Assembly: GCA_002269645.1 (NCBI GenBank)
Contig: NIVC01001811.1
Coordinates: 248,001-312,000, forward strand
Origin: Macrostomum lignano
Taxonomy: Eukaryota
DNA: 64,000 nucleotides
Direction: 5' to 3'
In this document: piece by piece, positions 1-64,000 of the stretch
Position numbering within the stretch: position 1 is the stretch's first letter
Layout: every line of letters begins with the position of its first letter
Translations under genes and position numbers: made by a program
The notes under the pieces: generated by a model
What the model was told of the DNA's origin: nothing
Databases searched by the model: none
What the model saw: the letters and a program-made list of their open reading frames with translations, nothing else

Positions 1-81
1 GAAATCGCAATTGGTCGAGTCGAGCAGACTGGGGTCGCTTGGCTTTAAAGGTGCCGATGTGTCGAGTGTCTCCATGGCAAC
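1..81 (-). CDS. LTN1: Listerin E3 ligase, probable exon 2 (runs off the window edge)
   Basis: Minus strand shows a CTAAC branch-like motif and CAG acceptor (84-82), then open phase-0 VAMETLDTSAPLKPSDPSLLDSTNCDF. This joins exon 1 in frame and resembles the TPDTLSDP region of listerin. Confidence 0.6.
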
Positions 82-988
82 CTGGTGAGCAGTGTTAGGA
101 TTAGTAGGGCGATATTAACAGGCTTTTAATAGCAATTTTACAGGACACTTTGAATATGCCATGAAGGGGGTGCGCGAGAACTGTAGGAAGAGCCTCATAA
201 TTGCGCTTTGATTGCTCATAACTTTAGGTGTGTTTCATTTTATATTATAAAATTTCAATGTGGCATTTTGAATGGATTATATTGCTCATTACAATTATTA
301 ACTAGCTGTGAAAAACCAAGTAACAAATTTTCAATACTTTAGCTTTTTCTGCTGTAAAAATTTAAACTCGGGAAGTTCGGCAGGTGAGTTGGAAGGGAAG
401 GTGTTGCTGTATCAAGCCTACAGACCAGATATTTTTACTAAGATTATTATTATATATTTTTATCCCTAGCAAACTTTTTTGGCTAACAAAGCATTTCTCT
501 AATGAATGGTTATCTATGGCACATATACTTCGCAAAACAGCTTTCTACTTTCAGTTCAGTAGCAAAGAAGAATACATAAGCTATTTTATAAGGATAAAGG
601 CAACTGAGAATGAGATGGATTTGAAAAATGATAAGTTTAGAAGCCCCAAGCTTGCAGACGTAAACAACTTGCTAATTGGTTCAGCAGTAATGTACTGTAT
701 TAGCCACTGAATTGTACAAGGCAGATTTAGGCTGAAACAACCGAGGAAGGCTATAAAAATTGGGTAGCGGGGCAGGGGTAGAGGTTCTATGTGGAGTTTG
801 AGGGTTTAAGCTTGGGGGGGGGGAAGAGCCAATAAAAAAGCCTTGTCTTTAAAAATACATTAAAATGCTTCAGTTTAACTTACTACTGAACTTCAAGTAG
901 CTTGCACATAAATGTGCTGAGACAGCTGAGTGGCCTATCTATTTATTCTAGTATCTGTGGCTTGGAGCGGCTTGTAACTGCTTGGGAG

Positions 989-1265
989 TAATAATAATAA
1001 TAATACTTAATTACACCTGCCCCAATTGGGCCAGATGTGCAACCGACAGCTCAGCCGCAGCTATTGCGCGGCGCATCTGAAGGCTGCGTACGGCTGTTCA
1101 GTCCAGGGATTGGTGGGTCGCCACACAAACCCTCACCCCAGCTAATGCTGGCACCCATTTTACAGCTGGACGAACTGAAGCAAAACAGTGTTAAGTGTCT
1201 TGCTCAAAAGACACAAATAGTTTCGAGTGGGTGAAGAATCGAACCCCTGACCTTCATTTCGGTTG
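989..1265 (-). mobile_element. tRNA-derived CORE-SINE, 5' end degraded, in LTN1 intron 1
   Basis: B-box GGTTCGATTC (1245-1236), then TGTGTCTTTTGAGCAAGACACTTAAC...CAGCTGTAAAATGGG matching the MIR-type CORE domain, and a (TTA)n tail at 989-1005. Confidence 0.75.
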
Positions 1266-1290
1266 TTCGTTTGCAGGCTGTTGTTATAAA

Positions 1291-2004
1291 CAAAACAACA
1301 GATAGCATAAACAATCACCTGCAAAGTCCGATCAAAACAACAGATAGCATAAACAATCACCTGCAAAGTCCGAACAAAACAACAGATAGCATAAACAATC
1401 ACCTGCAAAGTTCGATCAAAACAACAGATAGCATAAACAATCACCTGCAAAGTCCGAACAAAACAACAGATAGCATAAACAATCACCTGCAAAGTTCGAT
1501 CAAAACAACAGATAGCATAAACAATCACCTGCAAAGTTCGATCAAAACAACAGATAGCATAAACAATCACCTGCAAAGTTCGATCAAAACAACAGATAGC
1601 ATAAACAATCACCTGCAAAGTTCGATCAAAACAACAGATAACATAAACAATCACCTGCAAAGTCCGATCAAAACAACAGATAGCATAAACAATCACCTGC
1701 AAAGTCCGATCAAAACAACAGATAGCATAAACAATCACCTGCAAAGTTCGATCAAAACAACAGATAGCATAAACAATCACCTGCAAAGTTCGATCAAAAC
1801 AACAGATAGCATAAACAATCACCTGCAAAGTTCGATCAAAACAACAGATAACATAAACAATCACCTGCAAAGTCCGAACAAAACAACAGATAGCATAAAC
1901 AATCACCTGCAAAGTCCGATCAAAACAACAGATAGCATAAACAATCACCTGCAAAGTCCGATCAAAACAACAGATAGCATAAACAATCACCTGCAAAGTC
2001 CGAT
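1291..2004. repeat. 42-bp minisatellite, 17 copies, spanning the LTN1 exon1/intron1 junction
   Basis: Minus-strand unit GATCGGACTTTGCAG|GTGATTGTTTATGCTATCTGTTGTTTT with period 42 from 1291 to 2004. Confidence 0.97.
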
Positions 2005-2647
2005 CGAACGCGAACGCCACAGCCGAGCAGCGCTTGGCCTCACTAAACGCCCGCTTAAACGCCGTTCGAGCGGCCGAAGCCACCGACTCGGCCGGGTCAG
2101 CCTGAGCCATCAGCCAGTAGGGCAGAGTCTCCCTTAACAGGTTGGGCGCAAATCGTTTCTTAAGCCTGGCCGCCAGCTCGCCCGTGATTGGCTGGCACAG
2201 TTCGCGGACTCGCCTGTCGCTGTCCAGTGCCAGACGAGCGTACAGTCGAATCCAATAAGGCAGCGCAGCTTCCAAAGCTTCATCAGATCGATTAGTAAAC
2301 AAGCCGAATAGTTCGGCTAGCGCTTTCTGTTTAGTTACGGCGTCTTTCTTGGCTAATCTACGCAGAACGAAATGCAGCTCAGAGTCGAGTGCAGAATCCA
2401 GCTGCTGTGCGGCTTCTTCTGTTGCCGGAAGGAAGCCCGGATCAGCTGGCGCTGCTGCCCCCGAAGCTGCTGCTTCTAGAAGAGAAGAGCTAGCATCTGG
2501 CGCGGCCGTAGAAGCTACCGTAGTCAGCGTGCCATCGAAGCCAATCAGCATAGATTGCTGATGTCGCTGAAGAAACTCTGCAGCAGATTGACTACTGGAA
2601 GGCTTGGCGTTGCCTTTAGTTCTGGGCTGCTGATTTTTCTTGCCCAT
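1991..2647 (-). CDS. LTN1: Listerin (RQC E3 ubiquitin ligase) exon 1, 219 codons
   Basis: MGKKNQQPRTKGNAKPSSSQSAAEFL, GF, LRRLAKKDAVTKQKAL and WIRLYARLALDSDRRVRE match the conserved listerin N-terminus. CAG|GTGATT donor at 1991/1990. Confidence 0.9.
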
Positions 2648-4444
2648 TGCGGCTTTGTGGAATTTTCTGAGTTTTATTGAACAAACGCTATTGATTTGAC
2701 TTGGTCATGCAGTGAAATAATTTTTATTTACAATGCAAAATATGTATGAAAGCTCTTTCTATGTAATATGTACATAGTTATAGGGCTAAAGGTAAGGGCT
2801 AAAGTTAGGCCTAAGTAAATATAGTCTTAGCCAACTTTTTATACAATAAATGAGACATATTAATAAGCAATAGGTTTGCAATGTAATGGTATATGATATT
2901 GGGGCCAGGGTATCTAAAACCAATTGACATATAGTGACATATACCAATCTTGGTAGACATTATTTGCACAGTACCATGTAAATAGTGCTGGTGTTATTTA
3001 CATGGTAACTGAAATAAATAGTTATCCTATCAGGGACAGGGACTACCCACTATTTCTCTGTATCCTTTATTTTCATAATGAGTTTAGACTAATTAAAGTT
3101 GGACATTGGTAAATGGAGTTTATATGTATAGCTTAGCACTTTTTTATCAACATGTAATATTTGTACTATTAATTTAATGCAAATTATGAGGGAGCAATAG
3201 TGGTCCTAAAGTTGCTTCTGAATTGCTTCTGAAATGGGAAAATTCTTTAACTCTGCTGAAAGTATGAGGGCCGGGTTGTAAGATTCTATTTTATCCTTTT
3301 TATTAAGATTAACAATACTTAATCACTATTGATAAAAGTTAGAGTTTGCTAGTGTTTTATTGTACTTTATTAGGTATAACCTATAAGTTTATAAGTCTAT
3401 AATACAGTTCATCAAAATATCTTTGTTTTACTCTATCTGTTTATAATATTTTTTATTTTTTTTAAATTAATAACTATGGCTATGGGAATCTACAGAATAT
3501 AACAACAACAGCTATATTTCTGTATTTGTAGCTACAAGAGTAGTTATCTAACATAGGCATATCTGTAGTTGCCATAGTGACCTGTTTTACCATATTTGCT
3601 ATAAGATTATATAGCCATAGCCTAAGCTATAGACTATGGTAAAACACTATTAATGATTAAAGTTTTAGGTTTAATAGCTTAAAGTTACTTTATTTAGACC
3701 TACAGGCTACAAACATTATCAATAGGTTCAAAATCAAAGTTAATCTATGCTAACAATACTTTCTAGGCACCTTATATTATAAAAACCTACATATATAACA
3801 TATAGGCCCTAAATCAATATATACACAATACATAATCTTTGAAACTATAAGTTATGATGGCTATATTACCCATGTCCCATATAAATTAGTTTTCAATTTT
3901 GCTAAAAATACAATTTTTCTTTATTTGCAACTTATACAAAAAAACACTAAATTTGTCATCATGATTTAAATTGTCAAAAAATTACCTAGCCATTAGCCTT
4001 ATACAATTTTTCAAAAATCATCAAAGCTTTTGAGAGTTGAGACTTGCCCTTTATCTAAATTAGTAAATAAATTTATGCTTTATGCTGGTTGGTTGGTAGT
4101 TGCATATAAATTTATAAACATATTGTTCTTTTAATTAATATAATTTTAGTGCAAAAAATGGAAATAATTAATCTAAATAAGACTAAGACATGCCTACCTT
4201 GCCTTGACCACCAGCTAAATCATAGGTAAGACAGTATTGTGGTGGGCTTTTACTTTTAGTAGTATTATATTCATTGACATTACTGTATGCTATATATATA
4301 GTACATGTACATTATATATGCTCATTGCTATATCTGATACTAGTAATCTGCATTCAAGGGGACAAGGTCAAGAATCAAGTCAGGCTGCCTCATTGGCTCA
4401 AGCCTCAAGGCTGCAGGGCACAAGCAGGCTTACTGTCGACCTGT

Positions 4445-4631
4445 CAGGGCCAGGGGCAGATCCAAAGGGGGGGCCAAGCCAAGGCGGCCATGACCCCCTC
4501 TCAGACGCGGCCAAGAAAAATTTGGTCATACTTTTTGGCCTGCGACTATGCCAGGTTTATTTTCCAATAGTGGGTTGTAGTACTCGGTATAGCTTGTCCC
4601 CCTCCTCGAGAATTTTCTGGATCCGCGCCTG
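4445..4631. mobile_element. Short hAT-like MITE
   Basis: Imperfect terminal inverted repeats CAGGGGCAGATCCA / TGGATCCGCGCCTG. Flanks cgacctgt (4437-4444) and caacctgt (4632-4639) form a 7/8 match to an 8-bp TSD. Confidence 0.5.
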
Positions 4632-7600
4632 CAACCTGTTAAAGTCAGAGATAATTTAGAGTCAGATATTATAACATAAAATGTCTAACTAAAAATGTGA
4701 GTCTCTAAGATTAAAGAGAGATAAATTTTAAATTACAGTCATTGACAATTGGTCGAAAAAGCGTCATGGGATCGATAAACATACACATTATCTTAACACA
4801 CGCCACAGGCACAGGGCGGGATATATATGATATAGATTTCATTGAAATTTGCAAGTCAAAACGCAATAACAATAATAATAATATTTTAAAGACAATGTAA
4901 AGCTACAGAAACAACTTTTTATAGTACTAATGAGCATAGAGTTTATATTTTTAAAACTGTGTTTAGAACACTTATTAATACTTTATAACTTTGTTATGAT
5001 TGAATTTATACTTCAATTTTTTATGTTCGTGTTGTATTAGGGCCTTTTCATTTCGTAAAGTATAACTTTATGTCTCCATAACTAGAGGGAGATACGTGCT
5101 ATAAAGTTTTTATTATTGAATGACAATCGCCAAGAAGAAAGTGAAAAATTGTTCTAAGTGAGGTTGTTAAGGCAGTCAAACATTCAACAGAATTAAATGG
5201 TTATACTGCCGTTTTTCTTGGAAGATCCGAACCGATTCTGATTCTGGAATTGGTAATATGAAAAGCCTCGTAATTGAACCTCATCAGGCAGCGCGCTGAG
5301 TCGCTGACAGCATGTGCATGTAGGCTAGTTGAATCCTAAGGGATGGCATTGGCTGCTGCCACCGCTACCACCTGTTCGCGATGCTTGAATGATGAGTGCT
5401 GCATGTACGTAGAGGGTATACTCTGCAAGACATTCTGCATCATAAACATTCAGATTGAGAGACAGATAAACATGCATAGTACACTGTAGCACTATTAATA
5501 TTTTCTTTTTATATCTCCACGCAGCTGTGATTAAAAACTGGGATGCTTTAACTTTTAGACATCGAAGGCAATTGTGAGACACGTACTGCACTGCACGCAT
5601 AGGGCGACGCACTGCAATTTCATCACTGAATTTCAAGGTGAATTTCACAATAATTCGATCTCACTACGAGTGCTTCAAAATACTGTATGTCAAAAAATAC
5701 ATCTGGTTCATGGTAGACAATTTAAATGAGTGCGCGACATCAATTATTTGTTTGATAAATTAGCAGTATAGGCTTTACTATAAGGAATGATTTCCGTGTT
5801 AAGGCATTTTTATAGTACACATGATGATGTAAGTACATGTATAAGACTTCGTGAAACTTTATCAGCTTCAGCTCTGGTTGAAAGACTCACATGAGATTAA
5901 CTGAGCTTTACTGCTTTACACGCTATTGAGCGAGACCTACGAGATTCATTCAGCAATTGGGTTGAGATTGTGATTCTCATGAGATTGAGCCAGATCGGGT
6001 TTAGATTAAGCCTGATCGGGTTGTGATTTCCATGAGATTGAGATTGAGCCTGATCGGGTTGAGTTGAGATTTACATGAGGTTGAGCCTGATCGGGTTGAG
6101 TTTTGCTGATGACTCCATGAGATGAGTGCGATCGGAGATTAAGACATGCAATACATTACATAAAGCAGCTGCACACATGTAGATGTGTGCAGCTGCGTCT
6201 TTGTGCGCGCACTTGTATTGCAGTTTTCTTTTTCTCTTTTTCGATAACTAGTACAGAAATAATCGGTTTCTGATCTTGACGCTTTGAATCGTGGATTCGT
6301 GTTAACTGTTAAATTAACAGACAGAACAGGTTGTTTTTTAGTTGAAAAATAAATTACGAATTAATCCTAGTAAAAATGTGACTATGTGAGCCTAAAAACT
6401 GATTATCTATTTTTATAAATTAATTTTTAAAAGAAAATCGCATACATTTCAATATCTATTGCTATAGATTGTTCTTTTACAATCTTATTCAGCTTAAAAT
6501 TAAATTTCGGTAAGACACAGAGCTCTCTTCAATCGATTTTTCATTGAACTTAGAATCCGATTTCATCAGCATTAGCAATTAGCAGCAGATGGGCCAGCGC
6601 CAGACAGAGGACTTTCTCGCTGTCTGCGCACATCACAGACAGTAAAAACAAACAAGTGGGGGGAAAGTGTGTTAAATCGAATCCAAGCCTTAAGAGAAAC
6701 GATCGAACAGAGGGGACCCCTTGCTGGGTTCCTTCGATCGATCGATAAAACTCACCCTTCCCCAACCCAAGTCAGATAATCTATGGCTTCTGCTGCCTCC
6801 CTCACCCTCAGCTCTCTTCTTATTGGCTGAGAGGCTTGATGTCCGTCTAGACTCTGGAAGGGGCAGAGAGGGTGGTTGGGTGAAGTGGATTTGAAGCTTT
6901 TTTGAGGGGGGGGGGTGGGTCGTGGTGTTTAAAGCAGTTAATAAAAACTGACCCCGCCCCAGTAGAGCGCGTCTGCAGGAGCCCTTCCTATCGAGCTGGA
7001 TGCGTTCGCTAAGAGTAAGAAACTTAAAAATAGCAACCTAGTATAGTTTAAAATTGTTACTGAGATATCGGATCAGACGATTTTTAAGTAAGTACCAAAC
7101 TACCAACTCTTTTGCCTTCTTCGTTTTAATTTTTTGACTATCTTTGCGGACAGAAATTTCTCGAAATTTCGATGTCGGCTCAAGATTTTATTAACAGTAA
7201 GATGATATAACTAAAAAATCTTTTTATATTCTCATAAATTATGTACTAATGTAGCTAACAATCTATCACGGCATTCACGCTATAGTCAATGAGCTGATTT
7301 TTGCAGTAAATTTGCTCAAATAATTACGCTCGTAAAATATCGCAGTTTATTCAAATTAGTAAGCCCGGTCAATCAGACACGACACTGGCTAGTTCCACCA
7401 GTTAACGAGCCGAGCCAAAGGCGGCGTCGGGCGAGAGCGAGAGAACCCGGGCCCCGCTAGGGGCCGAGGGCGAGTGAATGATTTCTTACCCATGGCGGCC
7501 GAAGGTACGAGTATTTACGAAAAGCCTGAAAGTATTTACGAGTAAGTAAGTTAGACTCCCATGCATTTTGAAATTTCACGTTTTTTCGCTGAAAAAGTGC

Positions 7601-8884
7601 TCCTGTTTTGACACCACTGGATCGATTAAGTTGAGTGAGGTGTCGATCAATAGAAAACTTTTGGATCTATCGAATGAATATACTTTCAAGTGCAGAGAGT
7701 TTTTAACTGAGCCGTAAATTAACTGGAAAGACGATTCTTTCAAAAGTGCTTCTAAGAGATCTCAAAACTCGAGTACACCTTACTAGATTCGGTTTCGACA
7801 GCTGAAGATCAAAGTTGTCAACTAAAATTTCTTACAAATGGTATATGGCGCTTTAATTTATAATTTCGGAATCTTTATGCAGTTTTTGTGGGTTTTGGGG
7901 GTGAAAAAATTACCCTCATTTTTTATTTCGCTACTTTTTACTACGAAGATGTCCGATTTTGCACTTCAAAGCAGTGCAGTTAGATGCGAAATGCAAATAT
8001 CTACAAGCGTCTAAAGTTTTGTTTACCTACGATTCTGCAGTGCTGAGAAAATAGACAGAAATCGATTTAAAAAAAATCATATGGCTCATTATCATTTTGA
8101 AAACATGGTGCAATTAAGTCGATTTCAAATTTTTATAGCATAGTTGCTGTACTATATTGTGTAAATTGCCGCCGTCTGATTTCGCTGATTTCGGGTAAAA
8201 AAATTGATCAGAAATCGATAATTACTTATTTTGGCTGATTGGGTTAGCGAAAAATGAATAATTTAAATTTTAAAAGAATAGTAGATTAAAGGTGGATACT
8301 GCAGCGGGTTGTACTATTGCCTGGCTAAAATTGATTTAGTTTTTGGGTGTCTGCAACAAGTGCTCATGTTTCGAAAGTGATTGGAAATCGATCAGAGTAG
8401 TGATTTTTTTATATTTTGCTTGAAATCAGGCAAAAAACGCACTGAAACGACATTATTTTTATGACGGCTGATTTCTCACATAACGAGGCATGTTTGTGTG
8501 CAATTTCTGGAGATTCGGTTTCGGGTTTATTGGGTAAAAATTATCGATAAAAAACTGAAATGAAAACATAACTTGTGGTTGTGACACTTGTTACTTCCGG
8601 GACTAATTAACAGGGAAATCGTAGGAATTTTGCACTGAAACCAATGCACAGTGTTCCATACAGCTCAACAGCTAATTTAACAGATTTCTTGAGTTTCATA
8701 ACCATTCGATGTTCTTTTCAGGCAAAAATGCCTTGTTTACAGTTTACACCAAAATTCATTAGATTAAGCTGCATACTGCATAGAGACCCTAGGATATACC
8801 ATGCTCGCCAATTTTAGCATCCATTTTTTTACACATCTATTGGCTTGTATTAAAATTCATCTATTGGCTTATTGTTGTCAAAGT

Positions 8885-9665
8885 GACTGCTGGTGTGACA
8901 TATTTGACTGGTGATGTGACCTGATTGACTGGCGATGTGACCATGGTGACTGGCGATGTGACCGTGTTGACTGGTGATGTGACCGTGTTGACTGGTGATG
9001 TGACCGTGTTGACTGGTGATGTGACCGTGTTGACTAGTGATGTGACCGGGGTGACTGGTGATGTGACCGTGTTGACTGGTGATGTGACCGTGTTGACTAG
9101 TGACGTGACCTTGTTAACTGGTGATGTGACCATGTTGACTGGTGATGTGCTTTGTTGCCTGGTGATGTGACCGAGGTGACTGGTGATGTGACATTGTTAA
9201 CTGGTGTTGTGACCGTGTTGACTGGTGATGTGACCGTGTTGACAGGTGATGTGACCGTGGTGACTAGTGATGTGACCTTGTTGACTGGTGATGTGACCGT
9301 GGTGACTAGTGATGTGACCATGTTGACTGGTGATGTGACCGTGTTGACTCGTGATGTGACCGTGTAATGGTGATGTGACCGTGTTGACTGGTGATGTGAC
9401 CTTGTTAACTGGTGATGTGACCATGCTGGCTAGTGATGTGACCCGATTGACTGGTGTTGTGACTGTGATGACTGGTGATGTGACCTGGTTGACTGGTGAT
9501 GCGACCTTGTCGACTGGTGATGTGACCTTGGCGACTGGTGATGTGACTGATTGAGTGGTGATGTTACCCGATTGACTGGTGTTGTGACTGTGAAGATTGG
9601 TGATGTGATCAAAGGGACTGCTGGTGTGACATAGTTGACTGGTGTTGTGACCATGTTGACTGGTG
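8885..9665. repeat. 21-bp minisatellite
   Basis: Unit GTGATGTGACCGTGTTGACTG, degenerating rightwards. It explains the VTSPVNT/TGDVTVL ORFs. Confidence 0.95.
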
Positions 9666-9743
9666 ATATGACCTTTTATCTAACTATGCTGTAGTTTTAT
9701 AGATTTAATATGTCTTTTTAACAATGCTGCTATATAATCAATA

Positions 9744-10298
9744 TTATACAGACCAACTACGGATGCGACCTGATGTAGAGCCCGGTCTGATGTTGTCAGT
9801 TTGACACGCGACAGAACGAGCGCCGCTCCAGAAACTCGACTCCTCTAGAAGATTATCGTCTGAATCACGCAGAGACTCGGCCGGGCTACATCGACTAAGT
9901 GGATTGATTAAGCCAGTGTTGTCGCCGGACGAGTGCTGTTCCGCGATAAACTGGTTATATAAAAATTCAATCTCTTCTAGTTCGTCGATCATCTGTTCGT
10001 CGGCGTCCTCGTCGAGATTGTCGAGCATCGGATCATCTGCGTCGGCGGCTGCATCAGTTTCCTCGTTGGTCACTGAACAACAGTCGCCATTCGAGTGCTT
10101 TGGATTACACGTATAATACGTTGTGTTGCCCTCTACGGACTCGTCGATACCGTAGTATACTTCATCACTGTTGTCTAGTATGACAGTGTCACTGTCAGAC
10201 AATACATTTTCGACATCGTCAGCATGGTCAACAGTCATTTGTAGCGGGCAGGTCGACTCGGACTCGTCCAGGTCACATCTCGGCTCATAGTGGTTCAT
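9744..10298 (-). CDS. Orphan family A copy 1: acidic disordered protein, 184 aa
   Basis: Open frame from ATG 10298. Paralogue at 48110-48410. Shares the C-terminal motif DSDxNLLEESSF...RSVACQxD with family B. Confidence 0.65.
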   Translation of the reverse strand: MNHYEPRCDLDESESTCPLQMTVDHADDVENVLSDSDTVILDNSDEVYYGIDESVEGNTTYYTCNPKHSNGDCCSVTNEETDAAADADDPMLDNLDEDADEQMIDELEEIEFLYNQFIAEQHSSGDNTGLINPLSRCSPAESLRDSDDNLLEESSFWSGARSVACQTDNIRPGSTSGRIRSWSV

Positions 10299-11293
10299 TA
10301 TGATGTTTTGGAGTGAGTTAGTTAATAAAAAGCTTTTAAGTTTGACTGACAATACAACAAACAGTTGGACTGAATTATTATTTAATTACTAATTATTAAC
10401 AAGATACCAAATCTAAAACAAAGTTTCTTTATAGAACAGACTGATGAGCAGTAGATGCGAACAAATTATAGTTAATGTCATCATTAATAACAATCTATAA
10501 TTCTAATATTTACGAACTTTACTGAGTACAGAATAGTTGTACTTATGCATTTGTACTTATGCTTGTCTAAAATATGCACAATCTGCACAATTATCAGAAT
10601 TTATTGTTACCGATTCTCTTGTGTCTGCATGTACACAATCACGCAACATACCCATATCACGTACGTTACCATCCATCCGTAATCCATATTCCATATGGTC
10701 TCTCATAATCACTTTCAATATGCTGCACTTTCAATCAGTCTCAGTCGCGTTAGCATTGTCAATCCCATTCATCCTTTTAATCTTCATTTTCCTCCTAGTA
10801 AATAACCTCATTCCCAAATAGGACACTCTTTATCGTGTGCACTCTCTATAATACTATCGGTCTCTCGTACATATCCTCAATCACATACATACCATGACAT
10901 AAATTTTGCAGTTGTATCGTCTATCATAGAATTTTAGTATATGGGATTAATAGTTAGAGAACGGATCGTTCCAATGTACATTGATACATTTATTTATGGA
11001 AACAAACATGTTATATTCAAAACGCTACTCATGTTTACAAATGTAATGCATAAACAACGTCAAGAATCAATGTCTAGTGTCATTAAATCACTAACAATGA
11101 TAGACTGAACTCACTAATAGACTGAACTTATCAGATAATTAAGTTCATACATTATTTACTAGTTAGTTAATTAATCAGTCAAGCAATCAATCAATCAATC
11201 AACCAGATTCACGGCCTGGTCAGGACCGGCAGCAGACTACAGTAGGCGCATACGACTGTACTGGCTCGATCGACCATCCATCCATCCATTTAT

Positions 11294-12196
11294 CTAGTCG
11301 GTGGATCGACGAGAACGCCATCTACGGTACAGTAGAGTCCAGGCGCGATTGCGTCAATGTCAGCACATATCCACCTGGCAGGCGACTGACCGCCGATCAA
11401 CGGCAAAGCTGGACTCCTCTAGCAGATTGCCATCAGAGTCGTACAGCGACACGGACGGATCGACTTGACTAATTGGGCTAGCCAACGCTTCGTCCGGTGG
11501 TGCACATTGATCGATGGCGCTCAGATGGAATGTCACCTCGACCTCTTCGCATGCGGCAACAAGCTCCGCATCTGACATGTACATGTCATCAGAGGCGGCC
11601 GCATTTGCATCGTCAGTAGTCGCATCAGTTGGCGGCTGTTCGACGTTTTCATTAGCGGCATCGTCGTTGCTGCACATAGAAGCATAATAAGCTGCTTCTA
11701 GTGCGTCGCATTCTGCCAGCGTCTCTGGGTCGATCAGGGTGTCGATATCGGCATCAAGATCGACGTCCATGTCACGCTGGTGGTGTTCTTGGCTGATGCA
11801 CGAATGACACCGCTTATGCGAGTTAGACGGCATCGATGTCGCAGCAACGTCGGTTACAATCGCGTTCGCTGCGTACAAATCGCCGTCTAACCAGCGCATC
11901 GCTTCGTCGAGCTGGTCAGCCTAATCGACGCCTGCCGAATGTAGCGCTGACACTGCGCGTCTGGTCTCTGCATACGATGCAGACGCATTCATCAATGGTT
12001 GCTGCGTTGTGTGTTGTTGTTCGACCGATACACACGCAGCGACCAACTCCGCGTCTGAGACGTCGTCTGCCCAGGCGAGATGATCATTGGCAGTGTTCAG
12101 CTGACAACGATGCGACTCATGTAGATGTTGTTGCTGTTGCTGCTGCTGCTGCTGCTGTTGCTGTTGTTTTTGTAATTTTCTGTTGTCACCGGACAT
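11294..12196 (-). pseudogene. Orphan family B copy 1: polyQ, acidic, C-terminal basic tail
   Basis: One frame from ATG 12196 to TAG 11294 with premature stops (11921 TAG where paralogues have TGG; 11360; 11354). The end xWTxLYRRWRSRRSTD is shared with copies at 45.0 kb and 49.1 kb. Confidence 0.75.
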
Positions 12197-13794
12197 GATT
12201 GACTGATTGGTTGATTGATTGATTGATTGATGAAATGATTAAAATAATATCTAAACTATACAACAGTTGATTTTAACAAAGCTGGTATGCTGTGATTATC
12301 TTAACTGAGTCAGACTCGTCGCATTATAAAACATTGCCTCGTTTGAGCGTAACCTGTTCTCTATAACAGTTGTCTATGGTAAATACTGTTCTGTTCTATA
12401 TAAATTTGTCTATGGTGCTCTCTCTCTCTCTATCCGTCTCTATCTATTTCTCCCTGCATGCACTTCACCCACTATGTCTCCCAATCTACCCGTTCGATTG
12501 TCACTCAAAATTCTCACATTCTCTTGTCTCCTGTCTGCATCTGTATAATAGTATGTATGCATCTCTCTCGTCTGACTACATCTCTCCATACACCCATTTA
12601 AATATAGTTCAAAACACAAAACAATTCGGTTCTTTGTTAGCTCGTCTACTTTCTAAATTCTAAATTAATGTCTTACAACAGCATACCGCTACCCAACCAC
12701 TGACTGCCAGGTGTGTGGTCGCCAACAGTCAACCATCTTTGTTCTGGACAACTGCTCGCATTCGAGCGGCAGGACACTACGACTAACACTCGGTCACCCA
12801 GTTACTCAGTCGCTGCCTCGTCCAGACGCGGTGCCTTCTCGAGCTATTTAACTGACTTTATTATGAAGCGAACCAGAAAACTTCTGACACTACGAGAAAA
12901 AATGAAAACAAAAAATAAAATTGCTCACATTTGTCACTATATGTTTATTGAAACTATATTATAATTCAACGAAAATTTTAATCAGCTTATTGACAGTTAT
13001 TATCCATTGTTCGTATGGTGGTTTGAATTTTTAATTTTTTTCCTGTTTTATCGGTTATTAATCATGTACTCAGATTTGTCTCAATTGAGCACAGCTTTGA
13101 CAAACAGACGCATACATACATACATATATACATACATACACAATGTTAGCAGTTTTTATTAGTCACTAGCACAGCAACATTGACAATTATAATCACACAC
13201 CTTTGGCATCTACGAGGACACGTTTGACAACAACCGGCCATGATTAAAATCTTGACCCATTTGAAATTGTATGTACATGACTTGGACACAGTTTTGGCGT
13301 CAACAACCAGCAACGGAATGTTGGTCAATAAACCACTTAAATATTTATACAAATTTTATAACGTATGCAGAACGGTAACGGCATGCACTTTACACATACG
13401 ATTATTTAACAAAACAATGAATTGACCGCTTTGAAACAAAGTCAGCCAATCAACTATGGATCCAAAAATATGTACAAACCATGAGCAAAATATAATCGCA
13501 TAAATAAATAGTATATATGTACAAACGATTTAAAAATGGCAGAAGAATCATATAAAACATCCTTCTCGACTTACTAACTAATATACATCGGTCAGTTGGT
13601 TTATCTCAAGCAATTTTCCAATTTTAACAGCCTCCTGCCAAGACATGCCACAGCACTTATTACTAGGGTGAAATTTTAATAAAGTTCCTCATTTGGATGT
13701 AAATTTGGATATCACTGAGTAGTTCATTCATTTATACTCGCTCAAGTGTCTGAGTTTCTCTTGTTTATTGTATCTATTCTCACATCGATCTATT

Positions 13795-14960
13795 CCATGT
13801 GCACCCGTGTGCACCGACCATACTCGCCACTGCAAACAGCCATGTTCACCCGTGTGCACCGACCATGCTCGCCACTGCAAACAGCTATGTGCACCCGTGT
13901 GCACCGACCATACTCGCCACTGCAAACAGCCATGTTCACCCGTGTGCACCGACCATGCTCGCCACTGCAACCACCCGTGTGCACCGACCATACTCGCCAC
14001 TGCAACCACCCGTGTGCACCGACCATGCTCGCCACTGCAACCACCCGTGTGCACCGACCATACTCGCCACTGCAAACAGCCATGTTCACCCGTGTGCACC
14101 GACCATACTCGCCACTGCAACCACCCGTGTCCACCGACCATACTCGCCACTGCAAACAGCCATGTTCACCCGTGTGCACCGACCATACTCGCCACTGCAA
14201 ATAGCCATGTTCACCCGTGTGCACCGACCATGCTCGCCACTGCAAACAGTCATGTTCACCCGTGTGCACCGACCATACTCGCCACTGCAAACAGCCATGT
14301 TCACCGGTGTGCACCGACCATACTCGCCACTGCAAACAGCCATGTTCACCCGTGTGCACCGACCATACTCGCCACTGCAAACAGCCATGTTCACCCGTGT
14401 GCACCGACCATACTCGCCACTGCAAACAGCCATGTTCACCGGTGTGCGCCGACCATGCTCGCCACTACAAACAGTCATGTTCACCCGTGTGCACCGACCA
14501 TGCTCGCCACTGCAACCACCCGTGTGCACCGACCATAGTCGCCACTGCAAACAGCCATGTTCACCCGTGTGCACCGACCATACTCGCCACTGCAAACAGC
14601 CATGTTCACCGGTGTGCACCGACCATACTCGCCACTGCAAACAGCCATGTTCACCCGTGTGCACCGACCATACTCGCCACTGCAAACAGCCATGTTCACC
14701 CGTGTGCACCGACCATACTCGCCACTGCAAACAGCCATGTTCACCGGTGTGCGCCGACCATGCTCGCCACTACAAACAGTCATGTTCACCCGTGTGCACC
14801 GACCATGCTCGCCACTGCAACCACCCGTGTGCACCGACCATAGTCGCCACTGCAAACAGCCATGTTCACCCGTGTGCACCGACCATACTCGCCACTGCAA
14901 ACAGCCATGTTCACCCGTGTGCACCGACCATAATAGCCAATGCAACCAGCCATGTGCACC
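13795..14960. repeat. 45/35-bp minisatellite with ~305-bp higher-order repeat
   Basis: 45-bp unit GCACCGACCATACTCGCCACTGCAAACAGCCATGTTCACCCGTGT and a 35-bp deletion variant. A diagnostic variant recurs at 14441 and 14746. Confidence 0.95.
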
Positions 14961-15110
14961 AATCATACTTGACATCCATGTGTGCAGACTATGTTCAGCT
15001 ATTGAGATATTGATATTCAGATGAATAGACTGGCGAGTGATTACCACAGACAATATATAATTTCCCCCACTTCATTCCCATGATGTAACCACGCTCTGGT
15101 CGCGGGATAG

Positions 15111-15390
15111 GGCATGGGAACTTTTTCGAAAGTGCCTCCTATCCCGTGTACCCTCTGCACAGAGCTGTCGAGACTCGGCCAGGTCTCCGCCCAGGCCTGG
15201 AGACTCCCGCTCTGCTGCCCCCCCTCCTACTGCCTTGGTTCCGTCTCCCCTGCCGCCACACCTGCCTTTCCGAAGCTCCCTGTCTCTCTCTGTACCCTCC
15301 CCTCTACCTTATCTCCCCTGCACTCCACCCTATTCTTCTTGTACTTTCCCTTTCCCCCCCTCTTTTTGTCTCTCTCTGCACTCTTTTCCT
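15111..15390. mobile_element. 280-bp insertion bounded by 9-bp direct repeats (possible retroposed fragment)
   Basis: GCGGGATAG at 15102-15110 and 15391-15399 flanks a pyrimidine-rich segment unlike its surroundings. Confidence 0.4.
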
Positions 15391-15399
15391 GCGGGATAG

Positions 15400-15585
15400 C
15401 GACGTTTGCCTGCGGGACGTTTGCCAGCCGACGTTTGCCTGCGTGACGTTTGCCAGCCGACATTTGCCAGCCGACGTTTGCCAGCCGACGTTTGCCAGTG
15501 GGACGTTTGCCAGCCGAAGTTTGCCTGCCGGACGTTTGCCAGCCGACGTTTGCCTGCGGGACGTTTGCCAGCCGACATTTGCCAG
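15400..15585. repeat. 14/15-bp tandem repeat
   Basis: Units GACGTTTGCCAGCC and GACGTTTGCCTGCGG. Confidence 0.9.
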
Positions 15586-15959
15586 AGCTGCCCACGATTC
15601 ATCCGTGGGCAGCGCAATCACTTCGTTGTTACTGCTGGCTGCCTCAACAGACAGTACGTCTGTGGGCAGCTCAGCCATTAGCGATGGGTTCGCAATTTGC
15701 ATCAATTAATGAAAGCAAATAAGCAATGATAAGCAATGAAGCAAATTTTAAATAAAAAAGCAAATAAGAGCAAGTATATACACAAGTAAGAAATACAAAT
15801 CAAAGCAAATTAGCAAATTAGCAAAATAAAAAACAGGCAAATAAATGCAAATATATACACACAGTAAGAAATATGCAAGAGCAAAAACAAGAAATCAAAC
15901 TTACGAAAACCTTTGAATTGACACGGAATGAACACTAGATAATTAGCAAATAGATAAAG

Positions 15960-16222
15960 AAAAATATGAAAAACAGAAGCCGCACCCCTTGCCGTATTTA
16001 TAGCAGTTGCCAAGAGGGGTTAGGAGCCTGATGGGTTTGGGAGCCTGAGGGGTCTCACTGAGTGGCCAGGATTGGCTGGTCAGAGGGGAGCCTATCCTGG
16101 CCCATAGAGGGGTCTCGGAGCCAAAGGGGTTGAGGGGCTCCCAAACCCATCAGGCTCCTAACCCCTCCTGGCAACTACTATAAATACTGCGAGGGGTACG
16201 GCTTCTGTTTTTCATACTTTTC
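15960..16222. promoter_or_regulatory. Palindromic bidirectional promoter-like element
   Basis: ~87-bp inverted arms (15960-16045, 16136-16222), each with TATAAATA pointing outward (15995-16002 minus, 16179-16186 plus). ATTGG lies in the spacer. The same sequence lies upstream of the SET gene at 19590-19700. Confidence 0.65.
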
Positions 16223-16809
16223 TAAGTTCATCTTCTTCAGTCTCTAAGTGTGTTATTATTTGATTATTATCAATTATTTGATTTCTTGTTCTTGTTCTTG
16301 TACTTTGTGTATTAGCTGATTTGCTTGTTTTATTTGACTTTTGTTTTTTATTTAGTTTTTGTAAATACTGTCTTGCCATTTGTAAATACTTTCATGTTTT
16401 TTGTAAATACTATCATGTTTTTTGTAAAGACTCATGTTTTTTGTAAATACTATCATGTTTTTTGTAAATACTTTCATGTTTTTGTAAATTCTATAGTAAT
16501 AACAGAAAGTTAATAATAATTTATGCATAATAATGTAATAAAATTAAACGTAATTCATTTAATATTTAATATGTAAGAAATATAAAAGTTTGTAGGTATA
16601 AATTATAACGCATTTTGTCATACATTTTCAGAAACAAATTGTCACAGATTTTAAGAATACGCGCGGCCTCCACTGACCCTCGTCGTGCTCAAATTCTAAT
16701 ACCTGTTTCTCTCTCATAATAATATCTTTCATAATAAATTCTACTAAATTCTACTGAATTCTTTAACAAATTCTTTATACTACTCGAACTACGTAATAAT
16801 TAGAAGGGA

Positions 16810-17340
16810 TTAGGTGCCACCTGCTCGTGGTAGCACATCTATTGATGAGACAAACAGCATCCGACGCATGGATAGATGCTCTATCACTTCTTAAATTCTC
16901 ACCTGCCCAGACTCAACCGTTCTCAACTGGCAGCTAGTCAAAGTTGGGCTAAGCAAACCTGTCTAGACTGGCATTTTTGGCGCCCCATCGGTCACAAAAG
17001 TGATTTCCGAGTGCCCCTTAATTTTGATGGATCTCGGCCGGACTTGACCCCCTGTACTCTGGGATAAATGTAGAAGCGATCCTCGTCGAAATCCGGGGTC
17101 AATAGGTCACTCTATGGGACCAGTCTGTTGTGCAATACTTAGCCTAGGAAGTGTCCAGCGTACCTCCATGCGCAGAAACGGTGAGGGGGCAATTACACTT
17201 TGTGGCAACGGCTGCCAGTCGACAGCGGAAGCACATCTAGCGACGTGTGTGGCGTCGTTAGAGCGAGCACAGCCTGGACTACATAGTGGGCTGGTCGGCC
17301 AGTCGGAATCGAACAGCTAAACATTCTCAAGGTACCTACA
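16810..17340 (-). repeat. Partial, reversed copy of the ~1.1-kb cassette repeat
   Basis: Reverse complement of segments at 21400-21760 and 22150-22290. Confidence 0.85.
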
Positions 17341-17559
17341 GGCAGTCACAGTGAGGGAGCAATATACCAATATGGATAGGCTGCAGAGGGCAGAAATGAT
17401 CAAAATGGTAGAGGATCGGAGATTATTATTATGACATAACAGAGACATCCCCCATAGTGTGCAAGAAGTAAAGTTTCGAGCCCGCTGCAACTGTCTATGG
17501 CCATTTATGTGTTAATTTTTTGTTTATAGAATAGGAAGGACGAAATGAAATGGAGATGC

Positions 17560-18052
17560 AATGATGTTGAACTATTTAATTTCTGTGTCGCCGTTGCCCT
17601 TGTCTGTCCGGCAGCCCGTGGGCTAGCCTTGAACACTCGCGGGGACGTGTACCCCAAGGGTCGGCTTGCTTGGGCAGCTTGGACAAAGAACCGCGGCTGC
17701 CTGAGGCAGATATAAGACGCGCGGATCTTCTCCAGCCATTCCTGCCTAAATAGAGATGGCAGGTGGAGGTCGTCGCAGGCCTTAGCCCGGAGGCCTGACC
17801 TGTCTCACACCCTCCTGGCATGCTGCCCGAGCCTTCGCAAGCGGGCTGGACGCCTCGACGGATGAATCACCCGTTTGCATCGTTGCGTTGAGATGCTCGA
17901 AGCTAGATGCCTCTACAGATGAATCACCCGTGTACATCGCAGCGTTGAGCTGACCGAAGCTAGATGCCTCGACGGATGAATCACCCGTGGGCTTCGGAGC
18001 GTTTAGATGCTTGAAGCTAGACGCCTCGACGAATGAATTACCCGTGGGCATC
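17560..18052. repeat. Shared downstream block plus 57-bp array (4 copies), cassette 1
   Basis: Unit GACGCCTCGACGGATGAATCACCCGTGGGCATCGCAGCGTTGAGATGCTCGAAGCTA. The same block occurs at 25200-25735 and 32500-33060. Confidence 0.9.
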
Positions 18053-18075
18053 CGAGCGTTCGGCTGAGAAAGAAT

Positions 18076-19422
18076 TCAATTCCTCAGCCACGGGTTCAAG
18101 CGGAGTGCCTCTCCTCGCCTCTCCCCATAGTCATACAGGAGCTCTTCTCCTATTGCTATGTCTCGGAGCGCTTCGAACCCCAGCAGCGGTACTCCGCTCG
18201 ACTCGACCACTATTGGCCGGACGTTAGCACTTTTCCTGCTATGATTCAGGTAGCGTCCGACATACTCTTTTTCTTCTGTCGAATCTACGCAGTAAGCGCG
18301 GCCTATCCATGAGAAGAAGAAGAGAAAGCACGTCGGCTTACCTTGCTCAATTAGCTGCTGCTCGCGCTCGCGCCGCTCCTTTTGGCCTTTGATAAGGACT
18401 CCGCCGTACCAACAGACAAACACACCACGGGCCATATTCAGCCTCGCAAATGTGCCAAGCCCGCTGCCGTCGACGCCTGCGGCACGGACAATAACGTTGC
18501 CGGAGTTCATAAACAATTTTCTGCGGAGGTCGGCCTGTGCTAGCTGGGCTGCAGGGGTCCTAAACCCGCTCGGCAGGTCATTTGCAGTTTCAGCGTCGGC
18601 ATCGTCGGAGATGATCCTCTTGTGTGGGGTCACAAAGGGAATCGGCTGAATGCGGCCTTCCGGAGTCACCTCCGTCTCTTGGTGGATTTGAGCAGCGCAA
18701 CTCGAGTCCGGACTTCGCCGCTGAGTCCACGGAGACTCTGGCAGGGCTTCGGCCTCCGACAGCGTCTTCTGCGGGGCCTCGGCCTCCGGTAGCGTCTCCT
18801 GCGGAGCCTCGGCCTCCGGCAGCGTCTCCTGCGGGGCCTCAGCCTCCGGCAGCGTCTCCTGCAGGGCTTGGGCTGCCAGTTCTGCCTGCTGTGCCAGCCA
18901 TTTCCTAAAATTGACCTCTTGGCGAGAATGAGAAATTTCGGCCGCTGCAGGCAGCCTAGCAGATCCTGCAGCAGCGTCGCAGTCATAGGCAGCAGCAGCT
19001 GGTGTCCTGGGAACGTCGGTGGTCGATGGCGTTGCTTCCGTCGCAACGTCCGGCAGTCTTGCCACAAACACGGTCGGATTCAAGGATCGAAGATCCCGGA
19101 TTCCATAATCAATAAGCAGGCGCAGCTCGTTCAGCCGTTTGGCGGCGCGCTGTCGAGCTTCATTGACGGCGTCACGGCCGCTGGGACATTCTTGATCCCA
19201 ATGTTGTTGTTTGTAGTGCTGCCGCAGGTTTGACGAGGCAAAGGCACCACACAGCAAGCACAGCTTCACATCTGGCTTGGCATGCCAACGATGATAAAGC
19301 ACTACGGCATTGACTCGATCGACCTCATTTGGGTGGGTCAATCGGCCGTGTCGTAGGAGATTATCTGCCCGCAAGACAGAATAATCGCAGAGAGGGCAGT
19401 GCAAATACCGACTGGTAAACAT
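18076..19422 (-). CDS. Paired C2H2-like zinc finger + SETD8/KMT5A-like SET-domain protein, copy 1 (~448 aa)
   Basis: CPLC-x12-H-x4-H and CLLC-x10-H-x4-H. The SET region GLGTFA...WYGG...YCVDSTEE...GRYLNHSR...DIAIGEELLYDYG...NPWLRN follows SETD8 to its C-terminus. A putative 109-nt 5'UTR intron (19533-19425) favours ATG 19422. Confidence 0.88.
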   Translation of the reverse strand: MFTSRYLHCPLCDYSVLRADNLLRHGRLTHPNEVDRVNAVVLYHRWHAKPDVKLCLLCGAFASSNLRQHYKQQHWDQECPSGRDAVNEARQRAAKRLNELRLLIDYGIRDLRSLNPTVFVARLPDVATEATPSTTDVPRTPAAAAYDCDAAAGSARLPAAAEISHSRQEVNFRKWLAQQAELAAQALQETLPEAEAPQETLPEAEAPQETLPEAEAPQKTLSEAEALPESPWTQRRSPDSSCAAQIHQETEVTPEGRIQPIPFVTPHKRIISDDADAETANDLPSGFRTPAAQLAQADLRRKLFMNSGNVIVRAAGVDGSGLGTFARLNMARGVFVCWYGGVLIKGQKERREREQQLIEQGKPTCFLFFFSWIGRAYCVDSTEEKEYVGRYLNHSRKSANVRPIVVESSGVPLLGFEALRDIAIGEELLYDYGERRGEALRLNPWLRN

Positions 19423-19589
19423 TTCTTGCATACAGAAAAATATAAAACTTAAATAAGCAAAAGTCAAATGAAACAAGAAAATCAGCAAATACACAAGGTA
19501 GGAAAGAAACAAGAAACAAGAAATCAAACTTACGAACTTATGAACTTCAACTTATGTACTTATGAACTTAAAGACGAACAGATGAAAAA

Positions 19590-19910
19590 AATATGAAAAA
19601 CAGAAGCCGCACCCCTCGCAGCATTTATAGTAGTTGCCAGGTGGGGTTAGGAGCCTGATGTGTTTAGGAGCCTGAGGGGTGTCACTGAGTGGCCAGGATT
19701 GGCTGGCCAGAGGGGGGCCAATCCTAGCCCATAGAGGGGTCTCGGAGCAAAAGGTTAGGCAGGATAGGCTGGTCAGAGGGGAGCTTGAGGCGTCTCGGAG
19801 CCTGACGGGTCTCAGAGCCTGACGGGTCTCAGGGCCTGAGGGGTCTCGGAGCCTGAGGGCTCTCGGAGCCTGAGGGCTCTCGGAACCTGAGGGGTCTCGG
19901 AGCCTGAGGG
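19590..19910 (-). promoter_or_regulatory. TATA/CCAAT promoter with upstream GGAGCCTGAGGG tandem array
   Basis: TATAAAT on minus at ~19624-19630, CCAAT motifs at ~19700-19725, and 17-19-bp repeats at 19790-19910. Similar arrays precede the other cassette genes. Confidence 0.55.
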
Positions 19911-19964
19911 GTTGATAGCCGATACCACTGAGAGCCTGAGAAGGAAATAACGCTTTACAAGAAC

Positions 19965-22520
19965 GGCTGCCAACCTGAAACGAAAGCACAACACACTTTA
20001 ATAAATGTTCTATGGGTTGCTGCAAGTTGCGCCATCGCCACGCCAATAGCGCCGAAGCCTTGGAAACTTGGTACTGTCAACAAATGCTAAATTGAGAAAA
20101 TTATTACACTTTGCGGGAACGGGTACCAGCCGACAGCCGCTTGAAATACATCGATTTGTGAGGTGTCATTAGATCGAGGACAGCCTGGGCTACATTGTGC
20201 GGTAGTTGGCCAGTCGGAATTTAACATTGGCAAAATTATAGACTACTTATGGCAGCAAGTAGCGGGTTTCTTAGGTGTAAAACGGCTGAAGATAGTTTAG
20301 CTTGCGTCGGACAGTCTCGCGACCGTCAAATTCCGACTCTACGTGTCGAAATACATTGGACTAGGTGTCTTTGTTTTTTTCAAAGTGTCTCTGCCAAAAT
20401 TTTGTACTTCGGGGTCTAAAGATTGACTGGCCACTTTCGGGAAGTCCGTCTGTCGCGGCGGAATCTACCACGAGCAGGTGGCACCCAATTCCGATGAATG
20501 CAATTCGATAGAGCATCACTAGAGCTTTCCAACGACTGCTGATACCAAGGGGAAATACCAAGGGGAAGGCTGGCTAATCGCACTCAAAGTGTCCAGCTGA
20601 TCTCCATGCGCAGAAATGGTGAGGGGGCAATTACACTTTGCGGCAACGGCTGCCAGTCAGAAACAGTAGCACATCTATTGATGAGACAAACATCTATCGA
20701 TAGATGCTCTATTATTTCTTAAATTCTCACATGCCCAGACTCACTTGACCCCCTGTACTCTGAGATAAATGTAGAACCGATCCCAGTCGAGATCCGGGGT
20801 TAATTGACCACTTTTTGGGGCTAGTCTGTTGCGCAATAATTAGCATTGAAAAACGCTATTGAACTACTGAGGAAATTATTACGCTTTAGTATACGCTTTA
20901 CGAAAACCAAAGACACCTAGTGCGATGTATTTTGACGCGTAAAGCCGCAATTTGACGGTCTCGAGACTGTCCAATGCAAGCTAAACTATCTTCAGCCACT
21001 TTACCCCTAAAATACGCACTACCATGTAGTATAAGTAGTATAGAATATTTTTAGCTGCTTGATTCCGACTGGCTGACCGGCCCAATGCGTAGTCCAGGCT
21101 GTCCTCAATCGAACGGCGCCACACACATCGCTAGATGTGCTTCTGTTGCCGACTGGTACCCGCTTGCGCAAAGCGTAAAAATACCCTCAATTTTTTTATT
21201 GTTGGGGAAGTTTCCAAAGCTACAGCTCCAACGCTATTGGCGCTTATGTGGCGCCGCTACCTTCAGACGATAGGGTATTTAATAGTGTGTCTATAGACGC
21301 TCACGGCACCCCGGTAGATGCCGCCGTTCTTTTTTGGCAGCGCGCCAAGTAAAGCGTAATAATTCCCTCAGTCGTTTTATAGCGTTTGCCTAGGCTAAGT
21401 ATTGCACAACAGACTGGTCCCATAGAGTGACCTATTGACCCCGGATTTCGACGGGGATCGCTTCTACATTTATCCCTGAGTACAGGGGGTCAAGTCCGGC
21501 CGAGATCCATCAAAATTAAGGGGCAGTCGGAAATCACTTTTGTGACCGATGGGGCGCCAAAAATGCCAGTCTAGACAGGCCTGTCTAGCCCAACTTTGAC
21601 TGGCTGCCATTTGAGATCGGTTGAGTCTGGGCAGGTGAGAATTTAAGAAGTGATAGAGCATCTATCGATGCGTCGGATGCTGTTTGTCTCATCAATAGAT
21701 GTGCTACCGTTTCCGGCTGGCAGCCGTTCCCGCAAAGTGTAATTGCCCCCTCACCGTTTCTGCGCATGGAGGTACGCTGGAGGTACGCTGCAGTACACTG
21801 CGCATGGAGTGCGGTTAGCCAGCCTTCCCCTTGGTATTTCCGGACGTTCTTGGTGTCGTTGGAAAGCTCTAGTGATGCTCTATCGAATTGCATTCATCGG
21901 AATTGGGTGCCACCTGCTCGTGGTAGATTCCGCCGCGACAGACGGACTTTCCGAAAGTGGCCAGTCAATCCCTTAGACCCCGAAGTACAAAATTTTGGCA
22001 GACACACTTTGAAAAAAGCAAAGACACCTAGTCCGATGTATTTCGACACGTAGAGTCGGAATTTGACGGTCGCGAGACTGTCCGACGCAAGCTAAACTAT
22101 CTTCAGCCGTTTTACACCCAAGAAACCCGCTACTTGCTACCATAAGTAGTATATAAGTTTTTTACTGTTCTATTCTGACTGGCCGACCAGCCCACTATGT
22201 AGTCCAGGCTGTGCTCGCTCTAACGACGCCACACACGTCGCTAGATGTGCTTCCGCTTTCGACTGGCAGCCGTTGCCACAAAGTGTAATAATTCCCTCAA
22301 TATTTTTAGGGCTAGAGTTGCAAGTTTCCAAGGCTCCAGCTTCGGCGCTATTGGCGCCAAAGTGGCGCCGCTACCGTCAGACGATTGGGTATTTATTAAA
22401 GTGTGTATAGACGCTCGCGTCGCGCCGGTAGATGCCGCCGTTCTTTTTTGGCAACGCGCCAAGTAAAGCGTAATAATTCCCTCAGTCGTTTTATAGCGTT
22501 TGCTAAGGCTATGTATACAT
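19965..22520. repeat. ~1.1-kb cassette repeat: one reversed copy then ~1.5 forward copies (inverted junction near 20880)
   Basis: AGACACCTAGT(C/G)CGATGTATTT recurs at ~20910 and ~22022 and is reversed at ~20340-20370. Confidence 0.9.
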
Positions 22521-23399
22521 AAGTAGGCCACACAAGCAGGTGGCAGCTAATTCTGATGAATGCTATTGGATAGAACACTTATAGGGCTTTCCAATGACAC
22601 CACGAACGTTGAGATATACCCAGGTGAAGGCTGGCAAATTTCACTCAAATTGTCCATGTTATCTAGTGTCGCAATACGGCTAAGAAAATTATTACACAAT
22701 GCTTGGCCGACCTCAAAGAATAGCTCTAACCCAAACCTAGGGAAACTTCTATCTTTTGATATTACTTAAGTGGGATTTGGGTACATAATTCTCAAAGTAG
22801 GCGTTGTCGAATAGGAGAGATGTTGTAGTGCGCTTGTGTGCTGAGAAAATCATGGTCTCATGGACCGTATATTTGAGCTACTATATAGTATCACTGCCGA
22901 CGTGCGGCTACAATGTTACGCAATAGTTGAGGGACAAGTCAGTGCACGTTGGTCGAGAGGGCTATAGTTATTCATCACAGAAAAGTAAAGGCATAGACTG
23001 GGCGTACACTACATCTCTCCCCCAACCAAAAAAGTACAAAGTGTGTAATTCGATTAACAGAGATAAACGGAACGAGATTTCGGAACAGTTGTGTTAAATT
23101 TACGTTGGGTGAAATTTACGTATGCATGTACATGTGATACGAGCGTAATTAGTAGTCTGCAGTCTGCAGTTAGTAGGATGATGCTCTGTTTTGCTGGCCT
23201 TGTGGTTTGCTGACGTGCTGTCGTGGGGCCAGTGGACCTCCCAAATGCCGTCGCACCCTTCGGTCACCTGGCGGAGCGCCGATCGAAATTAGCGGCGTGC
23301 GCCGTCTGGTCACCAGCTTCCAGCCGGGCTCGGACGGCTGCTGAACGTCTGCTGTGTCTGCCGGCTGCTGTTGGCCGGCTGAGAGCGTCTCGCTCGCGC

Positions 23400-23607
23400 C
23401 AACGCCTCCGATGTCCTGGCGCTGGCGTCTCCTTGACACAGCCGCCTGCGCCTGCCGCGCCATGCCAGGCCACCAGAATTTCCTTCTCAGCCGGTCGATG
23501 GCCTTCCTCCTGCCGAATTGACCCTGGTGGGCCCAACTGACGGTCTGCTGCTGAAGCGCTGCGGGTACAACGATTCTGTTGCCCCTGAGCAGCACGCCGT
23601 CACGCAC
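23400..23607 (-). pseudogene. Gypsy integrase zinc-binding region remnant; catalytic core absent
   Basis: DGVLLRGNRIVVP...WAHQGQFG...LRRKFWWPGM is the typical pre-integrase HHCC region. Confidence 0.75.
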
Positions 23608-24983
23608 CTGAAGCTCCCCTTGAGCGAGTGGAAGCTGCCGGCCTGGGCTGTAGCGCCGGAGCGCCAGTTGCCAGTTGCCAACGCCTGCATGACGAAGGTC
23701 AGAGCCGGGTCCCCCGCTGTGGCATCGCGGACGCTCTTGATGGTCGGGCCTTCCGGTGCGGACTTGACGGAGTTGAGCTGCTGCAGCGGTACGTTGTCCT
23801 GGACTGGTTGCGCGTTTAGAGAATCGCTCAGACTTGTTGCCTTTCTGGCCGGTGCCCGGGCCTGCGTCCCCAGACTCAGCAGCTGCAGGGATGTCGAGGT
23901 TGCACGGCCGAGCACGCTGGTGCCGGTCCCTGGGACGATGATGAAGCTGGCGCGCCGGACCATTGAGCCAACCGAAACCTGCAGGCTGCAGGCTCCCACA
24001 GTGCGCAGAGGTTTAGCTGAACGAAATGAGAAAATCTTTGTCGTCGGCTGCAGGCCTGGGGGTTCCGGGAGCTCTCGCCAGGCTGCCTCGGTGAGGATGT
24101 TACAGTCGGCTCCGCTGTCCACCAGCACCTGCACTGGAGTCGCTTCCACCAGCACCGTGGCAAGAGCCGCTGTTGCGTTCGTGTCGGAGGCCATCACGGT
24201 CAGGCAGAAGACGTCGTCCTCTTCGCCCGAACTGTCGCTGCCGACCCGCAGAGCTCGCACGTCCTCCGGCCGGGACAGGCAGGCCTTGGCGAGGTGATTC
24301 GGCTTGCCGCATCGGTTGCAGGTCTTGCCTACCGCTGCGCTGCAGCTGCGGTGGCCGAAGTTGCCGCAGCAGATGCACTTTGGCTGCGTGCGATCGGCTG
24401 CCTGCGTGGCTGATCTCTGCGGCTGCCCTGGCGGGCTGGACTCGCGCTTCCGCAGCCGCTGCACGGTCACTGCGCTGGTCTCCATGAGGCTGGCCTGCGC
24501 CTCCGCTGCCTCCATGGCCCTTGCCACCCGGACCGCCTGGCCCAGGTCCACGTTGTCCATGGCCAGCAGCTTCCTGCGGAGCTGCTCGGAGCTGCAGCCG
24601 GCGATCAGCTGGTCACGGATCAGCGAGTCCCGGAGGCCTTCGAATTTGCAACAGTCCGCGGTGTTGTTGAGCCGCCGCAGCCAGTCGTCCAGGGACTCTC
24701 CGGTGAAGGGCAGGTTGAGCTGGCTGGTGAAGTGCTCATTGAGAGCCTTGATGAGCTTGTCGACGTCATCATCGGTGACGGCGAGTCCGGCTGCAACGGC
24801 CTGCAGGTCCTCGCCCGCTGTGTATAGAAGGAGTTGGCGAAGTCGCTTCTTGTCAGAGATATCAGCAGCTGCGGCGAACAGCTGGAACTGAGCCAGTCAC
24901 TTGCTCCACTTCGTATGTGCCGCATGGGGCTCCTCGCGCAAGTTCAATGTGGGCGGTATGGGTAGGCTTGCTTGCGACGCCAT
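23487..24983 (-). pseudogene. Gypsy gag-protease (one premature TGA); RT and RNase H deleted
   Basis: Single frame from ATG 24983 with zinc knuckles (CNRCGKPNHLAKAC) and aspartic protease VLVDSGAD. No RT motif. Confidence 0.85.
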
Positions 24984-25199
24984 TGTAGTGCGCTTGTGTG
25001 CTGAGAAAATCATGGTCTCATGGACCGTATATTTGAGCTACTATATAGTATCACTGCCGACGTGCGGCTACAATGTTACGCAATAGTTGAGGGACAAGTC
25101 AGTGCACGTTGGTCGAGAGGGCTATAGTTATTCATCACAGAAGAGTAAAGGCATAGACTGGGCGTACACTACAGATGTAATGAAATTAAGATGCACTGA

Positions 25200-25735
25200 T
25201 GTCGAACTATTTAATTTCTGTGTCGCCGTTGCCCTTGTCTGTCCGGCAGCCCGTGGGCTAGCCTTGAACACTCGCGGGGACGTGTACCCCAAGGGTCGGC
25301 TTGCTTGGGCAGCTTGGACGAAGAACCGCGGCTGCCTGAGGCAGATATAAGACGCGCGGATCTTCTCCAGCCATTCCTGTCTAAATAGAGATGGCAGGTG
25401 GAGGTCGTCGCAGGCCTTAGCCCGGAGGCCTGACCTGTCTCACATCCTCCTGGCATGCTGCCCGAGCCTTCGCGAGCGGGCTGGACGCCTCGACGGATGA
25501 ATCACCGTGGGCATCGCAGCGTTGAGCTGACCGACGCTAGACGCCTCGACGGATGAATCACCTGTGGGCATCGCAGCATTGAGCAGCTTGACGCTAGACG
25601 CCTCGACGGATGAATCACCCGTGGGCATCGTAGCGTTGAGATGTTCGAAGCTAGACGCCTCGACAGATGAATCACCTGAGGGCATCGCAGCGTTGAACTG
25701 CTCGACGATAGACGCCTCGACGGACATCGCGTCCG
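25200..25735. repeat. Shared downstream block plus 57-bp array (5 copies), cassette 2
   Basis: Near-identical to 17560-18052. Confidence 0.9.
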
Positions 25736-25749
25736 TGTGCGTCGCAGCG

Positions 25750-26839
25750 TTAATACTTACGGAACTGGGATTTCCATCGGTTGAGAATCGGCTTTAACCG
25801 AATCTGCAGCTCCGGATCATTCAGAGGCGGGAATCCAGGAGCGTTCGACAATTCCTGGAGCAACCTCTTCTTGGAGGGTTTCACAGGATTTTCGCTTGTC
25901 ATCCCATACGATCGGGCAAGCTTGTCAACTAGGCCATGCATGCGCTCACCAAGGTCGCAGTCTAGAAGCTGCATTGAAGCAGCCTTCCGCTGGGCCCTTA
26001 TCGAGAGCGGCAACTTCGGAACTCTTGCCAAGTCGACTTGGCGACCAGAGTGTGAGTTCCCTACTTGACTCACGGACGGCCCAATGTCGCTGTCGCTGTC
26101 ATCTGGAGCATCTTCTGAGCGGCTCGATTGCTTTTCCGGTGACTCGTCATCGCTGTCATCATCGCGATGAGGTCCAGGAGACGATTTCCTTATCGTCGAA
26201 ATGTCGTCCAGGAACGAGACAAAATCGTCGATGCACCCGCGCACGCACCACTTGGTCCAGCTTGCATGTTGAGTCGGAACCGACTTTTCACGGTTGAGAG
26301 TCGGCATTAACAAAATTTGCAGCTCCGGATCATTCAGAGGCGGGAATCCAGGAGCGTTCGACAATTCCTGGAGCAACCTCTCCTTGGAGGGTTTCACAGG
26401 ATTTTCGCTTGTCATCCCAAACGATCGGGCAAGCTTGTCAACTAGGCCATGCATGCGCTCACAAGGTCGCAGTCTAGAAGCTGCATTGAAGCAGCCTTCC
26501 GCTGGGCCCTTATCGAGAGCGGCAACTTCGGAACTCTTGCCAAGTCGACTTGGAGACCAGAGCGCGAGTTCCTTTCATGACTCGCAGACGGCCCGATGTC
26601 GCTGTCGCTGTCATCTGAATCATCTTCCGAGGCGCTCGAGTGCTTTTCCGGTGACTCGTCATCGCTGTCATCATCGCGATGAGGTCCAGGAGACGATTTT
26701 CTTATCGTCGATGCACCGCGCACGCACCACTTGGTCCAGCTTTCATGTTGGGATGATCACTTAGACGAAGGTCTTCGACGATAACAAGAGACTCATAATC
26801 AATGTCATCTTCATCTTCCTCAATGCGATCGCACTCCAT
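25750..26839 (-). pseudogene. Degenerate acidic orphan gene of cassette 2 with internal ~540-bp tandem duplication
   Basis: ATG 26839 (MECDRIEEDEDDIDY...). Blocks 25785-26220 and 26320-26750 are duplicated. TATA-like and GGAGCC array lie upstream at 26920-27175. Confidence 0.5.
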
Positions 26840-27174
26840 ATTGTAAGGAAATTGCGTTGAAAAAAATAGAAAATTTGAAAGAAACTTTAGAAAGATAGGG
26901 CCCAGAATCTGCAGGGAAATCTATTTTATAGCTGGAGCCAGGAGGACTTGGGAGCCTGGGAAATTCGGAGCCCTTAAGACTCTCCAAACAGGCTTGAGAG
27001 TCAAGAGGATTTGGGAGCCTGGGAGGTTTCGGAGCCGGGGATGTTTCGAAGCCTGAAAGGTTTCGGAGCCTGGGAGGTTTCAAAGCCCTAAAGACACTCC
27101 AAAGAGGCTTCAGAATCTAGAGGATTTGGGAGCATGTGAGGTTTCGGAGCCTGAGAGGTTTCGGAACCTGGGAT

Positions 27175-29105
27175 GCAATTCGATGTATTTCGACGCGTAG
27201 AGTAGGAACTTGACGGTCTCGAGACTGTCCGACGCAAGCTAAACAATCTACAACCGTTTTGCCTCTAAAAAACCTGCTATCATATTCTGTAAGTAGTATA
27301 GAATGTTTTAGCTGTTTGATTTCGACTGGCCGACCGGCCCACTATGTAGTCCAGGCTGTCATCCTCCGAACGAAGCCTCACACGTCGCTAGTTGTGCTTC
27401 CGCTGTCGACTGGCAGCCGTTGCCACAAAGTGTAATAATTCCCTCAATATTTTTAGGGCTTGAGGGGCACGTTTTCAAGCCTACAGCTTCGGCGCTATTG
27501 ACGCCAAAGTGGCGCCGCTTACGTCAGACGATAGGATATTTATTAAAGTGTCTATAGACGCTCGCGTCGCGCCGGTAGATGCCACCGTTCTTTTTTGGCA
27601 ACGCGCCAAGTAAAGCGTAATAATTCCCTCAGTTGTTTAATAGCGTTTTTCAATGCTAATTATTGCGCAACAGACTGGCCCCATACAGTGGCCTATTGAC
27701 CCCGGATCTGGACAAAGATCGCTTCTACATTTTTTCCAGAGTACAGGGAGTAAAGTCCGGCCGAGATCCATCAAAATTAAGGGGCAGTCGGAAATCACTT
27801 TTGTGACCGATGGGGCGCCAAAAATGCCAGTCTAGACAGGCCTGTTTAGCTCAACTTTGACTGGCTGCCAGTTGAGAACGGTTGAGTCTGGGCAAGTGAG
27901 AATTTAAGAAGTAATAGAGCATCCATCGATGCGTCGGATGCTGTTTGTCTAATCAATAGATGTGCTACCGTTTCCGACTGGCAGCCGTTGCCGCAAAGTG
28001 TAATTGCCCCCTCACCGTTTCAGCGCCTGGAGATACGCTGGACACTTTGAGTGCGATTAGCCAGCCTTCTGGGTATTTCCAGATGTTCTTAGTGTCGTTG
28101 GAAGGCCCTAGTGATGCTCTATTGCATTCATCGGAATTGGGTGCCACCTGCTCGTGGTAGATTCCGCCGCGACAGACGGACTTCCCGAAAGTGGCCAGTC
28201 GATCCCATAGACCTCGAAGTACGAGCTACAAAATTTTGGCAGAAGCACTTTGAAAAAAGCAAAGAAACCTAGTCCGATGTATTTCGACACGTAGAGTCGG
28301 AATGTGACGGTCGCGAGACTGTCCGACGCAAGCTAAACTATCTTCAGCCGTTTTACACCCAAGAAACCCGCTACTTGCTACTATAAGTAGTATAGAAGTT
28401 TTTAGCTGTTCTATTCTTTCTGGCCGACCAGCCCACTATGTAGCCCAGGCTGTCCTCGCTCTAACGACGCCTCACACGTCGCTAGATGTGCTTTCGCTCT
28501 CGACTGGCAGCCGTTGCCACAAAGTGTAATAATTCCCTCAATATTTTTAGGGCTTGAGGGGCAAGTTTCCAAGGCTCCAGCTTCGGCGCTATTGGCGCGA
28601 AAGTGGCGCCGCTACCGTCAGACGATAGGGTATTCATTAATGATCAATAGCTCGCGTCGCGCCGGTAGATGCCAACGTTCTCTTTTGGCAACGCGCCAAA
28701 TAAAGCGTAATAATTCCCTCAGTTGTTTAATAGCGTTTTTCAATGCTAAATATTGTGCAACAGACTGGCCCCATAGAGTGGCCTATTGACCCCGTATCTC
28801 GACGAGGTTCGCTTCTACATTTATCCCAGAGTACAGGGGGTCAAGTCCGGCCGAGATCCATCAAAATTAAGGGGCAGTCGGAAATCACTTTTGTGACCGG
28901 TGGGGCGCCAAAATTGCCAGTGTAGACAGGCCTGTTTAGCTCAACTTTGACTGGCTGCCAGTTGAGAACGGTTGAATCTGGGCAGGTGAGAATTTAAGTA
29001 GTAATAGAGCATCTATTGATGCGTCGGATGCTGCTTTTCGCATCAATAGATGTGCTACCGTTTCCGACTGGCAGCCGTTCCCGCAAAGTGTAATTACCCC
29101 CTCAA
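27175..29105 (+). repeat. ~1.1-kb cassette repeat, ~1.8 tandem copies
   Basis: GATGTATTTCGAC at ~27182 and ~28276 (period ~1095). Confidence 0.9.
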
Positions 29106-29330
29106 CGTTGCGCAGCTTGACGCTAGACGCCTCGACGAATAAATCATCCGTGGGCATCGCAGCGTTGAGTTGCTCGAAGCTAGACGCCTCGACGGATTAA
29201 TCTTCCGTGGGCATCGCAGCGTTGCGCAGCTTGACGCTAGACGCCTCGACGGATGAATTACCCGTGGGCATCGCAGCGTTGAGATTCACGGAGCTAGACG
29301 CCTTGACGGATGAATCACCCGTGGGTCTAG
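29105..29330. repeat. 57-bp array, cassette 3
   Basis: Same unit as at 17849 and 32780. Confidence 0.9.
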
Positions 29331-29352
29331 GTTAGTCTTGTTTTGGCTGACA

Positions 29353-30114
29353 CTAGTCTTTTAGCCATGGGTACTGTCTTAGTACCTTTGGGCGGCTCTC
29401 GCCGTAATCAAAGAGGAGTTCCTCGCCTGCCTTTATGTCGCGAGCGGCCTGGAAGGCTAGCTGGGGCTTGTCGCCTACATCAACCACAGTCGGCTTTAAG
29501 TTTTCTTTCGGCTGACTATGATTGATGTAGCGTCCGACATACTCAGTCGTGTCGGTAGCATCGACGCAGAAGGCTCGGCCTCGCCAGGAGAAAAAGAAAA
29601 GGAATGAGCAAGTCTTCCCTTGATCTAGAAGTTGCTGCTCCCGTTCGAGGCGGGCTTTTTGCCCTTGGATCATGTGTCCGCCGTAGCAGCAGACAATGAC
29701 GCCTTTTGCAAGGTTGATCCGGGCAAAAGCGCCCAGGCCCTCAGCATCAACGCTACCGGTCCGGACCACGACATTACCGGACTGTATCAACGTCCGGCGC
29801 CACAGGTCGGCCTGTACGATCTGCCTCACTGACGCGATACCGGACGGCAGGGACCGGTCTTCACTTCCCCGGCTAGCTCGACCGTAGGGCGTCACATGAG
29901 GGACCGGTATGCGCGCCCCTTCCGGCGTGATAATAACGTCATTAACAACTGCCTCGCAATGAGCGGTCTCCATTGCAGGCGAAGGCACTGTCGGAGAGGC
30001 GGCAGCGTGGCCAGAAGACTGCGCCGGTGCTCTTCCGGTGACGTTAACCGGCGTTCTGGTCACAGGGGCATCTTCTGCTTCGGCTTCTCGCTGGAGCCAA
30101 ATGCTAAAGGGAAT
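29353..30114 (-). CDS. Zinc finger-SET protein copy 2, exon 2 (SET domain)
   Basis: TTGTCAG acceptor then IPFSIWLQRE... SET motifs CVDATD, GRYINHS, DIKAGEELLFDYG, YPWLKD. Confidence 0.88.
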   Translation of the reverse strand: MPFSIWLQREAEAEDAPVTRTPVNVTGRAPAQSSGHAAASPTVPSPAMETAHCEAVVNDVIITPEGARIPVPHVTPYGRASRGSEDRSLPSGIASVRQIVQADLWRRTLIQSGNVVVRTGSVDAEGLGAFARINLAKGVIVCCYGGHMIQGQKARLEREQQLLDQGKTCSFLFFFSWRGRAFCVDATDTTEYVGRYINHSQPKENLKPTVVDVGDKPQLAFQAARDIKAGEELLFDYGESRPKVLRQYPWLKD

Positions 30115-30251
30115 CTGACAAATAAGATAAAAGACATACTCATAATACTATATCGCGTTTGTACTACTCGAACATGCATTGAAAGCTGCAGGTGACCCAA
30201 CTCTAGCCTGTTAACTAATTTCACTGAATAATTAACTAACTAACTAACTAC

Positions 30252-30291
<40 letters not shown>

Positions 30292-30384
30292 TGCACTAAA
30301 TAAATACTGAATAACGAATTAATTAACTTACTTTCATTAAATGTAACCGAAGCGTAACCATAACCAAATTTTGATTTGATTTAC

Positions 30385-30924
30385 CTCATCGCGCTTCTCC
30401 GGTACAGCGGCAGCAGCTGAGGCGGCGCCAGCGATTGAAGCGGCGGCAGCTGAGGAGGCGTCAGCGATTGAAGCGGCGGCAGCTGAAGCGGCGTCAGGGA
30501 TTGAAGCGGCGGCAGCTGAGGCGACGTCAGGGGTTGAAGCGGCGGCAGATTCCGGCATCCTTTCTAGCAACACGGCTGGGTTGGTGTTGATTTCATGCCG
30601 AATGCCGTAAAAGGCCAGCAGCCGCAGGCGCTCCAACCTCGCCTCTGCCCTAGCCCTTGCCTCAGTGACGGCTGCCCGGCCGACTTCAAACTCCATGCCG
30701 TTGTGCTTCTGCCGCATATGCTGGCGCATGTTGGTGGCAGCGAATGTGTCGCATAGTTGGCACAGCTTGAGATCATTTTTGCGGTGCCAACGTCTGTACA
30801 CTATGTACGCTTCGACACTATCGAACTCAGCTGCGTGACAGTTTCGACCATGTGGAAGGAGTTTGTCGGCGCGATTCGTTTCGAAGTCGCAAATCGGGCA
30901 ATTTAGACGATCCATAATATTCAT
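30385..30924 (-). CDS. Zinc finger-SET protein copy 2, exon 1 (two C2H2-like fingers)
   Basis: CPIC-x12-H-x4-H and CQLC-x10-H-x4-H align with copy 1. GAG|GTAAAT phase-0 donor, 270-nt intron, spliced product 433 aa. Confidence 0.82.
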
Positions 30925-31254
30925 ATTAATTTCAATTGCTAGTAAAATATTCTAGTATTTCTCGTACAAGTCAAATGAAATATGAAAGAGAGGCAAATGA
31001 AACTTTGAGTATTACAAAAATTGAAAACTGAAAAAGCATAAGCCAGTATAAGCCAGCTCACGTCCTTATATACCATACTTTTCGGAGGCTCCCAAATCCT
31101 CTAGACTCTCAAGCCTCTTTGGAGAGTCTTAAGGTCTCCAAAACCTCCCAGGCCCCGAAACCTCTCAGGCTCCGAATCCTCCCAGGCTCCGAAACATCCC
31201 AGGCTCCAAAATCCTCAACAAATCTGCAAATCCTCCCAATCCTCATCCAAAACA

Positions 31255-32350
31255 AATACACCTAGTCCGATGCATTTCGACGCGTAGAGTCGGAATGTGA
31301 CGGTCTGGAGACTGTCCGACGCAAGCTAAACTATCTTCAGCCGTTTTACACCTAAGAAACCCGCTACTTGCTACAGAAAGTAGTATAGAAGTTTTTAGCT
31401 GTTCTATTCTGACTGGCCGACCAGCCCACTATGTAGTCCAGGCTGTCATCGTTCTAACGACGCCACACACGTCGCTAGATGTGCTTCGGCTGTCGACTGG
31501 CAGCCGTTGCCACAAAGTGTAATAATTCCCTCAATTTTGTTAGGGTTAGAGGGGCATGTTTCCAAGGCTCCAGCTTCGGCGCTATTGGCGCCAAAGTGGC
31601 GCCGCTATCGCCAGACGATAGGGTATTTATTAAAGTGTCTATAGACGATCACGGCATGCCGGTAGATGCCACCGTTCCTTGTTGGCAGCGCACCAAGTAT
31701 AGCGTAATAATTCCCTCAGTCGTTTTATAGCGTTTGCCTAGGCTAAGTATTGCACAACAGACTGGTCCCATAGAGTGACCTATTGACCCCGGATTTCGGC
31801 GTGGATCGCTTCTACATTTATCCAAAAGTACAGAGGATCAAGTCCGGCCGAGATCCATCAAAATTAAGGGGCAGTCGGAAATCACTTTTGTGACCGATGG
31901 GGCGCCAAAAATGCCACTCTAGACAGGCCTGTCTAGCCCAACTTTGACTGGCTGCCAGTTGAGATCGGTTGAGTCTGGGCTGGTGAGTATTCTGGAAGTG
32001 ATAGAGCATCTATCGATGCGTCGGATGCCGTTTGTCTCATCAATAGATGTGCTACCGTTTTCGTCTGGCAGCGCTTCCCACAAAGTGTAATTTTCCCCTC
32101 ACCGTTACTGTGCCTGTAGGTTTCCTGAGACTTTCAATGCACTTTGCCAGGCTTCTGGTGGGTATTTCCGGACGTTCTTGGTGTCGTTGGAAAGCCCTAG
32201 TGATGCTCTATCGAACTGCATTCATCGGAATTAGGTGCCACCTGCTCGTGGTAGATTCCGCCGCGACAGACGGACTTCCCGAAAGTGGCCAGTCAATCCC
32301 TTAGACCCCAAAGTACAAAATTTTGCCAGAGACACTTTGAAAAGAGACAC
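31255..32350 (+). repeat. ~1.1-kb cassette repeat, one full copy
   Basis: ACACCTAGTC at ~31258 and ~32347. Confidence 0.9.
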
Positions 32351-32499
32351 CTAGTCTGAAATTTTGCATTTTCCACTGGCTTTTTTCTATGGAAACTCCT
32401 ATCTTTTGATTGTACTGAAGTGGGATTGGAGGCACATATTACTTAGAGTAGGCGTTGTAGAATAGGAGGGATGAAATGAAATGAAGGTGTACTGATGTC

Positions 32500-33060
32500 T
32501 AACTATTTAATTTCTGTGTCGCCGTTGCCCTTGTCTGTCCGGCAGCCCGTGGGCTAGCCTTGAACACTCGCGGGGACGTGTACCCCAAGGGTCGGCTTGC
32601 TTGGGCAGCTTGGACGAAGAACCGCGGCTGCCTGAGGCAGATATAAAACGCGCGGATCTTCTCCAGCCATTCCTGCCTAAATAGAGATGGCAGGTGGAAG
32701 GCGTCGCTGGTCTTAGCCCGGAGGCCTGACCTGTCTCACACCCTCCTGGCATGCTGCCCGAGCCTTCGCGAGCGGGCTGGACGCCTCGACGGATGAATCA
32801 CCCGTGGGCATCGCAGCGTTGAGATGCTTGAAGCTAGACGCCTCGACGGATGAATCACCTGTGGGCATCGCAGCGTTGAGATGTTCGAAGCTAGACGCCT
32901 CGACGGATGAATCATCCGTGGGCATCGCAGCGTTGAGATGTTCGAAGCTAGACGCCTCGACGGATGAATCACCCGTGGGCATCGCAGCGTTGAGATGCTC
33001 GAAGCTAGACGCCTCGACGGATGAATCACCCGTGGGCATCGCAGTGTTGAGCTGCCCGAC
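32500..33060. repeat. Shared downstream block plus 57-bp array (5 copies), cassette 4
   Basis: Unit starts at 32780, 32837, 32894, 32951 and 33008. Confidence 0.9.
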
Positions 33061-33094
33061 GATGGACGGATGGATACATCGCAGCTCTTGTGAC

Positions 33095-34039
33095 TCAGAA
33101 ATGGCCTCGCTGGCTCGGGTGCTCCAGCTGGCTTGTCTGGCCACGGTTTATGTAGACGCGCAGATACTCTAAGTACTCAAGAAACAGTTTGCGGCAGCGA
33201 GCTACAAACGGTTTCCCGCGGAGCTGCCTAGCATCAGCAGTAGGATGCTGCTTTGAACAGTGCTTTTTTAAGCTAGTTTCGGAGACGAAAATGCAAAAAG
33301 GGCACAAAAGAAGCCCTTGTCTTTCCTTTTCGCAATTCGTCTTGGCTTTAGCCTCATAAAGAGACAGGCGCTTAATCGCCTCTAGCCGCACTGGGTGTGT
33401 CTCGTTATGTTTGGAATGGCAATGCTGCTTAATTACGTCACTCCGAACTTTGGAGGAGCAGAGGGGGCACGTGCGCATTGCACCATGGCCTCCACGCTGA
33501 CCTGCTCCGCGTGAGGACGTGGCAGCACTTTCCTGATTTTCATCAAGGAACTCCTGAATTACTGCATCAATATATGTGTGCACGCCATTTGGGTCGAACT
33601 CACTGCCCTCTGAAGCATCAAATGGCCTCACACAAGGTGGGTCCGATGAATTGGTAATTGTGGCACCTTCGCTATACAGGAGCTCCAGAAATCCACCTGG
33701 CATGGGTGCCTCAGACATGGGAACCTCATCAGCCGACAGATCGACTGTGGGTACCTCCATGTAGGGCACATCAGCGAGGGCGGCAGAGTCAGGAGCCTCA
33801 GGGATGCTTATGATCATGGGCTCGTCAGGCACATAAGACATGGGCAGCCCAGGCATGAGTATCTCATCAGCCGACAGATCGACTGTGGGTGAATTCATGT
33901 AGGGTACATCAGGCGCCTCAATGATGTTAAAGAACATGGGCTCCTCAGCGCTTGGGCCGATCGTAGCCACCTCCGCGGGAACGCCAATGTCCTCATCAAT
34001 CAAAAAAGCAATTAACTGATCAAAGGCTTGATCGTCCAT
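33095..34039 (-). CDS. Acidic N-terminus + paired C2H2-like finger protein, 314 aa
   Basis: Intact ORF with CPLC-x11-H-x4-H and CPFC-x10-H-x4-H, and a duplicated DVPYMxxPTVDLSADE motif. It occupies the gene slot of cassette 4. Confidence 0.72.
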   Translation of the reverse strand: MDDQAFDQLIAFLIDEDIGVPAEVATIGPSAEEPMFFNIIEAPDVPYMNSPTVDLSADEILMPGLPMSYVPDEPMIISIPEAPDSAALADVPYMEVPTVDLSADEVPMSEAPMPGGFLELLYSEGATITNSSDPPCVRPFDASEGSEFDPNGVHTYIDAVIQEFLDENQESAATSSRGAGQRGGHGAMRTCPLCSSKVRSDVIKQHCHSKHNETHPVRLEAIKRLSLYEAKAKTNCEKERQGLLLCPFCIFVSETSLKKHCSKQHPTADARQLRGKPFVARCRKLFLEYLEYLRVYINRGQTSQLEHPSQRGHF

Positions 34040-34249
34040 AATGCGTTAGGTAAAATAATAAGCAAACAATAATCAAACAAAATTCAGGCTGCCATCTGCG
34101 TCAACGGTTGCCAAGTGCGCCGAATAGATTTCGGATTTCCATCGCCTAATAGGATTTCCCTAGCCCATAGACCATAGAAGATATGAACATTTATCATGCG
34201 GCACTAGCGTGACAGATTTCCCTTATGCACATATACAAGCCATAGAGTG

Positions 34250-34850
34250 GTTGACGCGTTTGGCTGACGCGTTTGGCTGACGCGTTTGGCTGATGCACTT
34301 GGCTGACGCGTTTGGTTGACGCGTTTGGTTGACGCGTTTGGTTGACGCGTTTGGTTGACGCACTTGGCTGACGCGTTTGGCTGACGCGTTTGGCTGACGC
34401 GTTTGGTTGACGCGTTTGGCTGACGCAATTGGCTAACGCGCTTGGTAAGTACGAGTGGGCTTGGTTGACACACATGGAAGGCGCACTTGGGCTTGTTTGA
34501 AGCGCTTGGCTGACGCGTTTGGCTGACGCGTTAGGCTGATGCAATTAGCTGACGCGTTTGGCTGACGCGCTTGGCTGACGCGCTTGGCTGACGCATTTGG
34601 CTGACGCGTTTGGCTGACGCGTTTGGTTGACGCGCCTGGCTGACGCACTTGGCTGACGCGTTTGGCTGACGCGCCTGGCTGAAGCACTTGGCTGACGCGT
34701 TTGGCTGACGCGCTTGGTTGACGCGCCTGGCTGACGCACTTGGCTGACGCGTTTGGTTGACGCGCTTGTCTGACGCGCTTGGCTGACGCATTTGGCTGAC
34801 GCGTTTGGCTGACGCGTTTGGCTGACGCGCCTGGCTGACGCGCTTGTTCC
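34250..34850. repeat. 13-bp minisatellite
   Basis: Unit GGCTGACGCGTTT. Confidence 0.95.
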
Positions 34851-35182
34851 ATATATTAGATATTAGACAAGCAAATGAGAACCCTGTGCAAATAGTAAAA
34901 GCGTGTCTGACATATTAAGCTTTTAGTCTATTTATTCTATTTAGCTCCATAAAAGAAAAGTTTCTTTTAGGGCCACGGCCGCCTTACCCCCCTCTGGCTA
35001 CGCCCCTGCTACAGAGCAATCCTATTTACTATTTACAGCCGGTCCGAGTACTGCAGGAAAAGAAGGCGATTTTTTGATCAGTTATTGTATATGTGTGCAC
35101 TAAATGACCAGCTTATTACAATGTATACTTATGTTATTAAATGTTCAACTATCATATCTAAAATCAATTGCAGAAACCAATG

Positions 35183-35396
35183 TATATAATATTAGACTCA
35201 CTGGGTCCAATCCGACGGCCAGTCGGCTGGCCCTGTCCAGCCGGTCACTCCAGCGGCCGGCGGCCCGACGCGCGTCGGCCAAGTCGCGATCGATGGCCCG
35301 ATGTTGGCCGGGTGTCGTCGGGCCGTAGGCGCCAGCCGCCAGGGCCACCGCCTCCGCCTCCACCTCCTTGACGGCCGCGGCCGCCAATTGCCACAT
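35183..35396 (-). CDS. Possible exon of an orphan gene (helical, Ala/Arg-rich)
   Basis: GC-rich open frame ending at CCA|GTGAGT. No partner exon was identified. Confidence 0.3.
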
Positions 35397-35685
35397 ACAA
35401 AAATATACTTACTGTCAACAACTAGCTATTAGGAGAGGAACTGATTAAGATAAAAATATCTGCTAGCTCCTTTTTTGCACTATTTCATATTCAGTCTTGT
35501 ATTGACTGGGATAGTTAAATTAATTGGAAAAATAATATTTACATCTAATCCAAAAAATACATAATCTGTTAATATGCTGCTGCTGCTGATGCTGTTATAA
35601 ATGCTATTATAGATGCTGTTGCTGCTTCTGTTGTTACTGCTAATACTGCTGCGAAAAAAATTTCGCTAACCAATCAAGAAAACAA

Positions 35686-35967
35686 TCAATCGCGTATGGG
35701 ATCACCTGTTAGATCTCGAACAGGCTCGCACGTCCCGTCACAGTCGTACGTCCCATATAGCGGATGCCCAACGCACAGCATCGTGACGAGTCGACCTTGC
35801 AACACGTGACCATGCCGAAGACGTCTCCGTACTTCGGGGTCGTACGCATTCACAGGGTCGTGACCAGCCAGAATGAGTAGTCTGTCTCGCCAATGGTGAC
35901 TCACTATCGATTGATACTTCTGGTTGACATTGAAGGTGTCCCCATTGATCAACCGTAGAAGCGGAAC
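35686..35967 (-). CDS. SF3 helicase gene, last exon (B'/C motif and Arg-finger region)
   Basis: TTTATCAG acceptor then VPLLRLINGDTFNVNQKY...RLLILAGHDP...YDPEVRRRL. Confidence 0.72.
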   Translation of the reverse strand, partial: VPLLRLINGDTFNVNQKYQSIVSHHWRDRLLILAGHDPVNAYDPEVRRRLRHGHVLQGRLVTMLCVGHPLYGTYDCDGTCEPVRDLTGDPIRD

Positions 35968-36074
35968 CTGATAAACAATACACATTCACGTACATCATTA
36001 TCAACAATATTGATAATTTACATTAATTTGTATAATTTATTATCAACAAGCTATATATGTACTAATTTACTCAC

Positions 36075-37455
36075 CATGGCGTCAGACTTAGGATCGAACA
36101 GCTCTGGTCGAACCTCGTCAATGAACATGACACGATGTACAGTGATGTCCAACGGATCGAATAGAAACGTGTTGGCTGTAGTTCGTGACGGGACTATATT
36201 GACAACACGAGTTTCACCGCAATGCGCAGCTACGCTATGAGTTTTGCCAACACCAGGTGGCCCCCATAGGTACACCACACCTTTACGTTGGCGAAGAGCT
36301 GCGCACACGGCTCGCATCGTTGGACATCCGCGTCGTTCATGTAGCGGTCTGTCGACATGTTATACATCAGCGTCGGCGGAAGCGGCGGCGACGGCGGCAT
36401 TGTTGGCGGGGGCGGCGGCGGTGGCGGCGTTGTCAGTGGCGGCGGCGGCGGCGTCGGCAGCAGCATTAGTCAGATTATTAGCGTCAGTCTCGCGTTCATT
36501 GGTCTGACTGTCAACACCAGTCGCGTTGTTGTCATCACTAGATACGTCGTGGATGGTGCGATCGCGTGTATGCCGATTTATAAAATGAGCACAACACGCA
36601 CAACCAGTGAGACGCTCTAGATTAATTCGACGTATCTTTTGTACGCGTTGAAATGGACGAATCATCTCGTGCTTACAAGAAACGTGGCGCATCAGAAAAT
36701 CGTCCTCTGGAGGTGGTGACTACTAATTCGCTATGATTTTCAATCCAATGATACGCTGACACGAGCATGCTACAGTCGGACATATTTACATTACGTAGCA
36801 TGGCGCCGCCATCGTGTCTTGTAACTGAGGCTAACGCATTCTTGAAATTTCGGACGCCGGCGATAAGGATTCGGCAATTGGTGTCGCTTACTATATATAC
36901 TGTATATTCGGGTCTGTAGACAGTATCTGGTGAATGATGGTATATAACTGGTAGCCAGACATGTTGCGTGGTGTTCGCATGTACAACGTAACTCCGCACT
37001 AGTTATAATCCAGATCGTCTTCGGCCACATGCTTAGATTGCCTGTGACGATTAAGTGTCTTATGTATCAGTTCATCGTCATCCAGCATGTTGGGCGAATT
37101 TCCGGTTAGATTGGCGACAACAAGTGCATTACAGTGACCGCGCAATGCCATGCAGAGTCGCACTTTAAGCTGGTCAGCATCAAGCACACCGGACAGTTCC
37201 ACGACGTGGTGTATCTGAGTGCGTAACGGTCTTCGCTTGAAAACGCGTTAAGTGGTTCGACGTCCCGATTTCTATGGAAACGTATTGGCCCGGAGGCTAG
37301 TGCATATCCGGGTTGTACATCCCTTGGGACAGTCGGACGCGCGTTTCTATTGGCATACGCGGCGGTGTTAGCGGCTAGATTGGCTGCAGCAGTCAAACTG
37401 ATGTCATCGACAGACAACTGTGTCAGCGATTGACTACTGATTGACAATGAGTCAT

Positions 37456-37499
<44 letters not shown>

Positions 37500-37975
37500 G
37501 GTGTCATAGTCGCTGCCAACTCAGCCGTCGCCGCCGCCGCCGCCGACTCATTCGCCGCATCGCTAGTCGTCGCAGCCGCCTCCAAACCAGGTGTCGCGTC
37601 TGGTACAGTCAGCGACGCACCTGTTGTTGATGGCGACTGTACAAGCTTTGCCCTCGCCTCATCCCTCGCTCGTATCGCCGCCAATGTCCTGTCTTTCATT
37701 GTCGCCGCATTCGCCGCTGCTGCCGCCGCAATCGAGACAGACGCCTGGCGTGACAATGCGTGCGCCCGGATACGATCGGTCGTATGCGAACTAACAGAAC
37801 TGCTAGAGTCACTGCCGCTAGACAATCTCGTCCGAATTGGTCCACGGACGTATGATTTGGTCGTCAGATTGGGCGCGCCTATTGTACTGGACGCATCAGA
37901 CTGCTGCGTATCGTCTGGCAACTGTCCAGTGTGTCGTTGATAGGGCGACGGAATTGCGCTCGACAACTGTGACAA
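36075..37975 (-). pseudogene. SF3 helicase gene, upstream part (frameshifts, one premature TAA); Walker A and B
   Basis: VYLWGPPGVGKT and VMFIDE, with ATG|GTGAGT donor at 36075/36074. 36720-36075 is one frame with a single TAA at 36360. Upstream ORF pieces abut with single-base shifts. Confidence 0.7.
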
Positions 37976-38160
37976 ATATGTATCTGATACAATTTCGCGT
38001 CGGAGCGCATTATCTGTTGACGTCGCCTTTTACGACACGGTTTTGCTCGTCGGCGAAGCAAACGACGCGCCATCTTGAACACGCGGCCCTGTGATAATTA
38101 TTTGAAAAAAGGCGCTTATTTATACATTTAAACCAAACAATAATTGTTTCATTCAACAAG

Positions 38161-38197
<37 letters not shown>

Positions 38198-38317
38198 TCA
38201 AATGCGCATGTATAACAGATCTGTGTCTATCAATCAGTTGAACTAGTTAAGCTTAGATATATCGATTAAATATAATCGCTTTCCACTTACTTTTACTGCC
38301 ATTATTGGAGGCCGATT

Positions 38318-39384
38318 CTACATCGCGCATGTCATCATCGTCGCGTAATAACTGACTGTTGACCGACGAGATAGACACGTTGATGAAGTCACTCGCCGCG
38401 ACGGACGCTTGTTTTGGAGTCGATGCTCGACAAAACTCGTCAATGAGGTCGAGATTGTTGCAACTGGAGAAAATGTGGCTACAATTCCGGTCGCATGTTC
38501 ATCCACGTCTATAGTGCTGTCACGCAACATAAACGGTGTATGAGCGGACACATCTGGCGTAGGAGTGTGCGACTTTGACAATGTCGATGGTTCAACAGCA
38601 GCCTCAGCATCAACAGTCTCGGCATCAGCAGCCTCAGCATCAACGACATCAACAGCATCGGTAAAAGCAGCAGCAGCAGCAGCAGCATTATCAGCATCAG
38701 CAGCAGCAGCATTATCAGCATCAGCAGCAGCAGCATTAGAATCTGCTGCTTCAGCAGCAGTAGCAACAGCAACAGCAGCGTCGGCATCAGCAGCAGCAGC
38801 AGCAGCAGTAGTAGTAGCGTTGGCATCGTCACCGTCCATGGTGGCCTCGCGAGCTTCTTGCACTTCAGCTGCATCGTTTGCACTGCCTGCCGACGTACTA
38901 TTCTATGTATGCACCAGTTTGTCGTACAAGTTGTTGACAATGTCCATAAGCGAAACGGTGCTGTTCGTTTAGCAGCATCTCCACAACCTGTAACAGTATT
39001 CAGGTGCTGTATCAGCAACAAAAGCAACAACCTGGTCGCCTTCGTCTTGCTTTTTGTCGATGATTGTTCGACCAGACAAGGCGTCGGCGCTTGTACTCGA
39101 TTCTGCTGCCGACAGTTGTTGATCCGGTCGCAGTCTCGTTCCGTCCATACTCAAGTCGAGAGGCTGCACCTGCTCAGCATATTGCAGTCGCTCGTCTTCG
39201 GTGTTTTACGAGTCTTTGTCGACATTCACAACAGCTGCGTCGGTGGTGGCGATGGCACGCATTTTAAGATCTAATGGTTGATCATAGATGGCAGCCGAGT
39301 GCACACTAAGATCCATCGGTAGATCTTGATCAGCAACAGCGGTAGCTGTAGCAGCAGCAGTAGCAGCAATGTCGTCAACGTTGT
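38318..39384 (-). pseudogene. Orphan gene with three CtBP-type PxDLS motifs (3' part; 5' part at 43847-43898)
   Basis: One frame with three premature stops. PMDLS 39319-39305, PLDLK 39277-39263, PLDLS 39163-39149. It rejoins ATG 43898 in frame once the LINE and one TSD copy are removed. Confidence 0.7.
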
Positions 39385-39427
39385 TGTTGCTGTTGTGTGT
39401 GTGTGTGTGTGCCTCGGACCGGAGCTC

Positions 39428-42400
39428 TCAGGTGATCCACTGCGGGTGGGCCACCCTCAAGAACCCTATCACCATGTTCTCCTCGCGCAGATCCTTCAGT
39501 TCACGCAGACCAGTGTGCTGCCGAAGCCCGTCCCAACGCGCGCACGACCACCAGTGGTCTTTATCTTCTATGTCACCGCAGTCCTCGCAAACGCCTTCTG
39601 CTTCCAGACCAATCTTCTGCCTCCAGTACTTAGTGAGTCTGCAGTGACCAGACCTGAGCTGGGCTAAGATGGAAGCAACTTTCCTGCCACATTCCGCGCG
39701 TTCAATCCCACCACCGTACACCGAGCGCAGACGGGGGTCATTTATGCAGGGCCTCCACCGGTGCTTCAGGTGTCTGCGTAACGCCTCAAACTCAACGGCC
39801 GTCTGCCCTTGGGGCAAGAGCGCTGCCTGCTTTGCCAGCTCGTCGGCCCTCTCATTTCCAGCGATGCTGCAGTGGCCTGGGATCCACTGGAGGGTGATGC
39901 TGCACCATACACTCGTCCTCCTGAGCCTGTCAATCAAGTTAAATTGGCTCCTGTTTCCAGTGACCCTCTCGGTACCGGTGGCCAAGACGGCGGACTTGCT
40001 GTCAGTCAGGATGAGAGCGCTACTTGGCCTCAGCTCTTCCACAAGATCTAGCGCCAGGTGCAAAGCCGTTCTTTCCGCGATAAGGGAGCTACAGAATTCG
40101 CCCGCTGCAGCTAACTTGCAGTACTCACGTTCATCGCACCAGGCGACACAGGCCGCTCCTCCGTTCCTTCCGTTTCCGTCTACAGAGCCGTCCGTGAAGA
40201 TTTTCAACTCGACCTGACCTCTTTCCTGGATGGTTCGAGCCGCGTCTTCTGCGATGTCTTCATCACCCTTCTTGGCATTGCCGGATAGGTCGGGAAACAA
40301 CCCGACCCCGTCGAGTCTGAGCCTTCTCCAAGGGGGGTGCCTTTTCCTCATGAATTCCTCCCTGGGAGCCTCGCTGATGGATCTACTTTCATACCTCGCT
40401 TGCTCGCGCCATCCCTTATTTGCCTTAAGTCTCCTGGGGAGGACGATGTCGCACATATCACGCTTGAGGCTGGGTCGGGGCTCGCGCTCAGCTTTCTCCC
40501 ATTCGAGAACGCAGCGCAGGATCGCTTTTTCGGAAATGGGCGGGATTCCTGTTTCCAGGTGAACCGCTTCCACCGGCGTTGATTTCACGAGCCCAGCTGT
40601 CAGACGGAGGGCTTCACGCTGCGCCCGCTCGATCTTTTGAACGTTGGTCTTCGAAATCCAGGGTAACCAAGCTGCCGCGGCGTACCAAACGCAGCTCTCA
40701 ACGATCGCAGAGTAAACTTTCTTGAGACTCTCCGCCTGCCAGCCCCATTCCGTATTGGCCACCGCCTTGAGAACCCTGCTTCTTCGGCGCATTTTATCGA
40801 CCACGGCGTCCGTGTGTTCCTGGAAATTGAGGCCACGGTCGATGCGCACTCCCAGGTACTTAAGCGAGACTTTCCCCGCGATCTCCTTTCCGCTAATCCA
40901 GAGCTTCGGGTGGCGATTTTTGTCTTTCGTGGACTTGCTGAAGAGGCAGGATTCGCACTTCCCTGGGTTCAGCTCAATTTTAAGGCCATCCGCCCAGCCG
41001 CCGATCTTATCCAGCGCACGCTGCAGGCGTTTAGTGATCTCCTCGGTGTCATCTCCGCTGCACCAGACTGCCAGGTCATCCGCGAAGCCGCCGTACTGCA
41101 CTCCCTCCTCTTTCACACCGGTCCAACCATTTACATACAGGAGGAACAGAACAGGGGAGCTCACCGCGCCCTGCGGGAGACCTTCCTGGAGGCGTCTGTA
41201 TTTGCTGTTGCCGTCCCCGGCACGGACTCTGGCTTGTCTTCCTTCCAAGAAGCTAGCAAACCACCTTGTGATCCTGGCTGGGACGCCCTCCTCCATCATT
41301 CTCTCAAGGAGTTTCACTCTCCAAACTTTTTCGAACGCTTTCGAACAGTCCAATGTCACGGCCAGAGTTTTTTTTGGTTTTTTGCTCTCCCAGCCGTCTT
41401 GAATGTGCTGCACAAGCCTGAGCACCTGTTCCTCGGTGCTTCTGCCCCTCTGGAAGCCGGCTTGCCAGGGCTGAATGATGTTATTCTCCTCCAGCCAGAA
41501 GTACAACCTGTTCACGACCATCCTTTCCATGAGCTTGGCGCAGACCGGAGTTAGGCTGACCGGTCTGTAGGATTCCTTCGCCGCTGGGTCTTTGCCGGGT
41601 TTAAGCAACGGAACGATTTCCGCTTTCTTCCAGGACCCAGGGCATAGCTCATCTGCCCAGCTTCTGTTGAAAACATCCAACCGTCTCTGACGGCCTACTA
41701 CGGAGAGGTTTTTAAGAAGCCGAACTTCAACTCCGTCAACTCCCCCCTTCTTCGTTGGGTCCATCAGCTTGAGCGCATCATCCATCTCATCCATAACGAA
41801 TGGTGTGTCAAACTCCTGGTGCGCGTTATAGGCTCTTAGTCTTCTAGCCACCTCCACCCGCTTGACCCGGTCCGCCTTCCCGATCTTGACCTTACTGTTA
41901 TCAGCGTACATGCTAACGAACACAGCCGCCTTTTCGACATCCGATCTGGCTTCGCGCCCTTTGTCAGCTAAAATTTGGTTAGGCGGGGCAGTATCTCTAG
42001 CTGAGTACAGTGATTTGATGGTACTCCAGGTCTTCTTCCCGTCGTCGTTTTCTTTAAGGCTTTCCACATGTTCGGCCCAGAAGGACCGCTTCTTTTCCCT
42101 GATTTTAGCCTCCAGGTTCCTGTTTACCTCCAACCACTTTTCTCTGCTGACAGTCGTGCTTCTAGAGCAGTTGTCCCGCTCATTCTGCAGAGCGCTCAGT
42201 TCATCGTCCCAAAAAGGTTTGTACTTTCCTCCCACTTTCTTCTTAGGGATGCTCAACTCCGCCGCCTTGACCATGGCTGCACTCAGCCCTCTGACCTCGG
42301 CTGCTAACTCGGTCCTTGGCACTTTCTCGAACAGATCATCCGCATTACGTTGGAACTCCGAGAAGTCCGCTTTCTTCCACGCCCAGTTTAGCTTGGTCTT

Positions 42401-43812
42401 CTTTTGCCGGATTTCTCTCCTGGTAGCCACGGTGACCAGGATGGGGAGATGGTCTGAGCCGAGACCTTCGAGGGTTTTCCACTCGCAGCGCTCCGCCAGC
42501 TCTCCCGCCGCCAACGAAATGTCCGGGACGCTGGTCCGTCCTGTACGCCAATCCACGCGCGTCGCGGCTCCATCGTTTAGGATCCTGTAGTCAAATTCTT
42601 CGCACCAGGATTCCAGCTCTAAAGCCTCCCTTCTGCTGTCTCTTCCTTGGTCGTCGCAGCTTCCCCAGCTTCTGCTGTGTAGGTTTAAGTCGCCGAGAAT
42701 CAGCTCTCTTCTGTCTGGTTTAAGCCAGCTCCAGACACTATCATCCTCCCTGTCGTCACTGCCTTCGACAGTGCGCACAGGGGGGCGGTAAACATTAGTG
42801 ATGACACACCTTTCCTTCCTGTTAACGTCCACGATCACGCGGCAGCCCTCCGTGGTAGTGCCTTTCCAGCCTGTCCAGCGCTTGAAAGGAAGATTGTGCT
42901 TGATCAGGGTGATCAGGCCTCCCCCTTTAGACTTATCGCTTCTGCGGATCTCCACCCTGTCCTTCCGGGCGGTGGTGTAGCCGGCGAAGCGGGGGTTGGC
43001 GACTCGCTGTCAAGTTTAGATTCCTGAATGACAGCCACGTCAATGTCATGCGCTTTCAGAAACCGCTCAAGCTCCACTTTCTTATTTCTAATGCCATCGG
43101 CGTTCCATTGCAGAATCCTCAGGTTTTCCCTCCGGGCGCTCGACCAGCCCTCGCCGGCCGGGTTTCTGGTCTCTTCCTTATCCACGGCGATATTATCGGT
43201 TCTGGCTCTTTCCAACTTGTCTGAGCACATCTGGCAGGTCCAAAGGCCTTTTTTAATTTCACCGTCGATTTGAGCTCTGCTGGCTCCAGTACACTTGTTA
43301 TGGAACAGTTCGTCACATCTAGTGCACCGCGCAATAACCTTAGTGACCTTGAGCTTGCCTCCACAGCCAGGCTTAGCACATCTGCTACCCTTCTCGATCC
43401 TCTCGATGCAGCGTTTTCTTCTCTCCTCAGCCGCCGCGGCATCTTCCGCCAACCAATCCTCCTGCTGAGAGCATCCGCCGCACTTCCAATCCTTCTTTCC
43501 TTCTCTCGCTTTGCTCTGGCCCGCTCTAGTCAAGCCTGTGCAGCTGCCGTGGACTTCGTTACCGCAGCCGACGCAGCGGACCGGGTTTTGGCCCCTAGTG
43601 ATGTTTTTTCCACATCTGGCGCACGGGCCAGGGTTGGGTTCCACATCGCCGTCCCTGTCAAGCCGCTCAGTTCTCCAGCCTCTCCTGTCTTCCTGCGCGT
43701 TGGTAGCGGGTTTCGCAGCATACCCTTCCAATCTCTTCCACCCTCTCTTATCATGGTGAACATGGTGATCCGCGTTACTCCGGGTGTTCGTATCCAAATT
43801 AGGAACTCTCAT
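39428..43812 (-). CDS. LINE polyprotein: 2A peptide, two PHD fingers, APE, RT, RNase H, C-terminal CCHC (one -1 frameshift at 42991-42995)
   Basis: DVEPNPGP; CARC...HGSC...WKC; LRILQWNADG; GDLNLH; LGSDHLP; GLPQGAVSSP; FADD; IFTDGS...WIPGH...NERAD. One extra base in a G5 run restores one 1462-codon frame. Confidence 0.9.
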
Positions 43813-43846
43813 CCGCCGCGAAGAGGCCCCCAGAGTGTAGGACGAG
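43777..43846 (-). ncRNA. HDV-like self-cleaving ribozyme at the LINE 5' end
   Basis: P1 CUCGUCC/GGAUGAG, P2 ACUCUGGG/CCCGGAGU, P3 GCC/GGC, L3 UCUUCGC, P1.1 CU/AG, short P4 UCC/GGA, J4/2 CGAA. P1 starts exactly at the TSD boundary. Confidence 0.8.
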
Positions 43847-43898
43847 TGTTGCTGTTGTTGTTGTTGATGATGATGCTGATGTTGTTGTTCTGTTGCAT
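43847..43898 (-). pseudogene. 5' end of the PxDLS gene, separated by the LINE
   Basis: ATG 43898 (MQQNNNISIIINNNNSN) is in frame with 39384 onward. Confidence 0.65.
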
Positions 43899-44152
43899 AT
43901 TGTAATAGATAGATGGATAGAATATTGAATAAAGATTTAGAGAATCAAAAATTTAATCAATCTGATTGAGTTCTAACTAGTTGAGCTTTAAGTAAGAAGC
44001 TACTGTCAAAAATTAATCAGATATATGTCTATGGTTTAACAAACTCTGGCCATAGGCTGTTCAGTTTGTACAGTGCACACTTGACAAATCGAGCGCGTAC
44101 GTATCTATGAGTTTTATAGCTAGTACGATACTGGATTGGAATCTTTTATACG

Positions 44153-44404
44153 TTAATAGGCAATACCATTTGCAAAGATGGGATGCAACTGACTAACAAA
44201 CAATTGTCTATGGTCCAACATGTGATAATTCCGCTCCAGATCATTGATTATAGCAGTCCATGGAGCGTATGCGCACTGTATAGAAACTTGTGTCTTTGGA
44301 TCGAATGAGAATTTGTCAATTTCAATCATTGCTAGGTACAGTTTAAAATTGAGCATTTGGAGGTTGAATGAAACAGTAGTAGCTGCACTTGTATACTGAA
44401 TCAA
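44153..44404 (-). CDS. Possible orphan gene fragment
   Basis: Protein-like 83-codon frame in otherwise AT-rich spacer; no paralogue in the window. Confidence 0.25.
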   Translation of the reverse strand: MIQYTSAATTVSFNLQMLNFKLYLAMIEIDKFSFDPKTQVSIQCAYAPWTAIINDLERNYHMLDHRQLFVSQLHPIFANGIAY

Positions 44405-45020
44405 TTAATGAATGGTCTATGTCTTAAACTGATTTACTACTGCCTACAAGATTGCAGTTGTTGAATCAAAAGTTGTCTATGTCATTAACAATCTAATATC
44501 TACGATTTTTTTTTGAGTACAAAACAGTTGTACCTATGCTAAAATATGTACAATCTATACAATAATCGAAAGTTATTGTTACCAATTACAAGTATCATGT
44601 GTCAGCACGCACACAATCACTCAACATACCCGTATCACGTTCGCATACCCGGTCGTATTCTCAATCACAGTCTAATTCTCGTTCTCATTGTCTAGAATTT
44701 TAGTATATTGTAGTTATTCTAATATGCATAGATATATTTATTGAAAATTTATTGAATACAAACAAATCTTATCTAAAACACAACTAATAAACCATACGTA
44801 ATACATCAACAATGTCAATATTATCAAAGTATAATGTTAAATCACGAACATTAAAATGAACTTATTATTTGATCTGATAATTATTTAATGTATTATTTAT
44901 TAATTAATCAATCAACAAATCAATCAATCGATCAAACAGATACGCGGCCTGATCGGGACGGACAGCAGACAACAGCAGACGCGAGCGACTGTAACAGTTC
45001 GAGCGACCATCTGCGAGTAT

Positions 45021-45885
45021 TTAGTCGGTGGATCGACGCGAACGCCATCTACGATACAGACGCGTCCAGGTGCAAGTGCGATGAACGCCGCTTGGTCGGC
45101 ACATATCCACCTAACAGGCGACTGACCGAAGATCGTTGGCAAAGCTGGACTCCTCTAGCAGATTGCCATCGGAGTCACACAGTGACATGGACGGTTCGGC
45201 TTGTCCAACTGGACTAACTAACACTTCGACCGGTGCACATTTATCGACATCGCCCAGACGGAGTGTCGCCTCGAATTCCTCACACGCGGCGACAAGCTCG
45301 AGTCTTGCCAACCGACTGGTCGATATTGTCATCGACAGCATTATTGCGCATAGAAGCATAATAAGCTGCTTCTATGGCGTTACAATCGGCCAGCGTCTCC
45401 GAGTCAAACATGTCGGCGTCGGTGTCGATGTTGATTGCATCTTGCCTGATTGTATGCTTTGACGCAGGTTCAACATCGACAGACTCGACCGCATCGTGAG
45501 CACCATATGTCGCGGCACAGTCACTGATGATCGAGTGTCGCCGTTTACGCGAATTAGACGGTACTGACACAGCAACGCTAGTTACGATCGCATTCGCCGT
45601 GAACAGATCGCCGTCTAACATGCGCATTGCTTGATTGAGCTGTTCAGCCCAATCAATCCCGGCCGACTGTAGTGTGGACACGGCATGTCTGGCCTCGGCA
45701 TGCGATGCAGTCGATTGTTGCTGTATTAGACGCTGCTCGACGGATTCGCACGCAACGACCATGTCCGCGTCGGTGACGTCATTGGCCCAATCGAGATCAC
45801 CGGCAGTCTTCGATTGACACAGTTGCTGTTCGTGTCGCTGTTGTTGCTGCTGCTGTTGATGATTTTGGTGATTGTCGCCCGACAT
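45021..45885 (-). pseudogene. Orphan family B copy 2
   Basis: MSGDNHQ... start as in copy 1, frameshifting deletion near 45300, premature TAG at 45111, conserved C-terminus. Confidence 0.72.
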
Positions 45886-46194
45886 GTTGAAGACCGTTAA
45901 TATATGTTTTATTGTAATAATACGCAACAATTGATTTTAATAAGTATAACTGTTGGTATCGTAATTGTGAAGGACTTGCAGCATAAAACATTTGCCGCGT
46001 CTGAGTGTAGCCTGTTCTCGATGAAATTGTATCTATGGTAGAATGCACTAATCAGTCGATAGGTTTATAATTAATTAATTACACTATTAGTAAAATTTAT
46101 TAGTTAGAATAATGTTTATATAAAATCGACTATTCTGTTAAGACCATTGCATGTGGAGCTGTTTATTTTTATGCATAAAAAACAGACTGACATG

Positions 46195-46197
<3 letters not shown>

Positions 46198-46260
<63 letters not shown>
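46198..46260. repeat. (CT)n microsatellite
   Basis: About 30 CT units. Confidence 0.95.
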
Positions 46261-46264
<4 letters not shown>

Positions 46265-47465
46265 CTCTCCCTCCTTCCAGCCTCTCGATAATCTGTCTCT
46301 ACCTATAATACTCTCCATCTCAATGTCACACCCACCCCATCACCCTCTCTTCGCGTCTCTCACTCGTCTGTCTGCATCTCTCCATACACAATCTCTCCCT
46401 ATACTGTCTGCATCTATCATATCGCTACTTGCATCTCACTCTCTCCGCCCTCTTCCTCACCATGTCTCTCCTATTTGTCCTTCCAGCATTTGTCTACATT
46501 TCACACTATCCTTGTCCGCATCTATCCCTCTTATTTATTATGTCTAACCATTTCATATCTCTCCTCTCTTTGTCAACTGTGTGTCAAACCCGTTGTTAAA
46601 TCCAAAATTGTTTGATGTTGCTCGTCAAACACTACATGTATCCTCTATCCAGCCCACACCAGCTCAGTCAAATTCTTTCTTAGTTCGTCTACTAGTTGCG
46701 AACAAATTTTCTAATCAGCTTAGTTCTGTTAAAAGCGATCTGCTTAAGTGTATAATATTGTGTACATAATAGTATTACGAAGACATTTATGAAAATTATG
46801 AAGTCAAAACAAAGCTTGAATCAATTCCAATCAACATATTAAATTATTAGTCAATAATTTTCTCAGCACAAGTCGGCTGGATATATATATTGTAGATTGT
46901 GTGTTATGTTTACGAGAACTGCTATGAGACTGCGAAAACGAGAGACCAAATTGAGAATATGAAAGCTTTTTATTCAAAACATTTGTGTTAATATAACGAA
47001 AGCATACAGTTCGCTAGACAGGAGCCAGAACGCAGCACCATCTGGTCACTTGTGTGTACATATACAACTTATACTAATGCATATCATATGCAATGCATAG
47101 AAGCAGCAGCAACCAACAGGCTATCTAACTGATCTGCAGAAAACATCTAGTCATCTTGGCAGGCTTGCAGAACAGCTACTAATGCACAGAAGCAGCAGTT
47201 TCCTAACCAGTAAGCTGAGCCAAAGCATGTTAATTAATGCTTAAGATTATACAAATCTCAAATACGAGGGATAACATATGAGAGGAAGATTATACAGAAA
47301 AAGTTATTTGGAGGAAAATTTGTCTATACAAATGCCAATGTGTATATGCCTATACTATTTACTAAAAGACATGGATATACGCAAAAATATGCCTAAAAAT
47401 ATGTCTATATCTATGTATATACATAAAATATGCATATGCCTATGCCTATATATTATATATTATAC

Positions 47466-48110
47466 TCACATATATATCCATATTGCTAACGGTAGACTCG
47501 ATTGAAAGCCTGTAGCACCTGTTACAAATTTTCTGCCAATGGCATTGATCGAGATCAACGTCGCGCAGGCAATCGACCAGAGTCGGGCACTTCTAGCACA
47601 CGACCAGGCGTCGAACGACCGCGGATTGGACAACCGGTTGCGAAGAAGGCAGAACACAGAAACCGGAGCTAAAACGCAGCACCATCGGGTCGCCTGATCG
47701 TACGCGTCACGCCGGGAGATGCCGCGCACAGCACGAAGCCGCGCAGGCACTCGAGTAGTCGAGGAATCGACAGACAAGAATATATGATTTTTTTCTGCTC
47801 ACCGTCCGCCTGCTGCATACAGAGACTGTCCAGATGACTAAACCAATCAGTAGTGTGTGATAAATATACATTGGACAGTCAACAGAAAGCGGACAGCCAA
47901 CTGGACGAGAGCCTCAATTACTTCTAGCACACGACAAGGCGTTGAACGTTCGCGGATTGGACAACCGGTTGCGAAGTAGGCAGAACGAAAAAACCGGAGC
48001 CAAAAAGCGGCACCATCGGGTCGCCTGGTCGTACGCTACACGCCAGGAGATGCCGCCCGCGCACAGGACAAAGCCGCGCAGGCACTCGAATAGTCGAGGA
48101 ATCGACAGAC
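47466..48110 (-). pseudogene. Orphan family C, two tandem degenerate copies (related sequence at 50434-50760)
   Basis: 47560-47780 and 47925-48110 are duplicates. YDQATRWCCVLAP aligns with YDRVIRRCCGLAP at 50.7 kb. Confidence 0.4.
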
Positions 48111-48410
48111 AAATTTCATTGGACTACACGTATAATACATCGTGTTGCCCTCTGCAGACTCGACTTCAATGCTGTCGTCATTTGAGTGCATTGGACTACA
48201 CGTGTAATACGTCGTGTTGCCCTCTGCAAACTCGGCGTCAATGCTGTCGTCGCATACGTCGTCAATGTTGTTGTCGTCCAATATGACAGTGTCGCTGTCT
48301 GACAATGCATTATCGACACCGGCAGCATTATCAACAACAGTCATTGGTAGCGGGCAGTTGGTGGTCAATTCGGACTCGTCCAGGTCGCATTTCGGCTCAT
48401 ATTGGTGATG
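48110..48410 (-). pseudogene. Orphan family A copy 2, 3'-truncated
   Basis: YEPKCDLDESE...LSDSDTVILD...EGNTTYYTC aligns with copy 1. The 3' half is replaced by family C sequence. Confidence 0.65.
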
Positions 48411-49135
48411 CTATGTGGTGAGTTGTTTCAATTTGTTTAAAATAAGTATAAAAAGAAGCGTCTAAATTGGCTGACAGCACAACAAACAGTTGTTGGACTG
48501 AATTATTTATTAATTAGTTATATAGATTATCAAAAAGTTATCGAATCTAGATCAAAGTTTCTTTATCAAACGCAGACTGATGATAAGCAACAGATGCGAG
48601 CAAATTATAGTTTATGTCATTAGTCCATTAATTAATAGCATTCTAATTACAATATTTACGAAATCTACTGAGTACAGTATGCATAGTTGTTCTTACGCAC
48701 TTCAAATTGATTTAACGACAAAATGATTTAACGGATCATTCCAATGTACAATGATATATTTATAGAAACAAACCAACAAACATATTGTATTCAAAACGCA
48801 ACTCATATTTACATATTTAACGCATAATAAACAATGTCAAATAATATCAACCAATCAATCAATAAACCCGTCAATCAATCAACCAAGGTCTAATGTTAAA
48901 TCACAAACAATAGACTTAATTTATTGGATAATTCAAGTTCATACATTATTTATTAATTAGTCAATTAGTCAGTAAAGCAATCAATCAATTAATCAATCAA
49001 TCAATCAACCAATCAATCAGATTCACGACCTGGTCTGAACCGACAGCAGACTACAGCAGGGGCGCGCGCACGCTCGCGCGTCTGTATTGGCTCGGGTGAC
49101 CATCCATCCAACCGGCCATGTAGCTATCTAGCCAT

Positions 49136-49915
49136 CTAGTCGGTGGATCGACGAGAACGCCATCGACGATACAGTCGAGTCCAAGTGCGATTGCGACGAG
49201 GTCGACACATGTCCACCTGGCAGGCTACTGACCGCTTATCAGCGACAAAGCTGGACTCCTCTAGCAGATTGCAATCGGAGTCGTACAGCGATCCAGACGG
49301 GTCGGCTTGACTAATTGGGCTAGCCATCGACTCTTCGCCCGGCGGTGCACATTGATCGATGGCGCTCAGATGGATTGCTGCCTCGACCTCTTCGCATGCG
49401 GCAACAAGCTCCGCATCTGACATGTACATGTCATCAGCGGCGGCCGAATCTGCATCGCCAATGGTCGCATCAGTCGGCGGCTGTTCAACGTCATCATTGG
49501 CGGCGGCGGCGGCGGCAGTGGCGGCATCACTGTCGCTGCTGCACATAGAAGCATATTAAGCCGCTTCTAATGCGTCGCATTCTGCCAGTGTCTCTGCGTC
49601 GATCAAGTTGTCGATATTATCGTCATCATCATCGGCATCAAGATCGACGTTCGTGACACACTGGCGGCGTTCTTGACTGATGCACGAATAACGCCGCTCA
49701 CGACGCGAGTTGACCGGCATCGATGTCGCAGCAACGTCGGTCACAATCGCGTTTGCTGCGTACAAATCGCCGTCTAACCAGTGCATCGCTTCTTCGAGCT
49801 GCTCAGCCCAATCGACGCCTGCCGAATGCATTGCTGACACGGCGCGTCTGGTCTCGGCATACGATACAGACGCCCTCATCGATGTTTGCTGCGTTGTATG
49901 CTGTTGTTCTTCATC
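49136..49915 (-). pseudogene. Orphan family B copy 3, 5'-deleted, one premature TAA
   Basis: Same frame across the TAA at 49556; full conserved C-terminus. Confidence 0.72.
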
Positions 49916-50865
49916 TTGACTGAAACAGACTGTCGCTATAAATCATTTGCCTTGTCTGGTCGCAACCGGTTCCCTAATACAGTTGTCTATGGCAAATCTC
50001 GTTTCTTTCTACGTATAATTGTCTATGGTAGAAATGTACAAATCTATCGACTATTTTTATAGTTGATAATTTCTATCCAAAGAGCTGTTCTATTTTGCCT
50101 CGACTGTCGTTCGATCTCAATATTTCTGCCTGTATCTATCACTCACTCACTCACTCACTCACTCACTCACTCACTCACTCACTCACTCACTCACTCACTC
50201 ACTCACTCTATCCTGTTTCTACATACATCGCCTGCATCTCGTGTTTTTCCTTTCATCGTTGACTGCGTGCGTGCGTGCGTGTATGCGTGCGTGCATGTAT
50301 GCATTTCGTTATCCATCTACAGTTCTAGTCATCCATTCTCTTAATGGTAGCTAGTACAGCTAGTACAGCTACAGTTAGTACCGCTCAATACAGCTATCTG
50401 AGTAGTGAGTCTGGATATATGAGTCTATCTGCGGGACCGGAGCCAAACCGCAGCACCGTCGGGTCACCTGACACTTAGAGCGGTCGCGCACAACACGGCA
50501 CAGCTCAGCGGGCGCGAGTCGCGTGCCAGCGCCCTGTCAATACGCTCACAGGCTGGCATATATGGTCGGTCGCGAAGTGTCAGGTGTCGAAACCGTCCGC
50601 GGGTTGGACAGCCGGTTGGTCGCGATGTGTCGTCGTCAACAGTGCACACGAAGACGCGCGGGACCGGAGCCAAACCGCAGCACCGTCGGATCACCCGATC
50701 GTACACCATGCACCGGACAACTAGAGAGGCCACACAGTAAAGCGCAGCGCAGCGCACACGTTTCCGGTTACATGCCGTCAACTTGAAGGCCTGCACACAG
50801 GTGAATAATAATATGACAGATTTACTATGACAGATTGAATATTTAGATAACATGAATATACTAGC

Positions 50866-52186
50866 TTTCACATTTCTCGGCCAGCGCAGCGTTTCCTAAA
50901 AATAATTGAGGCTGTGACAGGTAAGTGGTTAAAGTTAGTGGGATAATGATAGTAGTAGGTAGTAGGTAGGTAGGTAGGTAGGTAGGTAGGTAGGTAGGTA
51001 GGTATGTAGGTAGACAAGTATATGTTTGGGTTAGGGTTAGGGTTAGGGTCAGATCGGGTCTTGTCATATTGGGTTAGTCAGTCAATAGGTATGTATTAGC
51101 GTGCGTTAGGCATTATTGGCATTATTGGCATTAGGCATTAGGCATTAGGCATGCATGCATGCTAGCTATATGACTGCTGGCTATATGGCTGGTTGTGGCA
51201 GTCAGTCAGTCAGTCAGTCAGTCAGCCAGTTGTACTACTATCGTTAGTTAGATTTGATTAACAGCAGTATTAACAACATACACAAACATAGACTAGCTAA
51301 CATAGATAGATTACCATAGACTAAAGTAGTACTCTAGTCGGCTACACTGTGTCAGCATCCGTCCGTTCTCTATCTATCTATCTATCCATCCATATGTGTC
51401 AAGTATATAGTGGGGATGGGGGGGAGGGGGGTAATAAATCAGCGGCGCCTCGCTATCAGTCAGCCAGGTTTGGCCATAGACAATTATTTGCATATACTCT
51501 GTCGTGGTCTCTGTAGTAGACGCGGCCGGCCTTCGTCTCCATTATATAATTAGGTTTATATTAAATAATACTAATATATGTAGTACGGTGTTAATTTATG
51601 TGTACGCACGTAGTATGTTACTATTCTAACTATTTATAGAATAGTGTTACTATAAATATTAAATACAGTCACTATTTATGGAAATATGCAACTATAAATA
51701 CATGCGGGTTCACCCCTAGAGATATAGAGGATTCGCTCACTCAATCACTGATTGATTCTATTACACATGTTAGTAGAATCGTCTATGTCTTATATCTCTA
51801 TGGGGTGAAACCGCATCTATTTATAGTTGCATAGTTCCATAAATAGTGACATTTATTAATATTTATAGTAACACTATTCTATACATAGTTAACAAACGAT
51901 TAATTATAGCATGCGCGCTTGCATTTACTATTGACGTCATTAATCATTAGCCAGTCAGCCAGCCAGTCATCAAGACGTGCGTACAGTCAGTCAGTCAGCA
52001 TATATACATGCAAAATAAAATATGCATTGTCTACTACTGAAAGAAGTAGCCTGCCTGAACGAACTACAATAATTCATTCATTCTCTACCCTCTCCCCCCC
52101 CACACTAACCCTAACCCTAACCCTAACACATGAAACAAACAAATTTTATTCTGGGGGACGCGCTGCGCTGACCGAGAAATGTGAAA
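50866..52186. mobile_element. Foldback-like element with 26-bp terminal inverted repeats, converging (TTAGGG)3 tracts and central 99-bp hairpin
   Basis: TTTCACATTTCTCGGYCAGCGCAGCG at 50866-50891 and inverted at 52161-52186. TTAGGG tract 51028-51048, CCCTAA tract 52105-52127, inverted arms 51628-51726 / 51791-51890. Confidence 0.6.
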
Positions 52187-52472
52187 TTTCTCTAAGTGTC
52201 AAAATTATTTTGACTTAGAAAATTTTCGCGCTGAAAATTTTTTTTATTCCATTTTGTCTAATGATGCTGTCTGTGGATAATTTATCTTGGCGGAGGGTTA
52301 GAGGGGCCCGTCCGTTGCTGTCTCAGGAGGTAACTTATCTTGTGGTAGCCTAATGCTTGTTGGTCTGCCTGCCTGCCAAATCTGTCTGGGGAATATTAGG
52401 TTGATTTCTTTCTTGGAAAATCTGTCTGGGGAAACTGCAAATTGTCTCTCTGCCTAATCTGTCTGAGGAATA

Positions 52473-53197
52473 TCAGGTTTGTGCAGTTATGACGCTCTCT
52501 TGTAGATTGATGTCATCCGAATGCACTATTATGCAATCATAATAGCTAGTGGAGATTCTCTCGTCCTCCTCTTCCATTTGTCGCGCGTATTGCCTACAAA
52601 TATCGCGCATATTAGCGTAGAATCTAAAATTATAGTGGCGATATAAAGGAATACATAAGTTTCGTAACATTTGTACACATGCATGTATAATAACATAACG
52701 ACAGATGTACATGATGTAAATGTACATTACCTCCAGGATGGCGAGCGTGCAGTGTTCTGTATATTTATTACTGACGCATACGGGTCACACTGTCTGTCGA
52801 GTGTGTTGACTGACTCGTCCCTGACAGCAACAAATCTGTCGTACCATCGACCAGCGTCGGTTGTTAATCGATCACGCTGACCGGTGGCTACTTGGATTTC
52901 GTCAGCCGCAAGATCGTAGTAGAGACCCATCGAGACCAGATTTAACTGTACGCGGATCTTATTTCGAGCTTCCGCTGTGATTTTACACATATGAAATGTG
53001 TGCCTGGAACAAGAGACATTTTTTATAATCGACATCAGTGTTGTCTTATAAATTATCGCATGTATAAATGTTATCACATGCCAAAAAATACATTTCTGAA
53101 TCAATTTGTATTACCAACGCGCTTACGTTATGCTCGTTCGCGTTCTGTTGCCAGCGGGATCTCTCTCGAAGACGATATTGTTGACCCGTTGCGCCAT
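52473..53197 (-). CDS. Orphan family E copy 1: intact three-exon gene, 164 aa (exons 53197-53127, 53003-52731, 52623-52473)
   Basis: Canonical GTAAGC..CAG (123 nt) and GTAATG..TAG (107 nt) phase-2 introns give a stop-free 495-nt frame. Confidence 0.75.
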
Positions 53198-53579
53198 TTA
53201 GGTGTGATGATTTGAGTTTAGTTTAATAATTGATTGATTGATTGAGTTAAATAGCTGAACTATTAACTATTTTAAACAGAGTTTATTTAAGAGTTAAATT
53301 TAGTGTAACTGAGAGAGCATGCTCAATGCTCAATCGGTCTCGCATACTTAACCAACAAGCGTAGACGTGCCATAGACATAATATCGTATACACAGCGTCT
53401 GTCTTGCTTGGCACATTCATTGGGCATCAGTCACGCTGAAAATGCAGATCAAGTGATCAACAAGATCATCTCCAGTGAACATTCTAGCGATTAGTGTTGG
53501 TACTCTCTCTGAACGGATTTGTCAAACTGAACAGATTGAATCTGACACCAGTTTTCATAACCGGGCCTGGTATCAGACT

Positions 53580-53824
53580 CTCCGACGTTTGCAGGCCCGA
53601 GAGCATCCCGCTGCTCGCCCGGTACCTCGGGACACGGGACGAGCTGATTTCTTCCCCACCGCCGGTGAGGAGGACCGCGCTGCAGGCGAGACCGACGGGT
53701 CCCCCTGAGCGACATCACTTCGATGGAAGTCTTTGGTCGCCAGGGGCTGGCGGAATGGGCGGTCCCCTCCGCCTCCTCGCTGCATCCGCCGGACGCCCCC
53801 TGCAGCTAAGTCAAAGTAAGTCAA
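53580..53824 (+). mobile_element. 245-bp 5'-truncated retroposed (LINE 3'-end-like) insertion
   Basis: 11-bp TSD GGTATCAGACT (53569-53579, 53825-53835); GC-rich body ending in an AAGTC-type short-repeat tail. Confidence 0.65.
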
Positions 53825-54338
53825 GGTATCAGACTGATTAAATCTGCATGCACCATCTCATATTTGGGTCTGTTATCGGTTGGCAGTGGATTATACATTA
53901 TGTATGATCTCATTATGTTTACTGATTGATCAGCCCACTGAGCTAACAATCAATACAATGGACAGTATTTTGATTATTCAATAGAATATGCAGCATTAAC
54001 CATTCACTTGTTGCTCAACTATTTATTTAACTCAATATTTAATTAATATTACCAAATTTATATTAAAAACGTATACCAACGATAAACTTAATTGTTTTGT
54101 AGATTAATAAATGTTCATACTTATGTCGTCGCTACCTATCAGTCGTCTCCCGTGGTACTACTAACAACATTTGTGACTTCGTCTTGTGCGTCATTGGCGT
54201 TGTTATTGCCCAAACCGATGCGTGACTCGAGTAGATTTACATAGCTGTTCGTCCATATCAATTAAAAATCTCGTGCGCTATGTAGATCATCTCGGCCTCT
54301 AATTACATCCATCATTTCAACTCGTGGATGATACGCAT

Positions 54339-54958
54339 CTAGGGCAGTTCAATCCAGGTCGATATCAATCCGACTGCTGCAGTCGCTGAGTTTACTCGAA
54401 TGCTGCAATACAGTCTGTAAATAAATAGTTGACAATTGCATAGGAATCAATTATTGACACAAACAGACACATTTGGTAATTGATCTGATCAGCCAGCCCT
54501 ACCTGATTCGATCGTGCCGAGTACCAACAGTTGCCGGATTGTTGATCATAGGTGGGCTCGTCTCGGTCACATTGGCGCCGGTGGATCTACACATATGATC
54601 GAAGATCTCACGCCAGCTTGATGCCTGAGTGGTAGCCCATTCAGCTATGTCCAACAATTGACGCATCTCAAGATCAGAGGCGACAAAGTTGTACGCATTA
54701 CCAGAGAGTAACAACAGGCGTTGCGCATCAACTGCATTGTACATAACATACAATGCGCGCCAGATAATAAACACAAATCTGTAACGGAATCGTTACAATA
54801 GTCTACATAATACACAATATACCGACTGTATATTGATTATAACAAATTGTACGGGAAATCGCAGTATCTAATAGCAGTACAGAACAAACTCACGTTATTG
54901 GTGTTTCTATGTAAACTCCGTCAGTATCACGTTCGACTACTTCAGGCAGCGACGACAT
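54339..54958 (-). CDS. Orphan family E copy 2: three exons (54958-54894, 54778-54503, 54414-54339); exon 3 possibly degenerate
   Basis: Same two phase-2 introns as copy 1. Exon 1 ends ERD..G....T.IT in both copies; exon 3 starts R(F/L)Y..(M/I)R. Confidence 0.62.
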
Positions 54959-55199
54959 TATGTGGAAATAAATTTGAAATTGTAAATATTTTATAGATTT
55001 TAACAGATTTTGCGAGTGAGCTTATAACCCATAAAGTATGTTCAATGTGTTGCGTGGCACGCGAGTTAATACAAGAGCAGATTAACAAATCCTATGTCTA
55101 TGGTATTAGTACAACATCGTTCATATCTATATATTAACTAGCGCTGTTTTATTGAGAAAGGTACACATTGTGTACTTTAAAAAGCTTTAACACGCGTAT

Positions 55200-55630
55200 C
55201 TGCTTCACACAGTTCTGTTTCAGGCAGCCACTCTTCACACAGTCCAACCGCAGACAACGCCGATTCACGCAACTCAAACCTCGCGTGACTATGATTCACA
55301 TAGGTTAATTTCATTCAGTTTTGTCTCATACTACTCAACAGATTCTGACGGCTCCGTTTCGCACAACTCAATGTTTGGCAGCTTGGCTTCACACAGCTCA
55401 AATTTGGGCAGCTTGGCTTCAAACAGCTCAATTTTGGGCAGCTTGGTTTCACACAACTCAATTTTACGCAGCTTGGCTTCAAACAGCTCAATTTTGGGCA
55501 GCTTGATTTCACACAACTCAATTCCGTTTGGATTTGTTTCACATGAGTCAATTTCGGATAGTTTCGTTTCACAGCACTGAACTCAATGTAGATTCGCTTC
55601 AAATGACTCAATTTCCATAAAGTTGTGTTT
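55200..55630. repeat. 30-bp minisatellite downstream of family D copy 1
   Basis: Unit GCAGCTTGGCTTCACACAGCTCAATTTTGG; related array at 62035-62420. Confidence 0.88.
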
Positions 55631-55775
55631 CACATAAATCAATGTGAATATTTTGATTAGACTTTATATTATCAACACTATAAAAATACAACGTTAAACA
55701 AAGTTATAAAAGAAGCGCGATTATTGTAATGTTATACTGTTTGATACTTAACAAAACAATGGCAGATGGTGGTAC

Positions 55776-56232
55776 TTAATCGGCTCTACTACGATCATTA
55801 GTGGTGTTGTGCCCTTGACGATTTAGGCGTCTTGTGATCCTGTTCGCCAAAACTCTCGCTGTTCTTTGTAGAGCATTGGCTTGATCGTTCGCGTTGCGAG
55901 ACGCGACAGCCTCTTCGTCTGTGTCTACGCCTGACGAGATTACGATTGGCGCAGACTGGGTACCAACTAAATCAGACTCTGAGTCTGATGACACTAGTAG
56001 CACGGTAGATTGCGAATCTGATCGATTCCGAGTCGCGGCCACTGTGTTCAGATTGTGCTCAATGCTACGAGACTCACCGCGATGCTCTAGGTGTTCTTGT
56101 CTAGTTGGATGTTGTAGTACAACATGCGGCGACTGCGCACCTTCGCGTTGGTTTGCATCGGCTTGTTGTGTAGACGCTCGCTGAACTTGCAGACTCTTCG
56201 CCAGCAGATGCCGATTCTAACCATCTGTCCAT
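55776..56232 (-). pseudogene. Orphan family D copy 1 (two SIM-like motifs); 5' frameshift
   Basis: TVLLVSSDSE and PIVISSGVDTDEE. Versus copy 2: 12 synonymous and 4 non-synonymous differences in a 39-codon stretch. Confidence 0.7.
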
Positions 56233-56662
56233 TGTGTTGTAAATATAATTAGATTTGAACGTGATTAGTTAACAGACAACCTGCGTAAATTAAATCAAAC
56301 GAATAGAATACTAGAATACACACCGACGAAATTGTATGTGGCAGTAATATTGAAAATATCAAAGTTAGACAATCTATGACATAGACTAATAGCCTGTGTA
56401 TAATGCGATGGATTTTTCTAGTTCAAATATATAAATAATAAAAAACATAATACAGTGTCGCCAATAGTTGTACTATTGTGAAGATATTATTAAAATACTG
56501 ATGTGAGTACGAGACATCCTCTATGGCCATTATATGCGTACAGGACAATGTAATCCTATAAATTTGGCAAGCGCATATGGTCAGACGCCAACTTGCTCAA
56601 TAATTTTAATCACAAGATTACACAACGATTAGCGTCAATCTAACTGTTTTATTGTTTTATTC

Positions 56663-57043
56663 TTAATATTGAATAATAGTATTATTATAACAACGACAAA
56701 TATGGACGTCCCGTGCTCGTTCGGCGGATGGAGACTGACGCAACCAGTCGCGCAGCTCGCCGAAGATGTCTAACAGATTTTGGATGTCTGCTGCTAGAGC
56801 TATCGAAGTGGGCTGCAGACCAGGGTTGTCACTTATCGTAGTCCCATCGTCATCCAGCAGGTCGCCGAGTTGTGCTACCTCTAGGCGAACCAATAGCGCT
56901 TGATGAACTGGCGCAAGTAAGATGACACTAGGACTACGCGGATATTCAGCACCAGTGTCGTCCCGTACATAATTGTCATTTGCGTCGGGCTCGTAGCCGC
57001 CATAAAAATGTACAGGAAAACCTGGTGGGATCCGTTCTGCCAT
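56663..57043 (-). CDS. Orphan ORF, 126 aa
   Basis: ATG preceded by a (TCAA)-rich leader like the neighbouring genes; GC-rich open frame in AT-rich context. Confidence 0.5.
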   Translation of the reverse strand: MAERIPPGFPVHFYGGYEPDANDNYVRDDTGAEYPRSPSVILLAPVHQALLVRLEVAQLGDLLDDDGTTISDNPGLQPTSIALAADIQNLLDIFGELRDWLRQSPSAERARDVHICRCYNNTIIQY

Positions 57044-57656
57044 GCTTGATCGGTCGTTTGATTGATTGAATATTTGATTGATAAATTGATGTTATACTCG
57101 TGTGCGTGCGAGACGAATAGTTTGTTCGTTTCTATACTAGTCAGTTTGTCTGCTTCTTTATAACCAAACGAAGTGAGAGACCCTAGACTATCGTTTAAAC
57201 TGTATCGTTCAGGCAATTACTGTGTACACGCACCGTCTGAGTTTATATTGCAATAGTTTCAGCAAATGCTCGTGCACAAGTGGTGTTGTCTATGATTACG
57301 AGCGTAACACGGCCGGGTACAACAACATTAACTGCGTAAATCACACCGTGACGTATCAAATATCGGTTATAATAACAAGTTTGGATTCGCACATCACCGC
57401 GTCTTTTTATATATAATCAAATTCGTATGCGCGTGCTGGCTCATATGCACATCTATAAACTATAAGTTTGGGCCATCAATTAGTCAAATGACCCCATTCT
57501 GTGCCGCAACTGTATCAACAACAACAGCAGTAGCAACAACAACAGTCAGCAACAGTAACTGCGGCAACGCATCGAGTAATCAGCAAGAGTAATTAGGCAC
57601 ACATATTTTAATACGAGCTAATAGATCGCATTATCGCATATTTAGTTACACCTCTT

Positions 57657-58230
57657 TTAACCGACTGATCGACTGACTGACTGTCTGACTAAGCTGACTG
57701 TCTGACTAGGCTGACTGACTGACTGACTGAGCTGACTGACTGACTGAGCTGACTGACTGACTGAGCTGACTGAGCTGACCGACTGAATGAGCTGACTGAC
57801 TGACTGACTGATTGATTGAGCTGACTGACTGATTGGCTGACTGACGGACTGAGCTGACTGACTGACCGACCGACTGACTGTGCTGACTGACTGTGTGACT
57901 GACCGACTCACTGTGCTGACTGAATGACTGACTGTGTTGACTGACTGATTGATTGAGCTGACTGACTGATTGGCTGACTGACGGACTGAGCTGACTGACT
58001 GACCGACCGACTGACTGTGCTGACTGACTGTCTGACTGACCGACTCACTGTGCTGACTGAATGACTGACTGTGTTGACTGACTGACAGACTGACTGACTG
58101 ACCCTATCTGACTGACTGACTCACTGACTGACTGGCTGACTGACTGACTGACTGACTGACTGACTGTGCTGACTGTACTGATTGACTGACTGACTGACTG
58201 ACTGATTGGCTGACTGACTGAGCCGACAAT
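57657..58230. repeat. Compound (GACT)n microsatellite with internal ~135-bp duplication
   Basis: CTGA-based repeats; 57820-57930 is repeated at 57955-58070. Confidence 0.92.
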
Positions 58231-58519
58231 CATTCAATTAACCAATTAATCAATCAATCAATCAATCAATCAATCGATCAATCATTCAATCATTGAATCA
58301 ATCAATTAACAAACCATTCAGCCAACAAATTAATGTTGTGGCTAGTACATAAACATAAATTATTACGTAGCATATAGGGAGACGATTATAAAACGATATA
58401 AAACAATTAATCGTATTATAAAGAAAATAAAAAAACAAGAAGATATCAAGCGCGATATTTTTTTAATTAGCAATCCAACAGTCACTCATTGCCGTTTGCC
58501 AAACAATTTAGTCTAACTA

Positions 58520-59458
58520 TACCTTTTAACGTTCTATTTGATAAAAACTGCAACCAATTTGGCCATGGCTCAGCCTGACCATAGACATAGAATTTTCCAT
58601 AGACAGCCACCGCTAGCGGCAACCAATTTGGTAAAAACTGCGAGCTATTTTGCCAGCTTGAAGATAGCAGCTGCTCTGATGGCGAATCGTGGGCCGTACC
58701 AAAAGATAAGTCAGCTGGATCGAGAACGAATCGTGAGAGCGTACAGGAGTGGCGACGACTGGGGAGAGCTTGGCAGAATGATGGGGATGAAGAAACCGAC
58801 AGTGAGGAACATCGTGACCACGTATGAACGAACTGGTAGAGTTGGCACTCTGCCAAAAGGAGGAGTGAAGAGGATGGCGCTGACGGAGGCTATGGTGGAC
58901 ACCATTGTTCAATTCGTCGAAGGTCAACCTACTGCGACGCTGCAACAAATGAGAGAGCACCTGCTGCACCAACACAATGACGTTGCCAACGTGAGTCTGA
59001 CCGCTATCAGTCGTGCTCTGGATGGTCGCCTCATCACCCTGAAGTTACTGCGCCAGGTACCTGTGAACTGGAACATGCCTGTTACAAAGGAGGCGCGAAA
59101 GATGCACGTTGAATGGATGCTGGACGAGGGAAGCCAGGTGAACACCATCTTTATGGACGAGTTTGGGGTGAACATCTGGACGGCGAGGACTCAAGGCCGC
59201 TCAGCGAAGGGGCTCCCAGCTGTGACTGTCGTCAGCGGACAGCGTGGGCAGAATCTCACCATCTGCCTGGCCATCTCGCAACTCGGCCTGATTCACAGCA
59301 TCCTGAGCTGCTATCTTCAAGCTGGCAAAGTAGCTCGCAGTTTTTACCAAATTGGTTGCCGCTAGCGGTGGCTGTCTATGGAAAATTGCTGCGGCTGCGT
59401 CAGGCTGAGCCGTGGCCAAATTGGTTGCAGTTTTTATCAAATAGAACGTAAAAAGGAA
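58520..59458 (+). mobile_element. Tc1/mariner-IS630 family deletion derivative with ~153-bp TIRs
   Basis: Inverted repeats 58520-58672 and 59306-59458, flanked by TA dinucleotides. Confidence 0.85.
58679..59365 (+). pseudogene. Truncated DDE transposase (HTH plus first catalytic Asp; C-terminus replaced by right TIR)
   Basis: HTH region RERIVRAY...TVRNIVTTYERTG, then IFMDEFGVN...GRSAKG...GQNLTICLAIS; the frame then runs into TIR sequence. Confidence 0.82.
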
Positions 59459-60232
59459 TATTTAACTGCGGAAGTAAATGCAACTTATTTAACCCAAATT
59501 AGACTATTTAGCACAAGGAAGTTGAAGGGACAAAAATTTTGTCGTCTATGGCCAACAAGTAAGTGTCTAACTTGCGATATGAAGCTCGCTTCTCGTTTGC
59601 CTATTGCATTAGATAGACTGTTATTAATATTTTAGTTAGAGCGCGCTCGATATTATTTGGGTGGATGAAACGCATACAATCAAGTTAAATCGCTTCATAC
59701 TATATACATTGCAGTAAATAAATCATCAATAATAAACACACTAACAAACTCTATCCATATACACACATGGTTCATGTAAGAATCTGTGACATAAAAACGC
59801 ACGTACATCTAGGCATATATGCACGTGTGCGCGCATATTTTTATGTACAGTTATCTATGTATTCATTCACATATGGTTGTGTCTAGACATGAACGAGGCT
59901 TGATAATAGTTACGATTTCGATTCATATGGTCGAATCTTAATTTGCTTTTCTAAGAAAGAATTCCTAATTACCTTTTTGTTTGTGTTGGACACAACCATT
60001 GTGTTGTGGCGTAATCGGTTAAAATAAAACGACATATCAGGTATTTTATTCACTCGTCTGTGCGCCGAACGACACAACCTGATCATGTGACAATAAAGCT
60101 CTGCTGTTGTTACTGTTGCTGTTGATCCGGTCGACCCCTACGCGATCCGGTCGCAACGCAGTCAATCGGGTCAATTGCACCAACTGACTGCGATCGTCGG
60201 CGGGTGGTGGTCGAACGCACACTAGATGTTGA

Positions 60233-61228
60233 TTATGATCTGCGCCGCCTGCTCGATGATTGTACATTCGATGTTGCAGCAATCGACTGATCAGCAGCCA
60301 CTGAAGAAGTAGCACTGTCAGTCGATGTACCAGACAAATGAATGCGCCGCTCCGACCGCGTCTGGACTAATCGCCGATCGTCAGCATCATCGTTAGCAGC
60401 CAATCGATTTAAATCGGCAGGTACGCTCGATCCAATGCGCGTACATGCAGAGGAGAGCAACGACCCCGAATTAGATACAGATTGGCTATCATGGCGGCGG
60501 CGGCTAATCTGTACAGTTGGCGTACGAGTCGCGTCATCGCTTCTTTGACAGCCAGTTGTTGCCCTGTCGTCATCGGCGTCTTCGTCAGCATCTTCATCAT
60601 CGTCGGCGTCTAGATCGACGTTCGACAAACCAATACGACGTCGTTTTTTTGGTGGCGGCGAATGCGGTGACTTGGATCGCGACATTCTGTTCGACGACGA
60701 TGGTGACGAAAGCGCAGGCGTGACAAACTTTTCGCACCATAGGATGAACGATTTACACAATCGTCTCGGTGACAACAGTGTTGCGCCACGGCCTCGCGAA
60801 CCTTGCTTGTGTGGCACCTCGCTTGGTGGTAATCACGTTATGACCGTATCCATATTGGAGCCTTTGTTTTTTAACGCGTATTCAAGGTGATGTCGACACA
60901 GATAGATCCACGGCAATACACGATTGCTATGGAATATTGCAGTGCCCAAGAATTCCAGCTCGCGACTGACTGGCATTATGAAATCGCGCCATGTTCTACG
61001 CGGAGAATCTGTTTGATTGGCCAGCCGCGCAATGTTGGACCAGGTACCTTCTGTTGGTAGATCCGACCAGGAATGTGTCTCGATCATATCAACCAATTCC
61101 AGTAGCCTGTTTCTTACGAGATCATACTCTTCGACAGACAGGAACAACTCGGTGTATTTTTGTTGTCGCGCATCATCATTCAGATGGTACCGATTGTCCT
61201 GTTGTCGGCTGACTCGTCCAAGTTGCGC
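60233..61228 (-). pseudogene. Orphan gene F: helical N-terminal domain, NLS, acidic and Ser/Arg-rich tail; one premature TGA
   Basis: CAG acceptor at 61229. ORFs 60833-61147 and 60233-60817 share a frame separated only by TGA 60833. SPPPKKRRR motif. Confidence 0.6.
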
Positions 61229-61271
61229 CTGTGTGTATTATAAGAGAAACAGAAATTCATCTTTATGCATT

Positions 61272-61306
<35 letters not shown>

Positions 61307-62034
61307 GATGTGCATAAGACAAAAAGTTGAAAACAGTTTCGAAAAAATGCACATACGACTTGATTGAGATTGCGTAACCATATTGCTATCTTGAATTGAG
61401 ACTGACACTGGCTGACTGAGAAATTGACTATGTCAAAACTTTTTACTCTAACCGACTTGCTGTAAGAATTGAATTATAAGGACCACAATTCACGAAAAGA
61501 GATAGCCTAGATGCAAACAGACTGGACTGACTGGACAGACTGGACAGACAGACTACAGACAGACAGACAGACTGGACAGACTGGTAGCGACCTGGGTTCG
61601 AATCTTAGTACTGCAAAATAATTTTTTTATTAAAACACCTTAAAAACAAAAAGCACAAACAGAACAAACAGAGCGAAGAGCGAGAGCAAGGCCCAGAGCC
61701 GCATTAAATAATAATCAAACCCTGGGGCCGATGGCCCCACCGGCTAAGCCCACCCAAACAAGCTACCCCAACAAAAAAGAGACTGGCCGCGCCGGCCAGC
61801 CAATCAAAACCCCGCCTAGGGGGGGAAGGGGCCGCACCCGCGCCAAAGCTGGCCCGGCCGCAGCCAACCAGCCCTGAGCACGGGGCAGGGGCACGGCTGG
61901 GGAGGGGCACGCGCAAAGCCCGGCCGGCGACCAGACCCTGCCACGCCCGCCAACCCCCCCCAACCAGCCCCAAAGTGCAACGCGCCCTGCCAACTGACAA
62001 GGGCGCATGCACTACACTCAATTTCGCGTATTTA

Positions 62035-62420
62035 TCCTTCACACAGTCCAATTTCAGTCAATTCTGTCTCATACAGCTCAATTTCAGGCAGCTCCGCTTC
62101 GCACAACTTACTTTCAGATAGCTTCGATTCACAAAACTCACCGTCAGATAGCCTCGCTTCACACAGCTCAATTTTATGTATTTATGATTCACAAAGCTCA
62201 GTTTCGTGTATTTATGCTTCACACAGCTCAGTTTCAGTCAATTCTGTCTCATTGTCTCAATTAGCTCAATTAAGGAAAATCTGCTTCACACAGCTCAATT
62301 TCATTTAGTTATGCTTCACACAGCTCAATCTCAAGTAGATTAGCGTCACACAGCTCATTTCAGACAGCTCCGCTTCACACAACTCAATTTCAGACAGCTC
62401 CGCTTCACACAACTCAATTC
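62035..62420. repeat. 30-bp minisatellite downstream of family D copy 2
   Basis: CAGCTCAATTTCAGACAGCTCCGCTTCACA-type units. Confidence 0.85.
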
Positions 62421-62714
62421 CGGGCAGCTCTGCATCTCAGAAGTCACTGTGGTTTTCTTTCTTTTCAAAATTTGATCATACCAATCAACAATGATCGTTT
62501 TGATACGACTTGATAAAGTAAAGTTTATTATTTCCAAAAAAAATTATAATATATTTGTCTATTCGTTTGATTTTTACATATTTACACTCGTTTGTGAATG
62601 TAAACAGGCTGGACTTTATATTATCAATAAAATACAACATTAAACAAAGGTATAAAAAACGAGTAATTTAATGTTAGATTGTTTACTTAACAGCACAATG
62701 GCAGATGGTGATTT

Positions 62715-63160
62715 TTATTCGGTCCTACTACGATCATTGTTGGTGCGCCGTGGATGATTTAGGCGTCGTACGATCCTGTTCGCCAACACTCTCGCTGTTC
62801 TATGCAGAGCATTAGCTCGATCGACTGCGTTACTCGACGAGACAGCCTCTTTGTCTGAGTCTACGCCTGATGAGATTACGATTGGCGCAGATTGGGTCCC
62901 ATCTAGATCAGGCTCTGAGTCCGACGATACTAGAAGCACAGTAGACTGCGAACCCGATCGATTCCGTGTCACGGCCACTATGTCCGGATTGTGCTTAACG
63001 CTAGACTCATCGCGATGCTCTCGATGTTCTTGTCTAGTTGAATGCAGTAAAACATGCGGCGATTGCACACATTCGTGTTGGTTTGCATCGGCTTGTTGTG
63101 TATATCCAACGTCGCGTTTGCAGACTCTTCGCCAGTTGAGACCGATTCTACGAGTCTGAT
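62715..63160 (-). pseudogene. Orphan family D copy 2
   Basis: Colinear with 55776-56232, including both SIM-like motifs and the flanking DNA. Confidence 0.68.
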
Positions 63161-63336
63161 ATGATTTAATCGACAGACAAGCTGAGTAAATTAAATCTAA
63201 GAAAATATTGTACCATGACTACGTGGCTATCAGGCGGGCTGAAATTCGATTATTGCCATAGACGGCCACATATAAACGTATAAAATATATAAACGTATAA
63301 ACGTATAAACATATAATACGTATATTATATAATAAT

Positions 63337-63396
63337 ACGTATTAACGTAATAATACGTTAATACGTTTTACGTATTATATAATACGTAAAACGTAT
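63337..63396. other. Overlapping AT-rich palindromes
   Basis: Perfect 36-bp palindrome at 63361-63396; second hairpin with 13-bp arms at 63337-63349 / 63354-63366. Confidence 0.9.
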
Positions 63397-63569
63397 ATCA
63401 CATATAAACGTAACATTTAGCCCCGTTTTTCTCCAAGACGATCGTCGGGCCGAATTTATCAGGCTGGCCAATGGTTGAGACGGCAGTTGGAACGCTAGAT
63501 GACTGTTCGCACAGCACAACTGACTCTTGTGCTTGATGACTGACCACGCTCTACGTAGAGGCATGTAGA

Positions 63570-63820
63570 CTATGTGATTGCAGAAGACAATGCTCGCTTC
63601 TGGGCCACCGTTGTCCGCTTTGTATAACGGACAACACTATCCACCATTTTGTGTCGAGAGACGGCTTGAATCGCTTCGGCACTGAATCCAGCAGACAACA
63701 GGCTTGTTATGTTTGTTGCGCGAATAGAATGGTTAGTGTAGTCCCGTGAAAGCCGGGCCGCTTTTGAAATCGTCTTCATCATGTTTTTAGCTTCTCTTTG
63801 CTTCTGTATACTTTCTCTTA
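63570..63820 (-). CDS. Crypton-type tyrosine recombinase, C-terminal catalytic fragment
   Basis: LKNMMKTISKAARLSRDYTNHSIRAT...L..AG...I.AVSRHK..DSVVRY has HxxR, the second His and the catalytic Tyr in the CryptonA/DUF3504-like context. The N-terminal part was not found in the window. Confidence 0.75.
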
Positions 63821-64000
63821 TAATTGAACTGTATAGTTAATCACTAAATCATTATGTCTATGGTTGAAATGTGAGGGCTTTGACTATCATTTTCCCTATC
63901 ATTTGCCCCCACACCCCCTAATGCCCATATTCATCAATGCAGCTCATGCGCTTGTATAACTCAGCCACATAGTCTATGGTACAATCACATTATTACCCAG

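What the first reader, a model, noticed from the sequence alone, without database searches (positions are those of the whole stretch)
18076..30924. Zinc finger-SETD8 fusions: potential sequence-targeted H4K20 methyltransferases carried by mobile DNA
Seen: two diverged paralogues, both with intact frames, join two C2H2-like fingers to a SET domain that tracks SETD8/PR-Set7 to the terminal PWL(K/R)x. Established: canonical SETD8 has no zinc fingers, is the H4K20 monomethylase and is recruited via PCNA; H4K20 methylation affects origin licensing, 53BP1 binding and compaction. Inference: a captured SETD8 catalytic domain retargeted by fingers, in a PRDM9-like design, letting the element write its own chromatin state.
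Basis: partly seen in the sequence, partly recalled or inferred. Interest (0 to 1): 0.85.

Follow-up and report, generated by a model that had tools for sequence, protein, structure and literature searches.

The report
Zinc-finger SETD8-like methyltransferase genes, transposon-linked
Two intact, selectively maintained genes fuse a pair of zinc fingers to a SETD8/KMT5A-type lysine methyltransferase domain; their only close relatives, in the flatworm Macrostomum lignano, sit directly behind KDZ transposase genes, so this looks like a transposon-linked chromatin writer, although no transposase accompanies the two copies in this window.

Summary
Gene A (18076-19431, minus strand, one exon, 451 aa) and gene C (30385-30924 plus 29353-30114, one GT-AG intron, 433 aa) are 48% identical. 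Each has two C2H2 fingers plus a helix, a repetitive linker, and a SET domain whose best solved match is KMT5A/SETD8 (E 2e-26). It ends in PWL(R/K)x.

The catalytic motifs are kept. Both domains are under purifying selection (dN/dS about 0.2-0.3). The PCNA-degron motif of canonical KMT5A is absent.

Among 1.8 billion representative proteins, only four share the architecture. Three are from Macrostomum lignano and one is from an unnamed sequencing run. Two diverged M. lignano lineages each lie just downstream of a KDZ (Kyakuja-Dileera-Zisupton) transposase gene, next to finger-only genes.

The window holds no transposase. A and C belong to a head-to-tail array of four units (D, C, B, A) that share near-identical 3' modules, a layout also seen in the M. 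lignano KDZ loci.

The link to mobile DNA is indirect. No element ends were found. H4K20 specificity and self-targeting are untested. The design is not PRDM9-like. I rate it a new variant of transposon-associated SET genes, of moderate interest.

The parts
18076..19431 (-). Gene A: intronless ZF-SET coding sequence, 451 aa plus stop
   Evidence: Single ORF. Its start matches relatives. dN 0.38-0.48 against C and P0001, with dS saturated.
19096..19404 (-). Gene A finger module: finger 1 at 19333-19398, finger 2 at 19201-19260, conserved helix to about 19100
   Evidence: Invariant C12, C15, H28, H33, C58, C61, H72, H77. PDB profile hits to CTCF and Zif268 fingers. AF2 gives pLDDT 87-89 with a beta-beta-alpha shape for finger 1 only.
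18082..18561 (-). Gene A KMT5A-like catalytic region (Pfam SET 18124-18462), running to the C-terminal PWLRN
   Evidence: GxG, Y-G-G, NHS and ELLYDYG motifs are kept.
18744..18867 (-). 30-bp in-frame tandem repeat in the linker of gene A
   Evidence: Linker dN/dS is about 0.6 in C vs P0001.
30385..30924 (-). Gene C exon 1: finger module (about 30601-30903; fingers at 30835-30900 and 30703-30762) plus an Ala/Ser-rich linker with a 33-bp repeat
30115..30384 (-). Gene C intron: GT..AG, phase 0, contains (TAAC)n
   Evidence: Read from the sequence. The M. lignano gene has the same position and phase. No RNA evidence.
29353..30114 (-). Gene C exon 2: linker plus KMT5A-like SET (Pfam SET 29401-29739), ending in PWLKD. 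It has F at the position of the first Y of ELLYDYG.
33095..34039 (-). Unit D: 314-aa ORF with an acidic N-terminus and the same two-finger-plus-helix module at its C-terminus (33134-33472). No SET domain.
   Evidence: hhalign probability 95.8%, E 7e-9. HMM E 1.8e-10 on the six-frame translation.
25750..26840 (-). Unit B: ORF region with no recognisable domain. It is not one open frame: three ORF pieces, so at least two interruptions, together with an internal tandem duplication of about 0.5 kb. Introns versus decay is unresolved.
17524..18067 (-). Shared 3' module behind gene A: 57-bp tandem array (17845-18067) plus a tail of about 320 bp
   Evidence: 92% identical to 32455-32991 and to 25179-25694.
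29106..29325 (-). 57-bp tandem array directly behind gene C (no tail; it abuts a 1.1-kb repeat copy)
25174..25751 (-). Shared 3' module behind unit B (array plus tail), cut by an LTR-element insertion
32455..33059 (-). Shared 3' module behind unit D (array plus tail)
19624..19912 (-). Upstream region of gene A: 17-bp tandem array (19780-19912) and a TATAAA motif (19624-19629), about 200 nt before the ATG
   Evidence: The motif was read by eye, so a promoter role is inferred.
31066..31216 (-). Upstream region of gene C: 17-bp tandem array (31136-31216) and a TATATAA motif (31066-31072), about 150 nt before the ATG
   Evidence: A promoter role is inferred.
20903..22036 (+). Reference copy of the roughly 1.1-kb spacer repeat. 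Other copies: 22015-about 22516, 27181-28277, 28256-29109, 31249-32359. Inverted pieces: 19991-20743 and 16829-17321.
   Evidence: 85-91% identity between copies. No Rfam or tRNA hit.

Best explanation
A and C are functional members of a small macrostomid-flatworm gene family. In this family an N-terminal two-finger C2H2 module plus helix, encoded on its own exon, is joined through a disordered linker to a KMT5A/SETD8-class SET domain. The family belongs to the accessory gene set of KDZ (Kyakuja-Dileera-Zisupton type) DNA-transposon loci. In M. lignano two diverged versions each follow a KDZ transposase gene, alongside finger-only genes, and every gene is followed by a near-identical 3' module. 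The window shows the same cassette-like layout without a transposase: four co-oriented units (D, C, B, A) with shared 3' modules and spacers. It is therefore most likely a transposase-less derivative of such a locus, either non-autonomous or decayed, or one retained by the host. Inferred mechanism: the SET domain uses SAM to methylate a lysine, by homology H4K20 (mono-methylation in A; possibly a higher state in C, which has F at the Phe/Tyr-switch position). Recruitment would come from the fingers rather than from PCNA. Finger 1 carries a Zif268-like recognition helix, so DNA binding is plausible, and the short tandem arrays flanking the units are candidate binding sites. What is shown: the architecture, the class of SET domain, intact motifs, selection, transposase adjacency in relatives, and shared modules. 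What is inferred: substrate, DNA binding, target sites, and any benefit to an element.
For: The SET domain is KMT5A-class: PDB E 1.8e-26 against 1e-6 for the next family, and only KMT5A homologues were retrieved. Motifs are intact. dN/dS for C vs P0001 is 0.31 in the fingers, 0.21 in SET and 0.60 in the linker; A vs C in SET gives dN 0.38 and dS above 2. Among 1.84 billion representatives, only P0001, P0016, P0017 and P0018 match the finger part. KDZ transposase genes lie directly upstream and co-oriented in L001 (P0001) and in L002/L003/L004 (P0017). The two KDZ proteins are about 44-54% identical and the two ZF-SET proteins about 38-45%, so the pair has diverged together. Finger-only ORFs occur in the same loci and in the window. 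A KDZ gene and a ZF-SET gene come from the same third sample. Near-identical 3' modules follow unrelated genes both in the window (92-93%) and in the M. lignano loci (97-99.7%). The PIP-degron motif is absent from all five ZF-SET proteins and present in canonical KMT5A hits. The finger profile hits DNA-binding fingers of CTCF and Zif268.
Against: No KDZ remnant exists anywhere in the 64-kb window, even at tblastn E up to 10. No terminal inverted repeats or target-site duplications were found for any locus. L002, L003 and L004 are one locus duplicated over 9-18 kb, consistent with polyploidy, so they are not independent insertions. Independent transposase adjacency therefore rests on two loci. 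The SET-only tree does not recover the five proteins as one clade, so common origin rests on the shared finger module. Substrate and DNA binding are untested. The AF2 model was poor (mean pLDDT 46). The source organism is unidentified, and copy number in its genome is unknown.
Confidence: 0.55

Rival explanations
1. Host gene family. The ZF-SET genes and the finger-only genes are ordinary lineage-specific host genes, possibly domesticated long ago, that expanded by tandem duplication. The KDZ neighbours in M. lignano are a domesticated partner or a coincidence of a repeat-rich genome. Shared flanks reflect gene conversion within a tandem cluster.
For: The window has no transposase. Each unit has its own TATA-like motif and poly(A)-like signal. 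Selection is purifying. An intron is conserved between species or paralogues. No element ends were found. The four M. lignano P0017 loci are large duplicated segments.
Against: Two independently diverged KDZ plus ZF-SET pairs keep the same order and orientation. KDZ and ZF-SET co-occur in a third sample. The KDZ proteins keep a full-length transposase domain. The cluster sits in a GC-rich, repeat-dense block.
Confidence: 0.3
2. These are simply the organism's canonical KMT5A/SETD8 orthologues, which gained fingers in this lineage.
For: KMT5A is the best match for the SET domain. No separate canonical KMT5A from a macrostomid could be identified with the tools available.
Against: At least four deeply diverged paralogous lineages exist. 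SET identity to canonical KMT5A is only about 37-40%, and the PIP-degron motif is missing. Two copies 48% identical lie 10 kb apart. Relatives lie next to transposase genes.
Confidence: 0.05
3. A PRDM9-like, fast-evolving, sequence-specific targeting system.
For: A SET domain is combined with C2H2 fingers. Finger 1 has canonical DNA-reading positions, and position +3 varies between members.
Against: There are only two fingers, about 24 residues apart, with no tandem Krueppel-type linkers. Finger dN/dS is about 0.3. The SET domain is KMT5A-class; the PRDM2_PR match is far below its cut-off. The domain order is reversed.
Confidence: 0.05
4. Decaying pseudogene copies evolving neutrally.
For: The surroundings are repeat-rich and rearranged. 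Unit B next door is interrupted.
Against: A has 451 and C has 433 uninterrupted codons despite saturated dS. dN/dS is well below 1 in both domains, and the catalytic motifs are kept.
Confidence: 0.03

Closest known systems
KMT5A / SETD8 / PR-Set7 (canonical H4K20 monomethylase)
   Same: The SET domain class is the same, with the N-flank helix and the C-flank ending in PWL(K/R)x at the protein's end. There is no post-SET Cys cluster. The GxG, NHS and ELLYDYG motifs are kept.
   Different: The N-terminus carries fingers instead of a basic, PIP-degron-bearing region. SET identity is about 37-40%. The family is multi-paralogue, and relatives lie next to transposase genes. C and P0018 have F at the Phe/Tyr-switch position.
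SET-domain genes carried by DNA transposons (HarbingerS and MuDR families of Phytophthora; Kojima and Jurka 2014, as cited in PMC12730594)
   Same: A histone-methyltransferase-type gene sits as an accessory gene beside a transposase gene.
   Different: The transposase superfamily differs (KDZ), the host is a metazoan flatworm, the SET domain is KMT5A-class, and it is fused to an element-family finger module. Mobility of the flatworm loci has not been shown.
Fungal KDZ (Kyakuja-Dileera-Zisupton) transposons carrying TET/JBP dioxygenase genes (PMC12730594)
   Same: It is the same transposase superfamily, accompanied by an epigenetic-mark enzyme as an accessory gene.
   Different: The enzyme here is a protein lysine methyltransferase, not a DNA-base dioxygenase. 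The host is an animal. There are additional finger-only genes and repeated 3' modules.
PRDM family / PRDM9
   Same: A methyltransferase domain and C2H2 fingers occur in one polypeptide.
   Different: See the rival explanation: the SET class, finger number and spacing, domain order and selection regime all differ.
SETMAR (SET gene fused to a mariner transposase, primates)
   Same: A SET domain and a DNA transposon are brought together.
   Different: In SETMAR the host SET gene captured the transposase as a fused domain. Here the SET protein is separate from the transposase and is fused to fingers.

Membership tests
KMT5A/SETD8 class of SET methyltransferases | SET domain most similar to KMT5A, clearly ahead of other SET classes | tested here: met
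   PDB hit E 1.8e-26 vs 1e-6 for EZH2. All named homologues are KMT5A.
KMT5A/SETD8 class of SET methyltransferases | Cofactor and catalytic motifs (GxG, conserved Tyr before GG, NHS, ELxYDY), and a C-flank that ends the protein with PWL(K/R)x | tested here: met
   Nearly invariant columns in the alignment with KMT5A. In gene C the first Y of the ELLYDYG motif is F.
KMT5A/SETD8 class of SET methyltransferases | PCNA-interacting PIP-degron upstream of the SET domain | tested here: not met
   The motif is absent in A, C, P0001, P0017 and P0018. It matched 11 of the 12 canonical-type KMT5A comparators scanned. P0028 missed the pattern but shows a PIP-like stretch by eye; P0030 is less clear.
KMT5A/SETD8 class of SET methyltransferases | Orthology: one gene per genome in conserved context | tested here: not met
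   Two copies in the window are 48% identical, and at least three more diverged lineages exist elsewhere.
KMT5A/SETD8 class of SET methyltransferases | H4K20 (mono)methylation activity | not testable with these tools
   Inferred from homology only.
Cargo of a KDZ (Kyakuja-Dileera-Zisupton) DNA transposon | KDZ transposase gene in the same unit | tested here: not met
   In the window there is no hit. In the relatives the feature is met: L001, L002, L003 and L004 all have a co-oriented KDZ gene 0.7-2 kb upstream.
Cargo of a KDZ (Kyakuja-Dileera-Zisupton) DNA transposon | Defined element ends (terminal inverted repeats, target-site duplication) | tested here: inconclusive
   No convincing inverted repeats bracket the gene sets in L001 or L002. 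The window units show only a mosaic of repeats.
Cargo of a KDZ (Kyakuja-Dileera-Zisupton) DNA transposon | Multiple copies at unrelated genomic sites | not testable with these tools
   No eukaryotic genome could be searched. The three P0017 loci are one segment duplicated.
PRDM / PRDM9-type finger-targeted methyltransferases | PR-type SET domain plus a tandem array of Krueppel-type fingers | tested here: not met
   PRDM2_PR scores 16 bits against a cut-off of 27. There are two isolated fingers.
Classical C2H2 zinc finger | Cx2-4Cx12Hx3-5H spacing and beta-beta-alpha fold | tested here: met
   Finger 1 has the spacing, gives profile hits to CTCF and Zif268, and AF2 shows a beta-hairpin plus helix at pLDDT 87-89. 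Finger 2 (Cx2Cx10-11Hx4H) is atypical and modelled with low confidence.

The most novel reading that the evidence does not exclude
Macrostomid KDZ transposon loci are cassette arrays. Each accessory gene (transposase, finger-only proteins, ZF-SET) is followed by a near-identical 3' module that is duplicated whenever a gene is added. The ZF-SET protein would be an element-encoded H4K20 methyltransferase that the element's own finger module directs to the element's short tandem arrays, so the element writes its own chromatin state.
Probability: 0.15. Interest if true: 0.8.

Novelty: new variant of a known kind. Interest (0 to 1): 0.55.

Why it matters
Transposon-borne chromatin or DNA-mark enzymes are known from oomycete Harbinger and MuDR elements (SET) and from fungal KDZ elements (TET/JBP). 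I found no description of an animal DNA-transposon locus carrying a KMT5A-class methyltransferase, nor of one fused to a DNA-binding-type module shared with neighbouring accessory genes (literature searches). If the link holds, it offers a natural example of a retargeted H4K20-class writer without PCNA coupling. It would also give a handle on how DNA transposons interact with host chromatin in a regenerating flatworm model lineage. The repeated 3' modules behind unrelated genes are a separate, unexplained organisational feature worth a genome-wide look.

Tried and rejected
1. A word-indexed homologue search with the whole of gene A, and another with the KDZ exon, were swamped by low-complexity words (8000 candidates, 1-2 hits). 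The exhaustive profile search was the informative one.
2. Exact look-ups of eight window proteins found nothing, so the source genome is not in the protein collection and the organism stays unidentified. The only DNA similarity to M. lignano is in the coding exons (about 71%).
3. An AF2 model of gene A with a 12-row alignment was too poor for a fold search, so none was run.
4. A neighbour-joining tree of 172 SET domains did not resolve the family.
5. Searches for inverted repeats as element ends gave nothing convincing.
6. Rfam and tRNA scans, run to explain the 1.1-kb spacer repeat, were negative.
7. The M. lignano 20-bp satellite is absent from the window.
8. Larger KMT5A-like hits (P0015, P0031 and others) show no transposon domains.
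9. The contigs holding KDZ and ZF-SET from run SRR19430222 do not overlap.
10. The idea that gene A is a simple LINE-made retrocopy was considered because it lacks the intron. It was set aside because A keeps the family's upstream array and TATA layout, and no clear poly(A) tract or duplication flanks it.
Full report
WHAT IS THERE. The window is eukaryotic and repeat-rich. A GC-rich block at about 14-44 kb lies between AT-richer flanks.

Gene A sits on the minus strand as a single open frame, 19431-18076 (451 aa). The mechanical ORF extends to a TTG at 19527, but the ATG at 19431 puts the first finger about 10 residues from the start, as in every relative.

Gene C has two exons, 30924-30385 and 30114-29353 (433 aa). 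The intron is 270 nt, GT..AG and phase 0, with a polypyrimidine tract and a (TAAC)n run. The M. lignano homologue P0001 has an intron at the same codon boundary and phase. P0017 also has an intron in the linker (96 nt, different phase). Gene A has none. The finger module and the SET domain are therefore on separate exons in three of the four genes with known structure.

THE DOMAINS.
- SET domain. Pfam SET scores are E 1.8e-14 (A) and 6.5e-16 (C). The fourteen best solved structures are all KMT5A/SETD8 (E 1.8e-26 to 7e-23). Next come a Cryptosporidium SET protein (4e-17) and EZH2 (3e-6). The alignment runs to the last residues (NPWLRN, YPWLKD). It keeps the GxG, Y-G-G, NHS and ELLYDYG motifs.
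- Phe/Tyr switch. Gene C and P0018 have F at the first Y of ELLYDYG. From my own knowledge of the SET8 literature, this is the Phe/Tyr-switch position, and a Y-to-F change there raises the methylation state. That is a lead, not a result.
- PIP-degron. The motif matched 11 of the 12 canonical-type KMT5A proteins scanned here and is absent from all five ZF-SET proteins. For the role of that motif see PMC4682171. For KMT5A as the H4K20 monomethylase with non-histone substrates see PMC5034662.
- Fingers. The N-terminal module is Cx2Cx12Hx4H, then about 24 residues, then Cx2Cx10-11Hx4H, then a conserved helix. All eight ligands and 17 other positions are invariant in five proteins. A profile of it hits CTCF and Zif268 fingers. 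AF2 modelled finger 1 as a beta-hairpin plus helix at pLDDT 87-89, but the rest of the model was poor (mean 46). The finger 1 helix reads R-(A/S)-D-x-L-L-R, the pattern of DNA-reading fingers. This makes DNA binding plausible but proves nothing.

SELECTION. Values are from NG86 and YN00 on codon alignments.
- C vs P0001: dN/dS is 0.31 in the fingers, 0.21 in pre-SET plus SET, and 0.60 in the linker, with dS about 0.8-1.1.
- A vs C and A vs P0001: dS is saturated or undefined. dN is 0.38-0.48 in the domains and 0.78-1.1 in the linker.
- C is closer to P0001 (60% aa) than to A (48%), so the A/C split is older than the C/P0001 split.
- The linkers carry independent in-frame tandem repeats (30 bp in A, 33 bp in C).
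- Conclusion: neither copy is dead or neutral.

RELATIVES. An exhaustive profile search of 1.84 billion representative proteins gave 4049 hits at E up to 1e-3. Only four of the listed hits cover the finger part:
- P0001 (M. lignano, 409 aa).
- P0016 (M. lignano, fragment).
- P0017 (M. lignano, 300 aa, four accessions).
- P0018 (349 aa, on a 1.7-kb contig of run SRR19430222).
Every other listed hit matches the SET part alone, at 101-133 bits apart from two multi-SET proteins (P0014, P0015). The window's own proteins are not in the collection. The only DNA similarity to M. lignano is about 71% in the coding exons. The source is probably a macrostomid flatworm, but it was not identified.

THE TRANSPOSASE LINK.
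- In L001 (P0001), an annotated 830-aa KDZ gene lies about 2 kb upstream on the same strand.
- In L002, L003 and L004 (P0017), an 808-809-aa KDZ gene (P0177; Pfam KDZ 1.6e-31, full-length domain) ends 722 bp upstream on the same strand.
- L002, L003 and L004 are 98.5-99.8% identical over 9-18 kb, so they count as one locus.
- L001 and L002 are independent. Their KDZ proteins are about 44-54% identical and their ZF-SET proteins about 38-45%. Their DNA no longer aligns, except for a 20-bp satellite about 2.7 kb upstream of each KDZ gene.
- The run that yielded P0018 also yielded a related KDZ gene (P0178, about 50% identical), on a separate short contig.
- The finger module also occurs without SET: in L002 downstream of ZF-SET (E 3e-13), in L001 between KDZ and ZF-SET (E 2e-5), and in the window as the C-terminus of ORF D (HMM E 2e-10; hhalign probability 95.8%).
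- The window contains no KDZ remnant at all.
- No inverted repeats bracket the M. lignano gene sets.

THE LOCAL ARCHITECTURE. A and C are two of four co-oriented units: D 34039-33095, C, B (about 26840-25750) and A.
- Each unit is followed, within about 10-30 bp of its stop codon, by a 57-bp tandem array. In three units the same tail of about 320 bp then follows. Array plus tail are 92-93% identical between units.
- The spacers then contain one or two copies of a 1.1-kb repeat (85-91% identical), a 17-bp array, and a TATA-like motif 150-200 nt before the ATG.
- The coding DNA of A and C, by contrast, is about 71% identical at best. B and D are unrelated apart from D's finger module.
- The same pattern holds in M. 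lignano. In L002 a 591-bp segment behind KDZ recurs behind ZF-SET (97.3%), and 250 bp of it recurs behind the finger-only ORF. In L001 a 295-bp segment behind KDZ recurs behind ZF-SET (99.7%).
- The modules differ between L001, L002 and the window.
This shared organisation is the best evidence that the window cluster is the same kind of locus as the KDZ loci. Why the modules stay so similar is unexplained. Possibilities are gene conversion, or duplication of a terminator-promoter module when a gene is added.

INTERPRETATION. The SET domain is KMT5A-class, intact and under selection, and it lacks the PCNA-coupling motif.
- 'Carried by mobile DNA' is supported only through relatives and layout, not by element ends, copy number or a transposase in the window.
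- The PRDM9 analogy fails on anatomy and on selection regime.
- The most likely account (confidence 0.55) is an accessory gene family of KDZ transposon loci, present here in a transposase-less derivative cluster.
- The main rival (0.3) is a host gene cluster, possibly domesticated.

KNOWN RELATIVES OF THE IDEA. SET genes in Phytophthora HarbingerS and MuDR elements, and TET/JBP genes in fungal KDZ elements, are described (PMC12730594). I found nothing on KDZ plus SET in animals, or on Macrostomum KDZ elements. That library does not cover everything. I therefore rate this a new variant of a known kind, of moderate interest.

Noticed in passing
window 17524-18067, 25174-25751, 29106-29325, 32455-33059; L002 9232-9808, 11065-11655, 12966-13211; L001 8092-8386, 12070-12364: Unrelated consecutive genes are each followed by a near-identical 3' module: 92-93% identity in the window and 97-99.7% in the M. 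lignano KDZ loci. The layout is cassette-like and its cause is unknown.
   Followed up: partly
window 22824-25173: LTR-retrotransposon remnant with 191-bp LTRs 99% identical and a 5-bp target duplication, inserted into the tail behind unit B. It keeps an open gag/protease-like ORF and a fragment of the integrase zinc-binding domain. The reverse transcriptase/RNase H part is missing (one large internal deletion, and at least one frame change between the remaining pieces).
   Followed up: partly
window 39428-43812 (-): Non-LTR retrotransposon with two open frames: ORF2 of 1175 aa (endonuclease, reverse transcriptase, RNase H) and ORF1 of 299 aa carrying a PHD finger.
   Followed up: no
window 36363-36719 and 37106-37975 (-): Possible further finger-module gene upstream of unit D. 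One ORF ends in a CPVC motif, and a downstream piece carries the rest of finger 1 and a second finger. The HMM E-value is only 0.35, and an intron or insertion would have to lie between the pieces.
   Followed up: partly
window 29401-29739 (gene C) and P0018: F replaces the first Y of the ELLYDYG motif (the Phe/Tyr-switch position of SET domains) in C and P0018, but not in A, P0001 or P0017. This hints at different product methylation states within the family.
   Followed up: no
L006 (Logan SRR33465455 contig, 51 kb): The best SET-only hit (P0019, 138 aa) lies on a gene-dense contig with Evr1_Alr and HARE-HTH genes. This looks like a giant-virus-type genome that encodes a KMT5A-like SET protein.
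   Followed up: no
window 15815-16127 and 16136-16359: Two orphan copies (78-79% identity, one inverted) of the 5' region of gene A, with no gene behind them.
   Followed up: no
window 1160-2647 (-): ORF with a match to the listerin N-terminal domain (E 5.5e-13). It also contains a 42-bp x 17 tandem array at 97% identity. It is probably an exon of a host gene at the edge of the window.
   Followed up: no
window 58538-59365 (+): ORF with Tc1/mariner-type helix-turn-helix domains (Sleeping Beauty HTH, HTH_32), a transposase N-terminal part.
   Followed up: no
window 1030-1216 vs L005 55-243: A 190-bp stretch upstream of the ZF-SET gene of run SRR19430222 is 72% identical to a stretch near the left end of the window. 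It is probably a shared repeat family between the two organisms.
   Followed up: no
L001 604-2306; L002 1-4085: A 20-bp satellite (78-80% identical between loci) lies about 2.7 kb upstream of both KDZ genes, although the rest of the two loci no longer aligns at DNA level. It is absent from the window.
   Followed up: partly
P0014 (Holothuria leucospilota, 799 aa), P0015 (Phyllopteryx taeniolatus, 4152 aa): Annotated proteins made of five to eight tandem KMT5A-like SET segments. This suggests local amplification of KMT5A-like domains in other animals as well. P0015 showed no transposon domain; P0014 was not scanned.
   Followed up: partly

Follow-up and report, generated by a model that had tools for sequence, protein, structure and literature searches.

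A zinc-finger-SET family carried by a Kyakuja-type KDZ transposon in Macrostomum lignano includes a gene with a probable one-off Phe at the SETD8 Phe/Tyr switch

Among described enzymes, those closest to the two genes analysed here are the SETD8 proteins, also called PR-Set7 or KMT5A, whose Tyr334 occupies the position known as the Phe/Tyr switch. General accounts of this switch are given in PMC3178901 and PMC3874154, and its mutation in SETD8 is reported in PMC8897848 to turn the monomethylase into a dimethylase, as the initial annotation of this locus had stated for Y334F. Judging from the PDB titles, SET8-Y334F has been crystallized both with unmethylated K20 and with K20me1 (the mutant entries are 3F9W and 3F9Y; for 3F9W see also PMC3529403). 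The dimethylated mark, H4K20me2, recruits Orc1 through the BAH domain of the latter according to PMC3874154, in agreement with the same annotation. A Phe at the switch also occurs naturally: the SET8 of Cryptosporidium (CpSET8, Tyr445/Phe537) is reported to have H4K20me3 activity, and the same source cites Toxoplasma SET8 as producing all three H4K20 states (10.1101/2022.03.06.483160).

Chromatin-modifying genes are also found within DNA transposons. Kyakuja elements are described as having 5′-CA...TG-3′ ends and a 7-bp target duplication, and KDZ elements in fungi as carrying TET/JBP genes (PMC12730594). SET genes inside DNA transposons are known from oomycetes (PMC12730594, PMC4067079), where HarbingerS, MuDR and proto-Helentron elements contain a histone lysine methyltransferase gene. 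Among the titles and abstract openings covered by our search there was no paper on SETD8-like cargo in KDZ elements of animals or in Macrostomum; such cases may be listed in Repbase or in the supplementary files to PMC12730594 and PMC4067079.

The window, a stretch of 64,000 nucleotides from contig C1811 analysed here as a whole, contains two SET genes on its minus strand. Macrostomum lignano, from which it comes, is a flatworm in use as a laboratory model; NCBI assigns to this species proteins that are identical to two loci of the genome. Copy 1 (18076..19431) is an intronless zinc-finger-SET gene of 451 aa with Tyr at the switch, as read from its ORF, Pfam matches and alignment. Copy 2 (29353-30924), delimited from ORFs and splice prediction, has two predicted exons: the first (30385..30924) is an ORF encoding C2H2-like zinc fingers whose matches fall under the Pfam cut-off, and the second (29353..30114) is an open frame matching Pfam SET, which comprises a linker and a SETD8-like SET domain and ends in PWLKD-stop. 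The predicted intron between them (30115..30384; 270 bp, GT-AG, phase 0) contains a TAAC repeat; the AG acceptor of exon 2 is in phase, and the junction matches that of an annotated relative (P0005). Joined, the two exons give an open product of 433 aa, a predicted zinc-finger-SET protein. Two sequencing runs that are RNA by guess only (X5 and X6) yielded short contigs (depth 2.7-4.3) that match each SET gene at its 5′ end; none extends to the SET domain or crosses the copy 2 intron. No spliced contig across this intron was seen among the contigs of the sequencing runs, those of run X1 cover it as DNA would, and runs X7 and X17 gave no contigs matching copy 1. These contigs speak neither for nor against transcription of the two genes.

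The initial annotation had drawn attention to a difference between the two genes at the switch, which minus-strand translation bears out: copy 2 reads GEELLFDYGESR at 29395-29427 and copy 1 reads GEELLYDYGERR, with LLFDYG (within GEELLFDYG) in the former and LLYDYG (within GEELLYDYG) in the latter. The Phe codon of copy 2, TTT at 29410..29412 on the minus strand, is placed at SETD8 Y334 by translation, alignment and structure match. It lies a single base away from TAT, the Tyr codon of copy 1 (18133-18135) and of the closest relative of copy 2. The Pfam SET domain is complete in both ORFs (E 4.7e-16 and 1.6e-14), and human SETD8 chains are the top solved relatives of both genes (phmmer E 3e-22 and 1e-27). 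In the alignment, the copy 2 string 'geellfdyg' is identical in every letter to PDB 3F9W, at a position where wild-type SETD8 chains have Y. The structural comparison with SETD8 proposed in the initial annotation leads to the same entry: in the AlphaFold2 model of the copy 2 SET domain (pLDDT 87.7, 100-row alignment) the predicted fold has 3F9W as its top Foldseek match (TM 0.77, rmsd 2.2). Alignment and model both point to a Y334F structure, and the assignment of this position to the Phe/Tyr switch stands. The signature of a monomethylase, Tyr at the switch, is present in copy 1 and is replaced by Phe in copy 2. The Phe is found in all three assembled copies of the locus, and contigs from runs X1 and X9 (two other study codes, maybe of the same strain, whose contigs drop rare variants) span the codon with no alternative letter. 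Its presence in the three assembled copies and in two further runs rules out sequencing error as its source.

SETD8 is the best match of both copies in sequence and in predicted fold, and its catalytic motifs (the Y245 equivalent, NHS, ELxxDY and PW) are kept; copy 2 in addition has at the switch the same residue as the engineered enzyme in 3F9W and 3F9Y. Unlike SETD8, copies 1 and 2 carry N-terminal zinc fingers, belong to a multi-copy, repeat-associated family, show only ~34% identity to it and are changed at 11-14 of 43 conserved positions, a set defined by agreement among 85% or more of the SETD8-like proteins. The value for copy 2 is 14/43, the six family types compared range from 11 to 16, and the canonical SETD8 of the host has a single change. 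KGRG, the Glu that precedes the Y245 equivalent, and the strand YMYYF are among the sites changed in the family. This host SETD8 is of the Tyr type and occurs as three assembled copies adjoining a peptidase M3 gene; in a quick tree the family forms its own long branch apart from it (SH-aLRT 91). As judged from their sequences, copies 1 and 2 have a SETD8-like SET domain, yet they are not SETD8/KMT5A orthologues. The host also encodes SUV4-20 (E 4.5e-62 to SUV420H2), with a second paralogue recognized by motif only.

The departure of six family types at 11-16 of the 43 positions, against one in host SETD8, raises the question of whether copy 2, or even the whole family, still methylates H4K20: the proteins could be inactive or could act on another substrate, be it a different histone or a non-histone protein, and the switch would then be uninformative on H4K20. 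The deep branches and pairs of the family have a dN/dS of 0.09-0.28 where dS is finite, and the family has therefore been under purifying selection. The two active-site tyrosines other than the switch are invariant, as is NHS, and the fold predicted by the model is SETD8-like in Foldseek. Loss of H4K20 methylation, which overlaps with the explanation that we prefer below, is on these grounds improbable.

How unusual a Phe is at this position can be seen from homologues outside the flatworm. A profile search returned 20,026 proteins at E 0.001, the best 150 of which were examined together with two from a word-indexed search (the word-indexed protein searches gave two and five relatives only); two proteins from the M. 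lignano genome and one made of fragments were set aside, leaving 149, with one domain per protein. Within this set the switch residue is Tyr in 129, Phe in 15 and another residue in five, and the Y245 equivalent is Tyr in 149/149. Four of the 15 Phe homologues are named, from a tunicate, an amphipod, a choanoflagellate and a fish. The quick tree comprises 160 rows and 143 columns, the switch column included, and has many forks open; seven rows from the genome that were broken or nearly duplicated others were excluded. It requires about 15 changes of the switch label, at least five of them forced by strong branches. Taken by itself, the difference in this residue is nothing unusual, SET8 enzymes with a natural Phe being known and common. 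Copy 2 resembles CpSET8 in its natural Phe (10.1101/2022.03.06.483160); the apicomplexan SET8 proteins, including that of Toxoplasma, are the organisms' own enzymes, whereas copy 2 is a member of a transposon-associated family beside an intact host SETD8 and SUV4-20. Several fish and sea-cucumber gene models (P0003, P0004, P0007, P0020 and P0021) contain several SETD8-like domains in tandem, the switch residue being Cys or Phe in some of them; such models were probably produced by fusing mobile cassettes that occur in repeated copies.

Within the flatworm genome, a six-frame search gave 51 matches, and all 79 candidates were scored. The family to which the window genes belong comprises the 19 best matches (59-100% identity), with Phe at the switch in three and Tyr in 16, one of the latter being frameshifted. 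Over 10-30 kb the flanks of all three Phe matches agree with those of the window at 99.5-99.98%, so that these matches represent one locus assembled three times; the same flanks rule out three independent Phe insertions. Counted by sequence type, Phe is found in one of seven, all other family types having Tyr, and in a DNA search with the whole copy 2 gene the only matches above 83% are these three copies. The Phe is a singleton among the genomic copies, an outcome that the initial annotation had itself named as telling against its proposal of paired enzymes. A Tyr and Phe gene pair at a second locus was not found in the assembly of the single genome searched.

The history of the Phe was followed over 144 SET codons. 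The closest relative of copy 2, on C1149/C3426, is 76% identical (dS 0.26) and is of the Tyr type. Between copies 1 and 2 the identity is 60% and dS is about 2.4; they are not sisters (codon tree support 93-100), copy 1 grouping with the gene on C12. This dS and the non-sister placement rule out that the two genes arose by a recent tandem duplication and then divided the labour. Copy 2 and C1149 show 60 differences, of which the 44 single-base ones were polarized with four distant outgroups. The copy 2 branch so obtained carries 11 amino-acid-changing and five silent changes, counts that depend on this polarization and form a small sample of 16, and it includes both the Tyr-to-Phe change and a change from NHSR to NHSQ. 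Neutrality fits this branch (P=0.35) and the deep-branch dN/dS of about 0.18 is rejected (P=0.007); dN/dS is generally raised on the short branches of the family (0.34-0.48). Copy 2 has also lost the Arg that follows YGE, a residue with 91% conservation outside the family and retained in each of the five further family types compared. No exon 1 was found for the Tyr sister (C1149/C3426) in the 20 kb examined, and since copy 2 is intact and its sister is without exon 1, relaxed selection on copy 2 is not obvious from gene structure.

These observations lead us to the explanation that we consider probable, namely that both window genes belong to a transposon-carried family of SETD8-derived zinc-finger-SET genes, and that the Phe of copy 2 is likely a single-locus TAT-to-TTT change and not a selected partner of copy 1. 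As it occurs at one locus in an otherwise Tyr-type transposon family, the Phe is likely a one-off and not half of a two-enzyme pathway, and it probably arose by drift on a copy freed from selection after insertion. The surplus of amino-acid changes on the copy 2 branch is, however, also compatible with positive selection. Copy 2 might be active and its Phe favoured for its own sake, in a gene retained by the host or by an element that gained multi-methylation, in parallel to a Phe clade found elsewhere in the genome. The intact frame and catalytic motifs of copy 2, its number of amino-acid changes, higher than the family background would give, the existence of that clade on C349, C3282, C2918 and others, and the natural Phe-type Cryptosporidium enzyme with its reported H4K20me3 activity (10.1101/2022.03.06.483160) all fit such a history. 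The dN/dS of the branch is nevertheless not above 1 (11/326 vs 5/106) and the single locus shows no sign of spread, so that we hold a favoured Phe in copy 2 to be unlikely.

The Phe clade itself is separate from the window's family and repeat-associated (C349, C3282 and C2918 types; SH-aLRT 99), with ELLFDYGP in every copy read; several copies have stops or frameshifts (L020, L028, L029, L030 and L063-L067; also L068 and L070). Because Phe is kept across its divergent members, Phe-type cargo can be maintained, and as a candidate for a Phe-type enzyme under selection this clade is to be preferred to copy 2. On C2918 (L109, L064; also on C2635 and C20) ORFs for a JmjC protein, an RPA-like OB-fold, a zinc-finger protein and an ISXO2-like transposase cluster close to a broken SET gene of the Phe type; together they may represent a cargo set of the writer-plus-eraser kind.

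The evidence for the mobility of the family comes from nine Tyr-type zinc-finger-SET copies, about 99% identical in DNA and located on different contigs (C910, C1944, C3083, C2504, C191, C1892, C3192, C4217 and C5220; L041-L049), some of which may be one insertion assembled repeatedly. A KDZ match is found on 9/9 of these contigs, the SET gene lying 3-5 kb downstream of a KDZ transposase (PF18758, E 1e-18) and a second zinc-finger ORF. The left end of the element starts with CA and is found in four different flanks; the right end, which finishes with TG, lies about 35 kb further along if nested repeats are counted and was read in two different flanks. On C1944 the 7 bases that precede the left end are the same as the 7 that follow the right end on C1892, and copies of the target repeat without an insertion contain this 7-mer once. 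This 7-bp target duplication is one case read across two contigs, as both ends never occur on one contig; a duplication within a single contig was not found for C910, where the right end lies past the contig edge. The outermost 15 bases of the two ends differ, and the element has an imperfect 77-bp subterminal inverted repeat (86-92%) as well as subterminal tandem repeats. In the stretches examined, all nine element copies carry one single Tyr-type SET gene. We conclude that in the Macrostomum genome a KDZ transposon of the Kyakuja type, about 35 kb long and mobile until recently, carries the zinc-finger-SET family as cargo. A KDZ gene likewise precedes the zinc-finger-SET genes of a more remote family, also with Tyr (C103 type), and the relative of copy 2 has a KDZ match 15-16 kb upstream, with a similar right end 6.7 kb downstream on C3426.

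The flatworm element shares with fungal Kyakuja the KDZ transposase, the CA...TG ends, the 7-bp duplication and a chromatin-modifier cargo, as far as these features are given in PMC12730594; they are found at the related loci and not in the window. It differs in its animal host and in carrying zinc-finger-SET genes instead of TET/JBP. Fungal Kyakuja is described there without terminal inverted repeats, whereas the flatworm element has its imperfect subterminal repeat. With the oomycete elements it has in common a histone lysine methyltransferase gene inside a DNA transposon; the proto-Helentron SET protein is likened to Clr4/SUV39 (PMC12730594, PMC4067079), whereas the flatworm genes are SETD8-derived, fused to zinc fingers and found in an animal KDZ element. 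Other family members have different neighbours: the SET gene on C12 (L051, L185) lies directly upstream of a Helitron Rep/helicase gene and that on C859 (L040) directly upstream of Pif1 helicase pieces, which suggests an exchange of cargo between transposon types.

The window genes themselves lie in a cluster of four minus-strand ORFs (~15.7 to 34.2 kb), each with a 57-bp tandem array at its end. Repeat analysis places these arrays directly 3′ of copy 1 (17845..18060) and of copy 2 (29106..29325) and behind the two other minus-strand ORFs (25480-25751 and 32776-33059). A shared 537-bp block follows three of the four arrays, and 17-bp arrays lie upstream of three ORFs. This cassette-like arrangement of ORFs and arrays was seen at the window locus only. 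Self-comparison further reveals a module of 850-1100 bp, with two copies at 27181..29109, others at 20903-22516 and 31249-32359, and pieces in inverted orientation near 16829 and 20000. Relatives of the module that have diverged from it are found 2-3 kb beyond KDZ genes on five contigs and also adjoin the SET copies on C12, C3379 and C4681. The remaining two ORFs of the cluster are a zinc-finger-like one (33095..34039, minus strand), with homologues dispersed in the genome, and one without a Pfam match (25750..26454, minus strand), associated with an internal duplication (25778-26199 vs 26291-26711). Between the SET genes lies a nested LTR-retrotransposon-like insert (22823..25173) with gag/protease only and 191-bp direct repeats that are 99.5% identical; it is a recent insertion outside the SET family. 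A viral origin was considered and rejected, viral genes being absent among the 13 window ORFs scanned.

Queries from the related loci (KDZ, Helitron, Pif1, ISXO2-like and EnSpm-like, tblastn included) detected no transposase in the window, a KDZ match was found nowhere on contig C1811, and Kyakuja-type element ends had no match in the window. The transposon origin of the cluster is therefore inferred from cargo homology and shared modules. On our preferred explanation, the cluster would be a patchwork without a transposase, assembled from cargo modules of transposons, in which two diverged family members came to lie side by side. Against this, a single array with shared downstream repeats holds both genes, and it could be one element.

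This last point bears on the enzyme pair put forward in the initial annotation, which could deposit H4K20me1 and H4K20me2 and bypass SUV4-20, me2 being the mark read by ORC1 and 53BP1. Developed further, this proposal would make the array one element or a domesticated locus whose Tyr and Phe enzymes write H4K20me1 and then H4K20me2, recruiting ORC1 or 53BP1. The residue is a true switch, both frames are intact, the two genes lie in one array with common repeat modules, and recruitment of Orc1 by H4K20me2 is on record (PMC3874154). The pairing is nevertheless confined to one locus and to genes that are not sisters, the recently mobile element carries a single Tyr-type gene in 9/9 copies in the stretches examined, and the host already encodes SETD8 and SUV4-20. 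Moreover, H4K20 as the substrate is an assumption from sequence similarity, with copy 2 departing at 14 of the 43 conserved positions. Even for an active copy 2, predicted by analogy to add two methyl groups, copy 1 would not be needed, since SET8-Y334F was crystallized with unmethylated as well as monomethylated K20 (PDB titles). We regard such a division of labour as very unlikely.

The transposon context, and not the residue difference, is what would matter here. By descent, the family enzymes would be expected to methylate a histone lysine, H4K20 being the likeliest, and their zinc fingers would probably aim them at the chromatin of the element itself. A more far-reaching version, to which we give only a small chance, is that flatworm transposons carry a self-aimed kit for writing H4K20, made of Tyr-type monomethylases in Kyakuja and independently evolved Phe-type dimethylases (the Phe clade and copy 2), of which the window would hold one each. 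If true, this kit would license replication of the element's chromatin or steer its repair and silencing. An animal KDZ element with a SETD8 derivative that has zinc fingers and is under purifying selection offers a testable case of a transposon writing its own histone mark. The natural Tyr/Phe variants of one scaffold (copy 2 and its 76% identical relative; the Phe clade) likewise allow tests of the switch beyond engineered mutants.

Other elements were noted in the course of the analysis. On C1674 (140000-151500; L179-L180) a homologue of the window ORF at 33095-34039 is followed by a long ORF and then by the shared module. The long ORF has what we take to be tyrosine-recombinase-like motifs; Pfam gave no match to it at E 0.001, BLAST detected no similarity between it and P0002, and C1753 has a homologue of it close to a SET gene of the Phe clade. 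The ORF beyond the module presumably resembles an EnSpm-type transposase, with no Pfam match. A further ORF on C1674 (L180:8713-9207, minus strand) matches viral RNA-dependent RNA polymerase (Pfam RdRP_1, E 3e-12) and is likely an endogenous viral fragment. In the window, the first exon of the listerin (LTN1) E3 ligase gene (1160-2647, minus strand) runs into a tandem repeat with 84-bp spacing, and the neighbouring 5′ segment (989-1256) also has matches near the host SETD8 loci. A Tc1/mariner-like element with 160-bp inverted ends lies at 58514-59464, and a short minus-strand frame near 63734 contains a motif that we assume to be tyrosine-recombinase-like. A LINE-like element at 39428-43812 (PHD, endonuclease, RT and RNase H) is missing at the matching place on C2898 and is a polymorphic insertion.

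Follow-up and report, generated by a model that had tools for sequence, protein, structure and literature searches.

Helicases of the SF3 type differ from classical AAA proteins in a few features of the ATPase core. In SF3 helicases about 40 residues separate Walker A from Walker B, the Asn of motif C closes the sensor strand, and there is no C-terminal lid, whereas classical AAA proteins space the two Walker motifs by about 55 residues, have no pre-sensor hairpin, and carry a C-terminal helical lid. The SF3 domain of CRESS Rep and NS1 proteins is usually marked by the Pfam model PF00910. Genes of this type are known from flatworm hosts, as tapeworm genomes contain integrated densovirus non-structural genes encoding NS1, an SF3 helicase, many of them silent or decayed (PMC6880638). 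The tapeworm loci are recognisably densoviral, with structural genes present, and are arranged as head-to-tail concatemers (PMC6880638).

The locus described here lies within a 64,000-nucleotide stretch of DNA, hereafter the window. With a probability of roughly 60 %, we read it as a partly decayed copy of a very small, undescribed family of SF3-like proteins and not as an intact replication gene. An intact protein of this family is at least 444 residues long, and consists of an N-terminal domain, a helical four-Cys segment, and a compact AAA+ ATPase that lacks a C-terminal lid. The corresponding features of the window are as follows:

35686..37223, minus strand: remnant of the whole gene, colinear with residues 61-435 of L003 1531-2865 (tblastn and frame-aware alignments)
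36701..37223, minus strand: N-terminal domain remnant, fold unassigned, about 24 % identical to L003 and conserved in L001 too
36579..36700, minus strand: helical segment and first Cys pair (family alignments A1, A3 and A5)
36327..36578, minus strand: linker of low complexity with many Ala, Asn and Asp residues (GCN triplets)
36075..36326, minus strand: exon 1 of the ATPase core, with the second Cys pair, Walker A and Walker B
36240-36263, minus strand: Walker A, VVYLWGPPGVGKT
36114-36131, minus strand: Walker B, VMFIDE
35968..36074, minus strand: intron-like interruption of 107 nt, GTGAGT...TTTATCAG, 22 % GC, phase 0
35686..35967, minus strand: exon 2 of the ATPase core, including the stop codon, with zero breaks; it also holds a C-terminal His/Cys cluster
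35911-35934, minus strand: hairpin segment with an invariant Lys, in exon 2
35860-35883, minus strand: sensor strand with Ala-Gly-His at its end, in exon 2
35821-35829, minus strand: Arg run, in exon 2
37224..38082, minus strand: Ala-rich ORF and basic ORF, upstream, unsupported as family protein

The yardstick for the window copy is L003 1531-2865, a single open frame of 444 codons that is colinear with the window from 37223 to 35771. Frame-aware alignment to this intact relative, run without an intron state, counts two in-frame stops and two frame changes, all of which fall in the N-terminal and linker part (37223 to 36327) and none in the exons. The upstream part of the copy is consequently scattered over three reading frames. 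Because of the two stops and two frame changes a full-length protein is impossible from the window, which could encode at most an ATPase-only product from an internal Met in exon 1 (36317). The exons themselves have fared better, as 51 of the 72 family-invariant core positions that they cover are kept, including all the catalytic ones, and 10 of the 21 changed positions are common to P0001.

The original prediction had described an N-terminal half of unrecognised type upstream of the ATPase. About 170 window residues, together with the four-Cys cluster, are indeed homologous to L003, but they do not form one frame. The CxCCxH cluster that the prediction had also noted corresponds to the first Cys pair of a cluster of four Cys, CxxC ... 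CPxxxxxC, that is invariant in the family (C76, C79, C98 and C105). Ala-rich tracts are likewise present, and the linker runs to about 80 codons in the window versus 14-18 in relatives, but the Ala-rich ORF has no counterpart in the family. Colinear homology stops at about 37223, and neither the Ala-rich ORF (37106-37975) nor the basic ORF (37879-38082) has any similarity to L001-L003, so the proposal that the protein starts in the basic ORF is lost along with the integrity of the N-terminal part. L001, too, has low-complexity sequence ahead of its N-terminal domain and in frame with it, as an architectural parallel only.

An intact, intron-containing, full-length protein of Rep/NS1 type that begins in the basic ORF (at 38082) and carries a new initiator domain is contradicted by this reading-frame analysis, and we regard it as highly improbable. 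The ATPase half and its junction are as this explanation has them, the family does have a conserved N-terminal domain, and in Macrostomum a low-complexity N-terminal region is in frame with that domain; against these stand the breaks in the stretch from 37223 to 36327 (two stops, two frame changes), upstream ORFs that have no homologue, and a search for an HUH signature that found none. That an HUH motif was not clear upstream of the ATPase had been noted from the outset; no HUH or tyrosine endonuclease motif is recognisable there, and the intact version of the N-terminal domain has no match in Pfam, PDB or NCBIfam.

The two halves of the ATPase core are separated by the 107-nt interruption, whose ends are GT at 36074-36073 (GTGAGT) and AG at 35969-35968 (TTTATCAG), just as had been predicted. 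It is of phase 0 and joins frame 1 to frame 0, and its GC content is 22 % versus 52-54 % in the two exons. Thirty-five GT..AG pairs would give an open junction, and this one alone has a consensus donor together with a pyrimidine-rich acceptor and exact colinearity with relatives. The same 107-nt skip was moreover recovered unprompted by frame-aware alignment to an intact relative. Once joined, exon 1 and exon 2 align gap-free and colinear with the relatives across the junction, and their length equals that of P0002. A second AT-rich, intron-style island lies 500 nt downstream, and the two such islands in the window compare with 0.08 expected by chance, a 25-fold excess. Every sequence hallmark of a spliceosomal intron is present in the 107 nt, which we treat as a putative intron.

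An interruption in an otherwise decaying copy could be a simple insertion. On this explanation the pseudogene would be dead, the 107 nt would be a further insertion that disables it, and the GT and AG at the ends of the 107 nt would be fortuitous. All three relatives with readable DNA (L001, L002 and L003) lack the interruption, and the copy is in any case broken upstream by two stops and two frame changes. These observations give the insertion some weight, but the six-base consensus donor, the pyrimidine-rich acceptor, the phase of 0 and the exact restoration of P0002's length speak for an intron, as do an AT-rich composition like that of the neighbouring island, the excess of such islands over chance, and exons that retain all their catalytic residues, so that we consider a fortuitous insertion somewhat unlikely. 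The original prediction was to be given up on a junction both unsupported and not conserved in other copies. Because L001, L002 and L003 lack the interruption, that clause applies by half, but junction colinearity holds.

The family to which we assign the partly decayed copy is very small. Word-indexed protein searches with exon 1 and exon 2 returned no relatives, and an exhaustive phmmer search with exon 2 found only three true relatives among 1.84 billion representative proteins, namely P0001 (64 % identity, E 2.6e-30), P0002 and P0004, in each of which the parts that resemble exon 1 and exon 2 are contiguous. P0001 and P0002 are Macrostomum lignano proteins, and L002 and L003 are contigs of a DNA co-assembly from a brackish mat. 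A comparison of L002 with L003 (pN 0.13, pS 0.72, omega 0.058) shows that the intact relatives are under purifying selection, with omega about 0.06. The Macrostomum gene is a single exon that lies among host genes, with COG7 and EME1 as neighbours, and copies are decayed or chimeric; the ATPase half is intact in both the window and Macrostomum, and the N-terminal half is decayed in both. The only neighbour genes common to the window and the Macrostomum locus are remnants of Tc1/mariner type and one unassigned ORF. No second copy of the gene was found within the window, no relatives were found in IMG/VR (two scans), JGI metagenome contigs or prokaryotic genomes, and no prior description of the family was found in the literature searched. 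Exact look-ups of five window ORFs and of P0001 likewise met no recorded entry.

Two other matches were set aside. P0003 is spurious, being a repeat protein that aligned in six stretches. Residues 35-67 of exon 2 matched light-harvesting (LHCI) polyproteins with small whole-chain E-values, but these values are sums over repeats: a single unit contributes about 8 bits (i-Evalue 24-65), and light-harvesting chains with one unit only reach E of about 1. The segment is also colinear with the family alignment, and a light-harvesting complex reading was rejected.

The ATPase peptide strings quoted in the original prediction are present on the minus strand, and most of the motif layout that it built on them stands. 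Walker A conforms to GxxxxGK[ST] with a hydrophobic strand before it and has no second instance in the window, and it pairs with Walker B, in which D69 and E70 are invariant across the family. The pair is the sole one in the window, with 42 residues from Lys to Asp, and none arose in 60 Markov simulations. Motif B' is likewise recognisable, as N96, K98 and Q100 are invariant and a hairpin is predicted in both structure models, and R129 and R130, invariant in the family and kept in the window, are a candidate Arg finger. The layout had been called complete, however, and in this it falls short, for the Asn of motif C is missing and an invariant Ala-Gly-His stands at the end of the sensor strand instead. 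Because that Asn is absent, we term the family SF3-like and do not file it as a member of SF3.

Profile comparisons give a correspondingly guarded answer. None of the curated thresholds of the SF3 Pfam models PF00910, PF01057, PF00519 and PF19263 is reached. PF00910, the only specific Pfam model that aligned from Walker A through the sensor strand, scores 17.5 bits with a cut-off of 21.5, and PF19263 gives E 0.0021 for one member, scores that are no better than those of generic AAA models. A sequence-only profile search of PDB places a classical AAA protein, fidgetin-like 1, first (E 8e-4), and the unspliced pieces, run against Pfam, PHROGs and NCBIfam, yield Walker-A-level AAA matches for exon 1 and nothing elsewhere. 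Sequence profiles thus cannot separate SF3 from generic AAA+. Membership of the Rep/NS1 type, as originally proposed, is not supported, given that no HUH or Tyr motif was found, that no Rep, NS1 or E1 Pfam model matches at threshold, and that an AAA protein heads the PDB profiles.

Structure prediction, by comparison, leans towards SF3. Two AF2 models, of P0002 and P0005, were built from five-row alignments and have a mean pLDDT of 62-63; the core reaches 70-87 and shows the same topology in both, with the hairpin present and the lid absent, although the hairpin tip has low pLDDT in the P0002 model. The predicted order is a strand, the P-loop helix, the Walker B strand, a helix, the Lys beta-hairpin, the sensor strand, the Arg-Arg helix and a last strand, after which only about 40 residues follow in the models; SF3 helicases (papillomavirus E1, AAV Rep40, CRESS Rep and parvoviral NS1) have the same order. 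Fold comparisons covered PDB and the viral structure library BFVD. Papillomavirus E1 fills the first ten PDB ranks for the P0005 model (4e-6 to 9e-5); with the P0002 model, AAV2 Rep40 and BPV E1 stand at ranks 2-3, and the target-normalised TM-score of PCV2 Rep is 0.58. In BFVD every named match in the top 50 is a CRESS Rep or a parvoviral/densoviral NS1, the best at 2.6e-8. The two models therefore favour an SF3-type fold for the ATPase core, and the SF3 assignment of the original prediction survives at the level of fold but is not singled out by sequence profiles.

It could be argued that the family arose in the cell, as a lineage-specific AAA+ ATPase of flatworm-like animals without viral or mobile ancestors, and that the window holds a decaying, intron-containing paralogue. 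Sequence profiles favour generic or classical AAA models, the Macrostomum gene sits among COG7 and EME1, the window copy contains an intron-like sequence, and searches for an exogenous viral relative or a capsid partner came up empty. We nevertheless judge a cellular ancestry quite unlikely, considering that viral SF3 helicases come first or near first in the fold searches, that a lid is lacking, that the 42-residue Walker A to Walker B spacing leaves a 12-residue gap against classical AAA, that there are only three true relatives among 1.84 billion representatives, that the Macrostomum gene is single-exon, and that copies are decayed or chimeric.

If the SF3-like reading of the family is correct, intact members would be ring-forming, NTP-driven DNA translocases, in which the hairpin Lys would face the central channel and touch the DNA there, the Arg pair would work in trans on the nucleotide bound by the adjacent subunit, and target recognition would come from the N-terminal domain and the Cys cluster. 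The family would most likely descend from a replication gene that a small DNA virus or mobile element brought into flatworm-like genomes. In the window the ATPase core keeps all its catalytic residues and is split by the 107-nt intron-like sequence. A more specific proposal goes further: flatworm-like meiofauna would harbour an unrecognised lineage of small DNA viruses or mobile elements, and this family would supply its replication protein, an SF3-type helicase with a non-canonical Ala-Gly-His sensor, a zinc-cluster module and an N-terminal domain that has no sequence kinship to HUH, E1 or large-T origin-binding domains. Host genomes would have kept the ATPase half, which in this lineage would have acquired an intron. 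The proposal is tentative and, taken as a whole, unlikely. L001 and L003 yielded no capsid-like ORF, neither IMG/VR scan an exogenous viral relative, and the viral likeness is one of fold only. Nothing supports the original prediction in calling the protein the replication protein of an element: the locus is not bounded by terminal inverted or direct repeats, its surroundings consist of triplet low complexity only, and no capsid-like partner or viral-contig relative was found. Rfam has no match in the whole window.

For the window the practical result is a broken copy and not a working replication gene. Should the SF3-like reading be right, a branch of viral-type replication helicases has been missed entirely by standard domain libraries, and the family would add a data point on how the replication modules of small DNA viruses and mobile elements diversified in little-studied invertebrates. 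It would also be a possible case of an ATPase half kept after endogenisation and of intron gain, and, if the lineage is an unrecognised viral or mobile one, an acquired spliceosomal intron would point to domestication. A cellular, lineage-specific AAA+ would still be an unannotated family, of modest interest.

Among known systems, papillomavirus E1 (2v9p, 7apd, 1tue and 2gxa) shares with the family a compact AAA+ core, a pre-sensor beta-hairpin, the lack of a lid, and helices before the core. The family is only 11-20 % identical to E1, however, PF00519 goes undetected, and Ala-Gly-His replaces the motif C Asn; the core of the family is also preceded by a four-Cys cluster and followed by a His/Cys cluster, and its N-terminal domain is without detectable similarity to the E1 DNA-binding domain. 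CRESS Rep and parvoviral or densoviral NS1 (AAV2 Rep40, 9rm5; PCV2 Rep, 8xms) have a similar core fold, as seen in the BFVD top 50, but differ in that PF00910 stays below threshold, no HUH or tyrosine motif was found upstream, and no capsid gene, stem-loop origin or terminal hairpins lie nearby. With classical AAA proteins (fidgetin-like 1, 4l15; FtsH; p97) the Walker A, Walker B, pre-sensor strand and Arg-Arg positions all align, but the family differs by about 15 additional residues in a hairpin segment and by the lack of a helical lid, the 42-residue Walker A to Walker B spacing forces the 12-residue gap against fidgetin-like 1, and classical AAA proteins ranked under SF3 helicases in the fold searches. 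Finally, the densovirus integrations of tapeworms provide a precedent for DNA-virus genes in flatworm genomes (PMC6880638), but the present locus shows neither a viral relative nor a partner gene nor a concatemer.

Within the minus-strand locus at 35686-38082, positions 35686-37223 are a decayed gene copy belonging to an SF3-like family with no earlier description. The original prediction was correct in its coordinates and peptide strings, as read from the minus strand. An open frame at 36051-36317 encodes MRAVCAALRQRKGVVYLWGPPGVGKT...VMFIDEVRPELFDPKSDAM and continues into GTGAGT at 36074, TTTATCAG ends at 35968, and another frame then reads VPLLRLINGDTFNVNQKYQS...RLLILAGHDP...EVRRRL to a stop at 35686. 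Exon 1 (36075-36326, carrying Walker A and Walker B) and exon 2 (35686-35967) are separated by a phase 0 interruption of 107 nt, with a GC content of 22 % versus 52-54 % in the flanking coding blocks. The Walker A/Walker B pair is unique within the 64-kb window, and 0 of 60 simulated sequences produced one.

Domain libraries and a word-indexed protein search, given the pieces as they stand, returned nothing specific. When 1.84 billion representatives were searched exhaustively by phmmer with exon 2 as the sole query, four proteins matched, three of them genuine: P0001 (64 % identity, E 2.6e-30), P0002 (43 %) and P0004 (42 %). The first two are from Macrostomum lignano itself. P0002 is the hypothetical single-exon gene BOX15_Mlig013629g1, on contig L001, with which the window has no nucleotide similarity. 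The public gene model of P0001 (UniRef100_A0A1I8FT91) joins a family copy to the C-terminus of a rhodopsin-type GPCR; that copy is missing about 20 residues between Walker A and B, and its Walker B Glu and one of its finger Arg residues are substituted. Probably the annotation has produced a chimera here on top of a decayed copy. P0004 and a further relative, P0005, are encoded on contigs L003 and L002, respectively, which were co-assembled from the DNA of microbial mats in the brackish Etang de Berre (PMC8605020). Between these contigs 72 % of synonymous and 13 % of non-synonymous sites differ, and the resulting omega of about 0.06 indicates strong purifying selection on the gene. No relatives were found in IMG/VR, a JGI contig scan or prokaryotic genomes.

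The window exons retain 51 of the 72 family-invariant core positions that they cover, including the Walker A Lys/Thr, the Walker B Asp-Glu, the hairpin Asn/Lys/Gln, the Ala-Gly-His strand end, the Arg-Arg pair and the C-terminal His/Cys residues. P0001 has ten of the 21 substitutions too, as well as a six-residue insert, which places the two copies in one sub-lineage, and in these alignments the substitutions do not look like random decay.

When exons 1 and 2 were entered as separate alignment rows, the corresponding segments were contiguous in every relative. The window's ...KSDAM + VPLLRL... has the same length as ...SSDLEATLLRL... of P0002, and P0004 and P0005 differ by at most one residue. 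Frame-aware alignment of an intact relative with the window DNA recovered the 107-nt skip unprompted, and among 35 GT..AG pairs giving an open junction, the reported one alone has a consensus donor together with a pyrimidine-rich acceptor and is exactly colinear with relatives. The exon junction was placed correctly. Its conservation in other copies extends to the colinear exons but not to the interruption, as no insertion is present at this point in any of the three relatives with readable DNA (L001, L002 and L003), and the interruption is therefore specific to the window copy or its lineage. A similar island is present 500 nt downstream (35201-35051), where GTGAGT is followed by an AT-rich stretch and then TTTTCCTGCAG, between GC-rich blocks; two such intron-like islands were observed in the window versus 0.08 expected from block shuffles. 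On sequence features, the balance tilts slightly towards a true spliced intron, although the 107 nt may instead be a fortuitously intron-like insertion in a dying gene copy.

Decay is evident upstream of the ATPase exons. The original prediction took the locus for a replication gene that may start at 38082, but an intact full-length gene is contradicted by two in-frame stops and two frame changes in the N-terminal part relative to L003, where positions 1531-2865 form a single open frame of 444 codons; exons 1 and 2 have no such breaks. The L003 frame is colinear with the window from about 37223 to 35771, and thus part of the predicted upstream half belongs to the ancestral protein, namely a domain of ~170 residues followed by a helical segment with the first Cys pair. 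This pair, described earlier as a CxCCxH cluster, is one half of a family-invariant four-Cys cluster, CxxC...CPxxxxxC, whose intervening linker has undergone GCN-triplet expansion (~80 codons in the window versus 14-18 in relatives). Homology to L003 holds for the domain and the Cys cluster, but there is no single reading frame. In L001-L003 no counterpart was detected for the Ala-rich ORF 37106-37975 or for the basic ORF 37879-38082. The two halves likewise differ at the Macrostomum locus, where the annotated gene is confined to the ATPase half and several breaks interrupt its homologous upstream counterpart. In a Macrostomum ORF of 360 aa a low-complexity region is in frame with the start of the conserved domain, to which the upstream ORFs of the window offer an architectural parallel only. 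Near its N-terminus this ORF (L001 8454-9536) shares a short acidic motif, DSDDE with hydrophobic residues, with the upstream ORF L003 452-991 (z 4.9, 0 of 300 shuffles), and none comparable was seen in the window. The family protein may on this evidence extend further at its N-terminus, through a region that is mostly of low complexity and that in L003 would be split off by an intron or frame change. For the intact N-terminal domain, Pfam, PDB sequences and NCBIfam gave no relative, and neither an HUH nor a tyrosine motif could be recognised in it.

With respect to ATPase type, the sequence evidence is ambiguous. The SF3 'RNA_helicase' model PF00910 is the only Pfam model to span Walker A to the sensor strand in P0002, at 17.5 bits versus a cut-off of 21.5, and another SF3 model, PF19263, matches one family member; generic AAA models score equal to or above both. 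Searched against PDB sequences, the family profile ranks first the classical AAA protein fidgetin-like 1 (E 8e-4), in an alignment that takes in both Walker motifs, the sensor strand and the Arg-Arg motif but needs a 12-residue gap. A placement of this kind had been named beforehand as refuting the original prediction; fold searches, however, favour SF3. These used two AlphaFold2 models, of P0002 and P0005, each built from a very shallow alignment with the window pieces as separate rows (mean pLDDT 62-63, core 70-87). Both predict an identical topology, in which a beta-hairpin separates the post-Walker-B helix from the sensor strand and the last strand is not followed by a helical lid. In the PDB, ranks 1-10 for the P0005 model are all papillomavirus E1 helicase (4e-6 to 9e-5), followed by cellular hairpin-clade AAA+ proteins (NtrC-type, RuvB, HslU), with AAV2 Rep40 at rank 19. 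For the P0002 model, ranks 1-3 are Hda, AAV2 Rep40 and BPV E1 with nearly equal E-values, and of the SF3 matches it is PCV2 Rep that reaches the highest target-normalised TM-score, 0.58. In a viral structure library, every named match in the top 50 is either a CRESS Rep or a parvoviral/densoviral NS1 (best 2.6e-8). Comparison of these shallow-alignment models with PDB and viral structures suggests, with a probability of roughly 70 %, that the ATPase core is SF3-like, so the SF3-type fold originally proposed is probably right. Because the core has an invariant Ala-Gly-His in place of the defining motif C asparagine and scores below threshold with every curated SF3 model, it is not filed in any named SF3 family.

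The surrounding window is eukaryotic and repeat-rich.

Features around the putative helicase locus
1160-2647 (-): 495-aa ORF, with a 42-bp tandem repeat (17 copies) at 1291-2005
13795-14960: 45-bp tandem array, 27 copies, higher-order periods 125 and 305; long spurious ORFs on both strands
17845-18060, 25480-25724, 29115-29325, 32776-33059: 57-bp minisatellite, 3.7-5 copies, a 19-residue repeat when translated
18076-19527, 25750-26454, 29353-30063, 33095-34039 (-): ORFs, each with the minisatellite just downstream
23170-23607 (-): integrase-type zinc-binding N-terminus, retroelement remnant
23487-24560 (-): gag-type zinc knuckles and aspartyl protease, retroelement remnant
34248-34846: 13-nt tandem array, about 45 copies of TGGCTGACGCGTT, several frames open on the minus strand, flanked by the helicase locus and the zinc-finger ORF
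35202-35396 (-): GC-rich (about 72 %), ATG-initiated block preceding the 151-nt island 35201-35051
39428-42955 (-): non-LTR retrotransposon with an intact-looking 1175-aa ORF (endonuclease, reverse transcriptase, RNase H), the immediate upstream neighbour of the helicase locus and on its strand
42913-43812 (-): ORF encoding PHD fingers and the first part of an endonuclease domain, preceding the retrotransposon frame
58538-59365 (+), and L001 11389-11724: Tc1/mariner-type transposase remnants (HTH domains and the start of DDE_3), ~34 % protein identity

The four minisatellite-flanked ORFs, with SET domains in two and C2H2-like zinc fingers in one, look like the products of tandem gene duplication, a family whose members have a repeat-bearing 3' part in common. 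Pfam finds a listerin N-terminal domain in the 495-aa ORF, and galaxin-like repeats below threshold. The Tc1/mariner remnants were rejected as a sign of a larger unit common to the window and L001, being common repeats. Separately, an unannotated region of the window, 60710-61231 (-), resembles a 537-aa Macrostomum ORF without a Pfam domain (L001 14941-16554, minus strand; 25-39 % protein identity, E 4.5e-16). Within exon 2, residues 35-67 (35767-35865) bear a weak likeness to an LHC helix motif, G.DP...DP.V..R.R...V..GRL.....VG, judged to be chance because the small whole-chain E-values sum the repeated units of LHCI polyproteins.

The locus had also been regarded as the replication protein of an element. 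No terminal inverted or direct repeats surround it, only triplet tracts, and no capsid-like or other conserved partner gene lies beside the family gene in L001 or L003; IMG/VR likewise lacks a relative, and that designation is not supported. A viral or mobile origin of the family is what we infer from the fold, a distribution that is extremely narrow and patchy, the Macrostomum gene with its single exon, and the decayed or chimeric copies; a lineage-specific cellular AAA+ family is an unlikely rival. The interest lies in the family itself, with its unmatched N-terminal domain, and in the possible retention of, and intron gain by, the ATPase half, rather than in the window copy functioning as a gene. 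The presence of such genes in flatworms has a precedent in tapeworm genomes with integrated densovirus NS1, but unlike the window locus, those integrations are recognisably densoviral and linked to structural genes (PMC6880638).

Follow-up and report, generated by a model that had tools for sequence, protein, structure and literature searches.

Documented cases of CtBP mimicry come from vertebrate DNA tumor viruses, and adenovirus E1A CR4, EBV EBNA3A/3C and Marek's disease virus Meq each show how a non-host replicon can encode a protein with a PxDLS-type motif. Multiplicity of such motifs also has a precedent, as EBNA3A carries two synergizing CtBP sites (PMC2883600, PMC6925507). Among integrated animal DNA elements, the Oncoids of adintoviruses/Polintons are short-motif accessory genes placed upstream of the replicase; they are defined by LxCxE, CK2, CR1 and CxxC, and the paper describing them has 0 occurrences of CtBP (PMC8502044). 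Here we examine a PxDLS-bearing gene in 64,000 nucleotides of Macrostomum lignano DNA (the window, to which all coordinates refer). Its carrier is a multi-copy DNA element of this flatworm. On balance we consider it probable that this copy is a dead accessory gene whose disordered product likely docked CtBP through an N-terminal PxDLS array, and that a LINE arrived after the premature stops.

The interrupted gene and its LINE

On the minus strand (38318..43898), a 4.45-kb LINE (39397-43846) interrupts a gene frame of 372 codons. The longest word common to the two LINE junctions is 12 bp and marks the two copies of the target-site duplication (copy 1, 43847..43858; copy 2, 39385..39396). Removal of the LINE together with one 12-bp copy joins a microsatellite-like 5' piece of 13 codons (43859..43898, ATG at 43898, delimited by the junction word) to the 3' piece (38318..39396), and the two sum to 1119 nt, i.e., 372 codons plus the stop. 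The initial annotation had proposed just this frame, with three premature stops, and both points hold: junction word and summed lengths agree, and the stops at 39208, 38971 and 38905 recur in contig C2898, a natural empty-site copy without the LINE. C2898 differs from the window gene by 2 mismatches and 1 gap in 1079 nt, and since it shares identical stops, inactivation of the gene preceded the arrival of the LINE. The start has an equivalent in the empty-site copy, and other alleles start at the matching position. The annotation had missed a frame-shifting indel near 38447, as a consequence of which the terminal ~43 codons of its frame do not correspond to the family C-terminus. The product of the 3' piece is acidic, Ala-rich and predicted to be disordered, and a non-coding upstream region (43899..44480, minus strand) is common to every copy of the gene. 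The LINE itself, on the same strand, encodes a PHD-finger ORF1 and a 1193-aa endonuclease-RT-RNase H frame (ORF2) and ends in a (CA)n tail; APE endonuclease, RT, RNase H, a 3' simple tail and the target-site duplication are those of a LINE, probably I-group-like. The window gene copy has no activity of its own, and what follows concerns its family.

PxDLS-type motifs and host CtBP

The three motifs reported in the initial annotation were located on the minus strand as PMDLS (39305..39319), PLDLK (39263..39277) and PLDLS (39149..39163, downstream of the first premature stop), spanning at most 57 residues and beginning at 39319, 39277 and 39163, in keeping with the ~55 residues claimed. PMDLS and PLDLS match the CtBP-type motif exactly and PLDLK is a variant, at a position where two other alleles have PLDLS. 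PMDLS is also the CtBP motif of Knirps (PMC9890238). The first two motifs lie 14 residues apart, matching the 42-bp period of a tandem unit that another allele has in expanded form; the three window motifs are therefore not independent. Shuffling the 357-residue piece 200,000 times produced a single P.DL[SK] in 0.7% of trials, a pair in 0.003% and never three, a null that takes no account of tandem duplication; with a looser pattern, a single motif arose in 3% of shuffles.

The gene was found at 13 places; every copy of it immediately precedes the helicase gene, and the flanks are mosaic. Motifs are present at 6 of them, and the other 7 carry a short motif-less allele. The motif-bearing sequences fall into three divergent alleles (63-78% identity in the shared core), with three motifs in the window allele, five PLDLS plus one PLDFS in that of contigs C4144 and C2093, and a single one in that of C1098. 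Alleles with 0, 1, 3 and 5 motifs form a natural series in which avidity and the loss of short linear motifs are directly testable. Open copies, which the initial annotation had suggested seeking, do exist, but all five with both the gene and the helicase exon open are motif-less, and the helicase is broken or missing in every motif-bearing copy.

It is unlikely, in our judgment, that the motifs are incidental, i.e., that a chance PLDLS-like word arose in a microsatellite-rich frame and was multiplied by 42-bp slippage with no CtBP role. The frequency of single motifs in shuffles fits such an origin, as do the tandem repeats that fill the element, the four near-identical 42-bp units of the C4144 allele and the lack of motifs in the least damaged copies, and the motif copies do derive in part from tandem DNA duplication. 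The final K of motif 2 in the window lineage and the F of C4144 motif 3 also count against the CtBP reading. Against an incidental origin, P and D are invariant in the 10 motif copies although all four Pro codons are used. Motif 3, 38 residues off and with diverged flanks, retains the word, and the deletion that took most of the N-terminal part of C1098 spared the motif unit as an island. Orthologous motifs of the window and C4144 are identical at 12 of 15 residues, with 6 synonymous changes, compared with 47% identity across 139 aligned codons. Conservation of the motifs, which had been named as a check, is thus above that of their flanks among the three alleles compared, yet does not extend to the 7 of 13 places where motifs are absent.

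Protein-guided dN/dS between long alleles was 0.40, next to 0.39-0.40 for the helicase, by a method biased low; among short alleles it was 1.4-1.9, resting on few changes. In unbiased DNA alignments the third-position excess was weak, a point in favor of incidental motifs, with p 0.09 for the long alleles and, against the short alleles, p 0.046 for the window and p 0.26 for C4144, while the helicase gave p 0.002. A midpoint-rooted core tree without outgroup set the window and C4144 alleles apart from C1098 and the short alleles (starred). In the scenario that we favor, the motif would be ancestral and would have been lost stepwise by in-frame deletion (from 3 or more to 1 to 0), the motif-less allele being that of the least damaged element copies. 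Contigs of presumed-RNA runs cover the gene and its non-coding flank alike, and such contigs cannot rank genes; in the C1098 allele, coverage of the motif region was scant or nil.

Capture of the motif region from a host transcriptional repressor, with hitch-hiking in some copies, appears very improbable. Presence of the region in some alleles only would suit a capture, and PLDLSMH, the motif with its flank, resembles animal repressor motifs. However, searching the genome with this region returned five element places as top matches, the other 141 (E 2.6e-6 or weaker, not individually inspected) resemble unrelated tandem repeats, and a DNA match on contig C180 has no motif in any frame.

Macrostomum lignano encodes a CtBP (E 2.6e-52 to solved CtBP1; full-length protein P0012) with a PxDLS cleft region nearly identical to that of solved CtBP. 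Prediction of the motif-CtBP complex scored 0.58, compared with 0.28 for the best of three controls, with at least 44% contact agreement among runs and a partner pLDDT of 45-46. The mark applied is reached by 51 of 78 solved pairs and 2 of 108 mismatched pairs, and passes at or below 0.60 comprise only 5 of the 78 solved pairs but all 4 passing mismatches; as like complexes have already been solved, the pass may reflect memorized structures. Because the motif recurs with synonymous changes, the host has the matching cleft and the complex prediction is weakly supportive, the motif-bearing gene likely docked CtBP, as read from sequence and modeling. Of the CtBP recruitment claimed originally, the motif in two further alleles and the host cleft speak in favor and the motif-less state of 7 of 13 places against. 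In this reading the PxDLS cleft of CtBP dimers/tetramers would receive the motifs, and the presence of several would add avidity. No LxCxE, CxxC or basic NLS was found in any of the three motif-bearing alleles, and profile searches gave the product no family match. Lacking a recognizable DNA-binding domain or NLS, the product would serve as a decoy or an adaptor in the manner of E1A CR4 or EBNA3A and would not be a stand-alone repressor. The window gene was likely such a CtBP decoy/adaptor accessory, dispensable and here dead.

The carrier element

The neighboring gene (35700..38080, minus strand), broken in the window copy, encodes an SF3 Rep-like helicase by profiles and motifs. Walker A (36240-36263), Walker B, B' and C follow in order within ~110 aa, with an R-finger-like end, the SF3 arrangement, though scores fall below curated cut-offs (PF00910, E 0.006-0.07; best PDB profile match a Rep, E 0.034; top BFVD matches Rep/NS1, E 0.0015 and weaker). 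A spliceosomal intron (35968-36074, minus strand) is present in family A, and a contig from run X2 has the flanking exons joined. In the N-terminal domain, no HUH/YxxK catalytic motifs were visible by eye and Pfam gave no Rep match. Structure prediction gave two models of low quality (pLDDT 39.5 and 41.9), and a PDB Foldseek search returned nothing at E 0.001. No homologue of the family A helicase reached E 0.01 in a set of 7997 candidates, and the sole match of an alignment search was the host's own annotated protein. A representative library gave 6 matches, including 2 host and 2 short metagenome proteins; the other two, P0005 and, presumptively, P0008, look like repeats or noise and were rejected as relatives.

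Further along lies a palindrome (51627..51891; 90-nt arms, 91%, z -21.4), bracketed by TTAGGG x3 (51031-51048, plus strand) and CCCTAA x3 (52109-52126), and similar palindromes occur in all five other element copies examined. Remains of a zinc-finger/tyrosine-recombinase-like gene (59585..61309, minus strand) belong to the same element. The gene is tentatively called recombinase-like for its R..K..R..Y spacing, presumably that of tyrosine recombinases: K and R are invariant and R and Y near-invariant in 4 sequences, and neither Pfam, PHROGs, NCBIfam, the PDB profile nor hhalign against a Crypton protein lent support. Families B and C share the helicase and recombinase-like core, and long frames within ~20 kb on each side of their five loci hold no PxDLS. 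Elements measure 5-45 kb and abound in tandem repeats. An ETAA1-like RPA-binding motif considered in a neighboring gene was dropped, the PDB search giving no such match.

Three observations would suit an integrated virus with an unrecognized capsid and a true E1A-like early transcriptional effector: the Rep-like helicase that follows the gene is closest, if weakly, to CRESS Rep and parvovirus NS1, the hairpin has telomere-like repeats, and units of 19.4 kb lie head-to-tail on contig C267. We nevertheless judge this quite improbable, given the spliceosomal intron, the absence of LxCxE, CxxC and NLS, viral contig scans without loci related to the element, and 17 element proteins without a PHROGs capsid match, a search that divergent capsids could escape. 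The one NCBIfam capsid match falls on an Ala-rich stretch (18.6 bits, cut-off 75). Scanning of window ORFs and element proteins, with small ORFs partly covered, revealed no pPolB, rve integrase, packaging ATPase or DJR capsid.

The carrier, with its SF3 helicase and recombinase-like gene unmatched in the searches run, may be the bigger find, and an abstract-level literature search, outside Repbase, supplements and most subscription journals, returned no account of such an element. A more far-reaching possibility, less likely than not, is that at least three families in this one genome form a class of animal mobile DNA that is new to description. It would be built on an SF3 Rep-like helicase lacking evident nicking motifs and on a tyrosine-recombinase- or protelomerase-like enzyme that acts at the telomere-flanked palindrome; its large family would carry disordered adaptors to host factors, among which the CtBP decoy would tune element silencing or release through its motif number (0, 1, 3, 5).

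Relation to described systems

In the order of Walker A, B, B' and C and the R-finger-like end, the helicase resembles CRESS Rep and parvovirus NS1, but it differs from them in lacking a visible HUH/YxxK, in its family A intron, in the 5-45 kb of the element and in the recombinase-like gene. Helitrons fuse HUH to an SF1 PIF1 helicase, unlike the SF3-type enzyme here. The R..K..R..Y-spaced conserved gene is presumably reminiscent of Cryptons and transpovirons, a likeness for which profile searches gave no match; Cryptons are not known to carry a helicase, and transpoviron helicases are SF1. From Polintons/adintoviruses the element is set apart by PolB, rve integrase and capsid, none of which was found.

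As for the E1A-like effector beside the helicase, the neighbor is real, but likeness to E1A is limited to the motif. The LxCxE Rb-binding motif and paired CxxC zinc finger characteristic of E1A and Oncoids are absent from the three motif-bearing alleles. Compared with E1A, EBNA3 and Meq, the flatworm gene has no LxCxE, zinc finger, bZIP or NLS, varies from 0 to 5 motifs among copies within one genome, and resides in an invertebrate host, in a carrier known as an integrated element without a capsid found. If our reading is true, the CtBP takeover trick reaches invertebrate mobile DNA, in an integrated and apparently capsid-less flatworm element. The Oncoids, short-motif accessories upstream of a replicase, share this arrangement.

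A LINE-split gene with PxDLS motifs

The initial annotation described a gene that is split by a LINE and carries PxDLS motifs for docking the corepressor CtBP. The split was confirmed by a 12-bp word duplicated at both ends of the LINE (39397-43846, minus strand) and by a natural LINE-free version of the locus on contig C2898, which over 1079 nt shows 2 mismatches and 1 gap relative to the window; C3652 holds a near-identical copy with the LINE. Since LINE-free C2898 carries the same premature stops (39208, 38971, and 38905), the insertion is real and younger than the stops. Read as separate flanking pieces, the gene starts at ATG 43898 and resumes after 39396, with PMDLS at 39319, PLDLK at 39277, and PLDLS at 39163 in frame. 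The proposed 372-codon frame, three stops included, held for the summed pieces (372 codons plus a stop) but not for the C-terminal part, where a frameshift near 38447 had been missed and a different frame encodes the family's C-terminus.

The first frame of the LINE encodes PHD fingers; a 1193-aa frame specifies endonuclease, RT, and RNase H, and the LINE closes with a (CA)n tail. One base near 42990 differs from the window in 4/4 runs, so an assembly error may account for the frameshift between ORF1 and ORF2. The LINE's insertion site is a CAA/CAG microsatellite, and Ala/Gln codon repeats harbor many other insertions among copies of the carrier element; loose ends noted alongside lie at 35574, 36412-36465, and 37527-37545.

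Alleles with and without the motif

Searches of the Macrostomum lignano genome, whose place counts are lower bounds, found the gene at at least 13 places, 6 with motifs and 7 without. The window locus (three contigs) has three motifs; C4144 and C2093 have PLDFS and, within a 42-bp tandem unit, five PLDLS, and are broken further down by another insertion; and C1098 has one PLDLS and is open for 289 residues before shifting. The short alleles (C267 twice, C157 twice, C2367, C2362, and C570) begin at the same place and lack the whole motif region. Open copies were recovered, though not with the motif: the five open gene copies (5/7 short alleles, 231-306 aa) have beside them a first helicase exon that is open as well (661-706 aa), whereas the helicase is broken or missing in all motif-bearing copies.

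Conservation of the motif held within its carriers, where Pro and Asp are invariant in 10/10 motif copies, Leu4 and Ser5 persist in 9, and each of the four Pro codons is used, but not across the family, given the 7 of 13 places without it. A comparison of the three orthologous motifs of the window and C4144 found 12/15 residues identical and 6 synonymous changes; the identity over 139 codons was, by contrast, 47%. The corresponding dN/dS of 0.40, a protein-guided and biased estimate, is similar to that of the helicase; values among short alleles (1.4-1.9) reflect very few changes. In DNA-only alignments, third-position excess gave p values of 0.09 (long versus long), 0.046 (window versus short), 0.26 (C4144 versus short), and 0.002 (helicase control). 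Three motifs arose in 0/200,000 shuffles, a result that overstates the case because motifs 1 and 2 are tandem-duplication products. A shared-core tree, midpoint-rooted without an outgroup from copies with mosaic flanks, placed the short alleles in one starred clade beside C1098, and the window and C4144 across the midpoint. Stepwise motif loss is the simplest reading.

Host CtBP and a putative docking function

A PF02826 search for host CtBP returned 40 matches, of which 15 loci were fetched and 8 of these translated. One translated set is CtBP (E 2.6e-52 to solved CtBP1), with a nearly identical N-terminal cleft region; P0012 is the full-length protein and P0014 a paralogue, both assigned to M. 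lignano by their source. Complex prediction of CtBP 10-342 with a 47-residue stop-free piece of the window gene scored 0.58 (best control, 0.28), with between-run contact agreement of at least 44% and partner pLDDT about 46, and weakly favors the pairing. The mark was reached by 51/78 solved pairs and 2/108 mismatched pairs, but scores of 0.60 or under comprised only 5/78 solved pairs and all 4 passing mismatches. The score may also reflect structures already known to the prediction model, since like complexes have been solved. PMDLS is given as the CtBP motif of Knirps (PMC9890238); molluscs and other lophotrochozoans have it in Su(H) (PMC6777938).

The long allele would have encoded a disordered adaptor with multivalent CtBP docking, which might have acted as a decoy or bridge because the protein has no recognisable DNA-binding domain. 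Docking would probably have been dispensable, as the least damaged copies lost the motif. On balance, we lean slightly toward a dead accessory gene that once docked CtBP via PxDLS motifs as such a dispensable decoy or bridge.

The carrier element and its relation to known systems

As annotated, the next gene downstream encodes a helicase, of SF3 type by its Walker A, B, B', and C motifs. Its matches are weak: PF00910, a Rep in the PDB (E 0.034), and, from a query model of pLDDT 42, Rep/NS1 proteins of BFVD (E no better than 0.0015). Helicase DNA has 15 genomic matches at 89-100%, and its 107-nt intron is joined across by one contig (depth 7.5) of X2, a run guessed to be RNA. Element copies hold an ordered module set over about 20-45 kb, with inversions and deletions, and C267 carries a 19.4-kb head-to-tail repeat. 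A palindrome between short TTAGGG arrays, upstream of the promoter of the PxDLS gene, recurs in 5/5 other copies examined (arms 113-364 nt). The C157 example (C157:521410-522215; L054:2910-3715), near-perfect with 364-nt arms at 98% and TTAGGG arrays at its bounds, looks like a dimer junction of hairpin-ended linear DNA.

Two more distant families, B (about 7.9 kb; two insertions with different flanks) and C (about 5 kb shared), show 25-33% identity. In these and the window's family A, the helicase is paired with a zinc-finger gene that is conserved in its C-terminal domain (27% over 241 aa between A and B, E 7e-21). Its residue pattern is reminiscent of tyrosine recombinases, a label unsupported by any profile search run. 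PxDLS is absent from long frames near B and C. The compact copies at C150:329166-337071 (B) and C1024:127679-132600 (C), with a helicase and recombinase-like core, are suited to defining the minimal element.

Several other features surround these genes. A triplicated disordered gene (44900-45900, 48900-49950, and 10960-12400; L119:2204-3082) has repeated acidic amphipathic motifs (W..DD..D.DL..AC..VE) whose spacing partly matches the ETAA1 RBM1 residues named in PMC10479964; a PDB sequence search gave this link no support. In families B and C, the upstream ORFs open with similar acidic motifs. The C2H2 zinc-finger and SET-domain frames that recur in the window (33095-34045, 29353-30147, and 18076-19551) possibly mark a fourth related family; at their starts the C2H2 frame and the recombinase-like genes look alike by eye, and the family B left end has one word in common with a 13-bp tandem array (34250-34850). 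A Crypton-like recombinase remnant was seen by eye at 63560-63750 (minus strand), and DUF3504 Crypton frames (L139:7330-8602 and L142:7968-8873) adjoin both family B insertions. The window also holds a Tc1/mariner transposase piece (58500-59400, plus strand), a retroviral-type protease frame (23490-24896, minus strand), and a listerin N-terminal fragment (1163-2704, minus strand).

No capsid was found among the carrier's scanned proteins, nor any description of the carrier in literature surveyed at the title/abstract-listing level. According to a preprint on small DNA viruses of eukaryotes, replicase modules may move independently and recombinases accompany PolA/AEP replicases; its consulted portion has no account of an SF3 helicase with a recombinase-like partner (10.64898/2026.10.13.758929). 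That the carrier is a new class of element seems to us possible but less likely than not.

The likeness to E1A extends to the PxDLS motif but not further: LxCxE, CxxC, PxLxP, and a basic NLS are absent from all three motif-bearing alleles, which are acidic (13-16% D/E) and Ala-rich (21-24%), and the protein has no meaningful match in Pfam, PHROGs, or NCBIfam. The flatworm gene lacks the LxCxE- and CxxC-type features that define adintovirus Oncoids, for which PMC8502044 leaves CtBP unmentioned. E1A is reported to bind CtBP via CR4 (PMC6925507), EBNA3A has two synergising CtBP sites against one in EBNA3C, and CtBP is required by Meq (PMC2883600). Such use of PxDLS would itself be familiar; its setting would be new.
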